Assembly (NCBI RefSeq): GCF_030684315.1
Contig: NC_081369.1
Coordinates: 10,144,035 to 10,208,034, forward strand
DNA from: Stegostoma tigrinum
Lineage: Eukaryota
Length of the DNA: 64,000 bases
Direction of reading: 5' to 3'
Positions 1 through 64,000 of this stretch are shown here, one piece after another; position 1 is the stretch's first letter; the number at the start of each line of letters is the position of its first letter. Both the position numbers and the translations under genes were made by a program. The notes beneath the pieces were generated by a model, which worked only from the letters and a program-made list of their open reading frames with translations, searched no databases and was not told the DNA's origin.

Positions 1-2430
1 CCAAGTCAGATGGTTAGCGGCTCGGAGGGTCACTTGCACGTGTTCCCATGTATTTGCTGTCTTTGTCCTTCTAGATGGCAGTATTCCAGGGTCGGGACAT
101 GTTGTCAAAGGATTTTTCATGCATTTCTGCAGTGCACTTTGTTGTTGGTATACAGACCTGCTATTGAGCATTGGGACCGTGAAGGGAGTAAGTGCTTCTG
201 AATGTGCTGCCATACAAGTGGAAGACATTGTCATGGATGATATCAAGATTCTTCAGAGATGTTTGAGCTGCGGCCACCCAGGCAAAGTGAGGAGTGTTCC
301 ATTACACTCCTAATTTGTGCCTTGTAGATGGTGGGCAGAATTTGGGTGTCACAAGGTGATTTATTCACTGCAGTATTCCTAGCCTCCAAACAGCTCTTGT
401 ATTCATTGTGTTTTTGTAGTGATTCCAGGTGATTGTGGAGATTCAGTGATGGTAACACCATCGAATACCAAGGGCAGTGGTTGGATTGTCATTTATTTAA
501 AGTGGTCATTGCGGGCCTTTGTGTGTTATGGATGTTACCTGCCTTTTGTCAGCCCACGACTGAATATTGTCCAGATCTTGTTGCATTTGAACACAGACGG
601 GTTCAGTAGCCAAAGATTCATAAATGTTGCTGAAGCTTTTGCAAGCATTGCCGAATATCCCCACTTCTGGCCTTATGAAGGAAGGAAGATCGTTGATGAA
701 ACAGCCAAGGATGGTTGGATTTGGACACTACCCTGGAGAACCCCTGCAAGGATGTTCTGGAGCCGAGATAACTGTCTTCCAACAACGGTGACATCTGTGC
801 GGGTATGTCCCCAATATACATTGAGTCCAGTTTTGCACGGAACCATTGATGTCACATTCAGCCCAATGTGGCCTTGACTTCAAGGCAATCACTCACACCT
901 CACCATGAATACAGATCTTTTTTCCATGTTTGGACCAAAGCTGGAACGAGGTCAGGAGCTGAGTGGCCCTGGCAGAATCCAACTGGATGTCAGTCGGCAA
1001 AATATTATGAGCAGTTGATACTGGTTAGCAATGTTGGTGACAACTTCCATCACTGTAATTATGATTGAGGGTTGAATGATGGGGCAGTTATTGGCTGATT
1101 GGGCTTGGTTTGCTTTTTGAGCATAAAGCATACCTGGGTAATCTTCCACAATGCCAGCTTGATGTCAGCATTATAGCTGCCTTGGAAAGCCTTGGTTAGG
1201 GGAGGAGCAAGTTGTGGAGCACGAATCTTCACTAATACACTGGAATGCTGTCTGGGCTCATAGGCGTTGCAGTATCCAGTGATTCCAACAATTATCTTGA
1301 TATCACGTGGGGTGGATCGAATTGACTGAGGACTGGTGTTTGCGATATTGCGGACCAGAGCAGGAGACTGAGATGGATTATCCACTCAGCACTTCTAGCT
1401 GAAGTTTACTCTGAATGCTTCAGTCTGATCTTTTTCAGTAGTGTGTTGGGCATTTCGAATATTAAGGATGGGGATATTTGTGAAGCCTCCTCCTCCTTCA
1501 GAAAATTGTGTAATTATCCACCACCATTTATGCCTGGATGTGACAGGACAGCAGAGCTTAGATGTGGCCCATTGGCTGTGGGAACGCTGAGCCCTGTCTA
1601 TCACTTGCTGCTCATGCAATTTGGCGAGCAAATCGGCCTGTTTGGTGGCCAGGTTGAGCCTCAGTTTTATGTATGTCTGGTGTTGCTTCACTGAACCAGT
1701 ATCAATCCCCTGGCTTGATGCTAATAAGGAATTGGGGTGAATTGCCATGCTGCTGCAGATTGTGCTGCAGTACAAGTCTGCTGCTGTTGATGCTGCACAG
1801 CACATCATGGATGCCCGGTCATAAATCTGCAGTATCTGTTTTAAACTTGTCCCATTTAGCACAGTGATATTGCTGCACAATGCAATGGAGGATATTTTCA
1901 ATATGTAGACGGGACAGTTTCTCCACAAGGCTGTGCTCCTACCGCTCCTACCAGTATTTTCATGGGCAGATGCATCTGCTGCCGGCAGACTGGTAAGGAT
2001 GAGGTCAATATATATTTTCCCCCACTTGTTGGTTCCCTCGTCAAGTGCCTCAGCCTTCGTCAAGCCGTGATGTCCTTTCACGCCTGACTAGCACAATCAG
2101 TGGTGCTGCTGCAGAACCACTCTTTGTCTTCAACATTGAAATCCACACCCAGAGTATAGTCTGTGCCCTTGCCACCTTCAGTGCTTCCTACATGTACTGT
2201 TCAACATGGGGGAGTGGGGACCCATCAGTCCAGGGAGGATGGTATGTGGTAATCAGCAGGAGGTCTTTTCCCGCGTTAAACCTGAAGTGATCATATTTCT
2301 TGGGGTCTGGAGTCAATGTTGCGGATTCCCAGGGCAATTCATCCCGTCTGCATACCACTGCAAAATCTGCTGGGTGTGTCCTGCCAAAATATTTTTCAAT
2401 TTTAGTGCTATTGTCATAAACTATTGACAA
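1..2430 (-). mobile_element. Decayed non-LTR LINE (APE + RT, CR1/L2 group), running off the left edge
   Basis: Minus-strand fragments read like LINE ORF2: endonuclease 'LLLITTYHPP', linker 'WWWIITQFSEGGG..IPIL', RT 'APQLAPPLTKAFQGSY..WKITQVC..KKQ' and 'GVLQGSV'. Many stops and frameshifts. Confidence 0.8.
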
Positions 2431-4052
2431 CCTGTGCATGATAGAGATCCTCAATTAATATAGGTAATTTCCAAGTTTTTAGCGGTACTGGCCAAGAGAT
2501 AATCATGAGTTCAGAAATGGAGAAAATCTTCCTCCTATTCCTCCAAGTGATGGATGAGGAGTTTTTCACCATGATGCGCTTAATGAATCAATACTTCGAA
2601 CAAAACAGGTGCTGTCTTTCATTCATTATCATTTAATCTTGAGATCTTCAGTTTAGGAATCACTGTTTAACTCTCGAAAGCAAAAACAAGATTTGAACAT
2701 TTTATTCAGTACTCGATAATTGTAAGAAATACAACTAATGTGAGCGTTCTAATATTTGTAAGCATAATTCCCAGCTACCAGCAGCCATCATTTCAATTTT
2801 CCAAATGACCTTCACAGTGGCATCTCGGTGTGGTGTTTCGCTGTATTCCAGTAAAGCTCGTTGATAGCTGCAGGAAGGGTACCTTGATTTCCAATTAGGG
2901 TATTTTGTATTCTCCCAGACTTAAAATGGTGTTTGACAATTCTCTAAAAAATTGTGCGTTTTGTTAGTCATATTACAGCAGCGTACCTGCTCAAGGGCAC
3001 ATATTCTGTTTCATTGTTTCTTTTCGCACATTACCATTCTCTTTGGCTAGTGTACGAGTAACTCTCCAATCCTTCCGTCTCTTCTGTGTTCCCACTATAA
3101 CAGACCTCCTTTTTCGTGATTTTCCACTTTCTGTCTCAAAGTGCTGTACTTTTGAAATTTGTGACGTTTTAATGAGATTGCAGTCCTCGAAAAGTTACTC
3201 GGATCCTTCTTCCGGCAGTGCTGCCTGATCTGCTGAGCGTTTGCAGCGCTGATACATTGCAAGCTGCAGGGAAATGCCACTCGATTAGATAAATGCAAGA
3301 CGTTAAGATTCCAGATCTTTTAAGACTTCATTAAATGGAGGAAAAACTGACAGTGTTAAACAGAGTAATCTTGTTCCTGTGTGACGAAGCATAATCAAAT
3401 CTCCAATCATTAACCCCCAACGTGGCTCATACAAAAATCAACAGCTACTGAAAAATCATGAATGCATTCAAAATATTTAATATTTAATGTAATGCCTTCA
3501 TATTCGGGATTTCCATTTCACTAATCTACATGCACCTTCGTATGAGATGTTATTGACATCTGACTTATCATTGCGCCCTTTGCTACTTAGTAACAATTAC
3601 CTGTTGGAAATTCTCGTGTGGCTTTGTACTTCAACTTGGACATTTCTGCGGGAAGCACCACAAATACTTAAGACCCAAAATTGCGCTTATGCGTGGCGAT
3701 TCTCTGCTCCATTGGTAATTATCTTTAATTCCTTTAGAAGTTGTTTATTGTGACTCGGCGCAGGGGTAACAGTTATTCTTTGATGGCAAACAAATTCGAT
3801 ATATACTGGAATATAATGAGGGGAATTAATTGATGTGACCAATCGATCTTCAGCAACCAAATTGCGAGCCGAAATTCGCTGCTTTAGATCAAGCCGAAGC
3901 CAAGAGGAATTTCACATATCGATGATAATATTAAAGATCTCACAGGTATAGTTAGTGTATATAAAGTACCATTTATTCAAATAACATCCAGCACCCTGTC
4001 CTGATTTAACATGTTAGGTCACCTTGAGCTTCCGAGCAGCACCTGTCACCTC

Positions 4053-4153
4053 AGGGTTCTCGTACTGCAGTGATAGTTTCCTCACTTCTGAGCCAAAAGA
4101 TCCTAGTCACGCAAGCTCAGGTAGTGTATAATAACATCTCTGAACAGGTTGAT
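4053..4153 (+). mobile_element. Short, degenerate tRNA-derived SINE
   Basis: tRNA-like head (GTACTGCAGTGATAG...CACTTCTGAGCC) followed by ATAACATCTCTGAACAGGTTGATT. Recognised by resemblance only. Confidence 0.45.
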
Positions 4154-5054
4154 TCGATTTTAGCAAGACCTACCACCTTCCCGCCTCCACATTCTCATCA
4201 ATAACGAGGATTCCCTTAAGTGGAAATAGGAATGGGCAGCAATCTAACCTTGCCCCTAATATCCATCATATTATTTTTAAACTGCAAACAGAGAAAATTA
4301 CTGAAATTGTTGTGACTACCCAAAGAGAGATGTGCTTGCAAGTATATGTCTAAGATGTGTTTACAATATTTTGAAAGTGGGAGACAAGTGGAACATAAAA
4401 CTTAAGGCAATTAAGTTATATTAAACGAGTCTTAGAATTGAGACGTATGATCAGCCATGACGGACGTCAAGTCCTTAAACCGGGCTTTTATTGGAATGTT
4501 ATTAAGGCTGAGAAACTTCAGTGCTGTGGGGGGAGTGGTGTCATTCTCCTTGATAGATAGGTTAGCAGCATTCAAAATTATGAAAAGTTTTGATGGCATA
4601 AACTACCATAAAGCTTTTGATAGCAAAAACTAATTAGGATAATACCTATTCTGTCAAAGAGTCCGATAACTAGGGCACAGATTGTTCGGAGACCTGGAGG
4701 GTTTTGAATTTCACAGTGGCAATGAGTTCCAGCCTAGCCCTTTGTGCTGAGGACCAAATGTTCGTGCAGATCCGCTGATGACGGTTACCACTGGCATTCT
4801 TGAATGATATTCGTCTACTTATTCTGGTCAAGTAATTCTAATCAGGAAACTGCCACTTGCAACAAGTTAAAAGTCTACAAAACATGCTATTACTTTCCAA
4901 CCGTTCCCATGGTCATTGAACATTGTCCAAGCTCGTTTCTCTTCGCCGTTTCACCTCCAGGTATCGTCAAACGCGATGTTCTGATTTTTTTTGTGCTTTG
5001 AGTGGACTAATAGCTCCAAATATAACGATCCGGACATAACTCTTTTTTATTGTT

Positions 5055-5570
5055 CAGCTAAAATGAAGCTCAAACAGTCCTCATCAGCTCTGAAATAGTA
5101 AAATGGAGATGAGTATAATGATCAATTCAATGGTTCCTGCTAGAAACTTGGTGATCGAAGGATATTAAAGTAATGGTGGCATGAAAATCAGAAGTCCCAG
5201 GATAAATAGTTGCTTAAGTGAAGAGGAATCGCTTGGATGAAGGAGTTGGAGTACTGCCGCCTCAAACGGGACGAACCTACCGACAAAGGAGATTTTTCGA
5301 ACACCGTGCCCCTATGGTGACTGAAAACGAAACAAAATTGCTGTTCTGCTGGTGGAAATGTTTCAACAAGAAGTTAGGAGAGGACCACCAGCCTAACAAA
5401 CTCCCACAAAGAGTAACAACTATATCCCTAGCGCCGCATTAGTCATGTGATATGTTATGTCACAGTTCAGCATATTTATCTGAGACCCATATGCCCCACC
5501 CGACCCAAAACCACTCAGAATACTGACCTCGTTTACAGCGAGGAGCCAAATTTCTCTTCTCGTTTGCAAT
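5055..5570 (+). promoter_or_regulatory. Upstream/promoter region of IgSF pseudogene copy 1, paralogous to 36950-37519
   Basis: Colinear similarity with 36950-37519, including an identical GTGAAGAGGAATCGCTT (5218-5234 vs 37112-37128) and TTTGCAAT directly before the ATG. Confidence 0.6.
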
Positions 5571-5625
5571 ATGTCGGCGTGAGCAGCGGTTCTATTCATG
5601 GCTCTTCTAGTTATGCCTCTTGAAT
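5571..5625 (+). pseudogene. Copy 1 leader pseudo-exon
   Basis: ATG TCG GCG TGA GCA GCG GTT CTA TTC ATG GCT versus copy 2 ATG TTG CTG AGA GCA GCG GTT CTA TTC ATG GCT; stop at 5580-5582. Confidence 0.85.
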
Positions 5626-5818
5626 GTTCCCAAATGCCCTGTTCTCGTAAATTAGACTGTATTTCATATTTACTGCTACCACGCGTTACAAACTTAGATG
5701 CCCTGCTTCTCCAATCCGACGCGTGATTGTTCTTACATCTTGCTTGTATTACCTTTCTGTTGTTCTTCCTACCCTGGTGTCGACAACTGTTATTACTTTC
5801 TTACTTGCTTTCTTTTAA

Positions 5819-6126
5819 TGGTCACGAAAGTAACTTCGAGCAAAATAAATCAGTTTGCCAAACGATTAAAGGCGGCCAGAGGTGACAATGTTTCCACCTT
5901 CTGCACATTTCCCTTTTTGAAGATATTCCCGAAGTAACTTGGTCGAGACCCATTTGCGGAACATGTTCTGGGACCTGACAGCAAAAAGCGATTCATGCCC
6001 AGAAAGGAAGAGGCTTACTTCATGTTCTCAATGTCACTATTGCAAATTTCGGAATGTATTATTGTAAAATAAAACATAAGCAAACTCTCATTGGAGCTGG
6101 AAGTGGCTCGTTGCTGACAGTGTGCG
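5819..6126 (+). pseudogene. Copy 1 VJ-type Ig V pseudo-exon
   Basis: VTKVTSSKINQFAKRLKAARGDNVSTFCTFP /frameshifts/ ...LHVLNVTIANFGMYYCKIKHKQTLIGAGSGSLLTVC then G|GTAAGT. Acceptor reads AA instead of AG. Confidence 0.9.
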
Positions 6127-6464
6127 GTAAGTGATACTGCACAAGGGCAGAAAACTCTTCAGCTGCTTCGTGTGTTTTATGTGGCCTGCGATTTTATGAT
6201 TCGAGGAAAATCTACTGATAGCTTATTCGCTTCACACCATCAGGGGTATCTCTCCCCATTGATTTTGTTGTACAACGGGACTCGATTCCCTTTCCCACCT
6301 TTGCGCCATTTCCTAAGATAATTTCCACCACTCATTGTCATCATGACATTGCACTTTGAGGTTAATCTAATGAGTGCAGAAATGGTTGTCAATGCGTCAA
6401 CATAGTGAAACAGCATAGCTTTTTGAATTCTGGCGTGAAATGTATTTTTGGAATAAGAACAAGA

Positions 6465-6630
6465 AATGGGGATGCTAGAAATCTGTAACAAAAGTGGATA
6501 TTGCTGTAGAAACTCAGAAGGACTGGCAGCATCTCTGTGAGCTAAGGTTTAAAGTCCAGTAATCTTGCTTCAGAACGATTCTCAAGAACGGTCACAGAAC
6601 TCAAAATGTTAACTGTCTTTTCCCTTCACA
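6465..6630. mobile_element. Degenerate palindromic Penelope-terminus-derived short element
   Basis: Left arm ...AACTCAGAAGGACTGGCAGCATCT...CTTCAGAAC, followed by the start of an inverted arm. A further right-arm-like piece lies at ~8950-9030, beyond the Penelope insertion. Confidence 0.55.
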
Positions 6631-6639
6631 GACAGTCTC

Positions 6640-8913
6640 AAAATGTCCCCATCACCCCATTTTTACGACAGACATCCAGTCCCCATCGACCTGCATTCCC
6701 CATGCAGATGGCCTAAAGGCCCTCTGCTTCTTCCTGTCCCACAGGCCTGACTAGGCTCCCTCCACTGATACCCTCATCCGCTTATCCAAATTCGTTCTCA
6801 CCCTCAACAACTTCTCCTTTAATTCCTCTCACTTCATACAGATAAAGGGGGTGGCCATGGGTACCCACATGGGCCCAAGCTATGCCTGCCTCTTTGTAGG
6901 CTATGTGGAACAATCCCTGTTCCAAAGCTACATTGGCCCAGTTCCCCATCTTTTCCTCCATTACATCAATGACTCTTTCAGTGCTGCCTCATATTCCCAC
7001 GAGGAGCTCTAATAGCTCATCCACTTCACTAACACCTTCCACCCCAACCTTAAGTTTACATGGACCATCTCTGACACCTCTCCCTCCTTCTTGGACCTCT
7101 CTGTCTCCATCTGTGGCATCCACCTGGAAACCAACACCACCCACGCTGTCCAACTCCCCCAGAACTTCCAATTCCCTGGTCCCCAACACCTCATTTTTAC
7201 GATGGACGTCCAGTCCCTATTTACCTGCATTCCCCATACAGATGGCCTAAAGGCCCTCCACTTCTTCCCGTCCTGCAGGCCTGACCAGTCTCCCTCCACT
7301 GACACCCTTATCCGCTTAGCCGAACTCGTCCTCACCCTCAACAACTTCTCCTTTTATTCTTCCCACTTGCTACAATCAAAGGGGGTGACCATGGGTACCC
7401 GCATGGGCCCAAACTATGCCTGCTTCTTTGTAGGGTACGTGGAACAATCCCTCTTCCATTCCTAACAGGCCCTAAACCCCATCTCTTCCTCAATTACGTT
7501 GATGATTGTATTGGTGCCACCACTTCACCAAAACATTCCACCCCCAACCTTAAGTTCACCTGGACTATCTTTAACACCTCCCCCACCTTCCTGGATCTCT
7601 CAGCCTCCATCTCAGGCAACCACTGAGAAATCAATGTCCATTTCAAGCCCACCGACTCCCACAGCTACCTATAATACACCACTCCAACCCACCTTCCTGC
7701 AAACATTCCGTACCCTATTCTCAATTCCTTCATCTCTGCCACATCTGCTGCCAGGATGAGGCATTCCACTCCTCTACATCTCAGACGTCCTCGTTTTTCA
7801 AGGACCGCAACATCCCCCCACGGTGGTCGAGAACACCATCAACAGTGTCTCCCACATTTTCCACAACTCATCTCTCACACCCCGCCCCCACAATAACCAC
7901 CAAAAGATAATCCCCCTCATCCTCACGTACCACCCCACCAACCTCCGGATCCAACGCATCTTTCTCCGATACATCTGCCAACTGCAATCTGACACCACCA
8001 CCAAAGACATTTTTCCTTCCCCACCCTTGTCCTCTTTCTGGTGGGGCCACTCTCTCCATGACTCGTTTGTCCACTCCACACTCCCCTCCAACGCCACCAC
8101 ACTCAGCACTTTTCCCTGTAACCACAAGAAGTGCTGCACCTGCCCCCACACCTTCTCCCTCACCCCCATCCCAGGCCCCAAGAAGACAAGTTCACCTGCA
8201 CATCTGCTAATGTGGTATACTGCATCCGCTGTGCCTGTTGTGACCTCCTCTACATTGGGGAACCCAAGCGGAGGATTAGGGACCGCTTTGCAGAACACCT
8301 ATGTTCCGTTCGCAATGAACAGCTGCACCTCCCAGTCGCGAACCATTTCACCTCCAACTCCCCCAACCACCAACTCCTCGGATGACATGTCCATCCTGGG
8401 CCTCCTGCATTGCCACAATGACACTACCTGAAAGATGCAGGAACAGCATCTCATATTTTGCTTGGGAACCCTGCAGCCCAAGGGTATCAATGTGGACTTC
8501 ACAAGCTTCAAAATCTCCCCTCCCCCGACCACAACCCAAAACCAGCCCAGCTAGTCCCCACCTCCTTAACCATTCCCCCCATCTCAAGCCCCACCTCCAT
8601 CTCCGACGCACTAACTTCATCCAGCCTCCTTGACCTGTCCGTCCTCTCTGGACTGACCTATCCCCTCCCTAACTCCCCACCTACATTCACCTTCACTGGC
8701 ACTAACCCCGCCTCTTTGACCTGTCTGTCTCTTCCCACCCTATCTTCTCCTTTATCCATCTTCTATCCGCCTCCCCCTGTCTCCCTATTTATTTCATAAG
8801 TCCCTTCCCCTCCCCCATTTCCGAAGAAGGGTCTGGACCTGGAACGTCAAACATTCCTTCTCCTCTGATGCTGCTGGCCTGCTGTGGTCATCCAGCTCTT
8901 CATCTTGTTATCT
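6640..8913 (+). mobile_element. Penelope-like retroelement (RT + GIY-YIG endonuclease), decayed, with internally repeated RT segment
   Basis: RT motifs 'TMDVQSLFTCIP', 'GVTMGTRMGPNYACFFVGYVE' and YVDDCI (~7495); GIY-YIG 'NVVYCIRCACCDLLYIGEPKRRIRDRFAEH'; C-rich 3' region. The RT segment ~6690-7125 is repeated at ~7215-7625. Confidence 0.9.
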
Positions 8914-9509
8914 TGGCCACGTTTGCCACTTTTTCCTAGCTGGTATCATTTCTAAAGAAGCGGCTTTGCTTCTCTCTCCACAGAAGCTGCCAAACCGGCT
9001 CGGTATCTCTTGCAATTTCTGTTTCTGATCCACGTGCTATATAATCCGCTTTATGTGACTGGATTGTGTTTGATAACGGTCCTCTGGAACACTTGTTGAA
9101 CACTTCGTCACGTTGAAGGAGTTGCACAAATGCAAGATACGTGTATTAATTGCCAAGAGTTACAGTAGAGGTTCTGCACTAAATCTGATGCAGATAAGAA
9201 TTCGAAAATGTGGTATCCAGTGCTGACTTAACAAGGCGAAATTAATGACATAAGTTTTTACTCTTAAGCAAAACAGAGTGAAGATTCCCGAGACTGTACA
9301 CATGTGTTTCTTCGCTAAATTATATTAGTGATTGTGTCATTTTATGCATATTATAAACATTGACAGCATTGAATACGTTAAAATAAACGGGGTCAGTCCC
9401 TATTCACATTTATTTGACATGATCATCGTCGGATATACTTTTGCAGCTTGTCCTCCTGCATCTGATCCACAATTCTCTGTGTCTAAATCTCGCTGTGCTC
9501 TCCAGTTTC

Positions 9510-9632
9510 TTGTATAAATATTTTTGATTTGTAGCAAAGATTATTTATTAATCTATAGATGGGAAGGTGGCATTCTGGCAATTTTATTATTGATAATCAT
9601 TTCCTCAAGAATCGAGTTAAAGACATCAGCTA
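9510..9632 (+). pseudogene. Copy 1 transmembrane pseudo-exon
   Basis: KDYLLIYRWEGGILAILLLIIISSRIELKTSA|GTATCA aligns to copy 2 RIIIGCAGGALAMILIMIIFKILKVKASA|GTAAGA. The 5' boundary is uncertain. Confidence 0.75.
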
Positions 9633-10139
9633 GTATCAACTTATGTTATTTCATTGAATATTTTCAATTCCCAAGACCAAATAATCTTCTTCAAATACAT
9701 ACAGATCAGATGAATAATTAACTGTAGACGAATGGGCAGCACTTTCCCACATCTTTAAAGAATGGAATTCATGTCACAGACGCTTATGTGATAGGCAATT
9801 CAACATGACAGCATTAACCGGATTTACTTCACACCCTCATTCTACCCATTTATTTGATTTACACTCGACTTCCCAGGTCTAAAAATAACAGTGTAAATGT
9901 GTTCATTCCGAAGAGATATCAGACGACCCAACCTATTTCACCTTACTCGCACATCTCCAAACCAGTTTCACAATACAAACAAGACTGTCAATTCGCCGTC
10001 CCACAAGAAGAAAAAGCTAATCGTGTGAGTAGACACAAGGCAGGATTTGAAAAGATATTATAGTCCATACTGAGCTGTAGCTCTTGGTAATTCAGGTCTA
10101 TAGTATTGCTCGAGCACTATGTTAATTATTACCACAAAC

Positions 10140-10650
10140 ATATACTTGAATTAAAAGCACAAGCAGATTATTCAACTCCTTCAGCTTTTCTGCCATTGAA
10201 TAAGTTTATGGCTGACCTGATAGTTTTTAGAATTCCACATTCCCAACTAACCACGGAAGTTTTCATTCCCCTTGTCTAACAGGAATCTAGGTACTTCTAC
10301 AAGTAAAATAGTCAATCATGATACCACCACCACCTACTGAAATAGAGATTTCCAAACTGTCACAATCATCTGAGACAAAAAGACCACTCTCATCTCTATC
10401 GTAAAGAACAATGTCTAATTAGTTAACTTTATCCCATGGTTCAGGATACATTCACGAATAAAACATTTGTTGTATGTCCACCTTGTTAAAATGATTCAGG
10501 ATCTCATGCACTGCAATCAAAACACCACTCACTCTTGTAAATTTCAATTGAAAGAAGCCTAATTTAGTCAACTTATCTTCATAAGGCAACCCCCTCATTC
10601 CAGATAACGATCGAATAAACCTCGCTTGAATCAGCTCAAACGTTTTTAAA
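10140..10650 (-). mobile_element. Old CR1 LINE 3' fragment
   Basis: Minus ORF 10452-10658 'QARFIRSLSGMRGLPYEDKLTKLGFFQLK' matches the CR1 ORF2 C-terminus seen intact at 39217-40119. Confidence 0.7.
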
Positions 10651-10716
10651 TAGTTCATGGTTACATTTGTGTTCTCATATCTTAAATTCAGTATAGGTTT
10701 ATTGTCCTTGCTTCAG

Positions 10717-10760
10717 GCGTTAGGAGACATTCTATGGAAGTGAATAAAGCTTAACAGCCG
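10717..10760 (+). pseudogene. Copy 1 cytoplasmic exon 1 (44 nt, internal stop)
   Basis: CTTCAG|GC GTT AGG AGA CAT TCT ATG GAA GTG AAT AAA GCT TAA CAG CCG|GTAAGG. Same length and phases as 45046-45089. Confidence 0.8.
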
Positions 10761-11199
10761 GTAAGGTGACCACGTTTCTTCACATGAACATCAATTAGGA
10801 TGGAATAGCAAGAAGTATTGCAATCATCTGAGAAGGTTAATTAAATTATAGACTATGGGAGACTACGACGGCAGTACAGGTCTTTGAAAAATCAATTCAA
10901 TCAGCCTACTTCATTACTCTTCGTCCCTATCCCTATATATCTGCATTTTTAAGGAAATGTCTGCTCACTTTTCGAAATTTCAATTGACTCCGTTTCTGCC
11001 ACATATTCAGGAAGTGCATTTTAAAGTACAGCAGAAGTTCCGACAAAATAAGTCCTCATCCTCTTGTGATTTTCTTCGTTCGAAATTTTAAGAGTATCAT
11101 CTGGATACTGACAGATGCACAATTGAAAACATACTTTCTAAAAACCGAAAGAACTATTGATGCTGTAAAATTAGAAGGAAAATATGAAACATATTCGAT

Positions 11200-12075
11200 T
11201 CTCCTGCCTTGTCTGCCTTCTTCAAGGAAATTTCCCTTTGGGGCATTTTTGTCCACTCTTCCTTCACTCCTAACACACCCCACCCCTCAGAGTCCCATGA
11301 CACCTTCACCTGCAACCACCTATGGTATATCACCAGCCCATTTACCTCCTCTCTCCTCAGTATTCAAGGACCAAAACCAACCTTCCACGCAAAGCAGCAC
11401 TTTACCTGCACTTCCTATAAACTTGTCTACTGCATTCACTGCTCACAATATGGTATCCTCTACATTGGGGAAACAAAGCATCGACACGTAACCACTTCAC
11501 AGCACATCTACATTCTTCTCACAAAAAGATCCTGAGCTTCCAGTTGCCTGCGACTTTAACACACAACCCTATTCCCTGGCTAACGTCTCTGTATCAGGTT
11601 TGCTGCAGTGCTCCAGTGATGCCCAGTGCACACTGGAAGAACAACACCTCATTCCCTGTTTGCTGAGCCTGCGGCCCTCAAGAATCAATATCGAGTTAAA
11701 TAAATTTAGAGCTTGAACTCCCACATGTCGTACCCCAACCACAAACATCATGTCTTGTTATCACATAGTCTACCATTGTTCACTACCTGGAGCAACCAAC
11801 AGTCTCCATTAACAGTTATGCACCCTCTCAGCCAGATTGTTATGGACTCATTTGTCCGTCCAACTGTTCCCCTCTCTCTTCAGGCTCTATCCACAGCTAT
11901 CACTTACACTTTAGACCCTCCACCACCCTACCTGCAGCATATAAACTGACATTTTCCTGGCTGCTTGCAATTCTGAGGAAGGGTAGCCAGACCCAAAATG
12001 TGAGCTTTGATTTCTCTTCACCTATGCTACCAAACATGCTGAGCTTTTCCAGCATCTTCTGTTCTTTATTTCTGG
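11200..12075 (+). mobile_element. Penelope-like element 3' fragment (GIY-YIG)
   Basis: 'FTCTSYKLVYCIHCSQYGILYIGETKHR'. Ends in the terminal repeat with a decayed hammerhead motif at ~11973-12003. Confidence 0.8.
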
Positions 12076-12479
12076 AAACATACTTTACTGATTTACTTCA
12101 TTGAAATTTCTTGTTATTGTGAACAACTTTAACCAACCACCCATTGTCTTCCTCTGCCGTGTGCAAAACAATCATAAATTGTCCAGTGTACCCAGGGTGC
12201 ATGAAGTCCCTCGTTCCTGATACCATTCTAAGAAATCTTTCCTGCACTCTCTTCTGGCTGTTTTATTCTTCCTGTGTAAACATTCTGAATGAGGTAAAGT
12301 CGGCAGCTACATCCTTGCCCTGCCCATAGTTTAAGAACTAATCATAGCTCTTTGCTGGGCTTTGATATGTAACTAGGACTTTCATTTAGACTGATAAATT
12401 AGAAAGAAGGAGACACTTTCGATTCTGCGAACTAATAATTCACACTGTTCAAAAAATTGGACATTTCCTGGTGCCTAGT

Positions 12480-15400
12480 TGCTAAATGGAAGCACTTGTA
12501 CAGCACAATCAGAGAAAGTATGATTACCATTGACAGAAGATTGTGGGAACTCCAAACCCTATGCTCTATGTCTAGTTCCAAGTTTAAGCACATATCCTCA
12601 TGACTGAGAAAGAACCTGGAGTGGGAGGGAAGAATGTAGCTGTCATGCGAACAAATGACGTAGGTTCAACAAGGAATGATATTCTGCTGAGAGCGTTTCA
12701 GTCTTATTGTCCAGAAAAAAATGCGACACAAACATCAGATCACACTTCTGGACTGTTCTTTGAGCCACGTGCTCATTGGCATAGGGTACAATTAATTAGA
12801 GACTTCAAAACACGGCTCAAACTATGTAGCTCAGAAAAGGGATGTTGATAATTTGGTGGAAAGGATGTCATTTTATTTTGATGGACACTACTTAAACTGA
12901 ATGGGGCCACTGTCCTGGATAATTGCATAACAAGAGCTGCAGACAGGTTTTAAAATAGAGGAGGGGAGAAGAGATTGAAGCTAGATTTTGCAATCCAAAG
13001 AAAAAGAATAAGACATCAAGCCAATAGAATAATACACTGATGTGAGTTAAAAGATAAGCACAATGGGACTGTGAGTTTAGCATTTGTTTGCAGTTTGTAG
13101 AACGTATAACAGAACGTATACGGTGGACCAGGCAACGAACTAAGAGTTTGGAGCTTATCAATAAGGAAATAAAGTAATTATGGTTGATTGTAACATTCAG
13201 GTAAGCTCCATCAATTCAACTGATAAGGATGAACTAGAAGAGAAACTTGTTGAAAGTCTATTTTTGTGATGCTTTCATGCAGCAATACATTTCCCAGCTG
13301 CCTCTGAATGAAGTTATCAGAGATTTAATTTGTGTAATCAGATATTATTGATTAATAGTGTCACAATGCAGGATATACTGTGAAGTCATGATCTTAAGAC
13401 TATTGCATTCTGTGTTAGGTTTCAAAGCTGAAATCATGAATAAGAATTATCAAACTCAAGAAAGTAAATTACGTCAGTATGGGGTGAAAATAGGTTGATT
13501 ATACAATTGGACTGATAATTCAGTGCACAGTGGGAAAGATTTAAAGACACAATTCAAAATGCCCAATAAATTTCAATTTGTTGAATAATAAAAACTCAGC
13601 AAAAAACATCCTCTATGGCTCACTAAGGAATTTGAATTTTGAAAAGAGGCTCATATTTTGCAAAGAATGCAAACGAGACTGGGAACTGGGAGTGCCTCAA
13701 GATTTAACAAGAAAGCATCCAAAGTTGGTAAAGTGGGACGAAATTATAGTAAAATAGCTAAAAAATATAAAAACAGATTGTAAGATCATTATCAATTATA
13801 CAAAATGAAATGAGTTTGCTCAAGTAAATATTGGTGTCTCCGAAGAAGAATTAACAAAATTTCACATGGAATGAAGAAATCTACGCTAGCTATTTTAACT
13901 CGCTTATTTGCGAAAATATTCAGATCGGATTGGGAGCTGGAAAATGTTAGCTCACTTTCAAAAACAAAGAAAAAGTAACGATGGAACTGAAGGGCCGTTA
14001 GGCCGACATCATTGCCAAGCAAAGTTTTGCAATATATTTCTAAAAGCATAAACGATGTTGTTAGAAATGTGTATTATGATTAGAATATGTCGACATAGTT
14101 AACCAAAAAAGAAATCATGTTTGACACTGATTTTAGAGCATTTGGAGGCTTTACCTTGCAAGGTAGATAAAAGTGAACCTACAAATCTAGTGTGTCAGGA
14201 TTTCTAAAGCACACTCAATAAGTTCAAGAGAAAGCTAAGAACTAATGGAGTTCAAATTGTTATGTTAACGTCGATTATTTAGTGTACAGAAAGCAAAAAA
14301 TGTGGGAAAAGTAAACGTTTTCAATTGACAATCACTGCATGCAAGGATATGTGCTACCTACAATCTATTTAAAATTCTCAGATTAAGAGACATAAAGTAT
14401 CATATCTACATTACCTGATGTTGCAAGCGAGGTGAAAAGATACACAGTCAGATTAAGGGTTCTCCAGTTGAATATAGTCAGAATTTGACACAGCCTTGAT
14501 GAATACATCGTATGAATACCAGGAAACAGCTACGAAATGACAGACATTAAGGAGATGTTTTTGCAAGGCAAACAAGACTAGATTTTGAATGTTAAAGGGT
14601 GTGTGATATTACAATAGGTAGCATAAAACCAAAAGGGTATGTGTTGGCTCTATTACTAAATGAGTAATCTGTACAATCATGAAAAATCACCTTTGTCCAG
14701 AAAATAAATATGCAATTGTACGGTTGGACATAACAAATTGCAAGAAAAGGTTACAAGTGGAAGTAACCTATGGCCCACCGAGCAGCAGGTACTTTTCTTT
14801 ATCAAAAATTCATTCAATACTGTGAACAGCATAAAAACACAGCAGTACTTTTGGGTGATCTTAATCTTAACACAGAATGAATACATCAAATTAATAGATT
14901 TAAATAATAATGTTCAGCGAGACGTGGGGACACTTCTACAAGCAACACAGAGATACCGCAAGTTGTTAGGAAGTTTAAACGCACATTGAATTTTATTCTG
15001 AGAAGCTTTGAGCAAAACGAATAGAGAGATCTTGCTCCAACTGAGCCAGGCTTTAGTGAGACAACCTCTGAAGTTGTGTGCTCCTTGCTTTCAGTATTTA
15101 AGGAAGGATGAAGCAAAAAGAGAAATATTTGGAGAAATCTTTCTGAAGAAGTGTCACTGGAAACAAAATGCTGATTTGACTTTCCTTCTCCATTGATTGC
15201 AGACCTTCTGAGTTTCCCAGCAATGTCTAATTGGTTTCAGAATCCCAGTACATGTATTTCTTTTTTGTGTGTATTTAAGGTAGGATGTATTCAGACTGAA
15301 GAATGCAAAGTGAGCTCTCAGTAAATTTATCCTTGAGATGAGGCGGTGTCCAGTGATGAGAGGCCAAGTAATTTCAGCCTTTACTCTCTGAAGCTTCAAA

Positions 15401-16750
15401 GAATGGGTGTTATTTGACTTGGGAAGCAGTTCATAGAATGTATGCATGACTGTTTCTGTGAACAATATTTTGAGGAACGAAAAACTTTAGTACAGGTATC
15501 TGTTGACTGAAAACTCTTGTTTAATGATGTTGCAATAAATGAAGCCAGCAGGGAAAGTAACCATAACTGAAAGGATTTTCACATTCTGTCAGCAAAGTAA
15601 AATCTTGGACACAAAGTATCTGTCTTTAATAAAAGGCAATTGCAACAATTCAAAGACAAAATTGGCTAAGTTGAACTCTGAAGATAGCTCAGAAGGAAAC
15701 ATTGTGAAAAACAGTAAACACGTTCAGACGCAACAAAGATATATTCCATCGACAATGAATATGAGCAGCATTGACCAGCCACAGCTAAATAAAGAAAAAA
15801 ATAAGTCCTTATGAAGTTCTTCTGCCTGCTATTTTCATTTATGCATTAATAGATGTTTTTTGTTGTCGTAGGTAAATAACTTGGATATTGGAATGCAGAA
15901 CCAAATGTTAGAATTTGTTGATTAAGCCAAACTTGGAGTGGCAAACAGAAGATGATAACAATGATTTATAACAGAATGCAGGCGAACGAGTGGTGAGTGT
16001 AATTTAGAAAACTGGAGATGGTTACTTGTTGAAAATGTGTAAGGAGAAACAACATACCCTTATTGGCACTTATCTGAAGAGTGCGCAAGAACAGAGAGGC
16101 AAAGAAGGTGCTTATGAATGAACCTTTGAATTTGGCAGGACATAATCAGAGTATAGTTGAAATTCGTCATTGGAGGCACTGAGTACTAAAGTAGGGAAGT
16201 AATGTTGAACCTTTATAGATCTGGTTAGGTCACCACCAGAATAGTGAACATAGTTCTGGTCATCAAAGTTGAGGAAAAGTGGGTCGTGGAAGGGTTTCAC
16301 ATGAGATATATTGGGAAGGTACTCGAAATCAGAGATGTTAGATCTGAGATCCGGTTGGAAAAGCTCCGATTGTTGTGCTTGACAAAAGAAAATTGACAGT
16401 GTGACATAACATTGTGAAATGTTCAGGTAAGGCAGACAAGGAAAACTGTTCCCATTCACTGACAGCATAAAATCTAGAGAACACAGAGCTAAAATTTCGG
16501 AAAAGAGGTGCGGAGGAAATGCAAAGAAGCATTTTTAACATGAGTGATGTTGGCCTGGAAAATGCATTCCATTAGGAGTGGAGGCAGAGGCCATCAGTGA
16601 TATCAAACGGGAAATCAATGGCCACGTGACCAACGTAAATCTGCGGACTACAGTTATCAAAAGAGGGGGTGGGACTGAGTTGCCTAAAGAAAAGCCTTCA
16701 GGTTTGATGGGCCATATGCTGTCTTTAGTGTCTCTAAATTGTTGAAATTT
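12480..16750 (+). mobile_element. Ancient, heavily decayed CR1 LINE(s) (ORF1 remnant to ORF2 3' end)
   Basis: ORF1-like 'VAVMRTNDVG'; ORF2-like 'QRDVGTLL' and 'EILLQLSQALVRQPLKLCAP'; CR1 3'-end-like sequence near 16450-16740. AT-rich decay throughout. Confidence 0.65.
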
Positions 16751-17151
16751 AAAGTTATTTTCATTTATTCACTGATGAAAAACGGGTAGCATGGACTAGA
16801 CCAACAGTTCTTATCTACCCTAATTGATCTTGAGAAGGTGAAGGTGAGTTGAATTTTTGAACTATGGCAGTCCACCTGGCGTTGGTCACCCACGATACTA
16901 TGAGGAAAATAGTTTGATTACTTTGATAAACAAAAGCGAACCGACCGTGGTAAAATTCCAAGTCAGTATAGAAATGGTGACATCCAAGGCATCCACAGCT
17001 CTTGCCCTCCTGGGTGGTAGACGTCATAAATTTATGCAACATTGGAAACTGATGGGAGGAAATTTCATACCAGCTTTTATTTACAAGCTCAATTATCTCA
17101 AACAGTGAGTGGCAAGTGATTAACAAGTAATGTTAAACATTACTTTCACAG

Positions 17152-17290
17152 GCCGAACAAAGAGGTGGAGATGACAACGTGGATTGTGCAACTTGAAGCT
17201 TGCTGATTCCAAAATAAAAGTAATCAAAACCGATATAGCAATACAAATGGGCAGGATATGCAGATATAAAGCTGATAAGAGGGAAGTTGA
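17152..17290 (+). pseudogene. Copy 1 terminal (ITIM) pseudo-exon
   Basis: ATGTTAAACATTACTTTCACAG|GCC GAA CAA AGA GGT GGA GAT GAC AAC GTG GAT TGT GCA ACT...TTGCTGATTCC...GGATATGCAGATATAAAG aligns to 46802-46964. First ITIM Tyr is TGT, followed by a frameshift. Confidence 0.8.
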
Positions 17291-18296
17291 AAATCCAGAA
17301 AAGCAGTTTGACGTTGTGAATTATTTATAGATGAAAGCCGAGGATATCCAATCATATACCATAAAATCGATGTCAGTCACTGTTCCATAGCTCAATAGGG
17401 AACAATGATCTGGAACACTAAACATAACTCATGTGCATGGTGGGGGGAGAAGGTGAAACGCTAATTTTCAGCTTCAGTGTTGAGTGTTATATCCAAACAT
17501 AATAGGCTGCCAAATACAGGTCTTCAGTTTAATGTGTAAAACCCTCTGTTCATCTGCTTATTCACGACTGGTATCTTCTCTCCTGCATGACTGACTTGAA
17601 TCTCATTACAGCACATTTATCACTGTCTGTGGGAGAACGAGTCCAACATCAGAGCTCTTCATGAGAAGGACGGCTGGGTTTTCAAGCAAAAATTCAAAAG
17701 TTGCTGCAGGCCCTTTCTGCAACAAAGGAGTAAGGGAAAGCATCAGTGTAAGAGATAAGGCTGATGCATTTGTGTCCATTTTCAAATAGAAGAATGCAAA
17801 ATACATTGCTAACTCATCCGCAGCATCACAGAAGCCAGCCATCAATGAACATTATTCCAGTCATGTGATATCAATAAACAAATGAAGACTCTGGTTGCTG
17901 CAAAGGTCATAGGCCCTGACAACAAAGAGCAAGCTGAATGTTTCCAATCCAGACTAGATTTTCCCCAGCCAACCTTTTCCATTGCAGTTACACTGCTGGG
18001 ATCTGATTGGCAATCTGTAAAATTGCGTAGATATGACCTCAAAAAGCAGACCACATCCACTAATGCCAATTGCCACCATTTCAATCTACTCTGAAACATT
18101 GGAAAGTTTATGGAAGGGGGCAGTGTTATGAAAAGAATCTTGATCAGCTGTAATCTGCTCACTGTGGCTCATTTTGGATTCTTCCAGAGACGTTCAAGAC
18201 CTAATCTCATTTCAGATTTTTTTCAAAAAAAAAACCCGAAGTCCAAAGGTAAGGTGAGAGTGAGTGTCCTGAACATCAAGTAAACGTTTGATTAAA

Positions 18297-18527
18297 CATA
18301 AATATAGTTGCCGGAAAAGCCCAGCAGGTCTGGCAGCATCTGTGAAGAAGAAAACGGAGTAATGTTTCAGATCCATTGGCACTTCCTCAGAACAGTTCTG
18401 AGGAAGGGTCACCAGACCCGAAACGTTAACTCTGTTTTCTACTTCTCAGATGCTGCCAGACCTGCTGAGTTTCCCAGCAACTTTGTTTTTGTTCCTCATT
18501 TACAGCATCCGCAGTTCTTTTAGCTTT
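18297..18527. mobile_element. Palindromic Penelope-terminus-derived short element with target-site duplication
   Basis: Inverted arms centred on CTTCCTCAGAAC-A-GTTCTGAGGAAG (centre 18394). Flanked by TAAAC(G/A)TTTGATTAAA at 18281-18296 and 18528-18543. Confidence 0.8.
18394..18431 (+). ncRNA. Minimal type I hammerhead ribozyme motif
   Basis: AGTT CTGAGGA A GGGTC ACCA GACCC GAAAC GTT AACT: core CUGANGA and GAAA, 5-bp stem II, self-complementary AACGTT in place of stem III, 4-bp stem I (AGTT/AACT). Confidence 0.7.
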
Positions 18528-18694
18528 TAAACATTTGATTAAATATTGGCTTCACGAGCACTCTCAAAACTGGAATCAATGGCATTCAGAGGGGGAATAT
18601 TCTAGGAATTACCGTCATACACCGCACAAAGGATGATCATTGTGGTTGTTAGAAATCAATAAGCTCAGTCCAAGTCTAATACACCAGGATACTA

Positions 18695-18860
18695 AGTAAA
18701 AACCGAAAGAACTACAGATGCTGTAAATCAGGATTAAAAACGTAAGTGGCTGGAATAGCTCATGAGGGGAGAGCGGATTCAAACCATTAACTCTGATATT
18801 TTCTTCGCAGATTCTACCAGACCTACTGAGGCTTTCAAGCCACTTCTGTTTCTGCTCCAA
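18695..18860. mobile_element. Palindromic Penelope-terminus-derived element with central deletion
   Basis: GAAAGAACTACAGATGCTGTAAATCAG... arm and an inverted ...TTAACTCTGATATTTTCTTCGCAGAT...TTTCTGC arm. Confidence 0.6.
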
Positions 18861-20079
18861 GACAGTCGGTGCTCCTCAGGGTAGTGTCTTTGCCCAACTG
18901 TCTTCAAATTATTAGATTATTTTGTCACATAATAGTCAGAATTTAATGTATTTCTTGGTGTTTGCACAATGTCCAAAAAGATCCACAAATCATACTGCAC
19001 ATGTTCCATATGCAGCAAGCCCTGAATGGTACTCGACTTGGACTGGTGAATGGCAAGTAACATTCGTGCCATGAAACTGCGAGTCAATGCGAATCTCAAA
19101 TGATAGAGAAATAAACATTGCCCTGAACCATTTACGCACATTGCCATCATTGAAGGTTATACGTTCAAAATTCTCGAGTTACTGTTAACGTGAAACTGAA
19201 ACTGAACAATTAAATTAATACTGGCATTGCATGAACAGTTGAGGGAAAGAGTTTCTGCAGTGAGTATTTTGCCTCCTGACATGCGAATTCCTTTCCACCA
19301 TCTACATGGCATGAGTCAGTAGCACCATGGAATACTCTCTATTTGCCTGGATTCGTGCACATCTGAAAGCAAACAAGAAGCTCAACATCTTCCAAAGAAA
19401 AGTAGCCAATGTCACTGGCATTCAATCCAAATCCTTCCACATTCAATTCATCCACTGTTGACATACAGGAACAACAGTGTTTACTATCTGCAAGTCGCAC
19501 TGTCGCAAATCTCGAAGGCGCCCCCAACTGCAACTTCCAGTCTCTTGACGTCTATCATCTGGAAGGAAAAGGGCTGCAGATGTTGGGATCTTTTGCACGT
19601 TCCTCGCCAAGTCACATACCGTCCTACATTACATTTCTCATTGTACCCTCACTTGTTCCTGAATCAAAATCCTTGAACTTCGTCTGAACAATAATATGGG
19701 AGCATTTACACAAAAAGGACTGTGGCATTTAAAGGGCAGCTTAACACAATCAGCAAGGGTGATGTGGAATGCATGGGGCAAAAGAGGAAGTAATTTTGTG
19801 CAAAATAAATATCTAGTGAACTATATCCTACAACAATAGAAGGCACAAACCAGGGAAGCTTCTTTGTAATTCATTGCTTTTTGGGACCATGATTTTTACA
19901 AGACAGTCAAACTTAATAGCCGAAGGCCAAATCAAATGGCATGTTTGCTTTTTAACTATAATGTTCTCAAGTACATTTTGATACTATTTCGAGACTGTGT
20001 GCATGCGACCTTGTGACTGACTGGTTGCGACACTATGACTTACCTGTACTTCTGTCAACTTGTGTGCCTTTCAATTTTA

Positions 20080-20400
20080 TTCATTCATGGGATGATGGTA
20101 TCACTGACTAGGCAACATTTATTGGCCAGAGTGTAGTTCAGACTCAACCCCATTGCTGTAGGTCTGGAGTTAAGGAAGCAAGTCAAAGATTAGGATGGCA
20201 TCATCCTTCCCTAAAGGACACCAGTGAACCAAACTGGATTTTCCTGACATTTGATGGAGTTTATAGCCATCAGAAGACTCTTTTTGTTAGATTCAAATTC
20301 CACCAACTGCCATGGTGGGATTTCAATCCAGGTCACCAGAACATTTTCCGGCTCTCTGGCCTAACAGGCAAAAGAAAATACCACTCAGCCATGGCATCCT
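20080..20400 (-). mobile_element. LINE/SINE 3'-end fragment
   Basis: TTTTATTCATTCATGGGATG...GGCAACATTTATT tail motif, with related sequence at ~16780-17000 and ~56105-56230. Confidence 0.5.
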
Positions 20401-20619
20401 CTTGCTGGTTGCAACGTGGACTTTTCAGTACTTGGAAAGCCAAACATGGAATGTTTGACGATTCTGCGGAATTTCTCCACCCTCTCTGCAGTTTTGCTGT
20501 TTCCCATGCCAAAAGATTAAAAACAACATTGTAATTCATCTCCATTAATCACTCGAGAAAAGACACGCATCGGAAGAAGCAACTCCATCTAAGATTCATA
20601 CGGAGTAGAAATCTCCCGA

Positions 20620-21335
20620 CGGACCTCCTTCGCTTTGCTTCTTCTTTCTCTTCCGCTTTCTTTTTTCTCTACATTTTATTCCTTCCCTCCCCCGTCTACC
20701 TTCAGCACCGGAGGCGAATACCGGAAGGTGTCGGCAGCAAGACCCCGGAGCAGCAAGTCCTGGAGTTTGAGCCCAGGGAACAAGCTGGAACACAGCGTGA
20801 AATTGCGTGACCTGGGGTAACGTGGAGAACGAGCGACTGCGAGACCAGAGCACCGCAGGACCTGCGAACCCCGGAGCACCGTGTGGTCTCCAAGCCCTGC
20901 AGGGAGCGGGGAACAAGCCGGTCTAGTGCGACAAATGAGCGGTACAGCGAGGCCTGCTAACCCTGGAATATCGCTTGGGGAATTCCAAGACCTGGTGCAG
21001 CGTGAGGGACACGAATCCCGGTAAAGCGCCACTTCCATTGTGTCTGCTGAGTGCCGGCGACGAGCGGAGTGGAGACTGGCGTTATGCAGGACAGTCGTTG
21101 CACTTGAGCCTGGTGCCAACCGCTGCTGTTTGGCATTTTTACCGCACTGTAATGAAAATCCTTACCTTTTAATCCTGTAGTATAACAACATTTTCCTTTT
21201 ACTCTATATCATTTGTACCTCGGTAATTGTATTTAAAAAGTGCCATTAAAAGGCAGCCATTGTAAAAACTTTTCACTGAACGCCTGTATTTCTCTGCTGG
21301 AGTATAAGTGACAATTCTAGGATATTCTATTCTAT
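20620..21335 (+). mobile_element. GC-rich, probably non-autonomous retroposon
   Basis: CpG-rich ~700 bp block ending in CTTTTCACTG...GTGACAAT plus an (ATTCT)n tail. No coherent protein. Confidence 0.5.
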
Positions 21336-21809
21336 TGATGGAAGGCTTAAGTAAACATTGATTCAGAATCACCCGTTTATTTCCGTGACAATGAGTTTCC
21401 CAATGTCATGTCTGAGTAATCCCATACCACATCGTATAATGCTGTGGTTGCACAGGCCTCTACCAATATCAGGTTCCAAAATGGTTGCCTCGAGAAGACT
21501 TTGTCCTTCTGTCAATGACTGTTGACCACGTCCAACTGTGTAATGACGGCAACAAGACACCTAAAAGCTTACTGGGCTGTGTATAGCATCAATGACGCCA
21601 CATCATTTAGTTTTAAGGGCGGGTGGGAAGAACGACGTTTCAGGATCAAAGATTAATTTAATAGAATTAGTATAAACCTATTCAAGTTTGCACTCAGAGT
21701 TGGGTTTGGGGCTCGATGCTTTAGGAACGACGATTGGATTGAAGAATCAATGTAAGTCTGTTTACGCTTGCACGTAGCACTGAGTTCGGGGCACCGACTT
21801 GGGCTACTG

Positions 21810-24800
21810 GTATAAGAAAATAAGAACTAGGAGGAGGTGTGGGCCATTTAGGGTCTCGAGCCTGCCCCTGCATTTAATAAGATCATGGCTGAACCTTTTG
21901 ATACTCAGCTCCACTTACCCGCCCACTCACCATAACCCTTAATTGCTTTACTGTCCAAAAGTTATCCAGCCTTGCCTTAAAAACATTCAGTGAGGTAGAT
22001 TCAGCCGACTCACTGGGCAAGGAGTTCCACTGATTCACAACCCTTTGGGTGAAGAAGTTCCTCCTGACCTCAGTCCTACATCTGCTTCTCTTTATTTTGA
22101 GGCAATGCCCTCTAGTCCTAGTTTCAACTGCGAGCAGAAACAAGCTCTCTGCCTCCACATTATATATTCCCTTCATAATCATATACGTTTCTATAAGATC
22201 TCCCTTCATCCTTCTGAATTCCAATGAGTATAATCCCAGTCTACTCAGTCTGTCCTCATAATCCAACACTCTCTGGAATCAACCGAGTGAATCTCCTCTG
22301 CACATTCTCCATGCTAGTACATCTCTTCTCAAGTAAGGAGACTAAAACTGCACGCAGTATTCCTGGTGTGGCTTCACCAAGACCCTATACAACTGCAACA
22401 TAGCCTCGCTGTTTTTAAACTCCATCCCTCGAGCAATGGCAGACAAAATTCCATTTGATGTTTTAATTACCTGCTGCACCTGCAATCCTACGTTTCGCGA
22501 TTCATGCACAAGGCCAGACAAGTCCCTCTGCATAGCAGTGTGCTGCAATTTTTACCACTTAAAGCAATTTGCTTTTATTCCTACCAAAATGGATGGCCGC
22601 ACATTTATCAACATTGTACTCCATCTGCCAGACCTTTGCCCACTCACTTAGACGATCTTTATCCCTCTGCAGACTTTCAGTGTCTTCTGCACATTTTGCT
22701 CTACCACTCATCTTAGTGTCATCTGCAAATTTTGACACACCACACTTCGTCCCCAGCTCCAAATCATCAATGTAAATTGTAAACAATTGCCGTCCCAACA
22801 CTGATCCCTGAGGCACACCACTAGCTACTGACCGCCAACCAGAAAAATACCCATTCCCCCCTACTCTTTGCTTTCTCCTGGTCAACCAATCGTCTGCCCA
22901 GGCCAAAACATTACCAGTCATACCTTGCAACTTTATCTTATGTAGCAGCCTTTGGTGTGGCACTTTGTCAAATGCCTTCTGGAAATCCAGACACACCATA
23001 TCCACAGGTTCCCAACTGCCCAACATACAAGTAATGCCCTCAAAGAATTCCACCAAATTAGTTAAACATAACCTACCCTTCATGAACCCATGCTGGGTGT
23101 TCCCAGTGGGATAATTGATATTCAGATGTCTTGCTATTTCTTCCTTAGTGATAGATTCAGGCATTTTCCCCACTTCCGAAGTTAAGCTAACTGGCCTGTA
23201 GTTACCTGCTTTTTGTTCACTTCCTTTTTTAAACAGTGGTTCACATTGGCTGTTTTCCAGTCTGCAGGAGCCACCCCAGAGTCCAGTGAATTTTGGGAAA
23301 TAATTACGAGTGCATTTGCTATTTCCCCCATCAACTCGTTTAGTATGCTGGAATGCGTTTCATCAGGGCCAGGAGACTTGTCGACCTTTAGCCTCATCAG
23401 CTTGCCCAGCACTGCCTCCTTACTGTTAATGATAGTTTCTAGGTCCTCACCTGCTATAAAATTCTTGCCATTAGTTTTTGGCATGTCATTTGTGTCTTCC
23501 ACTATGAAGACCGACACACAACAACTGATTAATGTCTTGGCTATTTCCTCATTCCCAATTATTAAATTAGCCTTCTCATATTCGAAAGGTTCAATGTTTA
23601 CCTTCCCCACTCTTTAATGATCTACATATTTATAGAAACTTCTGCTGCCTAATTTTATGTTCGAAGTAAGATTTCTCTCTTAATCTATCTTACCTTTCTT
23701 TATAACTTTTTTGTGGCTTTCTGTTGGCCTTTAAAGTTTTCCCAGTCTACTATTTTCCCACTATTCTTTGCTTTTTGCATGTGTTTTTTTTTCAATCTGA
23801 CACTTTCCTTTATTTCCTTAGACATCCTTGGCTGGCTCTCTCTTTTCCTACAGTTCTTCCTTATCACTGGAATATACTTCTGCTGAGTGATGTGTAAAAT
23901 CGTTTTGAAAGTCCTCCACTGTTCCTCAATGGATCCACCATCAAGTTTTTTGCTCCCATTCTACCTTAGCTAACTCCTCCCTTATACCTTCATAGTCTCC
24001 TTTGCTGAAGCACAGGACATACGTACTGGATTTAACCTTCTCACGCTCCATCTGTATTTTAAATTCGACCATACTGTGATTGCTCCTCCTGAGAGGATCC
24101 CTGACTGTGAGTACATTAATTATTCCTATCTCATTACACAGCACTAGATCTCGGATAGCTTGATCCCGCATAGGCTCCATTAAGTATTGTCCAAGGAAGT
24201 TATTGCGAATGCATTTGATGAACTCCTCCTCAAGTCTGCAATGACAGACCTGGTTTGAACAATCGATATATCGATTAAAATCCCCCAAGATAATTGCTGA
24301 ACCATTTTTACATGCATTAGCTGTTTCTCTGTTTCTTTGCCCACCCCCACCATGATGTCATTATTTGATGGCCTATAGGCCACACGTATCAGTGACTTCT
24401 TCTCCCTGCTATTCATAATTCTCACCCAAATGGATTCAATATTTTGTTCAGTGGAATCTATATCATCTCTCTCTACCGCCCTGATATGATCCTTAAAATT
24501 CAGAGTAAAACCACTTCCCTTACCTTCCTGTATGTCCTTCCAAACAGTTTGATATCCCTGGATATTTAACTCCTAGCCATGACCATCCTGCAACCATGTC
24601 TCTGTAATGGCCAATAAATCATATCCATTCGCCATGATTTGCTCTGTCAACTCATCCACCTTGTTTCGAATGCTCCGAGCATTCAGGTAAAGTGCACTTA
24701 TGCCAGTTTTTGCACCTTCTTTTTTGGGACCTATTACCTCCATTACTAACATCTCTTGAGTTCTTGCCTTTAATATTTTTCCTAATTTTTAAAGGAGTTG

Positions 24801-26215
24801 AAGCTTCCTCGTCATCTGCTAACCTGCTAATCTGCCTTGCAGTAATTGTTATTCTCCCTGTACGCTCACTTGTCCCTGCCCCACTACTCAATAGTTTAAA
24901 GTCCTATTAACCAACCTATTTACCCTTTTCACCAGAACACTGGACACTGCCCTGTTCCAGTGGAGTTCATCCCAGCGGTATAGATCCCTCATGTTCCAAA
25001 ACTGATGCCAGTGCCCCATGAAAATGAAACCCTCTTTCCCACAGCACTCTTTTAGCCACATGTTTACTTCCCTGACCCTCACCTCCCCACGCAAATTTGC
25101 ACGTAGCTTTGGTAGCAATCCGGAGATTATGATCCTTGAAGACCTTTATTTTTTAAATTAAGTTGTTCCTGGCTTTTCATAATCGTGAAACAGGTCTTTT
25201 TTCCTAGTCCTGCCGATGCTGTTGGTACCTATATGGACCAAAACAACTGGATCCTCCCCCTCCCTCTCTCGTATCCTCTCAAGCCAGTCAGATGTCTCGC
25301 ACTCTGGTACTGGGCAGGCAACTCACCAGGCATGATTTGCTATCCTGCTCGCAAAGGATACTGTCTACCCACCTGAGGATGGAATCCCCTACATCTACAA
25401 TCTGTTTTTTTTTTGCTTCCCCCTCTTGAATGGCCTCCTGGACCATGGTGCCGTGGTCAGTTGACTCATGCATCCCGCAGCCCTGTTCCTCATCCACGCA
25501 GGGAGCAAGTGCCTCATACCAATGGGACAATTTCAAGGGCTGCGGCCCTTAAGTTCCTGTCTGCAGGGTCCCTCTACCTGCCTCATTCGCAGTCACACAC
25601 TGCTTTCCCTGCCCACCAATTAAATTAACATTAGTTAATCTACCAGGTGTGGCTGCTTCCTGGAACACAGCATTCAGGTATTTCTCCCCTTCCCGGATGT
25701 GCTGAAGTGCTTGGAGTTCGGATTCCACATCATCAATTTTGAGCCGGAGCTCCTCAAGCACACTGGCTGCAGATGTCGTCACTGCCGTTCTCAATGGGAT
25801 CAGGCAGCTCCGACATCATACAGCTACAAAACGTCACCTGGCCTGCCATCTCTACTTAGTTAATGAAATAAAATTAATTAGTTATTTTTAGTTTTCCAGT
25901 TTTCTCTGCACCAGTAAGTTTACTCCGTAATATACTCAGACTCCACTTGCCTTCAAACTCGCACCCAAAGAATTTGGTGTCCAGGCGACCACCCTGAAAG
26001 ATAACAAAGAAATGAGGGGGGAAAAATGCAAATAGCTTACCTGCTCACCACACTTAGCCGTTATTATTAGGTTAGAGGAGGTGGAAGGGTGGGAGGCACT
26101 GCGTGTGTAGTGTCTCAGGTATTAGTTAACTCCCAAATTTCTTGGATGGAAGCTTACAGTTGCAGGCTGCCCTCACGCTTTCTCCTGGACCCATGCCGCC
26201 GAAACAGTTGACATT
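21810..26215 (-). mobile_element. Near full-length CR1 LINE (ORF1 esterase + ORF2 APE-RT), disrupted
   Basis: ORF1 SGNH-esterase-like 'IVDVGDSILRWVD..CLPSTRVRDI' and 'GHWHQFW..DLYRWDELHWN'. ORF2 APE 'MGDFN..NHSMVEF'; RT 'QHGFMKGRLCLTNL..LDFQKAFDKVPH..GVPQGSVLG..KFADDTK'. 3' UTR at ~21810-21900. Confidence 0.92.
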
Positions 26216-26245
26216 TCCGCCGACAGACGAACACCATCTTCAAGG

Positions 26246-26978
26246 GAACAAGACAACAAAATGTGAGGCTGGATGAACACAGCAGGCCAAGCAGCATCTC
26301 AGGAGCACAAAAGCTGACGTTTCGGGCCTAGACCCTTCATCAGAGAGGGGGATGGGGTGAGGGTTCTGGAATAAATAGAGAGAGAGGGGGAGGCGGACCG
26401 AAGATGGAGAGAAAAGAAGATAGGTGGAGAGAGTATAGGTGGGGAGGTAGGGAGGGGATAGGTCAGTCCAGGGAAGACGGACAGGTCAAGGAGGTGGGAT
26501 GAGGTTAGTAGGTAGATGGGGGTGCGGCTTGGGGTGGGAGGAAGGGATGGGTGAGAGGAAGAACAGGTTAGAGAGGCGGAGACAGGTTGGACTGGTTTTG
26601 GGATGCAGTGGGTGGAGGGGAAGAGCTGGGCTGGTTGTGTGGTGCAGTGGGGGGAGGGGACGAACTGGGCTGGTTTAGGGATGCAGTAGGGGAAGGGGAG
26701 ATTTTGAAACTGGTGAAGTCCACATTGATACCATTAAGCTGCAGGGTTCCCAGGCGGAATATGAGTTGCTGTTCCTGCAACCTTCGGGTGGCATCATTGT
26801 GGCACTGCAGGAGGCCCATGATGGACATGTCATCTAAAGAATGGGAGGGGGAGTGGAAATGGTTTGCGACTGGGAGGTGCAGTAGTTTGTTGCGAACTGA
26901 GCGGAGGTGTTCTGCAAAGCGGTCTCCAAGCCTCCGCTTGGTTTCCCCAATGTAGAGGAAGCCACACCGGGTACAGTG
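26246..26978 (-). mobile_element. Young 5'-truncated Penelope-like element with 11-bp TSD
   Basis: Open GIY-YIG frame 'CTRCGFLYIGETKRRLGDRFAEHLRSV...GINVDF'. Direct repeat CATCTTCAAGG at 26235-26245 and 26979-26989. Confidence 0.9.
26313..26346 (-). ncRNA. Minimal hammerhead ribozyme motif in Penelope terminus (intact core)
   Basis: Minus strand reads CT CTGATGA A GGGTC TA GGCCC GAAAC GTC AGC: perfect CUGAUGA/GAAA core, GUC cleavage triplet, palindromic ACGT. Hammerheads in Penelope termini are established. Confidence 0.8.
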
Positions 26979-27374
26979 CATCTTCAAGGAAATAGCGACC
27001 TCGTCTGGTCAGTCTGCTTCAGCATTGAGCAAGGCGTTTCACAAATTTCCAAGTTTTGGGGAAATGAGGAGATCACCGACCTTGACGAAAAGTAACAGTC
27101 AAAGGAAATTTTCGAATTTTCCGTGATGGAGGGAAAAAGTTTCATTGCAGAAAACATTTTCATATCACGCTTTTCATGCTCACTGGACTTCCCAAAGTGG
27201 TTACAGCCAATGTTCTCGGTGCAGAGACAGTTTTTTTTTAACTTTCGTGACAGTTCTGACGTAGGAGTCAATTCGCATGATTAAAACTTCCCAAATTAGA
27301 CTCTCGGATTAACTCTTCCGTTCTACTGAAAAGAAGTGATCGTGGACCCTTCACGTTCACACAGGAGGGTGGAT

Positions 27375-27545
27375 GGGGACTTGGGTTAACGTTATATGCG
27401 TAACACAGCGCTTCCGACAGCGTTACTTGCTCAGTCCTGCACTGTAATGTCAGCGTAGATATCTGCTGCTCTACCCTTGAAGTAGGTTGAAGTTGGCTGC
27501 TCTCGCTAACCTACTCCTTACAGAGTGCTACCATCTGATCACCAT
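27375..27545 (-). mobile_element. Old tRNA-derived SINE head (SacSINE1/DeuSINE-like)
   Basis: CCGACAGCGTTACTTGCTCAGTCCTGCACTGTAATGTCAGCGTAGAT...AGAGTGCTACC resembles the reverse of a shark Deu-SINE 5' part. Confidence 0.5.
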
Positions 27546-27969
27546 CTGGTATTCAAATCGATTTATGACAATAAAAATTTGCGGGTGACCTAATCGAATC
27601 AATTGGTAACATGAAGGGATCTGACCGGGGCGATCATTCGGAGAAATATGTTTCTACTTGTGGTCGAATAGTAAACTAGATGACATAAACATAAATAGAC
27701 ATCGTGAAATTGAAAATAGAGTTTAAGCATACGAAACAGGAATAAATGAAAGGATATACAAACTGGATTACTCACGGCTTGTGGGGGAGGGTGTGGTAGC
27801 AAAAATGCCAGAATGTATCGGATGGCCTGAATTCTCAATGTCTATGCTGTGGATTGCTACTGATTGTGTCATGAAAACGAAACATTGCCAGATCACACAA
27901 TTGCCTGACTAATATTTACCAAGAAAAGATAAATTAACCCATCGTCGCACATGGAAAAGTAAAATATTG

Positions 27970-28435
27970 ATCTCATACGACAACTTACATTTATATAGAT
28001 CTTTTGAACCCGAAGAAGAACCCGTATTTCCTGAAGGATTAAACAAAATCACACGCGGTCAAAGAAATACGGATACATAGAGTGATGAAAGACGGATTCT
28101 TGATATGGATTTAAAGATGTGTTATGTTTGAAAAAGTGGAATAAAGTAGCAGTGACGTTTAGGGAGAGAATGTTTGGGAGCAGGGAAGCTAGGAAATGAT
28201 GGCAAGGCGCGGGTAAGATGCAAAATTCCACCAATACGAGAATGGGGAGTGGAGTTACTTGAAGGAGGCATACTAAGGTCGGGAATGACCAGGCCGAAAG
28301 GAAACTCATACGAGTATCAGAATTTTAAATTTGAGCCGATAAAGCATAGGAAATAATCGGAGGGCAGCGGAGACTGCGGAGAAGAGTGAGCACAACTTTG
28401 CGCAGGAAAGGCTATGGACAACAGAGTTTTGGAAT
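27970..28435 (-). mobile_element. Old L2-like LINE 3' fragment
   Basis: Similar, in opposite orientation, to the L2-type C-terminus at 53595-53830 (AATTTTAAAT/ATTTTAAAATT block). Highly decayed. Confidence 0.45.
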
Positions 28436-28439
28436 CAAC

Positions 28440-31400
28440 ACATTTTGTATAATTTGGAAGGTGGTGGAAGAGTGACTGCGTTTGGTGGAAACGGTTATCA
28501 TGTGGCTTGTCAGGGTGTATAATTTTGTCAAGGTATTGATTTATTTCTTTTTTATATTATTTCGGGATTTTCGGCAGGAGTGATCGAGCGAGAGAGAGAG
28601 CACCAGGAAGCTGCCGGGAAGGTAGGTTTTCCCGCTTTAAAAAGCTTACCTCGAGCGGGAGCGGCCTTCGTTTATTTGGGCAGCTGCTGGTCAGACAGGT
28701 GGTGTGAGGTGCATTTGTTTTAATGCGGTAAGTGTACTCGATAAGGCAGATGAACTTAGGGCTTGGATCGGTACCTGGTAGTCGGATGTTATTGCTATTA
28801 CTGAGACGTGGTTGAGGGAATGGCATGATTGGCAACGAGGTCTCCCAGGATATCGATGCTTCAGGCGGGATAGAGAGGGGTGTAAAAGGGGTGGAGGAGT
28901 AGCATTACCGGTCTAATACGATATCACAGCAATACTGAAGGAGGGGACGATGGAGGACTCGAGCAGTGAGGCAATATGGGCAGAAATCAGTATCAGGAAC
29001 GGTGCTGTAACAATGATGGGGCTGTACTACACCAGGCCTCCCAACAGTGAGCGTGAGAGAGAGGTACAGATATGTAAACAGATAATAGAAAGGTGCATGA
29101 GTAACGGGGTGGAGGAGATGGAAGGTTTTAATTTTCCCAACATTGACTGGGATTCAATTAGTGTTAGGGGTCAAGATGGAGCAGAATTCGTAAGGAGCAT
29201 CCAGGGGTGTTTTCCAGAGCAGTATGTATGTAGTCCAACTCGGGAAGGGGCCATACTGGACCTGGTGTTCGGGAATGAGCACGGCCACTTGGTTGAAATT
29301 AAGTAGGGGACTACTTTGGAAATAGTGACCACAATTCCGTAAGTTTTACAATATTTTACAATACTCATGGACATAGATGAGAGTGGTCCTAAAGGAAGAG
29401 TTCTGAACTGAGGGAAGGTCAACGATACCAAAATTCAGCAGGATCCGGGCGATGTAGATTGGGAGAAACTGTTTGAAGGCAAATCCATATTTGGTATGTG
29501 GGAGTCTTTGAAAGACAGGTTGGTTAGTGTGCACGAGAGACGTGTTCCTGTGAAAATTAGGGATAGAAATGGCAAGATTAGGGAACCATGGCTGACAAGT
29601 GAAATTGTGTGACTAGCTCAGAGGAAAAAGGAAACATGCATAAGGTTTAGGCTACTGAAGACAGATGAAGCTTTGGAAGAATATCGGGAAGGTAGGGCGA
29701 ATCTGAAATGAGGAATTAAGAGGGCTAAAAAGGGGCATGCAATATCTTCAGCAAACATGGTTAAGGAAAATTCCAAAGCCTTTTATTCATATATAAAGAG
29801 CAAGAGGGTAACTAGGGAAAGAATTAGCCCACTTAAGGACAAAGAAGGAAAATTATGATTCAAGTCAGCGAAAATGGGTGACATTCTTAACAAGTACTTT
29901 GCATCAGTATTCACCAATGATAAGGAAATGACAGACGTTGAGGTTAGGGATAGGTGTTTCATTACTCTAGGTCAAGTCGGCATAAGGAAGCAGGAAGTAT
30001 TGGGTATCCTAAAAGACATTAAGGTGGACAAGTCCCCAGGTCCGAATGGGATCTATTTAGGCTATTGAGGGACATGAGAGAGGAAATATCTGGGGCCTTA
30101 ACAGATACCATTGCAGCATCATTAAACACAGGTTAGGCCCCGGAGGAGTGGAGAAATGTTAATGTTGGCCCCTTGTTTAAGAAGGGTTGCAGGGATAATC
30201 CAGGTAATTATCGACCGAAGAGCCTGACGTCAGTGGTATGGAAGCTGCTGGAGAAGATACTGAAGGATAGGATCTATTCCTATTTGGAAGAAAATGTGTT
30301 TTTCAGTTAAAGACAACGTGGTTTTGTGCAAGGGAGGTCATGTCTTACCAACTTAATAAAATTCTTTGAGGATGAGACATAGTTGATTGATGATGGAAAG
30401 GCTGTAGATGTCATATACATGGACTTCAGTGAGGCATTAAATAAGGTTCCCCATGGCAGCTAATGGAGAATGTGATTTTGCATGGCGTCCAGGATGTCCT
30501 AGCTAGATGAATAAAAAACTAGCTAGGAAACAGGAGACAGAGAGTAGTAGTGGAAGGGGGTTTCTCATATTGGAGACCTGCGACAAGTAGTGTTCCACGG
30601 GAATGTGTGCTGGGACCACAGTTGTTTGAGATATATGTAATTGAGTTAGACGAAGGTATAGGTGGTCTGACTAACAAGTTTTCAGATGACACGAAGATTG
30701 GTGGCGTAGCAGACAGTGAATCTGGAATGTCAGAGATCACAGCAAAACATAGATAGATTGGAGAGTTCGGCACATAGTGGTAGATGGAGTTCAATTCGGT
30801 CAAATGCAAGGTGATGCATTTCGGAAGATCTAATTCAAGAGCGAACTATACAGTAAATGGAAAAGTCCTGGGGAAAATTGATGCACAGAGAGATCTGGGT
30901 GTTCAGGTCCATTGTTTCCAGAACATGGCAACGCAGGTCAACAGAATGGTCAAGAAGGCATACGGCATGCTTTTCTTCATCAGACGGGGTATTGAGGACA
31001 AGAGCTGGCAGGTCATGTTGCAGTTGGATGAGACTTTTAGACTACTGCATACAGTTCTGGTTGCCATGTTACCAAGAGGATGTTGATGCTTTGGAGAGGG
31101 TGCAAAGGAGGTTCACCAGGATGTTGCCTGCTACAAGGGCGCAAGCGATGAAGAACGGTTGAGTAGATTAGCATTATTTTCATGAGAAAGAAGGAGATTG
31201 AGCGGGGACCTGATTGAGGTCTACAAAATCATGAGAGGTAGAGACAAGGTGGATAACAAGAAGCTTTTTCCCAGAGAGGCGGACTCAATTACTAGGGATC
31301 AAGAGTTCAAAGTGAGAGGAGGTAAGTTTATGGGAGATATGCATTGTCAGTTCCTTATGCAGAGGGCGTTGGGTGCCTGGACCGCGTTTCCAGCGGAGGT

Positions 31401-31590
31401 GGTAGATACAGTCACGATAGTGTCTTTTAAGATATATCTGGACAGGTACATGGATGGGCAGGGGGCAAAGTGATACAGACCCTTAGAAAATAGAAGATAG
31501 GTTTAGACAGAGGATCTCGATTGGCGGAGGCTTGGAGAGCCAAAGGGACTTTACCTGTGCTGTAATTTTCTTTGTTCTTTGTTCTTTATT
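28440..31590 (+). mobile_element. CR1 LINE ORF2 (APE-RT) with 3' tail, disrupted
   Basis: APE 'EAIWAEI..GLYY.RPPN..GFNFPNIDW..PTREGAILDLVF'; RT 'KVDKSPGPNGI', 'SSVPRECVLGP..KFSDDTK'; C-terminus 'GDLIEVYKIMRG'; tail (TTCTTTG)n at ~31567-31587. Confidence 0.9.
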
Positions 31591-31809
31591 ATTGATTCTG
31601 TTCATTTCTATGCATTAATGTTGAACTTGAGGGATTGAGGTGGGATGAATACAGGAAACATAGCAGATGTAGAAAAAACAATGTTTCCAAAGAAGATAAC
31701 TCAGTGTCGCCCGACAGAAGTAATTTGTGAATTTAATTTAATTGAGTCATTGTGCTGGGATAGAATCCGAAATTACTTGACAGTTGCTGAAGGCTCTAGA
31801 GTGAAATAA

Positions 31810-32108
31810 ACAATAGGCAATAGACAATAGGTGCTGGAGTAGGCCATTCGGCCCTTCGAGCCAGCACCACCATTCATGATGATCATGGCTGATCATTCAC
31901 AATCAGTATCCTGTTCCTGCCTTATCCCCATAACCCTTGACTCCACTATCTTTAAGAGCTCTATCCAACTCTTTCGTGAAAGTATCCAGAGAGTTGGCTT
32001 CCACTGCCTTTTGGAACGGAGAATTCCAAATATCCATCACTCTTTGGGTGAAGAAATTTTCGTCAACTCTGTAGTCTAAATGGCCTACCCCTTATTTTTA
32101 AATTGTGT
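31810..32108 (-). mobile_element. CR1 3'-end fragment
   Basis: (CAATAGR)n tail followed by GGAGTAGGCCATTCGGCCCTTCGAG, the CR1 3' hairpin region. Confidence 0.75.
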
Positions 32109-33989
32109 TCCGTTTAAACGGAACAGAAATGGGATAATACCCACATTATATGAGCGAGGAAATACACGGATCCCTACATTGCCTTTCCCATCCTATCATT
32201 GCTCCATTTGAATGGACATGTGTGTGAATGTGTGCACAGCACGAAGGCAAGGCAGTTGAGAAGTGGGGCGGCTGTGGCAGACGAAGATAAAGGAAAGTAA
32301 TCCAGAGCTGCGAATTCTATTTCTCATTTGAAACAAAGTGCTCCCATTGCGGAAAACCGAGTGGATCCTGAGCTCGGTGTCGCAGTCATCTGAGGTCACA
32401 TGTTCGATTCCTAGAGACTGCCCACAATGATGATGTGAGATTCTACGGATCTGTATGCGATGTTTATTGGAGTATATATGCATATGACGATGCATGTGCC
32501 TGTGATTTTTGCAACATAACAGTGACCTTTCCTCATTGGCTCCCACGGTTAAAAATAAAAGTCCCTTTATTTGTAAGTGTGTGTACACGTCTTTATTTTT
32601 ATGTGATTTTGTTTTCAGCCCAAGCTAAAGTCTGTGTATGTATAATGCATCCCGACACCACTTCAGTCATCATTTCATATATATTGTGCCACATTGCCTT
32701 CTGATTCTGCAAAGTCTTTCGTTTGAAATCCTCTTTAGTATTTTAAATATTAATGCATAATATTTTAAATTCCTCCATTCACGACATTGTTTCTGTTCCA
32801 ATTGTGATCTCTAATCCCAAGTGCAATATTTCCATTCCATATTTGGCAACCATGTCTTGAACTACAAGCGTTGAGATGTCTGGAGGCTCATCACGAATGA
32901 AGCCTGTTTATGTTTCCTCTTAAAAAACTTGTCTCCTTGACCAAGCTGTTTCCGTCCAAAATGTTCCTTGCCAAGCGTCCTCGTTTTGTTTTGTACGTTT
33001 GTAGGCGCAATATAAATATTACGTGCTGAACGCGCGTGTCCTGTGGTTTTACTTACGCGTGGGAGTGCCTCCGTTAACATTAGTTCCCTTCATAAATGTT
33101 ATTTTTATTTGTATCACGTTCTACGTTGACGGAGAGCTCAGACCACGCAGGCGCTATTTTCTTTTTGTGCTTCGCTTGAGCTACTATCGCTGCTCAAGTT
33201 TGAACGATTGCAACACTTCTTATTTCAAGAAAGATTCAGTGCAATTGAAGAGAATGGAAACACTTGTGGTGAGATGTTGAGCCAGTTTCAGGTCTGCAAG
33301 TTTAGCAATACTTGCATTTATGAGCTCGAATTTAAAGGAGCGCATTTTTTTTAAAAAATGCATTTCAAGCCTGGCAACTGCGAAACAAGCTTCTCCGAAC
33401 ACGTTCTGCATGTTTTATATTTAGCAAAGCCCCAGTACGCGAACACGGAAAAATGAATGAAAACCGAAGCAATCGTGTTGGCATCACTTCTATGTGAACG
33501 CTACCTCTAACTAACTTTTAGACACGTGTAGCTCTTTGTCCGAGAGCGTCCTATTGAGGAAAATATGAGAGGCGGTAATCTCTGTAATTTATGAAGGGGC
33601 ATCATCCTGTGTGTCGATCTCCTCATTGTTTTCAGCTGTATCATCCAGCAAGTCATCCACCACATTAAACTATATCTTTGAACCGAGAGATGTCCTTACT
33701 GTACACTGGAAGTAACAATGGCGAATTAGTGAATTGAAACAAAATATGTATTTGTGGCCAGAAAGCCCAGTTACTGTTTCGAGCCCAGTAACCCTTCAGA
33801 AAAAAAACAATGGATTTATATGGGTCATATCATGACCTCTTGAGATGCTAATAAACTTTACAGTAAATGGAGCACTTCAGTTGTGTTACTCGAATTCTCA
33901 TGTAGTCATGCTACTCGCATCAAAGTGCCAAAACAGAAGCATCAAAATTAGCGGTACAAAAAATGGCACACAAAACTACAGATTCTGCA

Positions 33990-34185
33990 AATCGGTAACA
34001 AAAGCAGACAAATGCTGGGAAAAATAATCAGCAGGTTTGCAGCATCGTTGGAGAGAAGGCCGAATTGACGTTCTGAGCAAGGGCCACTGAACAGAAATGT
34101 CAACTCCGCTTTCTCTCCACAGCTACTGCCAGACTTACCGAGTTTTTCCAGCAATTTCAAATTCTTATTTGTAATTTGTGATTTG
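33990..34185. mobile_element. Degenerate palindromic Penelope-terminus-derived element
   Basis: AAATGCTGGGAAAA..CAGCAGGTTTGCAGCATC arm and an inverted ..CTACTGCCAGACTTACCGAGTTTTTCCAGCAATTT arm. Confidence 0.6.
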
Positions 34186-34479
34186 GTTTTCACGAAATCG
34201 GCTGAGGGAGGAGATCAGGGATGACCAGGCAACAACAACAACATGATGCTTTAACATGTCGCGAGGAACCCATCCGTCCTGTTTATTCACAAAGCTACTT
34301 GCAGTGAAGGAAAACTTGTAGTTGTAACTGCCCATGTCCCTTTGTATCATGACTAGCTTCCTTTGCCCTGTAAACGGCGTCTAGTGGTGTCAGATCAATA
34401 TGAACTCAAGACCCAGAAATTGAAATCGCAACCGCGATTTTAGGTTCCAGAAATTTCCTGGTTCTGGATTTACGTTGGC

Positions 34480-35150
34480 AACCCCCAACTATCACGATCG
34501 AAAGGGAGGCCCTGAATAGATGTCCCATACCTCAGCAGCCTCCCTTTGATGCAAGCATTGTGGATGAAATCTAAAATCGTCTCCAATGCGCAGTCACAGC
34601 CGACAAACAACTGAGGAGCAGTGTTAGAAGTACGAGATCTCAAACTCACCACCGAGCTCATTGCCTGCAGAGCAAGAGTGGGCCCCATCGTCTGACATGC
34701 TTCAAAAACATAGACCAAAAGCAGCAGAGGCCTCAAATCCCTGTGGATTTTTCATCGGCGCTGTCTTCGTAAAATCCAGCAAACCTTTTGGCAGGAAAAG
34801 CATGGCAACGTGAACGTCCTCTCCCAGGCCAATATTCCCAGTGTCCAGGCACTGGTCACACACACACACACCAACTGCCATGAACAGCCACGTTGGTAAC
34901 ACGTCTCACACATATCTCCCTGAACAAGTGTTCTTCTCCGAGGGGCAAGTGGGAATCTCTTGCCCTGGAATGTACAAACTGGGGAAGAAGCATCTCCCAA
35001 GTTGACGCCATTTGCAAGTGGAGCACCTGGAGGCCAATTCGAAGCGACACAAACAGAACAGAATCCAGAGCATTCCATCTAGCCATCTCCAAACCCCACT
35101 TACGCCGCCAGAGGCATTATTTGTTAACGCACATTTGCAGGATTCCGCGA
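34480..35150 (+). mobile_element. RTE-clade LINE 3' fragment
   Basis: From ~34744 the + strand reads WIFHRRCLRKIQQTFWQEKHGNVNVLSQANIPSVQAL, followed later by 'WESLALECTNWGRSI'. This is the typical RTE post-RT C-terminus. Confidence 0.75.
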
Positions 35151-36649
35151 CAACAGAACACCACCACGCCCAACCACTATCACACTTCCCAAGCCGTGAC
35201 CTCTTCCTAGATGAAGTAAATTACCTTCAATCCTGTGGGACTGCCAAAGGAAAACATTGGGAAGTGAGAACAACAGTCGCTGCAAGAGATCAATTTAAAA
35301 GCACAGTCCATTATCAACGTAACTTTGACCGGCCATAATACCAAGAGAAAAATGCACGCGTAACTCCCTGACGCCCAAGAATGCATCGTTAATTCCAATT
35401 TCCTTTAAGTTTGCAGGTTTTCACATATGCCACTTTGATGAAAAACTGACATACCTGCATTCATGTGGAGCACCTCATTACCTCTCTATAGAAAAATTCC
35501 AATATCTGTCACATTGATTCACACAGGCAAATATGGAAGAAATGGTGCGCACAGTATGCTTTATTCACAACATCAGAAAGCACGTAAGGCTTTTCGCCAC
35601 CACAAAATGCACCAATAGTTCTTCCTGAATTGCTTTCACTGTCACAACGCAGGGAAATACTGCAGGTAATTAGCAAACTGAAAGAAATGATATACAATTG
35701 GCAATGATGTATTAGACCAAAAACTCTGAAGGATATTTTCGCTCCAAAAATATTGGCCAGACACTGTGAGATCTTGACATAACAGCGCTCTAACTGAGAA
35801 GGCAGAGATCCATGGTATTTTATCTGTTGCTCAAAAAAACAAGTCCAGGGACATGTCCATTCGATGGATTAGCTACGGGTCGAGCAAGATGATAAGATTA
35901 GCGGAGGGAGGTGGGTCTGGGTGGGAGCTCTTCGGAGAGTCAGTTTTGGACAGATAGGCCAAATGGCCTTCTTTCACACTGTGGAAATTTTATCATTCTA
36001 TGGCATTTTGCTGTAATTTCATGATTTTGTTTAACTCATACCAAACTTTGCTGAGGAAAAAACTGAGTTTACAAGGTCTGGCACTCCTCCCAAACATCAG
36101 TAAGTAGCAATAAAATTATCTTCTCTCGAAAATAAAGCCGCAGTACATTTCATTGATCGCCACCGACTCTTCTTGCAAACAACTGATAACGGTCTTTGCC
36201 CGTCACCACCCCACACCATACTGCGCCCCACAAATTATATTCCCCAGTTGTGTGAACAATAAAACTCAGCGGGAGTGGCCGGAACAAGTAGTTTAGACGC
36301 ATTCAACTGCAAGCTAGACAAAAGGTGGAATGATAAATTTCGTTCAATAAAGGCGCGAGGAAGATGGAGGGAAATGGGGATTGTTTGTGCGAAAAGATCT
36401 GTCTCCATAATTTCGGTTTTCACAAGAAAACAATAATCGGTGTAAAAAGCACTTTTTTTCATATTTGATCATTGCTCATCAAATGAATGTTATCTACAAA
36501 GAAAATATACTCCTGATAAAAGTCTGGAATTAAAAAAAACTCCCGATGTCAACCAGACAAATGTCGATTTTCATCAAAACAAAGCAATATTCCCCATTCC
36601 AAAGGGCATTTGAGAATCAACCACATTGCTGTGAATCTGGAGCCACGCT

Positions 36650-36948
36650 TCCCCGATGTAGAGGAAACCAAGCAAAGGCTTGGGGACCGTTTTGCAGTAC
36701 ACCTACGCTCAATTCGCAATGAACAACTGCACCTCCCCGTCGCATCTCCATTATCCATCTTCTATCCGCCTCCTCCTCTCTTCCAATTTGTTTCACAACC
36801 CCATTCCCATCCCCTATTTCTGAAGAAGGATCTAGGCCCAAAACGTCAGCCTTGCTGCAACTATGGTGTTGCTTGGCCAGCTCTGTTCATCCAGCTCTAC
36901 ACCTTGTTATCTCGGATTCTCCAGCGTCTGTAGTTCCTCATATCTCCA
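36650..36948 (+). mobile_element. Internally deleted Penelope fragment
   Basis: 'ETKQRLGDRFAVHLRSIRNEQLHLPVA' joined directly to the terminal repeat. Decayed hammerhead CTGAAGAAGGATCTAGGCCCAAAACGTC at ~36820-36847. Confidence 0.8.
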
Positions 36949-36949
36949 G

Positions 36950-37519
36950 GCAAACTAAAGCCCAAGCTGCCCTCATCAGCACTGACGTGGACAAATGGAG
37001 ATGAATATAATTATCAATCTAGTGGCTCTTGCTGGAAACTTTCGTGTTCGGCTGTCGTTAATGATGATGGTGGCATGAAACTCAGAGTTCTCAGAATAAA
37101 CACTTGCTTATGTGAAGAGGAATCGCTTAGGTAAAGGAGCTGGAATACTGTAGCCTGAAGCAATATTTTCAGTAGTAAGACAAGTAAAAGGAAGGTGTTG
37201 ACGGAAGAGATTTTTGGAATACAATGTCCGTGTGATGGCTGAGCAGAAAACAAAAACTTCTGATCTTCATTTGGAAATATTTCAGCAGGGAGTTTGCATG
37301 GGAACTGCGGATAACGAACTCCCACAGATTAGAACAAGCACATCCAATACGCCACATTTGTCACGTAATATCGCATATTGCAGTCTCATGTTTACTATTT
37401 CTACCTATGAAACTTATTTGCTCATCTCCCCACCCGCCCCACCCCTAACCACCACACAGCCACTGAGAATACCGCCTTCGCTTCTACCCAGGAGCCCACT
37501 CTTTTCGCTCATTTGCAAT
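36950..37519 (+). promoter_or_regulatory. Putative promoter/5'UTR of the intact IgSF gene
   Basis: Non-coding sequence conserved with 5055-5570; GAGGAA ETS-like core within 37112-37128; C-rich/ACCACA region at ~37430-37460. Confidence 0.55.
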
Positions 37520-37574
37520 ATGTTGCTGAGAGCAGCGGTTCTATTCATGGCTTTTCTGAATTTGGCTTGGCCAG
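37520..37574 (+). CDS. Exon 1: signal peptide
   Basis: MLLRAAVLFMAFLNLAWP, then G|GTACTC (phase 1). Confidence 0.85.
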
Positions 37575-40500
37575 GTACTCTTAAACCTTACGAACTGCCC
37601 CTTTGCAATAACTTAGAATCATTTTCAAATTTACAGCTTCTAAGTATTCAAAATTAGATGCCCTTATTCACCAATTCGATGCACGTCATTGTTCTCAATT
37701 GTTCTTGAATTTTATTCTTCCGGCTTTCTTTTCCATGTTTCTATCACAACTGGCATCATGGTCTTTGTTTTTTTTTTCCAGATGTCACTGAAGTAACATC
37801 GAACAAATTAGATCAGTTTCCCAACCTCTTGAAGGCGGCGAGAGGTGACAATGTTTCCATGTTCTGTACTTTTCCCATATTTGAAGATGTTCCTCAAGTA
37901 CTTTGGAAGAGACACAACGAGGAATCGTTTCTGCAACCAGACAACAGAAGACGTTTTCATGTCCAGAAAGGAAGGAGCTCACTTCATGTTCTCAATGTCA
38001 CTCTTTCAGACTCTGGAATGTATCATTGTAAAATAAAGCATCAGCAAACCATCCTGAGAGCAGAAAGTGGATCATTGCTGACAGTGTGCGGTAAGTGACA
38101 CTGCACCAGATGCAGGCAATTAATGCCATCTGAGCTTTTCTAATGAGAAGAAAATCCAATGATAGCGTATTCACTTCAGATTGTCGGGTAGACCTCGTCC
38201 CTGTTGGCCTCGCAATACGACGGTCATTGATTTGCTTTCGCTCGTTTGCGACATTTCTTCAGAAAAAAAAAATCCACTCATTATTATCATGATGTGGAGG
38301 TGCCGTTGTTGGACGATGGTTAGCAAGGTCAGAAATGACACGCACCAGGTGATAATCCAAAACACGGCTTTTGGAGCCTCAGTCTGAAGGACTGGGTCTT
38401 CGAAAGCTTGTGTCTTCAAATGAACCTGAATAACTATATAACCTGGTCTCGTATGATTTGTGACATTGTCATCATGACATAGTACTGGACGTTAATGTAA
38501 TGAGTGTCTTTTTGTTGCAGGAACTGTTGATATTTCACCAAAACATTGGAAAAAGGATAACTTTTGAAACCTTGGGATGTAGTTAATTCATGGAATAAGA
38601 TAAGATAGAGAACTGCAAATGCTTGAAATCCGAAACAAACATGGAAATTGCTAGAGAAAGTTAGGGTGTCTGTATCTGTGTGTGCTGGTGTATAAAGTCC
38701 AGCGAACCTTCTTCAGAATGGTTCTAAAGAAAAGCCATTGGACTCGAAACGTTAACTCATTTTCCCCTCCACGGATAGCCTCAAAATGAGAGGAAGCAGA
38801 TTTAGGACTGAGTTGAGGAAAAACCTCTTCACGCAAAGCATTGTGAATCTGTGGAATTCCCTGCCCAGTGAAGCAGTGTAGGCTACCTATATCGTTGAAT
38901 GTTTTAAAGCAAAGGTGGTAGATTTTTGAACAGAAAAGAAATCGGGGTTATGTTGAGCGGGCGGCTAAGTGGACGTGAGTCCACAAAAGGATAAACTATG
39001 ATCTTATTTATTGTCAGAGCAGGTTGGGCAGATCAGATGGCCGACTGCTGCAATTATTTCTTAGCTTGGAATGCTGCCAGACCTACCGAGTTTCTCCCGC
39101 AATTTCTGTCTTTGTGCCTTGGGGTAAATAGAACATAGAACATAGAACAGTACAGCACAGAACAGGCCCTTCAGCCCACAATGTTGTGCCGACCATTGAT
39201 CCTCATGGATGCACCCTCAAATTTCTGTGACCATATGCATGTCCAGCAGTCTCTTAAATGACCCCAATGACCTTGCTTCCACAACTGCTGCTGGCAACGC
39301 ATTCCATGCTCTCACAACTCTCTGCGTAAAGAACCTGCCTCTGACATCCCCTCTATACTTTCCACCAACCAGCTTAAAACTATGACCCCTCGTGCTAGCC
39401 ATTTCTGCCCTGGGAAATAGTCTCTGGCTATCAACTCTATCTATGCCTCTCATTATCTTGTATACCTCAATTAGGTCCCCTCTCCTCCTCCTTTTCTCCA
39501 ATGAAAAGAGACCGAGCTCAGTCAACCTCTCTTCATAAGATAAGCCCTCCAGTCCAGGCAGCATCCTGGTAAACCTCCTCTGAACCCTCTCCAAAGCATC
39601 CACATCTTTCCTATAATAGGGCGCCCAGAACTGGACGCAGTATTCCAAGTGCGGTCTAACCAAAGTTTTATAGAGCTGCAACAAGATCTCACGACTCTTA
39701 AACTCAATCCCCCTGTTAATGAAAGCCAAAACACCATGTGCTTTCTTAACAACCCTGTCCACTTGGGTGGCCATTTTAAGGGATCTATGTATCTGCACAC
39801 CAAGATCCCTCTGTTCCTCCACGCTGCCAAGAATCCTATCCTTAATCCTGTACTCAGCTTTCAAATTCGACCTTCCAAAATGCATCACCTCGCATTTATC
39901 CAGGTTGAACTCCATCTGCCACCTCTCAGCCCATCTCTGCATCCTGTCAATGTCCCGCTGCAGCCTACAACAGCCCTCTACACTGTCAACGACACCTCCG
40001 ACCTTTGTGTCGTCTGCAAACTTGCTGACCCATCCTTCAATTCCCTCGTCCAAGTCATTAATAAAAATTACAAACAGTAGAGGCCCAAGGACAGAGCCCT
40101 GTGGAACCCCACTCACCACTGACTTCCAGGCAGAATAATGATCGATTACCTCTCACCAAAATAATGGTGTTAAAAATGTGGCAATGGATAAGGTGTTAAT
40201 ACAAATGCAAGTTACTGTGGATATTTTGTAATTTGGAATGCTAGCAGAAATTAATTGGAATGTGTCTGAACATCGACAGATAGAATACGTGCATAACAAT
40301 TGTAAACAAGAGTGGCCATTCGTCCCGTCAGTTTATTCAGCTGCTCAGTAAAATTATGGTTGATCTGATTCTGTTATCAACTGCACTTTCCTGTGCGCCT
40401 TGATATCCTTGGACTTCATCAAAAACCAAGTGAAGTTTCAGGTCATAATCTTTCGTCAGAATATTTTTAATACCTCCTACATCAATTCATTGTATATGGT

Positions 40501-43500
40501 TATTTAGACCAACAAATCAGAAACTACAATATGCAATAACAAGGTTTAGAGCTGGATGAAAATAGCAGGCCAAGCTGCATTAGAGGAACAGGATAGTTTG
40601 GAGTCTAGACCTTTCTTCAGAAATCGTTCCTCCGGCATCTGCAGTTCCTACTATCTCAGCCACAATCTGCATTCTTTGTAAATTAGGGTGAATGATAATA
40701 TACCACAGCCATCAATTTCAATGAACACAAGATATCTTTTCCACCTCCAAATTGCCAAACAAAACATTCTGTAGCAAATCCTTCAAATTTCGAGATGGAT
40801 ATCAAGGAAAATTAATACGGCGTATCAATGGAATAGAATAAAACCGCACAAACGGATTTGAGGTATAGAGGGTGAATGGCGGACTAACTTGAAGGATAGT
40901 ACTTGCTTAGTGTTTTGGCTCCGCATTTTCCCAATTCCAACATGTTTGAAACGTCAATGTTTCTTTTTTAAACAAACGAATCACAATAGCCAATGAGATG
41001 GCAACTGTTAATCTTGCTCTCAGGTTTGGAATCCATTCCAAATCGTAAAACTTGCAGGGTTCCAAAGACACCCCTAGGCTCTGGTTGACGCCCTGCAGTT
41101 CGGCAACGGGATCGTCTCAGTTCTATGCACAGCAGGCAAAGTGAATGAAGGATAATGCCAAACATATCTAAAAACTTTTGTGCTCCTGTGTTTGTAATTT
41201 ATTATTTCGTTCCAATGGCACATACCACAGGAGGCCAAGATGATACCTTTTTCTCTCTCTCTCCACGAGTTTTCCGTGATATCTGTAGCAGTTCCATGGG
41301 GAACATAAAACATTTCTCAGCGTTTGCTGGCAATAACAGTTAGCACACATTTGGAAGTGAATCAAGTATCTAATTTTATCATTCCCTCTCATTAAAAATC
41401 CAGGAGCCATAAACATGCGGAGGTGTTAAGGTTGTTGATTGTAATACACATCAGAACATTGCAAACCCACTCGTATTCCCCCAGCTAAGCACTGACAGCA
41501 GATTAAGAGGGCACAAGCTCATTTTAGTAACTGGTAAATGTCATTCTACCTATGAATCTAATTTCTATAAATAAGTTCCATAGGTAGAATGGTGATACAG
41601 AGTACGTAACACCTGCACTTTATTGCAGATTTTCTTCCCAGGTTACTTCTTGTTGTGCATCATTTGCAAAATATCGTAACATTTTGCTATGCATTTCTTT
41701 AAAAATGAATGCAAAGACAACATTTAAAATACGATAGTAACGAAAACTGTTGTCACTTCAGAAATGGAACAGCTTTGGTGCGGCAGGGCGCGGATTAGAA
41801 AGTTTGAAAGAAGAGGCCATGAGAATCTGAAATTTGGGTGCAGGCACAAGATGGTTGCTGGTGCAAGTTGGCAACAAAATGGCTTCCAGCCTGGGAACTG
41901 TGAATTCTGCTAGACCTGCTCTTTTAGCCTGGGAACTTTGCATTCTGCTAGGGCTGCAGCATAAGTAATGTGGTAATGGTAAGATAATGCAGTACTAACC
42001 TTTCTAGCTGACCTTCGGTAGCAAATGTTATGGCGCTGTATGGCGAGACAAAAAGTAACCTAAGCATTGTGACATAATTTGTTTTCCAGTTAACACAATT
42101 GGATTATGTAACTGTCAATGAAGCAATATCATGTCTTGAATGGTAATTGTTTGAATACACTATGCGATCACACCATCTACCCTGCTTTAAGAAAAGTATA
42201 AAATGTCTTTGTATTAACCTATGATGTGCAGCTCCTCGAAGAAGTACGGAAGTGCTCAACTTCTGTGATTCTGGATGATCTGTACCCGGCCAGACTGCGA
42301 GTGTACATTGACCGATCGCGGAATTGAGAGACACCCCAGCGAGGGTCCAGATTTACAAATGTAACCTAAACTTTTTTAAAAATGTTTTACTTCCTGTTGT
42401 AGTTCCTCCGACCGTCCTGAAAATCATTCCCGTAGAAGAGATTTCAGGGAATTACTTGAAATTCAAGTGTACAGCGACTGCCTTTTGTCCGCAGGATTTA
42501 GGAATCTCCTGGTTAAGAGATGGTGTCAAAATTCAGGCCGGAATAGAAACTTTGAAAAACAAGACAGTGGATGGTCTTTATGAAGTTACTAGTTCGTTGG
42601 AAAATGAACCACCTATGCGGGACAGTGTAGTTTATACCTGTCTGGTATGTCATGCCTGTCTTAAGGTGCCCACCAGCGTCAGCTACACCTTTAAACGAGG
42701 TAAGATTGAAAATATACCCTGAGGGAGTTTGCTGTGTGAAGAAGGGTAAAATCCGAGATATGTATTCTTAAGCATTGAGCTATCTGTAACTCCAAAATAT
42801 CGTGTAAATGTGAATGGAGTTCATTCTCAGTGTCACAGAAATTGAAACAAAGTAAAATATTCTGAGATTTCTGGCAGATGTAGGTGGCCGACTAGTTCCC
42901 TGAAAAGACCTGAAACGGAAAGTTGATGTGAAAACTACTCAAAAGTTGAAAACTCGACAGTTTTATTTTGCGAAATGAAATGAATGCATGGCTAAAATTG
43001 ATCCATTTCACTCGAGTAATTTATGCAACTGAAAAAAAATGAAAGAACTGCGGATCCTGTAAATCAGGAAACAAAACAGAAATTGCTGGAAAAAGAACTC
43101 AGCAGGTCTGGCAGCATCTGAGAAGGAAAAAACAGGGAGTTAACGTTTCGTGTCCATTCACCCTTCCTCAGAACTTCCCAGAGTTCCAGGAAGGGTCACC
43201 GGACCCGAAATGTTAACTCTGTTTTATTTTTCTTTCACAGATGCTGCCAGATCTGATGAGTTTTTCCGGCCATTTCTCCTTTGTTATGCAACTTGTACCT
43301 GTGTATCGTTTATACCACTCAGCTGATCTCTGCCAACAGCACCTTAAGTTGCCTGTAATCTATATTTGAAAAATACTGGCCTCCCTGTCTCCTGTTGTGT
43401 CTTTCCCTCTTTAAGGTGCCCCTTGAACCTTATTTCTCTCTGTCTTAAGATTAACTTATGTTGAGTGGATAATGCTGTTTGAAGTCCCGCAGAATTTTTA

Positions 43501-46500
43501 ACTCGGTTAAAGACACAGTTTGGTTGCAGGTTGTGCTTGTTATATATAAGTGTTGCAGTTGGTGCTTTCCGGGAAGACTGGAGAAATGTGTCATAAAGCA
43601 CACACAATCCTTACAAATCTTGACAGTGTAAATGAGGAAAGTGTATTTCCGGTGGCAGATGGTCTAACTCCAGAGAACACAGGTTCAAAATAAGGGGCAG
43701 GCCAATTATGACTGAGAGGAAGAGCAACTTATTCATCCAGAATCTTTGGAATTCCCCATCGAGAATGCGGGGAAAACACAGTCACTAAGAGTATGAAATA
43801 TTGAGATCGACAGAGTTCCAAATGTTAAATGAAATGTAAATAGTGCGAGACAATAGCGCTGATGAAAAACAATCATGATCTGATTGAATGACAGAGTGTG
43901 ATCCACACTCTCACTGTCTATCCCTGCTCCTGTTGTTTATGTTCTTTTGTAACCGTCGTTAGGGGATGTACACTTTGCCAGATCTTGCATCTGTTTCACG
44001 TCAGTCTGGTTTAAGACAATGAGTAAATAAGAGCAAATTCCTTTACGCATAGCAAACAACGCTCCTATACAGAGAGAACTTTCCCACGCCTTTAAGTCAT
44101 GAAATGCATTTTCTCAATACAATGCATTATTGAGCAGAAGTTAATGTCTTCTGGTGCACGTTAAGGCCTTTGCACAGGTGTCTCCCCTGAAATTAAAGTG
44201 GTCCAAATTTTCCAACAGTGATGTTATCCTGGGTGATACCTTTGAATTTATCATCGTCTGCGTTATGTTCTGCGCAGGTGACTCACTGTGTTCCAAACTT
44301 ATTCAGTTCCATCAGGTGTTGATCCTGTAGGAGAATGTGTCACTGGCCGGATAATCATTGGATGTGCAGGAGGAGCATTGGCAATGATACTAATCATGAT
44401 CATCTTCAAGATACTCAAAGTGAAAGCATCGGCTGGTAAGAACCTTTCATATTTCGCTGTGTACTTTTTATTTCCTTAGACCAAGCGTAAAAGCACTAAG
44501 AGCAGGTGAGGTATCAAGGGCTATGGCTTTAAATTGTGGAGGTGAGAATCTAAGGTGGATATGAAATGTAACTATTTAACCTTCTCATTCGAACTGGACA
44601 GTTGGTTCGTTCACCTCCATGTTGCTCCAGTCGAAATTACAAGTGTTCTATATTATTGATCAGTGCAGATCCAAGTCCTAAAGAAGAAACTTTTGTTTTA
44701 GAAGCTAGATGTTGGAATTTGGCATTAATGTGGGTGTGTTCGAACTGACAACTAGAAATTCACATCCTCAGGTTTTATTTCCATTGTAATTTGTGATATA
44801 TGTGCGCCACCGACTTGCATTTTGCACTATCATACAGAGACTAACTCTGCATCATTGAGTGCTTTGCAACGTGAGCAGTGAATAGGCAAAACACAACATA
44901 CTACACTCAGTGCAGCTGAATACCGTCAAACTGATTTTCTGCGCTATGCGTATAAATTAAATGTTTCAAACAGCGAAGGCATGACATTGGATTTAGTGAT
45001 ACGTTGATTCTATCATTAACAGTGCATTACTTTGCTTTGTATTAGGCAACGGGAGCAATTCGATGGAAGTTGGTCAAAATGATGAACGGGTAGGGCGACA
45101 ATATTCTTTCAATTCCAAACAAAAATCAGAAAGCATGTGGGCACATAGAATGGATAGCAGTGAATTTTACATTCAGTCGAATTTACTTAAATTTCATGGA
45201 ATATGTAATTCTATCGCCCCGGATGAAACGCCTGCACCTCTGCCACCTCTATGAGATAATAAGGCGATTTGTTCCACTCAAGTGTTTTACCTGTATATCT
45301 CACTTTTCACGCCAATCCAATCCTCTTTTTGAAATTTCCTATCGAATCTCTTCCTGTCACTGTCTCTGTTGATGGGCAGCTCACTGCAATGGACTGCAGA
45401 GAGATACAAACAAAACTCTCCACAGATTATTTACTAATAATACCGACTGTGTGTCACCTGGATCTGAAACAACATATCCAGGAAAATATTTTCTCCTCAT
45501 TTTCTTCATCACAGACTCTCAACACGTTAAGCACTTAGTTAAACCTCCTTTTAATGTACTCGATCTAAGTAAAATCATAATTTCCGGAACATCATTGAAA
45601 TCCCTGAAAACTGGGACCCTTCCAGGAAATCTGTCATATCCTTTCGAACCTAGACATCTTCCTGACGTAATGCCGGGAGTGGGACACAATATCTCAGGTC
45701 TTTTGTGTGCTGGAATCTTTCGTTAGCAGTTATGGGAGCAGAGAGTATGAGTGGAGTGGGTTGAAATCGAAATCGAAATAGTGGCGGTGGAAGTGTTGGG
45801 GGAGATTTTTGCCAAAAATATAATAGTTGCTCGCCATTTAGAGGACGTACTTTTCCAGAAATGTAATGAGAACAGCCTAAGGCTTCGCTACCAGATTTCC
45901 TAATACATTACACTAACTATGGGATCGAAATCTCTTCTTCCGATTTGGTCAGAAATAGAAATCATGGGAGATATCAAACGGGCAGCGGGCGCTTCCATCA
46001 GTTTTAGACTGGAATTCCAAACAAAACTATCCGTATTTCATTTTATGGATTAGCACTAAGAATGATGGTCCTGAGCTGTCACTAAATAAACACACCTGGG
46101 GAGTGTGACCAACATCAAATTTACATTAAAAAGTACAGCGCCAAGAACAATCTGCTTTACACCTATCCTGTTGAATCCAGCACAAGGACAAATAACAAAC
46201 CAGACAGGCAAAGCACGTCACTGTCAATGGCCAAACAATGCTCTTATCTTCAATGTTGTTTGGTACTACACTAAAATGCAGGGAATTGAAAGATCTGCGG
46301 TTTAACCTACCAACTGTACTGGGACGGACCATCTCAGCCAAGGCAGACCATGTTCACCCTGGTTCCGAGGATTCTGAAATTCAGCAGTAGTGAGGTAAAG
46401 GAGATTGAAAAGTGTGACTTAAGGCCTCTCCTTGAGATAAGCAGATCAAAACGACTGTCAGGGCTCAGAAATGGAGCCTTGAAAGGGATGTTTCACAATA

Positions 46501-46964
46501 TCAGAAATCAAAACACATCTATCACGCTGGCATTTGATTCCTTTGCTGATTTAATTGATGTAATAACCTGCATTTTAAAATGCGCAATCCTGATATTCTA
46601 ATTTATTTCACAAGAAGTTTAAAGCAGAATACCAAGAATTTTTAGACAGGGCTGTAGTTTGTCGAGGAATCACAGATAGAAGACAGTACTAAAATCGGTT
46701 ACAATGTGAAGTTTGTAACTGATGAGAGGAAATTCCACCAAAGCCCTTTTAATAAAACCTTGACTGCCTGTTGCACTGACTTGACGATGGTCTAATGGGC
46801 GATGTTAAATTTTACATTTACAGAGCAAGAAAGGAAGCGGAGATAACAAACTGACTTATGCTGCTCTGCAAATTGCTGATTCCAAGAAATCATTCAAGCC
46901 CAAAACACAAGACAATTCGGCATTATATGCAGAAGTAAAGGCGACAAAGAAAGCGAGAAGCTGA
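37520..46964 (+). CDS. Non-rearranging VJ-C1 IgSF type I membrane receptor with cytoplasmic ITIMs (SIRP/NITR/PRARP-like architecture), 6 exons, ~321 aa
   Basis: Exons 37520-37574, 37782-38090, 42403-42699, 44316-44435, 45046-45089, 46824-46964. All introns are GT-AG with phases 1,1,1,1,0. The joined 966 nt is one open frame from ATG to TGA. Confidence 0.88.
37782..38090 (+). CDS. Exon 2: Ig V-set domain with germline-joined J-like G strand
   Basis: Long pyrimidine tract + CAG|. DVTEVTSNKLDQFPNLLKAARGDNVSMFCTFPIFEDVPQVLWKR...RRF...SSLHVLNVTLSDSGMYHCKIKHQQTILRAESGSLLTVC G|GTAAGT. Canonical C, W and DSGxYxC. Confidence 0.93.
38610..39115. mobile_element. Palindromic short element interrupted by a CR1 3' fragment (~38778-39062, +)
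   Basis: Centre CTTCTTCAGAATGGTTCTAAAGAAAAG. The right arm resumes at ~39070 (ATGCTGCCAGACCTACCGAG). Confidence 0.6.
39128..40135 (-). mobile_element. Young 5'-truncated CR1 LINE with uninterrupted 300-aa RT C-terminal frame, in intron 2
   Basis: ORF 39217-40119 'GVPQGSVLGPLLF..KFADDTK..RPHLEYCVQFW..RGDLIEVYK'. Tail (AACATAG)n on + at ~39128-39148. Confidence 0.93.
42403..42699 (+). CDS. Exon 3: Ig C1-set domain
   Basis: TTGTAG|. VPPTVLKII...LKFKCTATAFCPQDLGISWLRDG...NKTVDGLYEVTSSL...YTCLVCHACLKVPTSVSYTFKR G|GTAAGA. C1 motifs CxAxxFxP, WLRDG, DGxYxxxSxL and YxCxVxH. Confidence 0.92.
43031..43283. mobile_element. Palindromic Penelope-terminus-derived short element with 10-bp TSD
   Basis: Inverted arms around CTTCCTCAGAACTTCCCAGAGTTCC. 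TTATGCAACT at 43021-43030 and 43284-43293. Confidence 0.8.
43590..43950 (+). mobile_element. Old CR1 3' fragment
   Basis: Decayed CR1 3' ORF2/UTR ending CCTGCTCCTGTTGTTTATGTTC. Confidence 0.55.
44316..44435 (+). CDS. Exon 4: short stalk + transmembrane segment
   Basis: GVDPVGECVTGRIIIGCAGGALAMILIMIIFKILKVKASA G|GTAAGA. Alternative in-frame acceptors would start the exon at 44307 or 44331. Conservation of DPVG in copy 3 argues against 44331. Confidence 0.82.
45046..45089 (+). CDS. Exon 5: short cytoplasmic exon
   Basis: TTTGCTTTGTATTAG|GC AAC GGG AGC AAT TCG ATG GAA GTT GGT CAA AAT GAT GAA CGG|GTAGGG. The 44-nt length is shared by both paralogs. Confidence 0.8.
46824..46964 (+). CDS. Exon 6: ITIM-bearing cytoplasmic tail
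   Basis: TTTACAG|SKKGSGDNKLTYAALQIADSKKSFKPKTQDNSALYAEVKATKKARS*. LTYAAL is a canonical ITIM; ALYAEV is ITIM/ITSM-like. Confidence 0.87.
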   Translation, partial: SKKGSGDNKLTYAALQIADSKKSFKPKTQDNSALYAEVKATKKARS

Positions 46965-47109
46965 GGATCTAAATATATTTGGAAGGTGGGAAATATTAAT
47001 CGATGCAGGCTCAGAATATTTGGTTAAACGTCGTTGAAGCGTCGTACAACGTGCTCAAATGACTATTGGCATGCATTGCGTTCAGACCAAGAACGAATTA
47101 TCTGGAATA

Positions 47110-47320
47110 GGTCAACAGTTCTGGCAGCATCTGTGAAGAAAAAAGATCAGAGTTTCACTGAGTGACTCTTTCTCAAAACTAATTTCCTCAGTTCTGAGGA
47201 AGGGACCCGAAATGTTAACTCTGATAATTTCTTCACAGGTGCTGCCAGACCTGATGAGATTTTCCTTCAAATTCTGTTTTTGTTCCTGATTTACAGCATC
47301 GATAGTTCTTTCGGTTTTTT
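47110..47320. mobile_element. Palindromic Penelope-terminus-derived short element
   Basis: CTGGCAGCATCTGTGAAGAA arm and an inverted TTCTTCACAGGTGCTGCCAG arm, with GTTCTGAGGAAGGGACCCGAAATGTTAAC near the centre. Confidence 0.7.
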
Positions 47321-47349
47321 TCTGGGAATATAGTTATCTTTTATGAAAT

Positions 47350-50300
47350 GTAACATGGAAGAATTCTTGGCCAAAAACCAATCACCACAAATGCAAAACC
47401 ATCAAAAATCGGGCACTTCCCACGCTCAGGGAAAAGTTTTCAAAAACATTTTCAACTTGTTCTAAGTTCAAAACTATGTTTATACCAAGAGTTCTGGTTT
47501 TCAAACTTGCACTTGTTTGTGTGTTTCGACATTGATGTTTAGTTTCTAGGTTGTTTGTTGACTTTCACAAATATAAGTTAAATTTGGTTGTTGGACTCGA
47601 TACTGATTGAGCTGAAAGCAATCATTCACTAAATATGATCTCATCTTTTTTTACCTTCTCAGTCTTGGGACGGGTAGACAGGAGCCACTGTACCAAAACC
47701 TCCGCAAATTGCCACAAAACTGTGTCCTTTAGTTATGCGTGTTCAATGTCTGCTGTTTTCAGTAGAGAAACAGACAAACCTAACAGGCACAGAGGTATAA
47801 TTAAGTTTTAGTCTTAAGGTGAAAACATTATTAAAATACACCAGAATCTCAGCAGTTTAATTGTAGTTGAATCAATAAGTTCCATCAGAATGATTTTGAT
47901 TTTCAAGTCATAAATTTCTTTACAGAATGTAACAGAATACGATCAATATATATTTGTGATTCTTTACAAACATGATGGACTTTGTCATTAAATTGTCAAA
48001 GATTCAACGATAATCATAAAGTTTCCTTCTCCACTGTTAATTGTTTATTCTGATGTTTTTTCGAGAAGTGTCCCATTGTCTTCCCTGTTGACAAATTCAT
48101 CACTTTGTCATAAGACTGCATTTATTGCAAAGGTTTTAGCATTAATTTCCATTCTCATAGGCTTTGTAAAATCGGGTTGGGGAGGGGCGGCGAATGGGAC
48201 ACTAATTCATTTGTTAGCATCACCCTCAGCTTCTTTCTGTAATAATTCTGCGAAAGATGCAGCAGTTATGCTGATGTTAGTCACAAATGATCATTGAAAA
48301 TCGCAGAAACACAAATATTTCATAAATTCTGTTTGGATTTAGGAATGATGAATTCGATGAGAATATTTCCTTCCATTGTTCTTAATTTTCAAATTGCGAA
48401 CTTCTCCTGCTATTTCAGTTATATTGCATTTCAACTTCATTTCAGTTTATACAGCCGAATACAAAAACTATTAGATATCTTACAATAGTCATATTATTCC
48501 CTCAGATGAAATTAGCTGCTTCAATTTGGATTAGCTAAACAACACTGATTGCACTTCTTTTTTTATATATTCTAAGCAAACTCAAGATAATAGGATGATG
48601 TTGCACTGTCTGAGTATAGAATCATAGAATCCCTACACTGTGGAAACAGGCCATTTGGTTCATCACATCTACACTGCCCCTCTAAAGAGCATCCCAAACT
48701 GACCCATTCTCCTCACTTTTCCCTGTAACCTGGCATTTTCCATGTCTACTCCACCTAATTTACACGACCCTGGGCATGGTGTGCAATTACATATGGCCAA
48801 TCCACCTAACCTGCACATTTTGGACTATGGGAGAAAGAGAGAGCTCCGGGAGGAAACTCATGCAGACAAAGGGGCAATGCACAAACTCCACACAGACAGT
48901 CACCTGAGGGTGCAATTGAGCCCGGGTCACTGGCAGTCTATGCCAACCACTAAGTGAGCGGGCCAATGCCAACTATTTGTTCCCTTCATTAAGCCATCCA
49001 ATGTCTCTCATTATCTTTATCGGTTTGCCTTCTTTAATGTAAGACCAATGAAATGTCTTTCCTTGAAATAAACAATCTGCTCTATCCAATAGTCTGATTT
49101 TGTAATGCAGTATCAAATAAAGGTTTTCTTTAATGATTTGAACTTTCTGTTCCTTCCTACTAGATTACATTGCAACATGCTCCACATGCACTTCTGCTGC
49201 AGTTTTAATACTCATTTCATTTTCTGATGCATGTCTTTTTTCAAGGATTCTTTAGGATCCTATTTTTTCAATTGATCTAACATTTCAGCTTTAGTATGCT
49301 GGATCTTATTGCAATGGAGACATATTATTTTCTTTCTGCAAAATTTGAGTTCTAGCCTTTCTCTTATCTTGTTTGGAATTCTTCTGTTCATTTCCTAAAG
49401 CTAACATCTTTTCAACCAAACTACATGTCTTCTTCTACTTTCCTCATTGATTCCCATATGACTAATATCCCTCAAGTGATGGTCTGTGTGCAATAGCATG
49501 GAAAATCTATCAAACTATTCAGTAAAATGAAATTCTAAAAACCTTTCAGCCATTTCATCTTCCAAGCTACTTTTTCAAATGAGATGCAATATTTTGCCAC
49601 TCCATGCTTTGTAAATTTAGGAACTAATGTAGATTTCTAGTTAAATCAACACCCTCAATACAATAAAAATCCTCTTTTGAGCTAAGACATATTCTTTTCT
49701 CAATTCTAAGTTTTACTATATAAAAGACCGATTTTCTCATTCTGCCATACATTTAGTTTTTCTTAATTTCCATTTCTCTTTTTATTTTCTTCCTTTCTGA
49801 CATTCAATTCAAATTTTCTTATTTGTTACATTTTTTGTTCCTATTCTTCCTGCATTCTCATCTTTTCCATTGATCCTTTCATTCTTTTGATTATAGCTGA
49901 ACTTTAATTCAGTGCAACATATCAATTTCACATTTTCCATTTATTTAGTCTTAATTGTTAGGTAAACTGTTTAAGCATTTTAAATTTACAAGAGTCTACC
50001 TTATTTTCTACTTCCAATTTATTCACTTTCTCTCTGTGTAGTCTCAGTCAACAATTTCAAATAATCTTCAATTACATTACTCTACTCCTAGTAAAGTTTT
50101 AACAATAGTCAAAACAATTTGCAAATTCCAATCTGTGCAATAAACTTCAAAATTCCTGTTTCTATGTTCACTAATTCTGTGTCCTTGTTTCTTTAAATTG
50201 TTCCCTTTTAAAATCCCTTTTAAATTCAACGGAAGTCAACCCCAGATGACCAATGTTTTGTTATTTTCCCAAATGACTGCAATATACAACAAAGCACATC

Positions 50301-50400
50301 TCAGAGTCAAATCTGACGACATAAATCATATTCTATACTTTGCATTATAATTAGCATGGTGGTCTGCCACTGAACTCAGCAGGTTTCTGATTATATGTCG
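47350..50400 (-). mobile_element. Highly decayed Ty3/Gypsy LTR retrotransposon remnant (possibly Gmr1-like)
   Basis: Minus strand ~49540-49640 reads 'TLVPKFTKHGVAKYCISFEKVAWKMKW' (gag-like). ~47870-48135 reads 'AINAVL*Q..MGHFSKKHQNKQLTVEKETL..QIYID' (RNase H-like). Confidence 0.6.
48615..48960 (-). mobile_element. Older HE1-type V-SINE
   Basis: AATCCACCTAACCTGCACATTTTGGAC...CAAACTCCACACAGACAGTC V-domain, with a CR1-like tail ATAGAATCATAGAATCC. Confidence 0.8.
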
Positions 50401-50521
50401 ACAGAAAAAGAAAACGAGAAAAGTGAGGGCTGATTGGAGACTTGATTAACATTTATCAAATCAAGAAAGCAACTCAGCACCTCTGGTAGCATGTGTGGAG
50501 AAAGAAACAATGTTAATCTTA

Positions 50522-50524
50522 TGA

Positions 50525-50567
<43 letters not shown>

Positions 50568-50572
50568 AGAGA
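50522..50572. repeat. Compound (TG)n(AG)n microsatellite
   Basis: Read directly from the sequence. Confidence 0.95.
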
Positions 50573-50609
50573 AATGGCGGGTAGGTGGAAGGAAAAAATG
50601 AACACATTT

Positions 50610-51610
50610 TTAGGGTGTTACACACGTTGGAGCTGAAGTGGGTCATTCAATACATCAAGTCTACTTCACCTTTAATGAGGTTAAGGCAAATCTAATAATC
50701 CTCATCTTCGCTTTCCTGCCTTTTTGGGTAACTCTTGATTCTATTCTCTATTTAAAAACCTCCCAATCTCAACCTTGAATATCATGAAAGCCTCTGTGGT
50801 TAGGAATTCCAAAGCCCCACTACCCTCTGAGAGAAGAAATTATTTCACATCTCTGTCCTAAATGTGCAACTCCTAATTCTGATATTGTGCCCTCTATCCT
50901 AGGCTTTCCCACAAACAGAAACAACCTTTCAGCATCTAGCCTTTCAGGTACCTTACGAATCTTCAACTTTCAATAAAATTGCTTCTCACTTTAAATCCCA
51001 ATGATTAAAGGGTCACCCAACTTAACCTATCTTCATAAGACAGTGCCTCCATAGGCATCAGGTTAGTGAACATTCTCTGGACTGCCTCCAAAGTTAATAT
51101 ATATTTCCTTAGAAAATGGGTAGAGGACTGTTCACAGCTTTCCAGCTTTGGCCTGATTCCAACCTTGTAAAGATTTAGCAGTGTCTCTCTACATCTGTAT
51201 GCCATTCCCCTTGAAACAAAATGGCAACGTTCTGTTTGCCTTCCATATTAACTCTTGATCTTGGGTTCTAGCTTTTTGTGAATCATGAACAAGGACTCAA
51301 AAATATCTTTATTCTACAGCTTTTATTTTTACAGTTTTTTTTCAATTAAATATATTCCAGCTCTTTTATTCTTCCTGGAAATGTGTATTACCTCACTTTT
51401 TCAAATTATTACCCATTCATGTAACTTGTTCACATTCTTCTGCAAGCTCTGTGTCTTCCTCAAATAATTGGCTTCCCAACTATTTCTGTGCCATTTGCAA
51501 TCCTGGTTATAGAATATTCACTTACTTCATCTAAGACATGAATATATATTGTGAAAAATTGTGGCTACAGCACTGAGCCCCATCATGCTCCACGAGTTAT
51601 AGGTTTCCAT
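50610..51610 (-). mobile_element. Old CR1 ORF2 3' fragment
   Basis: 'LLNLYKVGIRPKLESC..LEAVQRMFT..LSYEDRL'. Confidence 0.7.
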
Positions 51611-52030
51611 GACGATCTGTGGAGGAGCGATGTGTAGCAAAGACGTGTTTATTAACCATACCAATAATAACAGCTTGATGTTCTGTGGGACCAAGTTCAA
51701 CGGTCAGACAAGAGGATGTGCCTGAAAGTTAGTGCTCAGTCTATAATAGTTGAATGACAGCATCACCATCCTTACCAGGAAACATAATAACAAATTCCAA
51801 GTTAGAACTGAGAAAATGGAGAGCAGAAAATTCAGAGGTGCACAGGTTACAGTATGCAGGGGGAGCAGAGAAGATAAGGCAGTTGGTGCTAAATTGACAA
51901 TTCTCAACGAAGAAGTCAAGCTGAAAGACTGAGGGAGGCATCAGGAGGAGACTTTTGGATGTGGGTGAAAGAATCCATGGAGAAGCATGGGGACACCTGC
52001 ACCAGAGTTCAACATGACGTTCTGCCTGAA

Positions 52031-52340
52031 ATTAGATTAGATTAGATTCCCTACGGTGTGGAAACAGGACCTTCGGCCCAACAAGTCCACACCGCCCCCT
52101 GAAGCACCCCACCCAAACCCAAACCCCTATAACCCACACACCCCTGAGCACTGCGGGCAATTTAGCACGGCCAATCCACCTAACCTGCACATCTTTGCAC
52201 TGCGGGAGGAAACCGGAGCACCCGGAGGAAACCCACGCAGACACGGGGAGAATGTGCAAACTCCACACAGACAGTCGCCCGAGGTGGGACTCGAACCCGG
52301 GTCCCTGGCGCTGTGAGGCTGCAGTGCTAGCCACTGTCAC
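52031..52340 (-). mobile_element. HE1-type tRNA-derived V-SINE, young copy
   Basis: Minus strand: A-box-like GTGGCTAGCACTGC, B box GGTTCGAGTCC, V-domain CTGTGTGGAGTTTGCACATTCTCCCCGTGTCTGCGTGGGTTTCCTCCGGGTGCTCCGGTTTCCTCCC, tail (AATCT)n. Confidence 0.9.
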
Positions 52341-53594
52341 TGAGATTGGGATGGCACAAAGGCAAAATGAAATTTTTGCTTAACAGTGATTGTTCACCAT
52401 ATGAGGGGAAGTTTAGAAACTGCAAAAACTAAAGTCACCGTCTTCGCAGACAATAGGGCTGCTCTCTCATTACACAGAGATTACTGGTGGTGGATTCAAC
52501 CTGAGGGTCTGCACACTTCATGCAGGGCAGAGGCTAAGAAAGAGAATTCTTCACGTTGACTTCAGTCAGTGCAGGAAATAACTCCGCGATTTTGACACCA
52601 CTCTCCATTACAAACCAACCATTCAGGGTGACTGACCCACGTGGATATAGGGAATACTCATAGGGTATAGTGAATGCGGTGAACATTGTGGAAACAGAAG
52701 AAGGGATGAAGTCATCGGGAAGGATGGGGAGGAAGTTTCCAGAATTGTACTGGTATCTGTAACTTTTTGGAACTTATATTCCTTAATACCTCAAAGAAAG
52801 AAAAAGTGATTCTAAAGCTGTGCATTAAACAAAGCATAAAATGGAACTGGTGAGTGGGGCAGTGCGAGGTGGTGTTGATTGAGAGAATGGTTAAGAGTGT
52901 GTTTGTGGTGACACATGGCACAGTGATGTGAACAGTGGGATGAGGTGGGAGTGGCTGAACATTATTGCTGCAATAGGGTTAGGGTTAGGGTCCAATTTTC
53001 TAGCTGCACCCCACCCCACTCCGCAATCGGGAAGTATGAAAGATTATGGACATCCCTCCTATTATTCCCACCTTCGCCTTCGTTTCCGCTCCATGAAACA
53101 AGTCATCTAAACCAAGCAACCTATCCACTCTTAGGAGAAACATCTTTTTCAGGACATTTTGGCCAGATTTGTTTGCACAATTTATTCCTTCCACGCTCAG
53201 AATTCGACATATGCTACATTGCATCATCTTCTTTGATAATCATCAATCAAAATATTGATTGTATTCTCTCATTTTGAATTATGCCTCAGAGTATAATTCG
53301 AGATTTTGCACCAATAGCTACCACAAAATCTTTGCCATTGGTTTACTGATCAATGGCTAGTAGAAGGCTTTTCAAAACTATTTAATTCCGGAAGCCTGTC
53401 AATTCTTATCCTTTCTTTAACAGTGTTGTTTTTATCTTCAATTCTGCGATCAATTTAATGTATTTGGTCTGCTTTGTGTATAAATGTATTTATGACTGTG
53501 TGAATTTGAATACGTGTATATTTATACCCGTATGTGAATACGTGCAAGACTGCCTATACATGCTGATACGTATTTATGTATATCTGTGTAGGTG

Positions 53595-53830
53595 TGGCAG
53601 TAACTCCGTTCATCCCGATTCTGACATCAACACGTTGTTGGTTTATCTGCATTGGCTCCTTTCCAAGCCTTGTCTTTATTTTAAAATTCTCATCTGCGTT
53701 CTCAAATCCTTCTCTAACCTTTTCTTGCTTCAATTCTGATCTCTTGTCCACCTGTAATTTTCATCGTTAATGGATATGCTCTGGGCTGCACAGTTGCAAA
53801 GCTCTGGAATTCAATTCAAAAAAGAAACTT
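53595..53830 (+). mobile_element. Old L2 LINE 3' fragment
   Basis: 'INTLLVYLHWLLSKPCLYFKILICVLKS' resembles the L2 C-terminal 'LHWLP....FKIL' motif. Confidence 0.6.
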
Positions 53831-55079
53831 TGCCTCTTTTAAAGCCTGCTGTTGTTCAAGCACCATTATGTGGTAGTGTTCAGTGGTTTAAAAAAGACGG
53901 TAATGAACTGCCTGATGATACTTCATACCTACCCCATATATTGCTTTTACCGCTGCATGTGTGTGTGCATTGTGCATAACCGCCTTTCTTTCCTTAAGTT
54001 TTTCTCACCTCAGTTCGTCCTTTTCCTTTTAAATTATTCTCATTTGTCATTTAATCCATTCTGATTAAAGACATTGGCTGCAAAGGAATGGATTTTCGGC
54101 GTCTTTTTTTCTACATTGCATAACTGCCGATCAAATGTGAACTCTTGAAAAATTATTTACGGAAATACATCAGAACGTTGTTTATTTTATAGTCAGCTAA
54201 TCATTGCAAATACTCGGAGAACAGAACTCCATCACGTCTAATAGCATTATAGAAACACTTGTGGTTACACTTTGTGCTCATCTCAGGACGTGCTGGTTAA
54301 CACCACGATCATGTTACCTCGTTTTCCCTTCGGAAAAGGTATAAATCAAGAAATTTCTTTGGAATTTCACATCTGTCATCCAATCAGCTCTAGAATAGCT
54401 CCACAATGTCTATATCTACTGATTCCCCAGCGTGATCATTCTGAAAGGTATCATGCGAAGCCAGCTTCCTGATTTTACCTCAGTCAACATTGCCATTATG
54501 AGTGTGTCTTCAGTTCAATGCCCGCTGCTGCTTCATCTTGGGCCATTTACCCGGCAGGCTTTGTCAGGGGTCTTCTATTTATCGGGACAGAAGTTAGGTG
54601 CCAAGTCTAATTCAGGCAAAACGGAATCAAAACCCCATAATTGGCGCTTGGTTGAAATACGCATTAGCGATCCCGCCAATTGAGCTAACCTGATGAATTA
54701 GTTACTGTCAATGTTCAATATAATTCACTTTAGAAAAAAGCAGCTTCCTTTTTTTCCTGTGAGAACACCTAATGGTGGATTTTTTTTCCCTTTTGCACTG
54801 ATTACTGTATAATTGAGTACATCCAGAGAAATAAGTCTCTCTTTATTAACTTGCATCAAGTCAGGAAGCAATTTGACAAAAAAGACAGTCGTATTCTGTT
54901 ATAATGGAGAATAACTTCACAGTTCAAAAGTTTCTCAGTTTGCTGAATTGTCATTTTTATAAGATTGGATATTCCAAAGGAATGTTATTGCTGTTATCGG
55001 AAATAGCGTGGCACAATTGATTTTGTGCTGCGTATTTTGTGGTTGTTCGAGTGCTTCACCGCCATTTCGACATGTTTAA

Positions 55080-55330
55080 CAGGTCTACGTTTGAAATGTT
55101 CCCACTGCAATGTTGGAAACATGGTGGTCAACAGGCACATTTTTTTTTTAAAAAGCCTCCACAAACAGAAACATCATAATTTGGAAATAAAATGCTTCTC
55201 TGCAGTTACTTGAGGGATAAATATTAGCCAGGACATAATCAATGCGATGAATGATTGTGCAAAACATCTTCTATGCACGTCTTTTTTTAATTTCACAAGA
55301 GGACAACATATTAGCATATCATCTATAAGT
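55080..55330 (-). mobile_element. Ancient DeuSINE-like fragment
   Basis: TTGAGGGATAAATATTAGCCAGGACA (~55210-55235) resembles the Deu core domain. A related stretch lies at ~35745-35825. Confidence 0.5.
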
Positions 55331-57104
55331 ACATCACTGCCTGGCTGCGGAGCAACACACAAGCAACAAGACACAATGTCGTGTTATTAGGTTCTTGCCT
55401 CTCATCTCCATTTACTCAGTAATTTACTGCAAAGGAAAACATAATACAATTGTCGCTGGAGTATGCAGGTTCAAAAATGGAATGGTCATTCAATGCTCTG
55501 AATTCCACTAAAATCCTGGCTCTGGGCTAACATTGGGAAATGGGGATAGTTTTCCATGGGAGGAGACTTTGTAGCTTAATGCTTCCGACTATCCCTTCAA
55601 AATAAGGTCCTTTATGCACATTCAATTCAATAACTTGCAAGCGTCTTTGGGAAATGCGAAATTCCAACCAATTTCACATATGTCATCAATTTCTCCTAGG
55701 TGAAATAAGTAAGTTTTGTTCTAATATAGCATTTCATTAACTTGGTTTTGAAATATCGCTACTTGTGCCACAGGCAAAAGTGGAAACAGACTTCTTCATT
55801 GCAAAATCTTATTACCGGCAGTAGATTAAAGAAATCACTTGCATACACTTGTGACGTTCTCTAAAGCCTTCACATCTCTGAAGTACTTCTGAACTTTTGA
55901 CAACAGTTGTGGTGTGATACATATATGAAAGACAAGTAGCAATCTTGTGAATGACACGCACAAAAATTAGGTAGGCTAGAAGTATCAATTCTGAACGGTT
56001 TCGGTCAGAACACCAAAAGAACTCTTTGAAGCAGATGAACATTTATTATATGAATGTCTAAAAAGTATATCAGGGAAAAGACACGTGAACAAGAGACATT
56101 TGTTTTATTAACACATGGGACATGGGAAGTTAGCACTGCTGACTTACCAGCATTCATTGCCAATCATTAGCTACGCTTGAAAAGGTGGTGGTGAGCTGCC
56201 TTCCTGAACTGCTGCAATTCACGTGCTGCAGGATGATCCACACACGCACACACAAGCGATCCCGTCATTATCGCAACGTTAATTCGGGAAGTTATCGGTA
56301 CGCGCGAGTTGGCTGTGCCGTCTTCTACATCACAGCTATGACTACACTTTCGAAGTTGGCTGTAAGCCACGTTGGGAAGTCCAATAAGTGTGAAAGACGC
56401 GATATGAGTATATTTTGCTGTAGCGAAACACTAGCTCGACATCAAGGCAATTGGAATTTTTCTGTCAAGTAATAAATTCAAATATTTCCTTTCACTTTTA
56501 TTTCATCGTGAAATACTGTTTGGCCTGTTTATATCCCTAAAGCAGACTGACGAGAAAAGGTCGGTATTTTCTTGCGAAGTAGTGTCTGTCTGCAGATGTA
56601 ACCGATGGAAATGTATACCATATCTTGCCTCACCTATGACTTGATGAGTGATGAACGTCATTACTTTCAAGCTATAAGTTGTGGTTTGTCTTCTTACGCG
56701 ACATCGGTGATTTATTGCAAAGCAATAATGTATGGTGGTCATAACTGTGCATCTAACCTTTAATAGATAAACATGTTTAAAAATATTTTTAAAATGCCAG
56801 TAAGTGAAGTTGACTTTGGAGTCTGAAGAGTGACAATTGCTAGCTGTACGTCTCTGCACTGCGGAATGATAAGTGTTGAAAAACAATTTTCACCTTTACT
56901 TTGCCTTCCAGGAGCGGGGTTTAATTGAATTCCAGTTCGAGTTTTTGGTTGTCCTAACGCTATCGAGGCACATTGCGATCTTCAGGGTAAAACCTTGCTG
57001 TTTTGCGCAGGAGAATTGGCGGAGTAGGTGGACAGGACATTCAATCAATTAAGATGATCCCCAAATGCGAAGGGAAATGATCTCATTCTGCAACAAAACA
57101 ATCC

Positions 57105-57235
57105 CGCAAAGAACTGCGGATGCTGGAAACCAGAAACAAAAACAGAAATTGTTGGAAAAAGCTCAGCAGGTCAAGCAGCATCTGTGGAGAAAAAGCGAGT
57201 TAACGTTTCGGCCAGCCACCCTTCTTCAGAACTGA
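57105..57235 (-). mobile_element. Single-arm Penelope terminal repeat with hammerhead core
   Basis: Minus strand: AGTT CTGAAGA AGGGTGGCTGGCC GAAAC GTT AACT. Confidence 0.65.
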
Positions 57236-60200
57236 GCTTATTTTGTATTTGAAACGTTAATTATTAATATAGAAGATTAATGAAAGGATATTTAACCTGA
57301 TTTGCAAAGATAGCCTGAAAAATAAAGTAATGAGTGATGTTTGGATTCAATTTAATTGGATGTTTTGACATATATATTTATAAAACTATGAATGTGTACA
57401 TCAGTTTGCAAAAAGAACAACATCTATATGTGACACAGACTTCAAAGAATTATGTACCCACATCCTCAAGTCCCTCTGTTCGATGACACCACTGAAGGCC
57501 CTACTAATAAGCCCTACCCTTGTGTGTTGCATCAAAATTAAAAGTCTTGAATGTATCCAGATTGAACTTCCTCTGCCATTTTTTTAGTCCATTCAACCTT
57601 TTGATCAAGATCCCTTTGTGATTTTAGAAAATCCTCTTCACTGCCCACTATGCCACCAGTCTTGGTATAGTGCACGAACGTACTAACCATGACTTCTAAA
57701 TTTTCATCCAAATCTATGTATAAATGACAAATAAAAGAGTACCCAGAACTGATCCATGTGGGACGCAGCTGGCGACAGCCCTTCAACTCGAAAAGCAATT
57801 CTCCATCACCAATCTGCCTCCACTGTTAAGCCAATTCTATATCCAGTTGGCAAGCTCACCCTGAATTCCATGTGACCTAACTTTACTAGTTATTCTACCA
57901 TGTTGAACCTTGTCAAAAGCTTTACCTTTGTTGCTTCCCCTTAGACATTGTTGACAATTCATCATCTTCATTTTACTTAGTTACACCTGTCACTCATTAG
58001 CCTACATGCTGTTATAATCCATGAAGATAATCTTCTGTTTGCCACTCCAAGTTTGGCTTCATCAGCAAGTTTTTAAATTTGATTCTGTATTCCAATATCC
58101 ATGTCATTTATGAGCAGCAACAGTTTGACTTTATTGGTTTGGTTTCTCTCAGTGTTTCCACCTTCACCCTTCTTATATTTTACTAGTGTTCTGTTTGAAT
58201 CTTGATCTGAAAGGTGTTTGTCTCGTAGTGTAATCTACTTAAAGAAACAGGTTAATGCTTAAATGAAACCAGTGGGTAGAAGAATTCCATCTAGATCTTT
58301 GAATTTCTTTACCTAACTGCAGCTGATCCATATTATTTGTTGAATTTTTCATTCTCGATGGAATATATCTTCATTGAGTTTACTGGTGGAGCACTGGTTT
58401 TCAGATCTTTGCTATTGAGATTACTTCCTCGTGCAACTTCGTCAATTCTGTCATTGCATCTTTGCAATTGTCTTGTATTTAAGTTTCAGACTCAGCTCGT
58501 GGACCCAAGATTTTTAAATTTCAAAACAAATGTGAAAATCCTTTACATTATGATTACTTTCCTGGTGGTTCATTTGTTGCAATATCGTCAAAAAAATGTT
58601 CTCATTCAATGTTACCTGTAATAAATTGTTTTGCCCCACAAAACATTGATCTTTGAAGTTGCCGTGAATAAATCCTATGAACAGCTTCTCAAGTCAAGTA
58701 GCCCCTCGACCTTTACAACTTCAGAGATAAAGGTTGAATTTACTCAGCCTCTCATTATTGGTCACCCACCTCATCTCAGGGACAAATTTATTGAAGGTTC
58801 ACTGTGCAGTCTCAGTATGAATACATCCTACCTAAAACAAACAAACAAAAAAGTGCATGCACTGAAATCTGAAACATAAGAAGGAATTGCTGGAAAAACC
58901 CAGCAGATCTGCAGCATCTGTGGAGAGAAAACAGAGTTAGCATTTTGGGTCCAGTGAATCTCCTTCAGAAATGTTTATCTAGAAATTTCTGTTTTTGCTT
59001 CATCCTTCCTTGAAGTTGAAAGTAAAGTGCATACAATTTCCAGAAGTTGTCTCGCCAAAGCCTGGCAGAATTGGAGCAGGATTTCTTTCTTCCTTTTGCT
59101 CTAAACCTCTCAGAATAAAATTTAATGTGTCTTTAACCTTCCTAATAATTTACTGTATCTGCATTCTGTCTTTCTGTGTTGCTTGTATAAGTGCACCCAT
59201 GTCTCGCTGAGCGTCAGTATTTACAATTTGCTGGTATTAAGACTAAACTCACCTACAACTATTGCAGTACTTTTCTTTTACCATTAGTTCTATGTATTAA
59301 CTTCTTTAAAAGAAGCTGCAAATTTGTGGACTATAAACTACCTCATTTATAACTTCTTCTCCTTATTGTTTCTTATTTTAACCCACAGAATTTTCTTCCT
59401 GACTAATGTAATTTCTCATGACTGTACAGATCATTCATTTATTAGCAGAGCCGAGACATCTCCTTTCGCTTTAATGTTATCCTGCTACAATGTCACACAC
59501 CCATTAACATTCAATATCTAGTCTTGGTTACCTTGCAACCATGTCTCTGTAATGTCTATCACATCATAGTTGTCTCTTTGTATTCACATGATCAATTCGT
59601 CAAACTTGTTGTAAATTCTAGCTAGATTCAACTGAAGAGCACTTAATCTGACTATGTACCTTTTCATTTAGTTTTGCTACATCAGAAAACACAGATATAT
59701 TGCTCCCTGTCTCTTTATCTAAATAGTTTAAATAGATTGCAGATAGCACATTTCCTTGCTTGCAGTAATGGCACCTTGCTTTTACAAGGCGGAGGTTGAC
59801 CCCCACTGAGAATGAAATTTGCATGGATTTCAAGGGTTCTGGGATCACTATTTCCCACCAGACCTTGCACTATGACATTATCAATTAATAATACCTCATT
59901 ATACAACATTAAATCTATGATCATGTCATTCAGAGGCAGTTTTAAAATGTGCAGCTGCCGGCATCTATCAAAGACATTCTACAAATTTCCCTTCCAGATC
60001 ATCCTTACCAATTCTATTGACACAGCTATGTGAAAGTTAAATTTTCGCATGATTAATAGATTTCCTTTGTAACAAGCTCCAAAGTGTTAGTTCGTTGCTT
60101 GATCCATAATAGATTTTCTGTTATGTGTACTCCAAATTGATGCCACTATCATTTTTTGAATCCTGTGTTTTGTGATTTTATTACTTACATTATTATATCA

Positions 60201-60970
60201 TCCCATATTATCAGAGCCACCCTCCTCTTTTAAAATTCTGAATTCCTTTTAAAATGTGTGTACCCTGGAATATTTATTTCCCGACCGTGATCACCTTTTA
60301 GCCATGTCCCAATAGTAATGATGAAATCCAAAGTATTTACGTACCCAAAATTGTGTAATTATCACATCTCATTTAACGAAGATCTTTCAAGTATTTAGAA
60401 AAAAAACAACCATTAATTTCACTGTTGTACTTCTCATTCCAAAAATAAATAAGGAAAGTACGGTTAACCATTTCACTGTCTCATTCTATTCTCTTGATGT
60501 CTTATTCTATCTCTTTCAGTTGCTAAATCTTGCTTCACCATATTTATCTCTACTCTTTTAATACCCGAATAGAGTTCTCATTATTTGATTGCCCAGGACA
60601 CTTGCCCCACTCAGTTTTAATAGTGCCCATCTAAATGAAATGGATTCCTGTTTCCTAAATAATCAGTATCCCTTTCCCCAACAGCGTAGTTTGCACTGTG
60701 TGTTGAAGTCGCTAACCTACTGAGTACTATTCCAATTGGCACATGGCTCGATACCTGATAATTTCTCCACTTTTAAGTTGGACATTTACTTCTAAACTTC
60801 TCTCAGTAGAACATCATTCTTTGTTGTACCTATATCATTGGTTCCCACAAAAACTAGATTCCCTCCTGCCACTGTAGGTTTCTTCTCAGTCATGAGGAGA
60901 TGTCCTTCTTCTTGGAGCTTAGCATATAGCAAAGAATTTGGACTTGACAGTGTCAGCTGCCAATGGTAAT

Positions 60971-61829
60971 GGCAGACCAACAGGAGGCTGGAAGAGCACG
61001 ACAAACCGGGCCGCATCTGAAAGAAAGGAGAAGTCAATGTTTTGGGTATTACCTTTCTTCAGGAATGGATGTGGGGTGGGGGGGGTCTGCAGGTAAAGAG
61101 GGGAGGGTAAGAGAGTAGCAGAATGGTGCTTATAGGTAGACACCAGTAGTAGGTACAACCAGGTTTGTTGATGAGAGGGATGAATCGAATTGGTAGCTGG
61201 AAGGGAGGGTCAGTAGGTGGAATGGAATACAGGAGGTGGGGCTGGAAAGGGTACTGGGAATGGGTGGGAATGTTACTTGAAATTAGAGAACTCAGTGTTG
61301 AGTCCTCTGGGCTATAAAGTGCCTACATGGAAGTGAAGGTGTTCCTCAAATTTGCATTCTAAATTGCTATGACACTGGAGGAGGTTGAGGATGGACGTGT
61401 CAGAGAGAGAGTGGGGCGAGGTGGGGCGTGAGAAGTTGAAATGAGCAGTGACTGGGATGTTAGGCTGACCACTATGCACCATGTGAAGATGTGTGGCAAA
61501 CACTAGTCAGCTAGTCTGTGTTTGGCCCTACTGATGTAGAGAAGACTACATCAGTATCACTGGATGCAGTAGATTAGGTTGGGGAAGATGCAAGTGAAGC
61601 TGTGTCTCACCTGGAAGAATTGTTTAGGACCCTGCATGGAGGTGAAGGAGGTAGTGTGTGAGCCAGTGTTGCATGTTTTATGATTACAATGGAAGGTATT
61701 GAGGGAGTTTGAGTGGGTGGTGGGGAATGCGTCATGAACTAAGGGGTGAAGGGAAAGGCCATGATGGAAGGCAAAGAGGGGTGGGGAGTGGTAGATGTTT
61801 CAGGTGATGGGTCTGATTGTAGTTGGCGC
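60971..61829 (-). mobile_element. Penelope-like fragment with 14-bp TSD
   Basis: GIY-YIG C-terminus 'FATHL..PVTAHFN..SILNLLQC..EEHLHFHVGTL'. CTG(C/T)CAATGGTAAT at 60957-60970 and 61830-61843. The paralogous empty site is at ~12523-12536. Confidence 0.8.
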
Positions 61830-62558
61830 CTGTCAATGGTAATCATACTTTCCCAGGCTGTGATGTACAAGTGCTTCAGTTTAACATCTAAGCATCTGGG
61901 AAGCTCCAATTTTTTGAACAATTTGAATATGAAAGTCCTGAATTGGAGATCTCTCCTCCTTTTCAATTTATTAGCCTGAATGCATGTTTTGGTCAATTAC
62001 TAAAACACAGCAAAGCACTGTGATTATTTTTAAAAACTTTGGGTAGGGCAAGGAAGTAGGTGCTAAATTTACCCCATTCAGCAAGGATGTAACTGACGGA
62101 ACCAAATGCAGAGGAGATCTATTGAAATGGTATCAATAATGAAGAACATCAGTTACACAGTTTAGACTAGACAATTTATGATTGTTTTGCTCAGGGCAGA
62201 GAAAGATAAGAGATGATTTATTAAAGTTATTCACAGTTATGTAAAGTTTCAAAAAATAAATAAGGGAAGTATGATTCCAATTGTGCATCTGTCAATATCC
62301 AAAGGATACATGTATAATTACTGACAGAATAATCATGGGAAGATGAATGTTTATTTTATGGAGCTATCTGCTGTTCTTCAAAATATACTTCCTTAATAAG
62401 TAGCAGAAGCAGAGTCAATTCAAAGTTAAAAAAGGAAGGAGACTTCCTTTAAAAAATGCAAAAAATATAGTGCTAGGGATTGCAACTCTCAGATGATTGC
62501 AATACTTCTTGCTATTCGTACTCAACTGGTTTTCTGTTTAGAAACATGGTCAGCTTAT

Positions 62559-62602
62559 TGGCTGTTGAGCTTCACCATCCTCCACAGAATTTCTCATACA
62601 AC
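62559..62602 (-). pseudogene. Copy 3 cytoplasmic exon 1 (both splice sites mutated)
   Basis: Minus strand: TTTCTTTAC|GT TGT ATG AGA AAT TCT GTG GAG GAT GGT GAA GCT CAA CAG CCA|ATAAGC. 44 nt; AG to AC and GT to AT. Confidence 0.75.
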
Positions 62603-63697
62603 GTAAAGAAAAGAAAAAAACACCTATATTGATTGTAAATTATTAAAATACAAATATAACAATAAATGTATGAATATATTGGAGCTGATTCGGAGCAACT
62701 TCAGTCAATTGACACCTGGGATGATTGGATTGTCGTAGGAGGATAAGTTGGATGAGAGAGACTTCTTTCACTGGAGTTAGGATGAGAAAAAGATGACTTG
62801 ATTGCAATGTGTTGCAGATTGCAAACTTTAAACGATTTGTCAGGTGGACGTAAAAAGAATGCTTTCTCATGCGGATATATCCAGAAACATGGAATACAAT
62901 TAACCAATTGGATATTGTCCTTTATAGACAGAGAAAAAGAGGCCTTTTTTGAATCACAGAAGATTGTGCCAGTTTGGAATTCCCTGCAATAGAAGATGGT
63001 GGTGATGGCATGATTGAATATTCTAAAGGCAGAAATAATTAGGTTCTTGTTAGTTAAGTGGAATGAAAGGTTTATAGAGATAATTACGTATGTGGAATTC
63101 CAAACATTAATTGATCAACCATTATCTTATTGAATGATGGAGACGCTGAAGGGGCTGAAAGGTCCACTTGTGCTTTTAACTCATATGCATGCTTGTGTTA
63201 ATAATTCACTGAGGAATACCAGTGCCCTGCATTTCGAAGGTTTACAGCTCAATATGTAGTATATTAACATTGCAAACCCTGCCTTTGCTTTACCCATAAC
63301 AGAGCAGACATTTCCTCTTGTAGTATGGTGAATTGAAGTCTACTTTGTATTGCAAAATTACTTTGGAAAGACAATCTGGGAGTAAAGTGGAACAGTTTGG
63401 AGACTCTGATATCATTTCAAAATTAATACACTCGCGTTAGTAATGTTAGAAGTGGGAGGCCGGGTATAAAACGAGTAAAGAGTTCGAATGAGGAGATGAA
63501 ATAAATCCGGTTTATATTGACAAGTTAAACTGCTAATTATGTTATGCCATATGATAGCAATTCATTCTTTAAAGTTGTAGGAAAGTGGAAACTATTCCTT
63601 TATAGTTAATCACTATTCATCTGCTCTTAATGTCACCTAACAAGTATCATAGGACCCGGAAACTAAAAATATTCAGCGAAGTAGCCAAAGTTCTCAC

Positions 63698-63820
63698 CAG
63701 ATGATGCCTTTAACTCGATGCTCGTCCAAATGGTTATTAACTGTAAAATTACCAGCATGCTACCTGCCCATCTAGAGATGAGCAGATAATTGAGATCTTT
63801 ACCGACAGGATCAATAACAT
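63698..63820 (-). pseudogene. Copy 3 transmembrane exon
   Basis: Minus strand: VIDPVGKDLNYLLISRWAGSMLVILQLITIWTSIELKASS G|GTGAGA. Donor intact; acceptor appears to be AA. Confidence 0.8.
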
Positions 63821-64000
63821 TTGAACAGATTGAGGTATGTAAAATCGTGGATCAGACAGAGGATGCGGAGTGTGGTTGTGGTGGTGTTGGGAGAGGGGGA
63901 CGCGGCGCTGACGCGATCTGCAAATGATTATTAGAATGATTTCATCAAATAAATGTCAACAGGAACTTATCTGTTTTATTTCAATGGGATGGAAGAAAAA

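What the first reader, a model, noticed from the sequence alone, without database searches (positions are those of the whole stretch)
37520..46964. Intact germline VJ-C1-TM-ITIM receptor gene: antigen-receptor-like ectodomain with an inhibitory tail
Seen in sequence: six GT-AG exons join into one ~321-aa frame (leader, V, C1, TM, 44-nt cytoplasmic exon, ITIM exon). The terminal ITIM exon is not in the ORF track at all. The V exon runs through a J-like strand (AESGSLLTV; GAGSGSLLTV in the paralog) to a splice donor, and I found no RSS beside it. Established knowledge: C1 domains are restricted mainly to Ig, TCR, MHC, tapasin, SIRP and a few relatives, and non-rearranging VJ-C1 genes are discussed as relatives of the pre-RAG antigen-receptor ancestor. 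Inference: a probable shark inhibitory immune receptor with TCR/Ig-light-chain-like geometry, possibly an uncharacterised family.
Basis: partly seen in the sequence, partly recalled or inferred. Interest (0 to 1): 0.85.

Follow-up and report, generated by a model that had tools for sequence, protein, structure and literature searches.

The report
Shark SIRP-like V-C1 inhibitory receptor gene
This is an intact six-exon gene for a cell-surface immune receptor (a variable-like domain, a constant C1 domain, a membrane anchor and an inhibitory tail); it belongs to a large gene family found across sharks, rays and chimaeras that genome pipelines name only "SIRP-alpha-like" and that I could not find described in any paper.

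Summary
Six GT-AG exons (37520-46964, +) give an open 966-nt frame of 321 aa. In order they encode a leader, a short V-type domain whose G strand is J-like and runs into a splice donor, a C1-set domain, a TM segment, a 44-nt exon, and a tail with LTYAAL (ITIM) followed 23 residues later by ALYAEV. No RSS lies nearby.

Homologues support every exon, the start codon, the stop codon and the junction residues. The gene belongs to a multigene family in at least 15 cartilaginous fishes, carrying automatic RefSeq names (SIRP-alpha-like, NCR3LG1-like, tapasin-related-like, Ig-lambda-like). The family's C1 domains form one clade (support 0.999). Members carry ITIM tails, short tails with an Arg in the TM, or a third tail type, so this is a paired-receptor family that resembles SIRP in design.

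- The "paralog" (5108-6645) is a truncated pseudogene.
- The V domain has no C'' strand, like IgNAR V.
- This gene has lost the first Gly of the otherwise near-invariant GxG.

I found no RNA data, so expression is unproven. Synteny could not be examined. I rate it a new variant of a known kind, of moderate interest.

The parts
37520..37574 (+). Exon 1: start codon and 18 leader residues (MLLRAAVLFMAFLNLAWP) plus 1 nt. Donor is CAG|gtactc.
   Evidence: Its length and position match the leaders of homologues such as P0151.
37782..38090 (+). Exon 2: short V-type Ig domain in phase 1. Canonical Cys28, Trp41, D-x-G-x-Y-x-C82. Two N-glycosylation sites (NVS, NVT). Ends in the G strand and a GTAAGT donor.
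   Evidence: V-set 2.3e-10, I-set 1.2e-9. (AF2 pLDDT 90, strands A A' B C C' D E F G, no C''). (Foldseek best matches IgNAR V, TCR V-alpha, VL, CD79b). (55-62% identity to Scyliorhinus, Heterodontus and Heptranchias proteins).
38057..38086 (+). J-like G strand RAESGSLLTV inside exon 2. The family consensus is G-x-G-[ST]-x-L-x-V; here the first Gly is Glu.
   Evidence: position 94: Glu here, Gly in 54 of 55 relatives. No RSS nearby.
42403..42699 (+). Exon 3: C1-set Ig domain in phase 1. One NKT glycosylation site. Three extra cysteines (FCP for FYP; CLVCHAC for CLVSHxS).
   Evidence: (C1-set 2.8e-9). (AF2 pLDDT 84). (best folds MHC II beta2/alpha2, Fc, CL; TM-score 0.80-0.85). (inside the family clade, sister to Chiloscyllium P0002, support 0.975)..
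44316..44435 (+). Exon 4: stalk with a 5-residue insertion that contains a Cys (VDPVGEC), the TM helix (about 44351-44407, IIIGCAGGALAMILIMIIF) and a basic stop-transfer stretch.
   Evidence: (aligns to the TM exons of P0151/P0162/P0163, E about 1e-5).
45046..45089 (+). Exon 5: 44-nt cytoplasmic exon that shifts the phase from 1 to 0.
   Evidence: It encodes (G)NGSNSMEVGQNDER, the same length and G..S.E.GQ..E pattern as GSKKDSAEAGQAEEQ in Heterodontus P0151/P0162.
46824..46964 (+). Exon 6: cytoplasmic tail with the ITIM LTYAAL (46851-46868), a second tyrosine motif ALYAEV (46920-46937) 23 residues further on, and the TGA stop.
   Evidence: 61-67% identity to the C-termini of Heterodontus P0007/P0151/P0162/P0163, E down to 6e-15.
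5108..6645 (+). Truncated pseudogene copy of the 5' flank, leader, V exon and start of intron 2. The V remnant lies at 5821-6126.
   Evidence: 67% identity over 1.3 kb. (TGA at 5580-5582, donor deleted, acceptor lost). (frameshift and stop in V; no C1, TM or ITIM exons follow).
63696..63803 (-). Relic TM-type exon of another family member on the opposite strand. The acceptor AG is missing and the GT donor is kept.
   Evidence: 53% identity to the P0151 TM exon, E = 0.001. (sequence).

Best explanation
The locus is an intact, germline-encoded (non-rearranging) gene for a type I membrane receptor of an elasmobranch. It is one member of a clustered family that evolves by gene birth and death and is found throughout Chondrichthyes. 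I describe it as a V(J)-C1 paired-receptor family that is SIRP-like in design.

The ectodomain has two parts. The first is a compact V-type domain without a C'' strand; I infer it binds ligand through its BC, C'D and FG loops. The second is one C1-set domain that acts as a spacer and possibly as an association module.

The tail carries LTYAAL (a canonical ITIM) and ALYAEV, with 23 residues between the two tyrosines. The inferred mechanism is this: after ligand engagement and phosphorylation by a Src-family kinase, the two phosphotyrosines dock the tandem SH2 domains of SHP-1 or SHP-2, which damps activating signals in the same cell. Sister genes in other species have the same ectodomain with a short tail and an Arg in the TM. 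These are presumed to be activating partners that signal through an ITAM adaptor.

Shown: gene structure, domain types, family membership and motif presence. Inferred: expression, ligand binding, phosphatase recruitment and pairing with adaptors.
For: The frame is open across six GT-AG exons. The domains are V-type and C1-set by Pfam and by predicted fold.

Homologues from Heterodontus, Scyliorhinus, Heptranchias, Chiloscyllium, Mobula, Narcine and Callorhinchus align to every exon, including the start and the stop. The residues spanning the junctions (Val, Gly, Gly) are the ones found in the homologues. Heterodontus P0162 (324 aa) has the same six-part layout.

The family HMM separates family C1 domains (at least 95 bits) from all other C1 domains (at most 54 bits). 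The 77 family C1 domains form one clade with support 0.999, and the window's C1 sits inside it.

Tail types across the family are ITIM/ITSM tails, short tails with Arg in the TM, and a third type.

The V exon is 79% identical to the pseudogene copy, against 64-66% for the adjacent introns, and Ka/Ks is 0.48. That points to purifying selection on the intact copy.

The assembly of exons 3-6 is reproduced without any exonic difference by contigs from four DNA runs, all from one study that may be the assembly's own source.
Against: There is no transcript evidence. No RNA run holds the locus, and the four runs found are DNA.

This copy departs from family-conserved positions: Glu for the first Gly of GxG (Gly in 54 of 55 relatives), three extra cysteines in C1, and a stalk insertion with a further Cys. 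It also lies between a pseudogene and a relic exon. It could therefore be a silent or decaying copy.

The second tyrosine motif has Ala at position -2, so it is neither a canonical ITIM nor a canonical ITSM. The promoter and the poly(A) site are not defined; the first AATAAA on the + strand is 2.1 kb downstream of the stop.
Confidence: 0.7

Rival explanations
1. The copy looks intact but is functionally dead or dying. It would be a recent casualty of the turnover in this cluster that has not yet picked up a stop or frameshift.
For: Both neighbouring family remnants are pseudogenes. A near-invariant Gly of the J-like bulge is lost, conserved Tyr and Ser positions are replaced by Cys, and there is an odd stalk insertion. 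No RNA evidence exists.
Against: All 321 codons and ten splice sites are intact. Ka/Ks against the pseudogene copy is 0.48, with exon identity well above intron identity. All structural core residues are kept: both Cys pairs, the Trp residues, D-x-G-x-Y-x-C, F-x-P and C-x-V-x-H. Both domains fold with confidence.
Confidence: 0.2
2. It is simply the shark orthologue of SIRP-alpha (SHPS-1), so a member of a characterised family.
For: RefSeq names many relatives 'tyrosine-protein phosphatase non-receptor type substrate 1-like'. The ESM Atlas puts SIRP-alpha clusters nearest (0.96). The family profile matches SIRP-alpha d1-d2 at 1.8e-30. SIRP also has the V-C1 order, ITIM tails and activating partners with a charged TM residue (PMC2785349 and general knowledge).
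Against: There is one C1 exon, not two. The profile matches Ig light chains and UrIg2 about as well as SIRP. The family is a lineage-specifically expanded multigene set, not a single orthologue. A search with the cytoplasmic tail found only same-species relatives. The V domain lacks a C'' strand. Genuine tetrapod SIRPs scored too low to enter my C1 tree, so orthology was not properly tested.
Confidence: 0.07
3. It is a germline-joined antigen-receptor gene (a shark Ig light-chain or TCR-like cluster).
For: Cartilaginous fish do carry germline-joined Ig clusters (general knowledge). The V-J-C1 order and the best continuous PDB matches are to light chains.
Against: TM and ITIM exons are present and conserved. 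There is no RSS. The V domain is short, without a CDR2/C'' region. The C1 lies in a clade that excludes the Ig-type C1 domains among the best 150 database hits.
Confidence: 0.02

Closest known systems
SIRP family (SIRP-alpha/SHPS-1 with SIRP-beta and SIRP-gamma)
   Same: An N-terminal V-type domain with a J-like G strand is followed by C1-set domain(s), a TM segment and a tail with tyrosine motifs spaced for tandem SH2 phosphatases. Sister genes have short tails and a basic TM residue. SIRP has been discussed as a link to the antigen-receptor ancestor (PMC2785349). It is the nearest named family by ESM Atlas features and among the best PDB profile matches.
   Different: This gene has one C1 domain instead of two. 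Its V is compact and lacks C'' (C-C distance 54 residues; SIRP d1 is about 66 from my memory of the sequence). The family is an expansion specific to cartilaginous fish. There is no evidence for CD47 binding. Orthology and synteny were not established.
UrIg / UrIg2 (non-rearranging VJ-C1 genes of elasmobranchs; PMC12227049, PDB 9dmx)
   Same: It is germline-joined, with a VJ exon followed by C1-type exons. It occurs in elasmobranchs. It has a split leader. It bears on the pre-RAG receptor question. UrIg2 is among the top PDB hits of the C1 exon and of the family profile.
   Different: By the paper, UrIg and UrIg2 carry several C domains each (nurse shark UrIg2 has nine), and the paper text has no mention of an ITIM. 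The window gene has a single C1 plus an ITIM tail. In the C1 tree the family clade excludes the domains of the 10-C1 white-shark protein P0001, which I take to be UrIg2-like. In white shark and Hemitrygon, family members and these multi-C1 proteins sit on sequences of different length.
PRARP (chicken non-rearranging VJ genes; Fu et al. 2019, J Immunol; paper not held, described from memory)
   Same: It is a non-rearranging VJ-type exon with an ITIM-bearing tail, proposed as a remnant of the antigen-receptor precursor.
   Different: As I recall, PRARP has a single V domain and no C1. No sequence was available to compare here.
Ig light chains / TCR chains
   Same: They share the V-J-C1 linear order and the C1 fold. 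Light chains are the best continuous V+C1 sequence matches.
   Different: The window gene has no RSS and no separate J segment. It has an ITIM tail and a V without C''. There is no evidence that it forms dimers.
IgNAR V domain
   Same: It is the best fold match of the V exon model (TM-score 0.78; both lack a C'' strand).
   Different: Sequence identity is 18-23%, which is at generic V-domain level. IgNAR V is assembled by rearrangement and is followed by IgNAR C domains.

Membership tests
Chondrichthyan V(J)-C1 receptor family (RefSeq 'SIRP-alpha-like', 'NCR3LG1-like', 'tapasin-related-like') | Domain and exon order: leader / V / C1 / TM / cytoplasmic exons | tested here: met
   Heterodontus P0162 has the same six-part layout.
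Chondrichthyan V(J)-C1 receptor family (RefSeq 'SIRP-alpha-like', 'NCR3LG1-like', 'tapasin-related-like') | The C1 domain falls inside the family clade, apart from other C1 domains | tested here: met
   The clade has 77 tips and support 0.999. The window's C1 is sister to Chiloscyllium P0002 (0.975). Family HMM scores are at least 95 bits against at most 54 bits for other C1 domains.
Chondrichthyan V(J)-C1 receptor family (RefSeq 'SIRP-alpha-like', 'NCR3LG1-like', 'tapasin-related-like') | Conserved last exon (..NKLTYAALQLADSKK..AVYAEV..) | tested here: met
   61-67% identity to Heterodontus C-termini.
Chondrichthyan V(J)-C1 receptor family (RefSeq 'SIRP-alpha-like', 'NCR3LG1-like', 'tapasin-related-like') | J-like motif G-x-G-[ST]-x-L-x-V | tested here: inconclusive
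   The window has E-S-G-S-L-L-T-V. The first Gly, present in 54 of 55 relatives, is replaced; the rest is kept.
SIRP | V-set d1 followed by two C1-set domains | tested here: not met
   Only one C1 exon lies between the V and TM exons.
SIRP | Cytoplasmic ITIMs that recruit SHP-1/SHP-2 | tested here: inconclusive
   The motifs LTYAAL and ALYAEV are present. Binding cannot be tested with these tools. A search with the tail found no SIRP.
SIRP | Orthology shown by phylogeny or synteny, and CD47 binding | not tested
No genuine SIRP sequences were in hand. The PDB profile match to SIRP-alpha is no better than to Ig light chains or UrIg2.
Rearranging antigen receptors (IgL, TCR) | RSS-flanked V and separate J segments | tested here: not met
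   No heptamer/nonamer in 37400-38400. The G strand is encoded inside the V exon.
UrIg / UrIg2 | A VJ domain followed by several C domains | tested here: not met
   There is a single C1 exon. The family C1 clade excludes the UrIg2-like P0001 domains. The architecture is described in PMC12227049.
PRARP | Single VJ domain, TM and ITIM, without C1 (from memory of Fu et al. 2019) | not testable with these tools
   The paper is not held and there is no reference sequence. The presence of a C1 exon argues against membership.

The most novel reading that the evidence does not exclude
The family is not a derived SIRP. It would be a surviving lineage of the non-rearranging V(J)-C1 stock from which antigen receptors arose. 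It is present in all three chondrichthyan lineages, has a compact IgNAR-like V domain, and is already organised as inhibitory/activating pairs. That would mean the pre-RAG ancestor was a paired innate receptor of this type. The family would then be a tractable outgroup for dating the RAG insertion and for tracing where the C''-less IgNAR V fold came from.
Probability: 0.12. Interest if true: 0.85.

Novelty: new variant of a known kind. Interest (0 to 1): 0.55.

Why it matters
C1-set domains are almost confined to antigen receptors, MHC and a few associates. Non-rearranging V(J)-C1 genes are the main living evidence for what the receptor looked like before the RAG transposon split its V exon.

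This locus shows that cartilaginous fish carry a whole family of such genes: expanded, with paired inhibitory and presumably activating members, and distinct from the recently described UrIg/UrIg2. Public genomes list its members only under misleading automatic names.

Describing it properly (phylogeny against SIRP, PRARP, NKp30 and Ig/TCR; chromosomal linkage; expressing cell types; ligands) would add a data point at the base of the jawed vertebrates. It would also give shark immunology a candidate counterpart to SIRP/KIR-type checkpoint receptors.

Tried and rejected
1. **RNA evidence.** The look-up of sequencing runs (kind rna) returned only four runs from one study, none on record as RNA. 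Laid on 42350-47000, they are genomic contigs with even depth across introns and no splice joints. This says nothing about expression.

2. **Synteny.** The supplements of PMC10751288 do not list these genes. The only indirect hint comes from chromosome sizes.

3. **Homodimer test.** I ran the Heterodontus ectodomain (P0151 residues 21-219, two copies). The result was 'no answer', score 0.00. This is not evidence either way.

4. **Cytoplasmic tail search.** P0151 residues 250-380 found only same-species proteins and no SIRP tails.

5. **Profile search for relatives outside cartilaginous fish.** The word-indexed search with alignment A2 gave only cartilaginous-fish proteins plus one spurious teleost hit. 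The word filter limits its reach, so absence is not shown.

6. **Literature.** Searches for PRARP, VJ-C1, SIRP with shark, and ITIM with cartilaginous fish found no description of this family. Fu et al. 2019 and Flajnik et al. 2023 are not held.

7. **Rfam.** A scan of the whole window at gathering thresholds gave no hits.

8. **Extra cytoplasmic ITIM exons.** Heterodontus isoforms have them, so I looked in introns 4-5. None was found.

9. **Joined model left out.** All searches and folds were exon by exon, by reference.
Full report
**The observation.**
- 37520-37574 (leader)
- 37782-38090 (V)
- 42403-42699 (C1)
- 44316-44435 (stalk and TM)
- 45046-45089 (44 nt)
- 46824-46964 (tail and TGA)

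Each is open in the required frame. Every intron begins with GT and ends with AG after a pyrimidine tract. The lengths add up to 966 nt, which is 321 codons plus the stop. The codons split across junctions read Asp, Val, Gly and Gly.

Pfam assigns exon 2 to V-set (2.3e-10) and almost equally to I-set (1.2e-9). It assigns exon 3 to C1-set (2.8e-9). The V exon runs through RAESGSLLTV-C straight into GTAAGT. A tolerant heptamer-spacer-nonamer scan of 37400-38400 found nothing on either strand.

Everything was done exon by exon, by reference.

**Support from homologues.** I ran an exhaustive HMMER search with the C1 exon against 1.84 billion representative proteins. It gave 117 hits below 1e-10. 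Among them were many single-domain hits of 35-63% identity whose C1 sits at about residues 122-218, as expected behind a leader and one V domain.

All the ones I looked up come from cartilaginous fishes: Heterodontus, Scyliorhinus canicula and S. torazame, Chiloscyllium, Hemiscyllium, Stegostoma, Heptranchias, Mustelus, Carcharodon, Pristiophorus, Mobula, Narcine, Hypanus, Hemitrygon, Pristis, Amblyraja and the chimaera Callorhinchus. There are usually several genes on one chromosome.

Their names are automatic and inconsistent: 'tyrosine-protein phosphatase non-receptor type substrate 1-like', 'NCR3 ligand 1-like', 'tapasin-related protein-like', 'Ig lambda-1 light chain-like' and 'TCR beta chain-like'.

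Aligned back to the window, these proteins cover leader+V (E = 1e-38), C1 (1e-32), TM (1e-5) and the last exon (1e-13). Their first Met and their C-termini coincide with those of the window gene. They have Val, Gly and Gly at the three junctions. The 15-residue stretch of exon 5 has a counterpart of the same length. Heterodontus P0162 (324 aa) has the same six-part layout. The gene model is therefore supported from start to stop without transcript data.

**The domains.** I folded the V exon with 55 relatives as its alignment and got pLDDT 90. The strands are A, A', B, C, a vestigial C', D, E, F and G, with no C''. The two cysteines are only 54 residues apart.

The best Foldseek matches are IgNAR V domains, TCR V-alpha, VL, CD79b and BTLA, with TM-scores of 0.73-0.80. 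Plain sequence search prefers I-set domains of contactins and titin. It is best described as a compact V(J) domain.

The family consensus for the G strand is G-N-G-T-G-S-x-L-x-V, a true J-type motif. In the window gene the first Gly of G-x-G is Glu, where 54 of 55 relatives have Gly.

The C1 exon folds at pLDDT 84. It matches MHC class II beta2/alpha2, Fc and CL domains at TM-scores of 0.80-0.85. All C1 hallmarks are present: C..F.P...W, Y.C.V.H..L. Three conserved Tyr/Ser/Thr positions are Cys here.

**The family.** A family HMM scores its own C1 domains at 95 bits or more. All 414 other C1 domains from the best 150 database hits score 54 bits or less; these come from Ig heavy chains, multi-C1 proteins of sharks and bony fish, and MHC.

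In a FastTree analysis the 77 family domains form one clade with support 0.999. Its sister group is unresolved (0.31). The window's C1 pairs with a Chiloscyllium punctatum fragment (0.975) inside a shark/ray subclade (0.985).

There are three classes of tail:
- long tails with one to three ITIMs, often with T-V-Y-A-Q-T motifs as well;
- short tails with an Arg in the TM, often followed by IIVDH;
- a WWIYLC...CCKC type without ITIMs.

The closest V relatives of the window gene in Scyliorhinus and Heptranchias are of the Arg-TM type, while those in Heterodontus are of the ITIM type. The same ectodomain is thus used with opposite signalling ends, which is the signature of a paired-receptor family.

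**The neighbourhood.** The 'paralog' at 5108-6645 is a 1.5-kb duplicate of the 5' flank, leader, V exon and start of intron 2. It has TGA at its fourth codon, a 12-bp deletion over the exon-1 donor, no acceptor AG, and frameshifts plus a stop in V. No downstream exons follow it.

A relic TM-type exon of a further member lies on the minus strand at 63696-63803. Its acceptor is missing.

Introns 2 and 3 hold a LINE reverse-transcriptase fragment and a very abundant short repeat. The picture is a cluster in which copies are gained and lost.

**Is this copy alive?** In favour:
- All codons and splice sites are intact.
- Core residues are kept.
- The V exon is 79% identical to the pseudogene copy, against 64-66% for the flanking introns, and Ka/Ks is 0.48. 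That fits one constrained lineage and one neutral lineage.

Against:
- The lost J-motif glycine.
- Three extra cysteines in C1, plus one at the end of the V exon and one in a 5-residue stalk insertion.
- The decayed neighbours.

There is no RNA evidence either way. The only public runs that hold the locus are DNA. They reproduce exons 3-6 with no exonic difference and a single intronic difference at 46658. I put a functional gene at about 0.7 and a silent or decaying copy at about 0.2.

**Mechanism.** By architecture and motifs this is an inhibitory receptor. The V domain would engage a ligand. LTYAAL and ALYAEV have tyrosines 23 residues apart; from general knowledge, that is the spacing of the bidentate SHP-1/SHP-2 sites in SIRP-alpha, PECAM-1 and PD-1. 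Once phosphorylated, they would recruit a tandem-SH2 phosphatase. All of this is inferred from sequence.

A homodimer prediction on the Heterodontus ectodomain gave no answer. Whether the extra cysteines mediate disulphide-linked dimers is open.

**Comparison with known families.** The family profile matches several families about equally well:
- Ig light chains, continuously over V+C1 (about 85-92 bits);
- SIRP-alpha d1-d2 (109 bits over two stretches);
- UrIg2 (117 bits over three stretches).

ESM Atlas features put SIRP-alpha clusters nearest, at 0.96. SIRP is the closest known design: V, then C1, ITIM tails, activating partners with a charged TM residue, and an argued link to antigen-receptor origins (PMC2785349).

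Membership of SIRP is not shown. There is one C1 rather than two, the V is different and compact, the expansions are lineage-specific, the tail search found no SIRP, and orthology is untested.

The gene is not UrIg or UrIg2, which carry several C domains each (nine in nurse shark UrIg2) and for which the paper mentions no ITIM (PMC12227049). It is not a rearranging or germline-joined Ig/TCR gene, because it has no RSS and does have TM and ITIM exons.

It is also not on the 20.4-Mb sequence carrying the UrIg2-like protein. This is an inference, not a mapping.

I found no paper that describes the family, but key subscription papers were not readable. I class it as a new variant of a known kind (SIRP-like paired V-C1 receptors) and score interest at 0.55.

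Noticed in passing
window 43031-43285 (intron 3); similar copies at 18310-18528, 47104-47322, 57108-57236 and 58871-58970: A short interspersed repeat of about 230-250 bp with an internal inverted structure. Contig depth over it in the DNA runs is about 10,000 times that of the flanks, and copies are 72-81% identical. Rfam at gathering thresholds finds no hammerhead or any other family in the window.
   Followed up: partly
window 39217-40119 (-), 22559-23173 (-), 30784-31473 (+): LINE-type reverse-transcriptase fragments. For the first two, RVT_1 scores 8e-13 and 3e-19. The first lies inside intron 2 of the receptor gene and is 67% identical to the copy at 30586-31453.
   Followed up: partly
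window 63696-63803 (-): A relic TM-type exon of another family member. It is 53% identical to the Heterodontus TM exon. It has Ser-Arg-Trp where the relatives have Phe-Gly-Cys, and it lacks the acceptor AG. Any V and C1 exons belonging to it would lie beyond the window's end.
   Followed up: partly
proteins P0002 and P0156 (Chiloscyllium punctatum GCC26426.1 and GCC26424.1): Two different subtypes of the family have GenBank accessions only two apart in the C. punctatum draft. One is the window gene's closest C1 relative; the other is of the WWIYLC/CCKC tail type. This suggests the subtypes lie side by side in one cluster. I did not check it on the DNA.
   Followed up: no
window 46658: All four public DNA runs read G where the window has T. 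The site is intronic, 166 nt upstream of exon 6. It is either a polymorphism or an assembly error and has no effect on the gene model.
   Followed up: no
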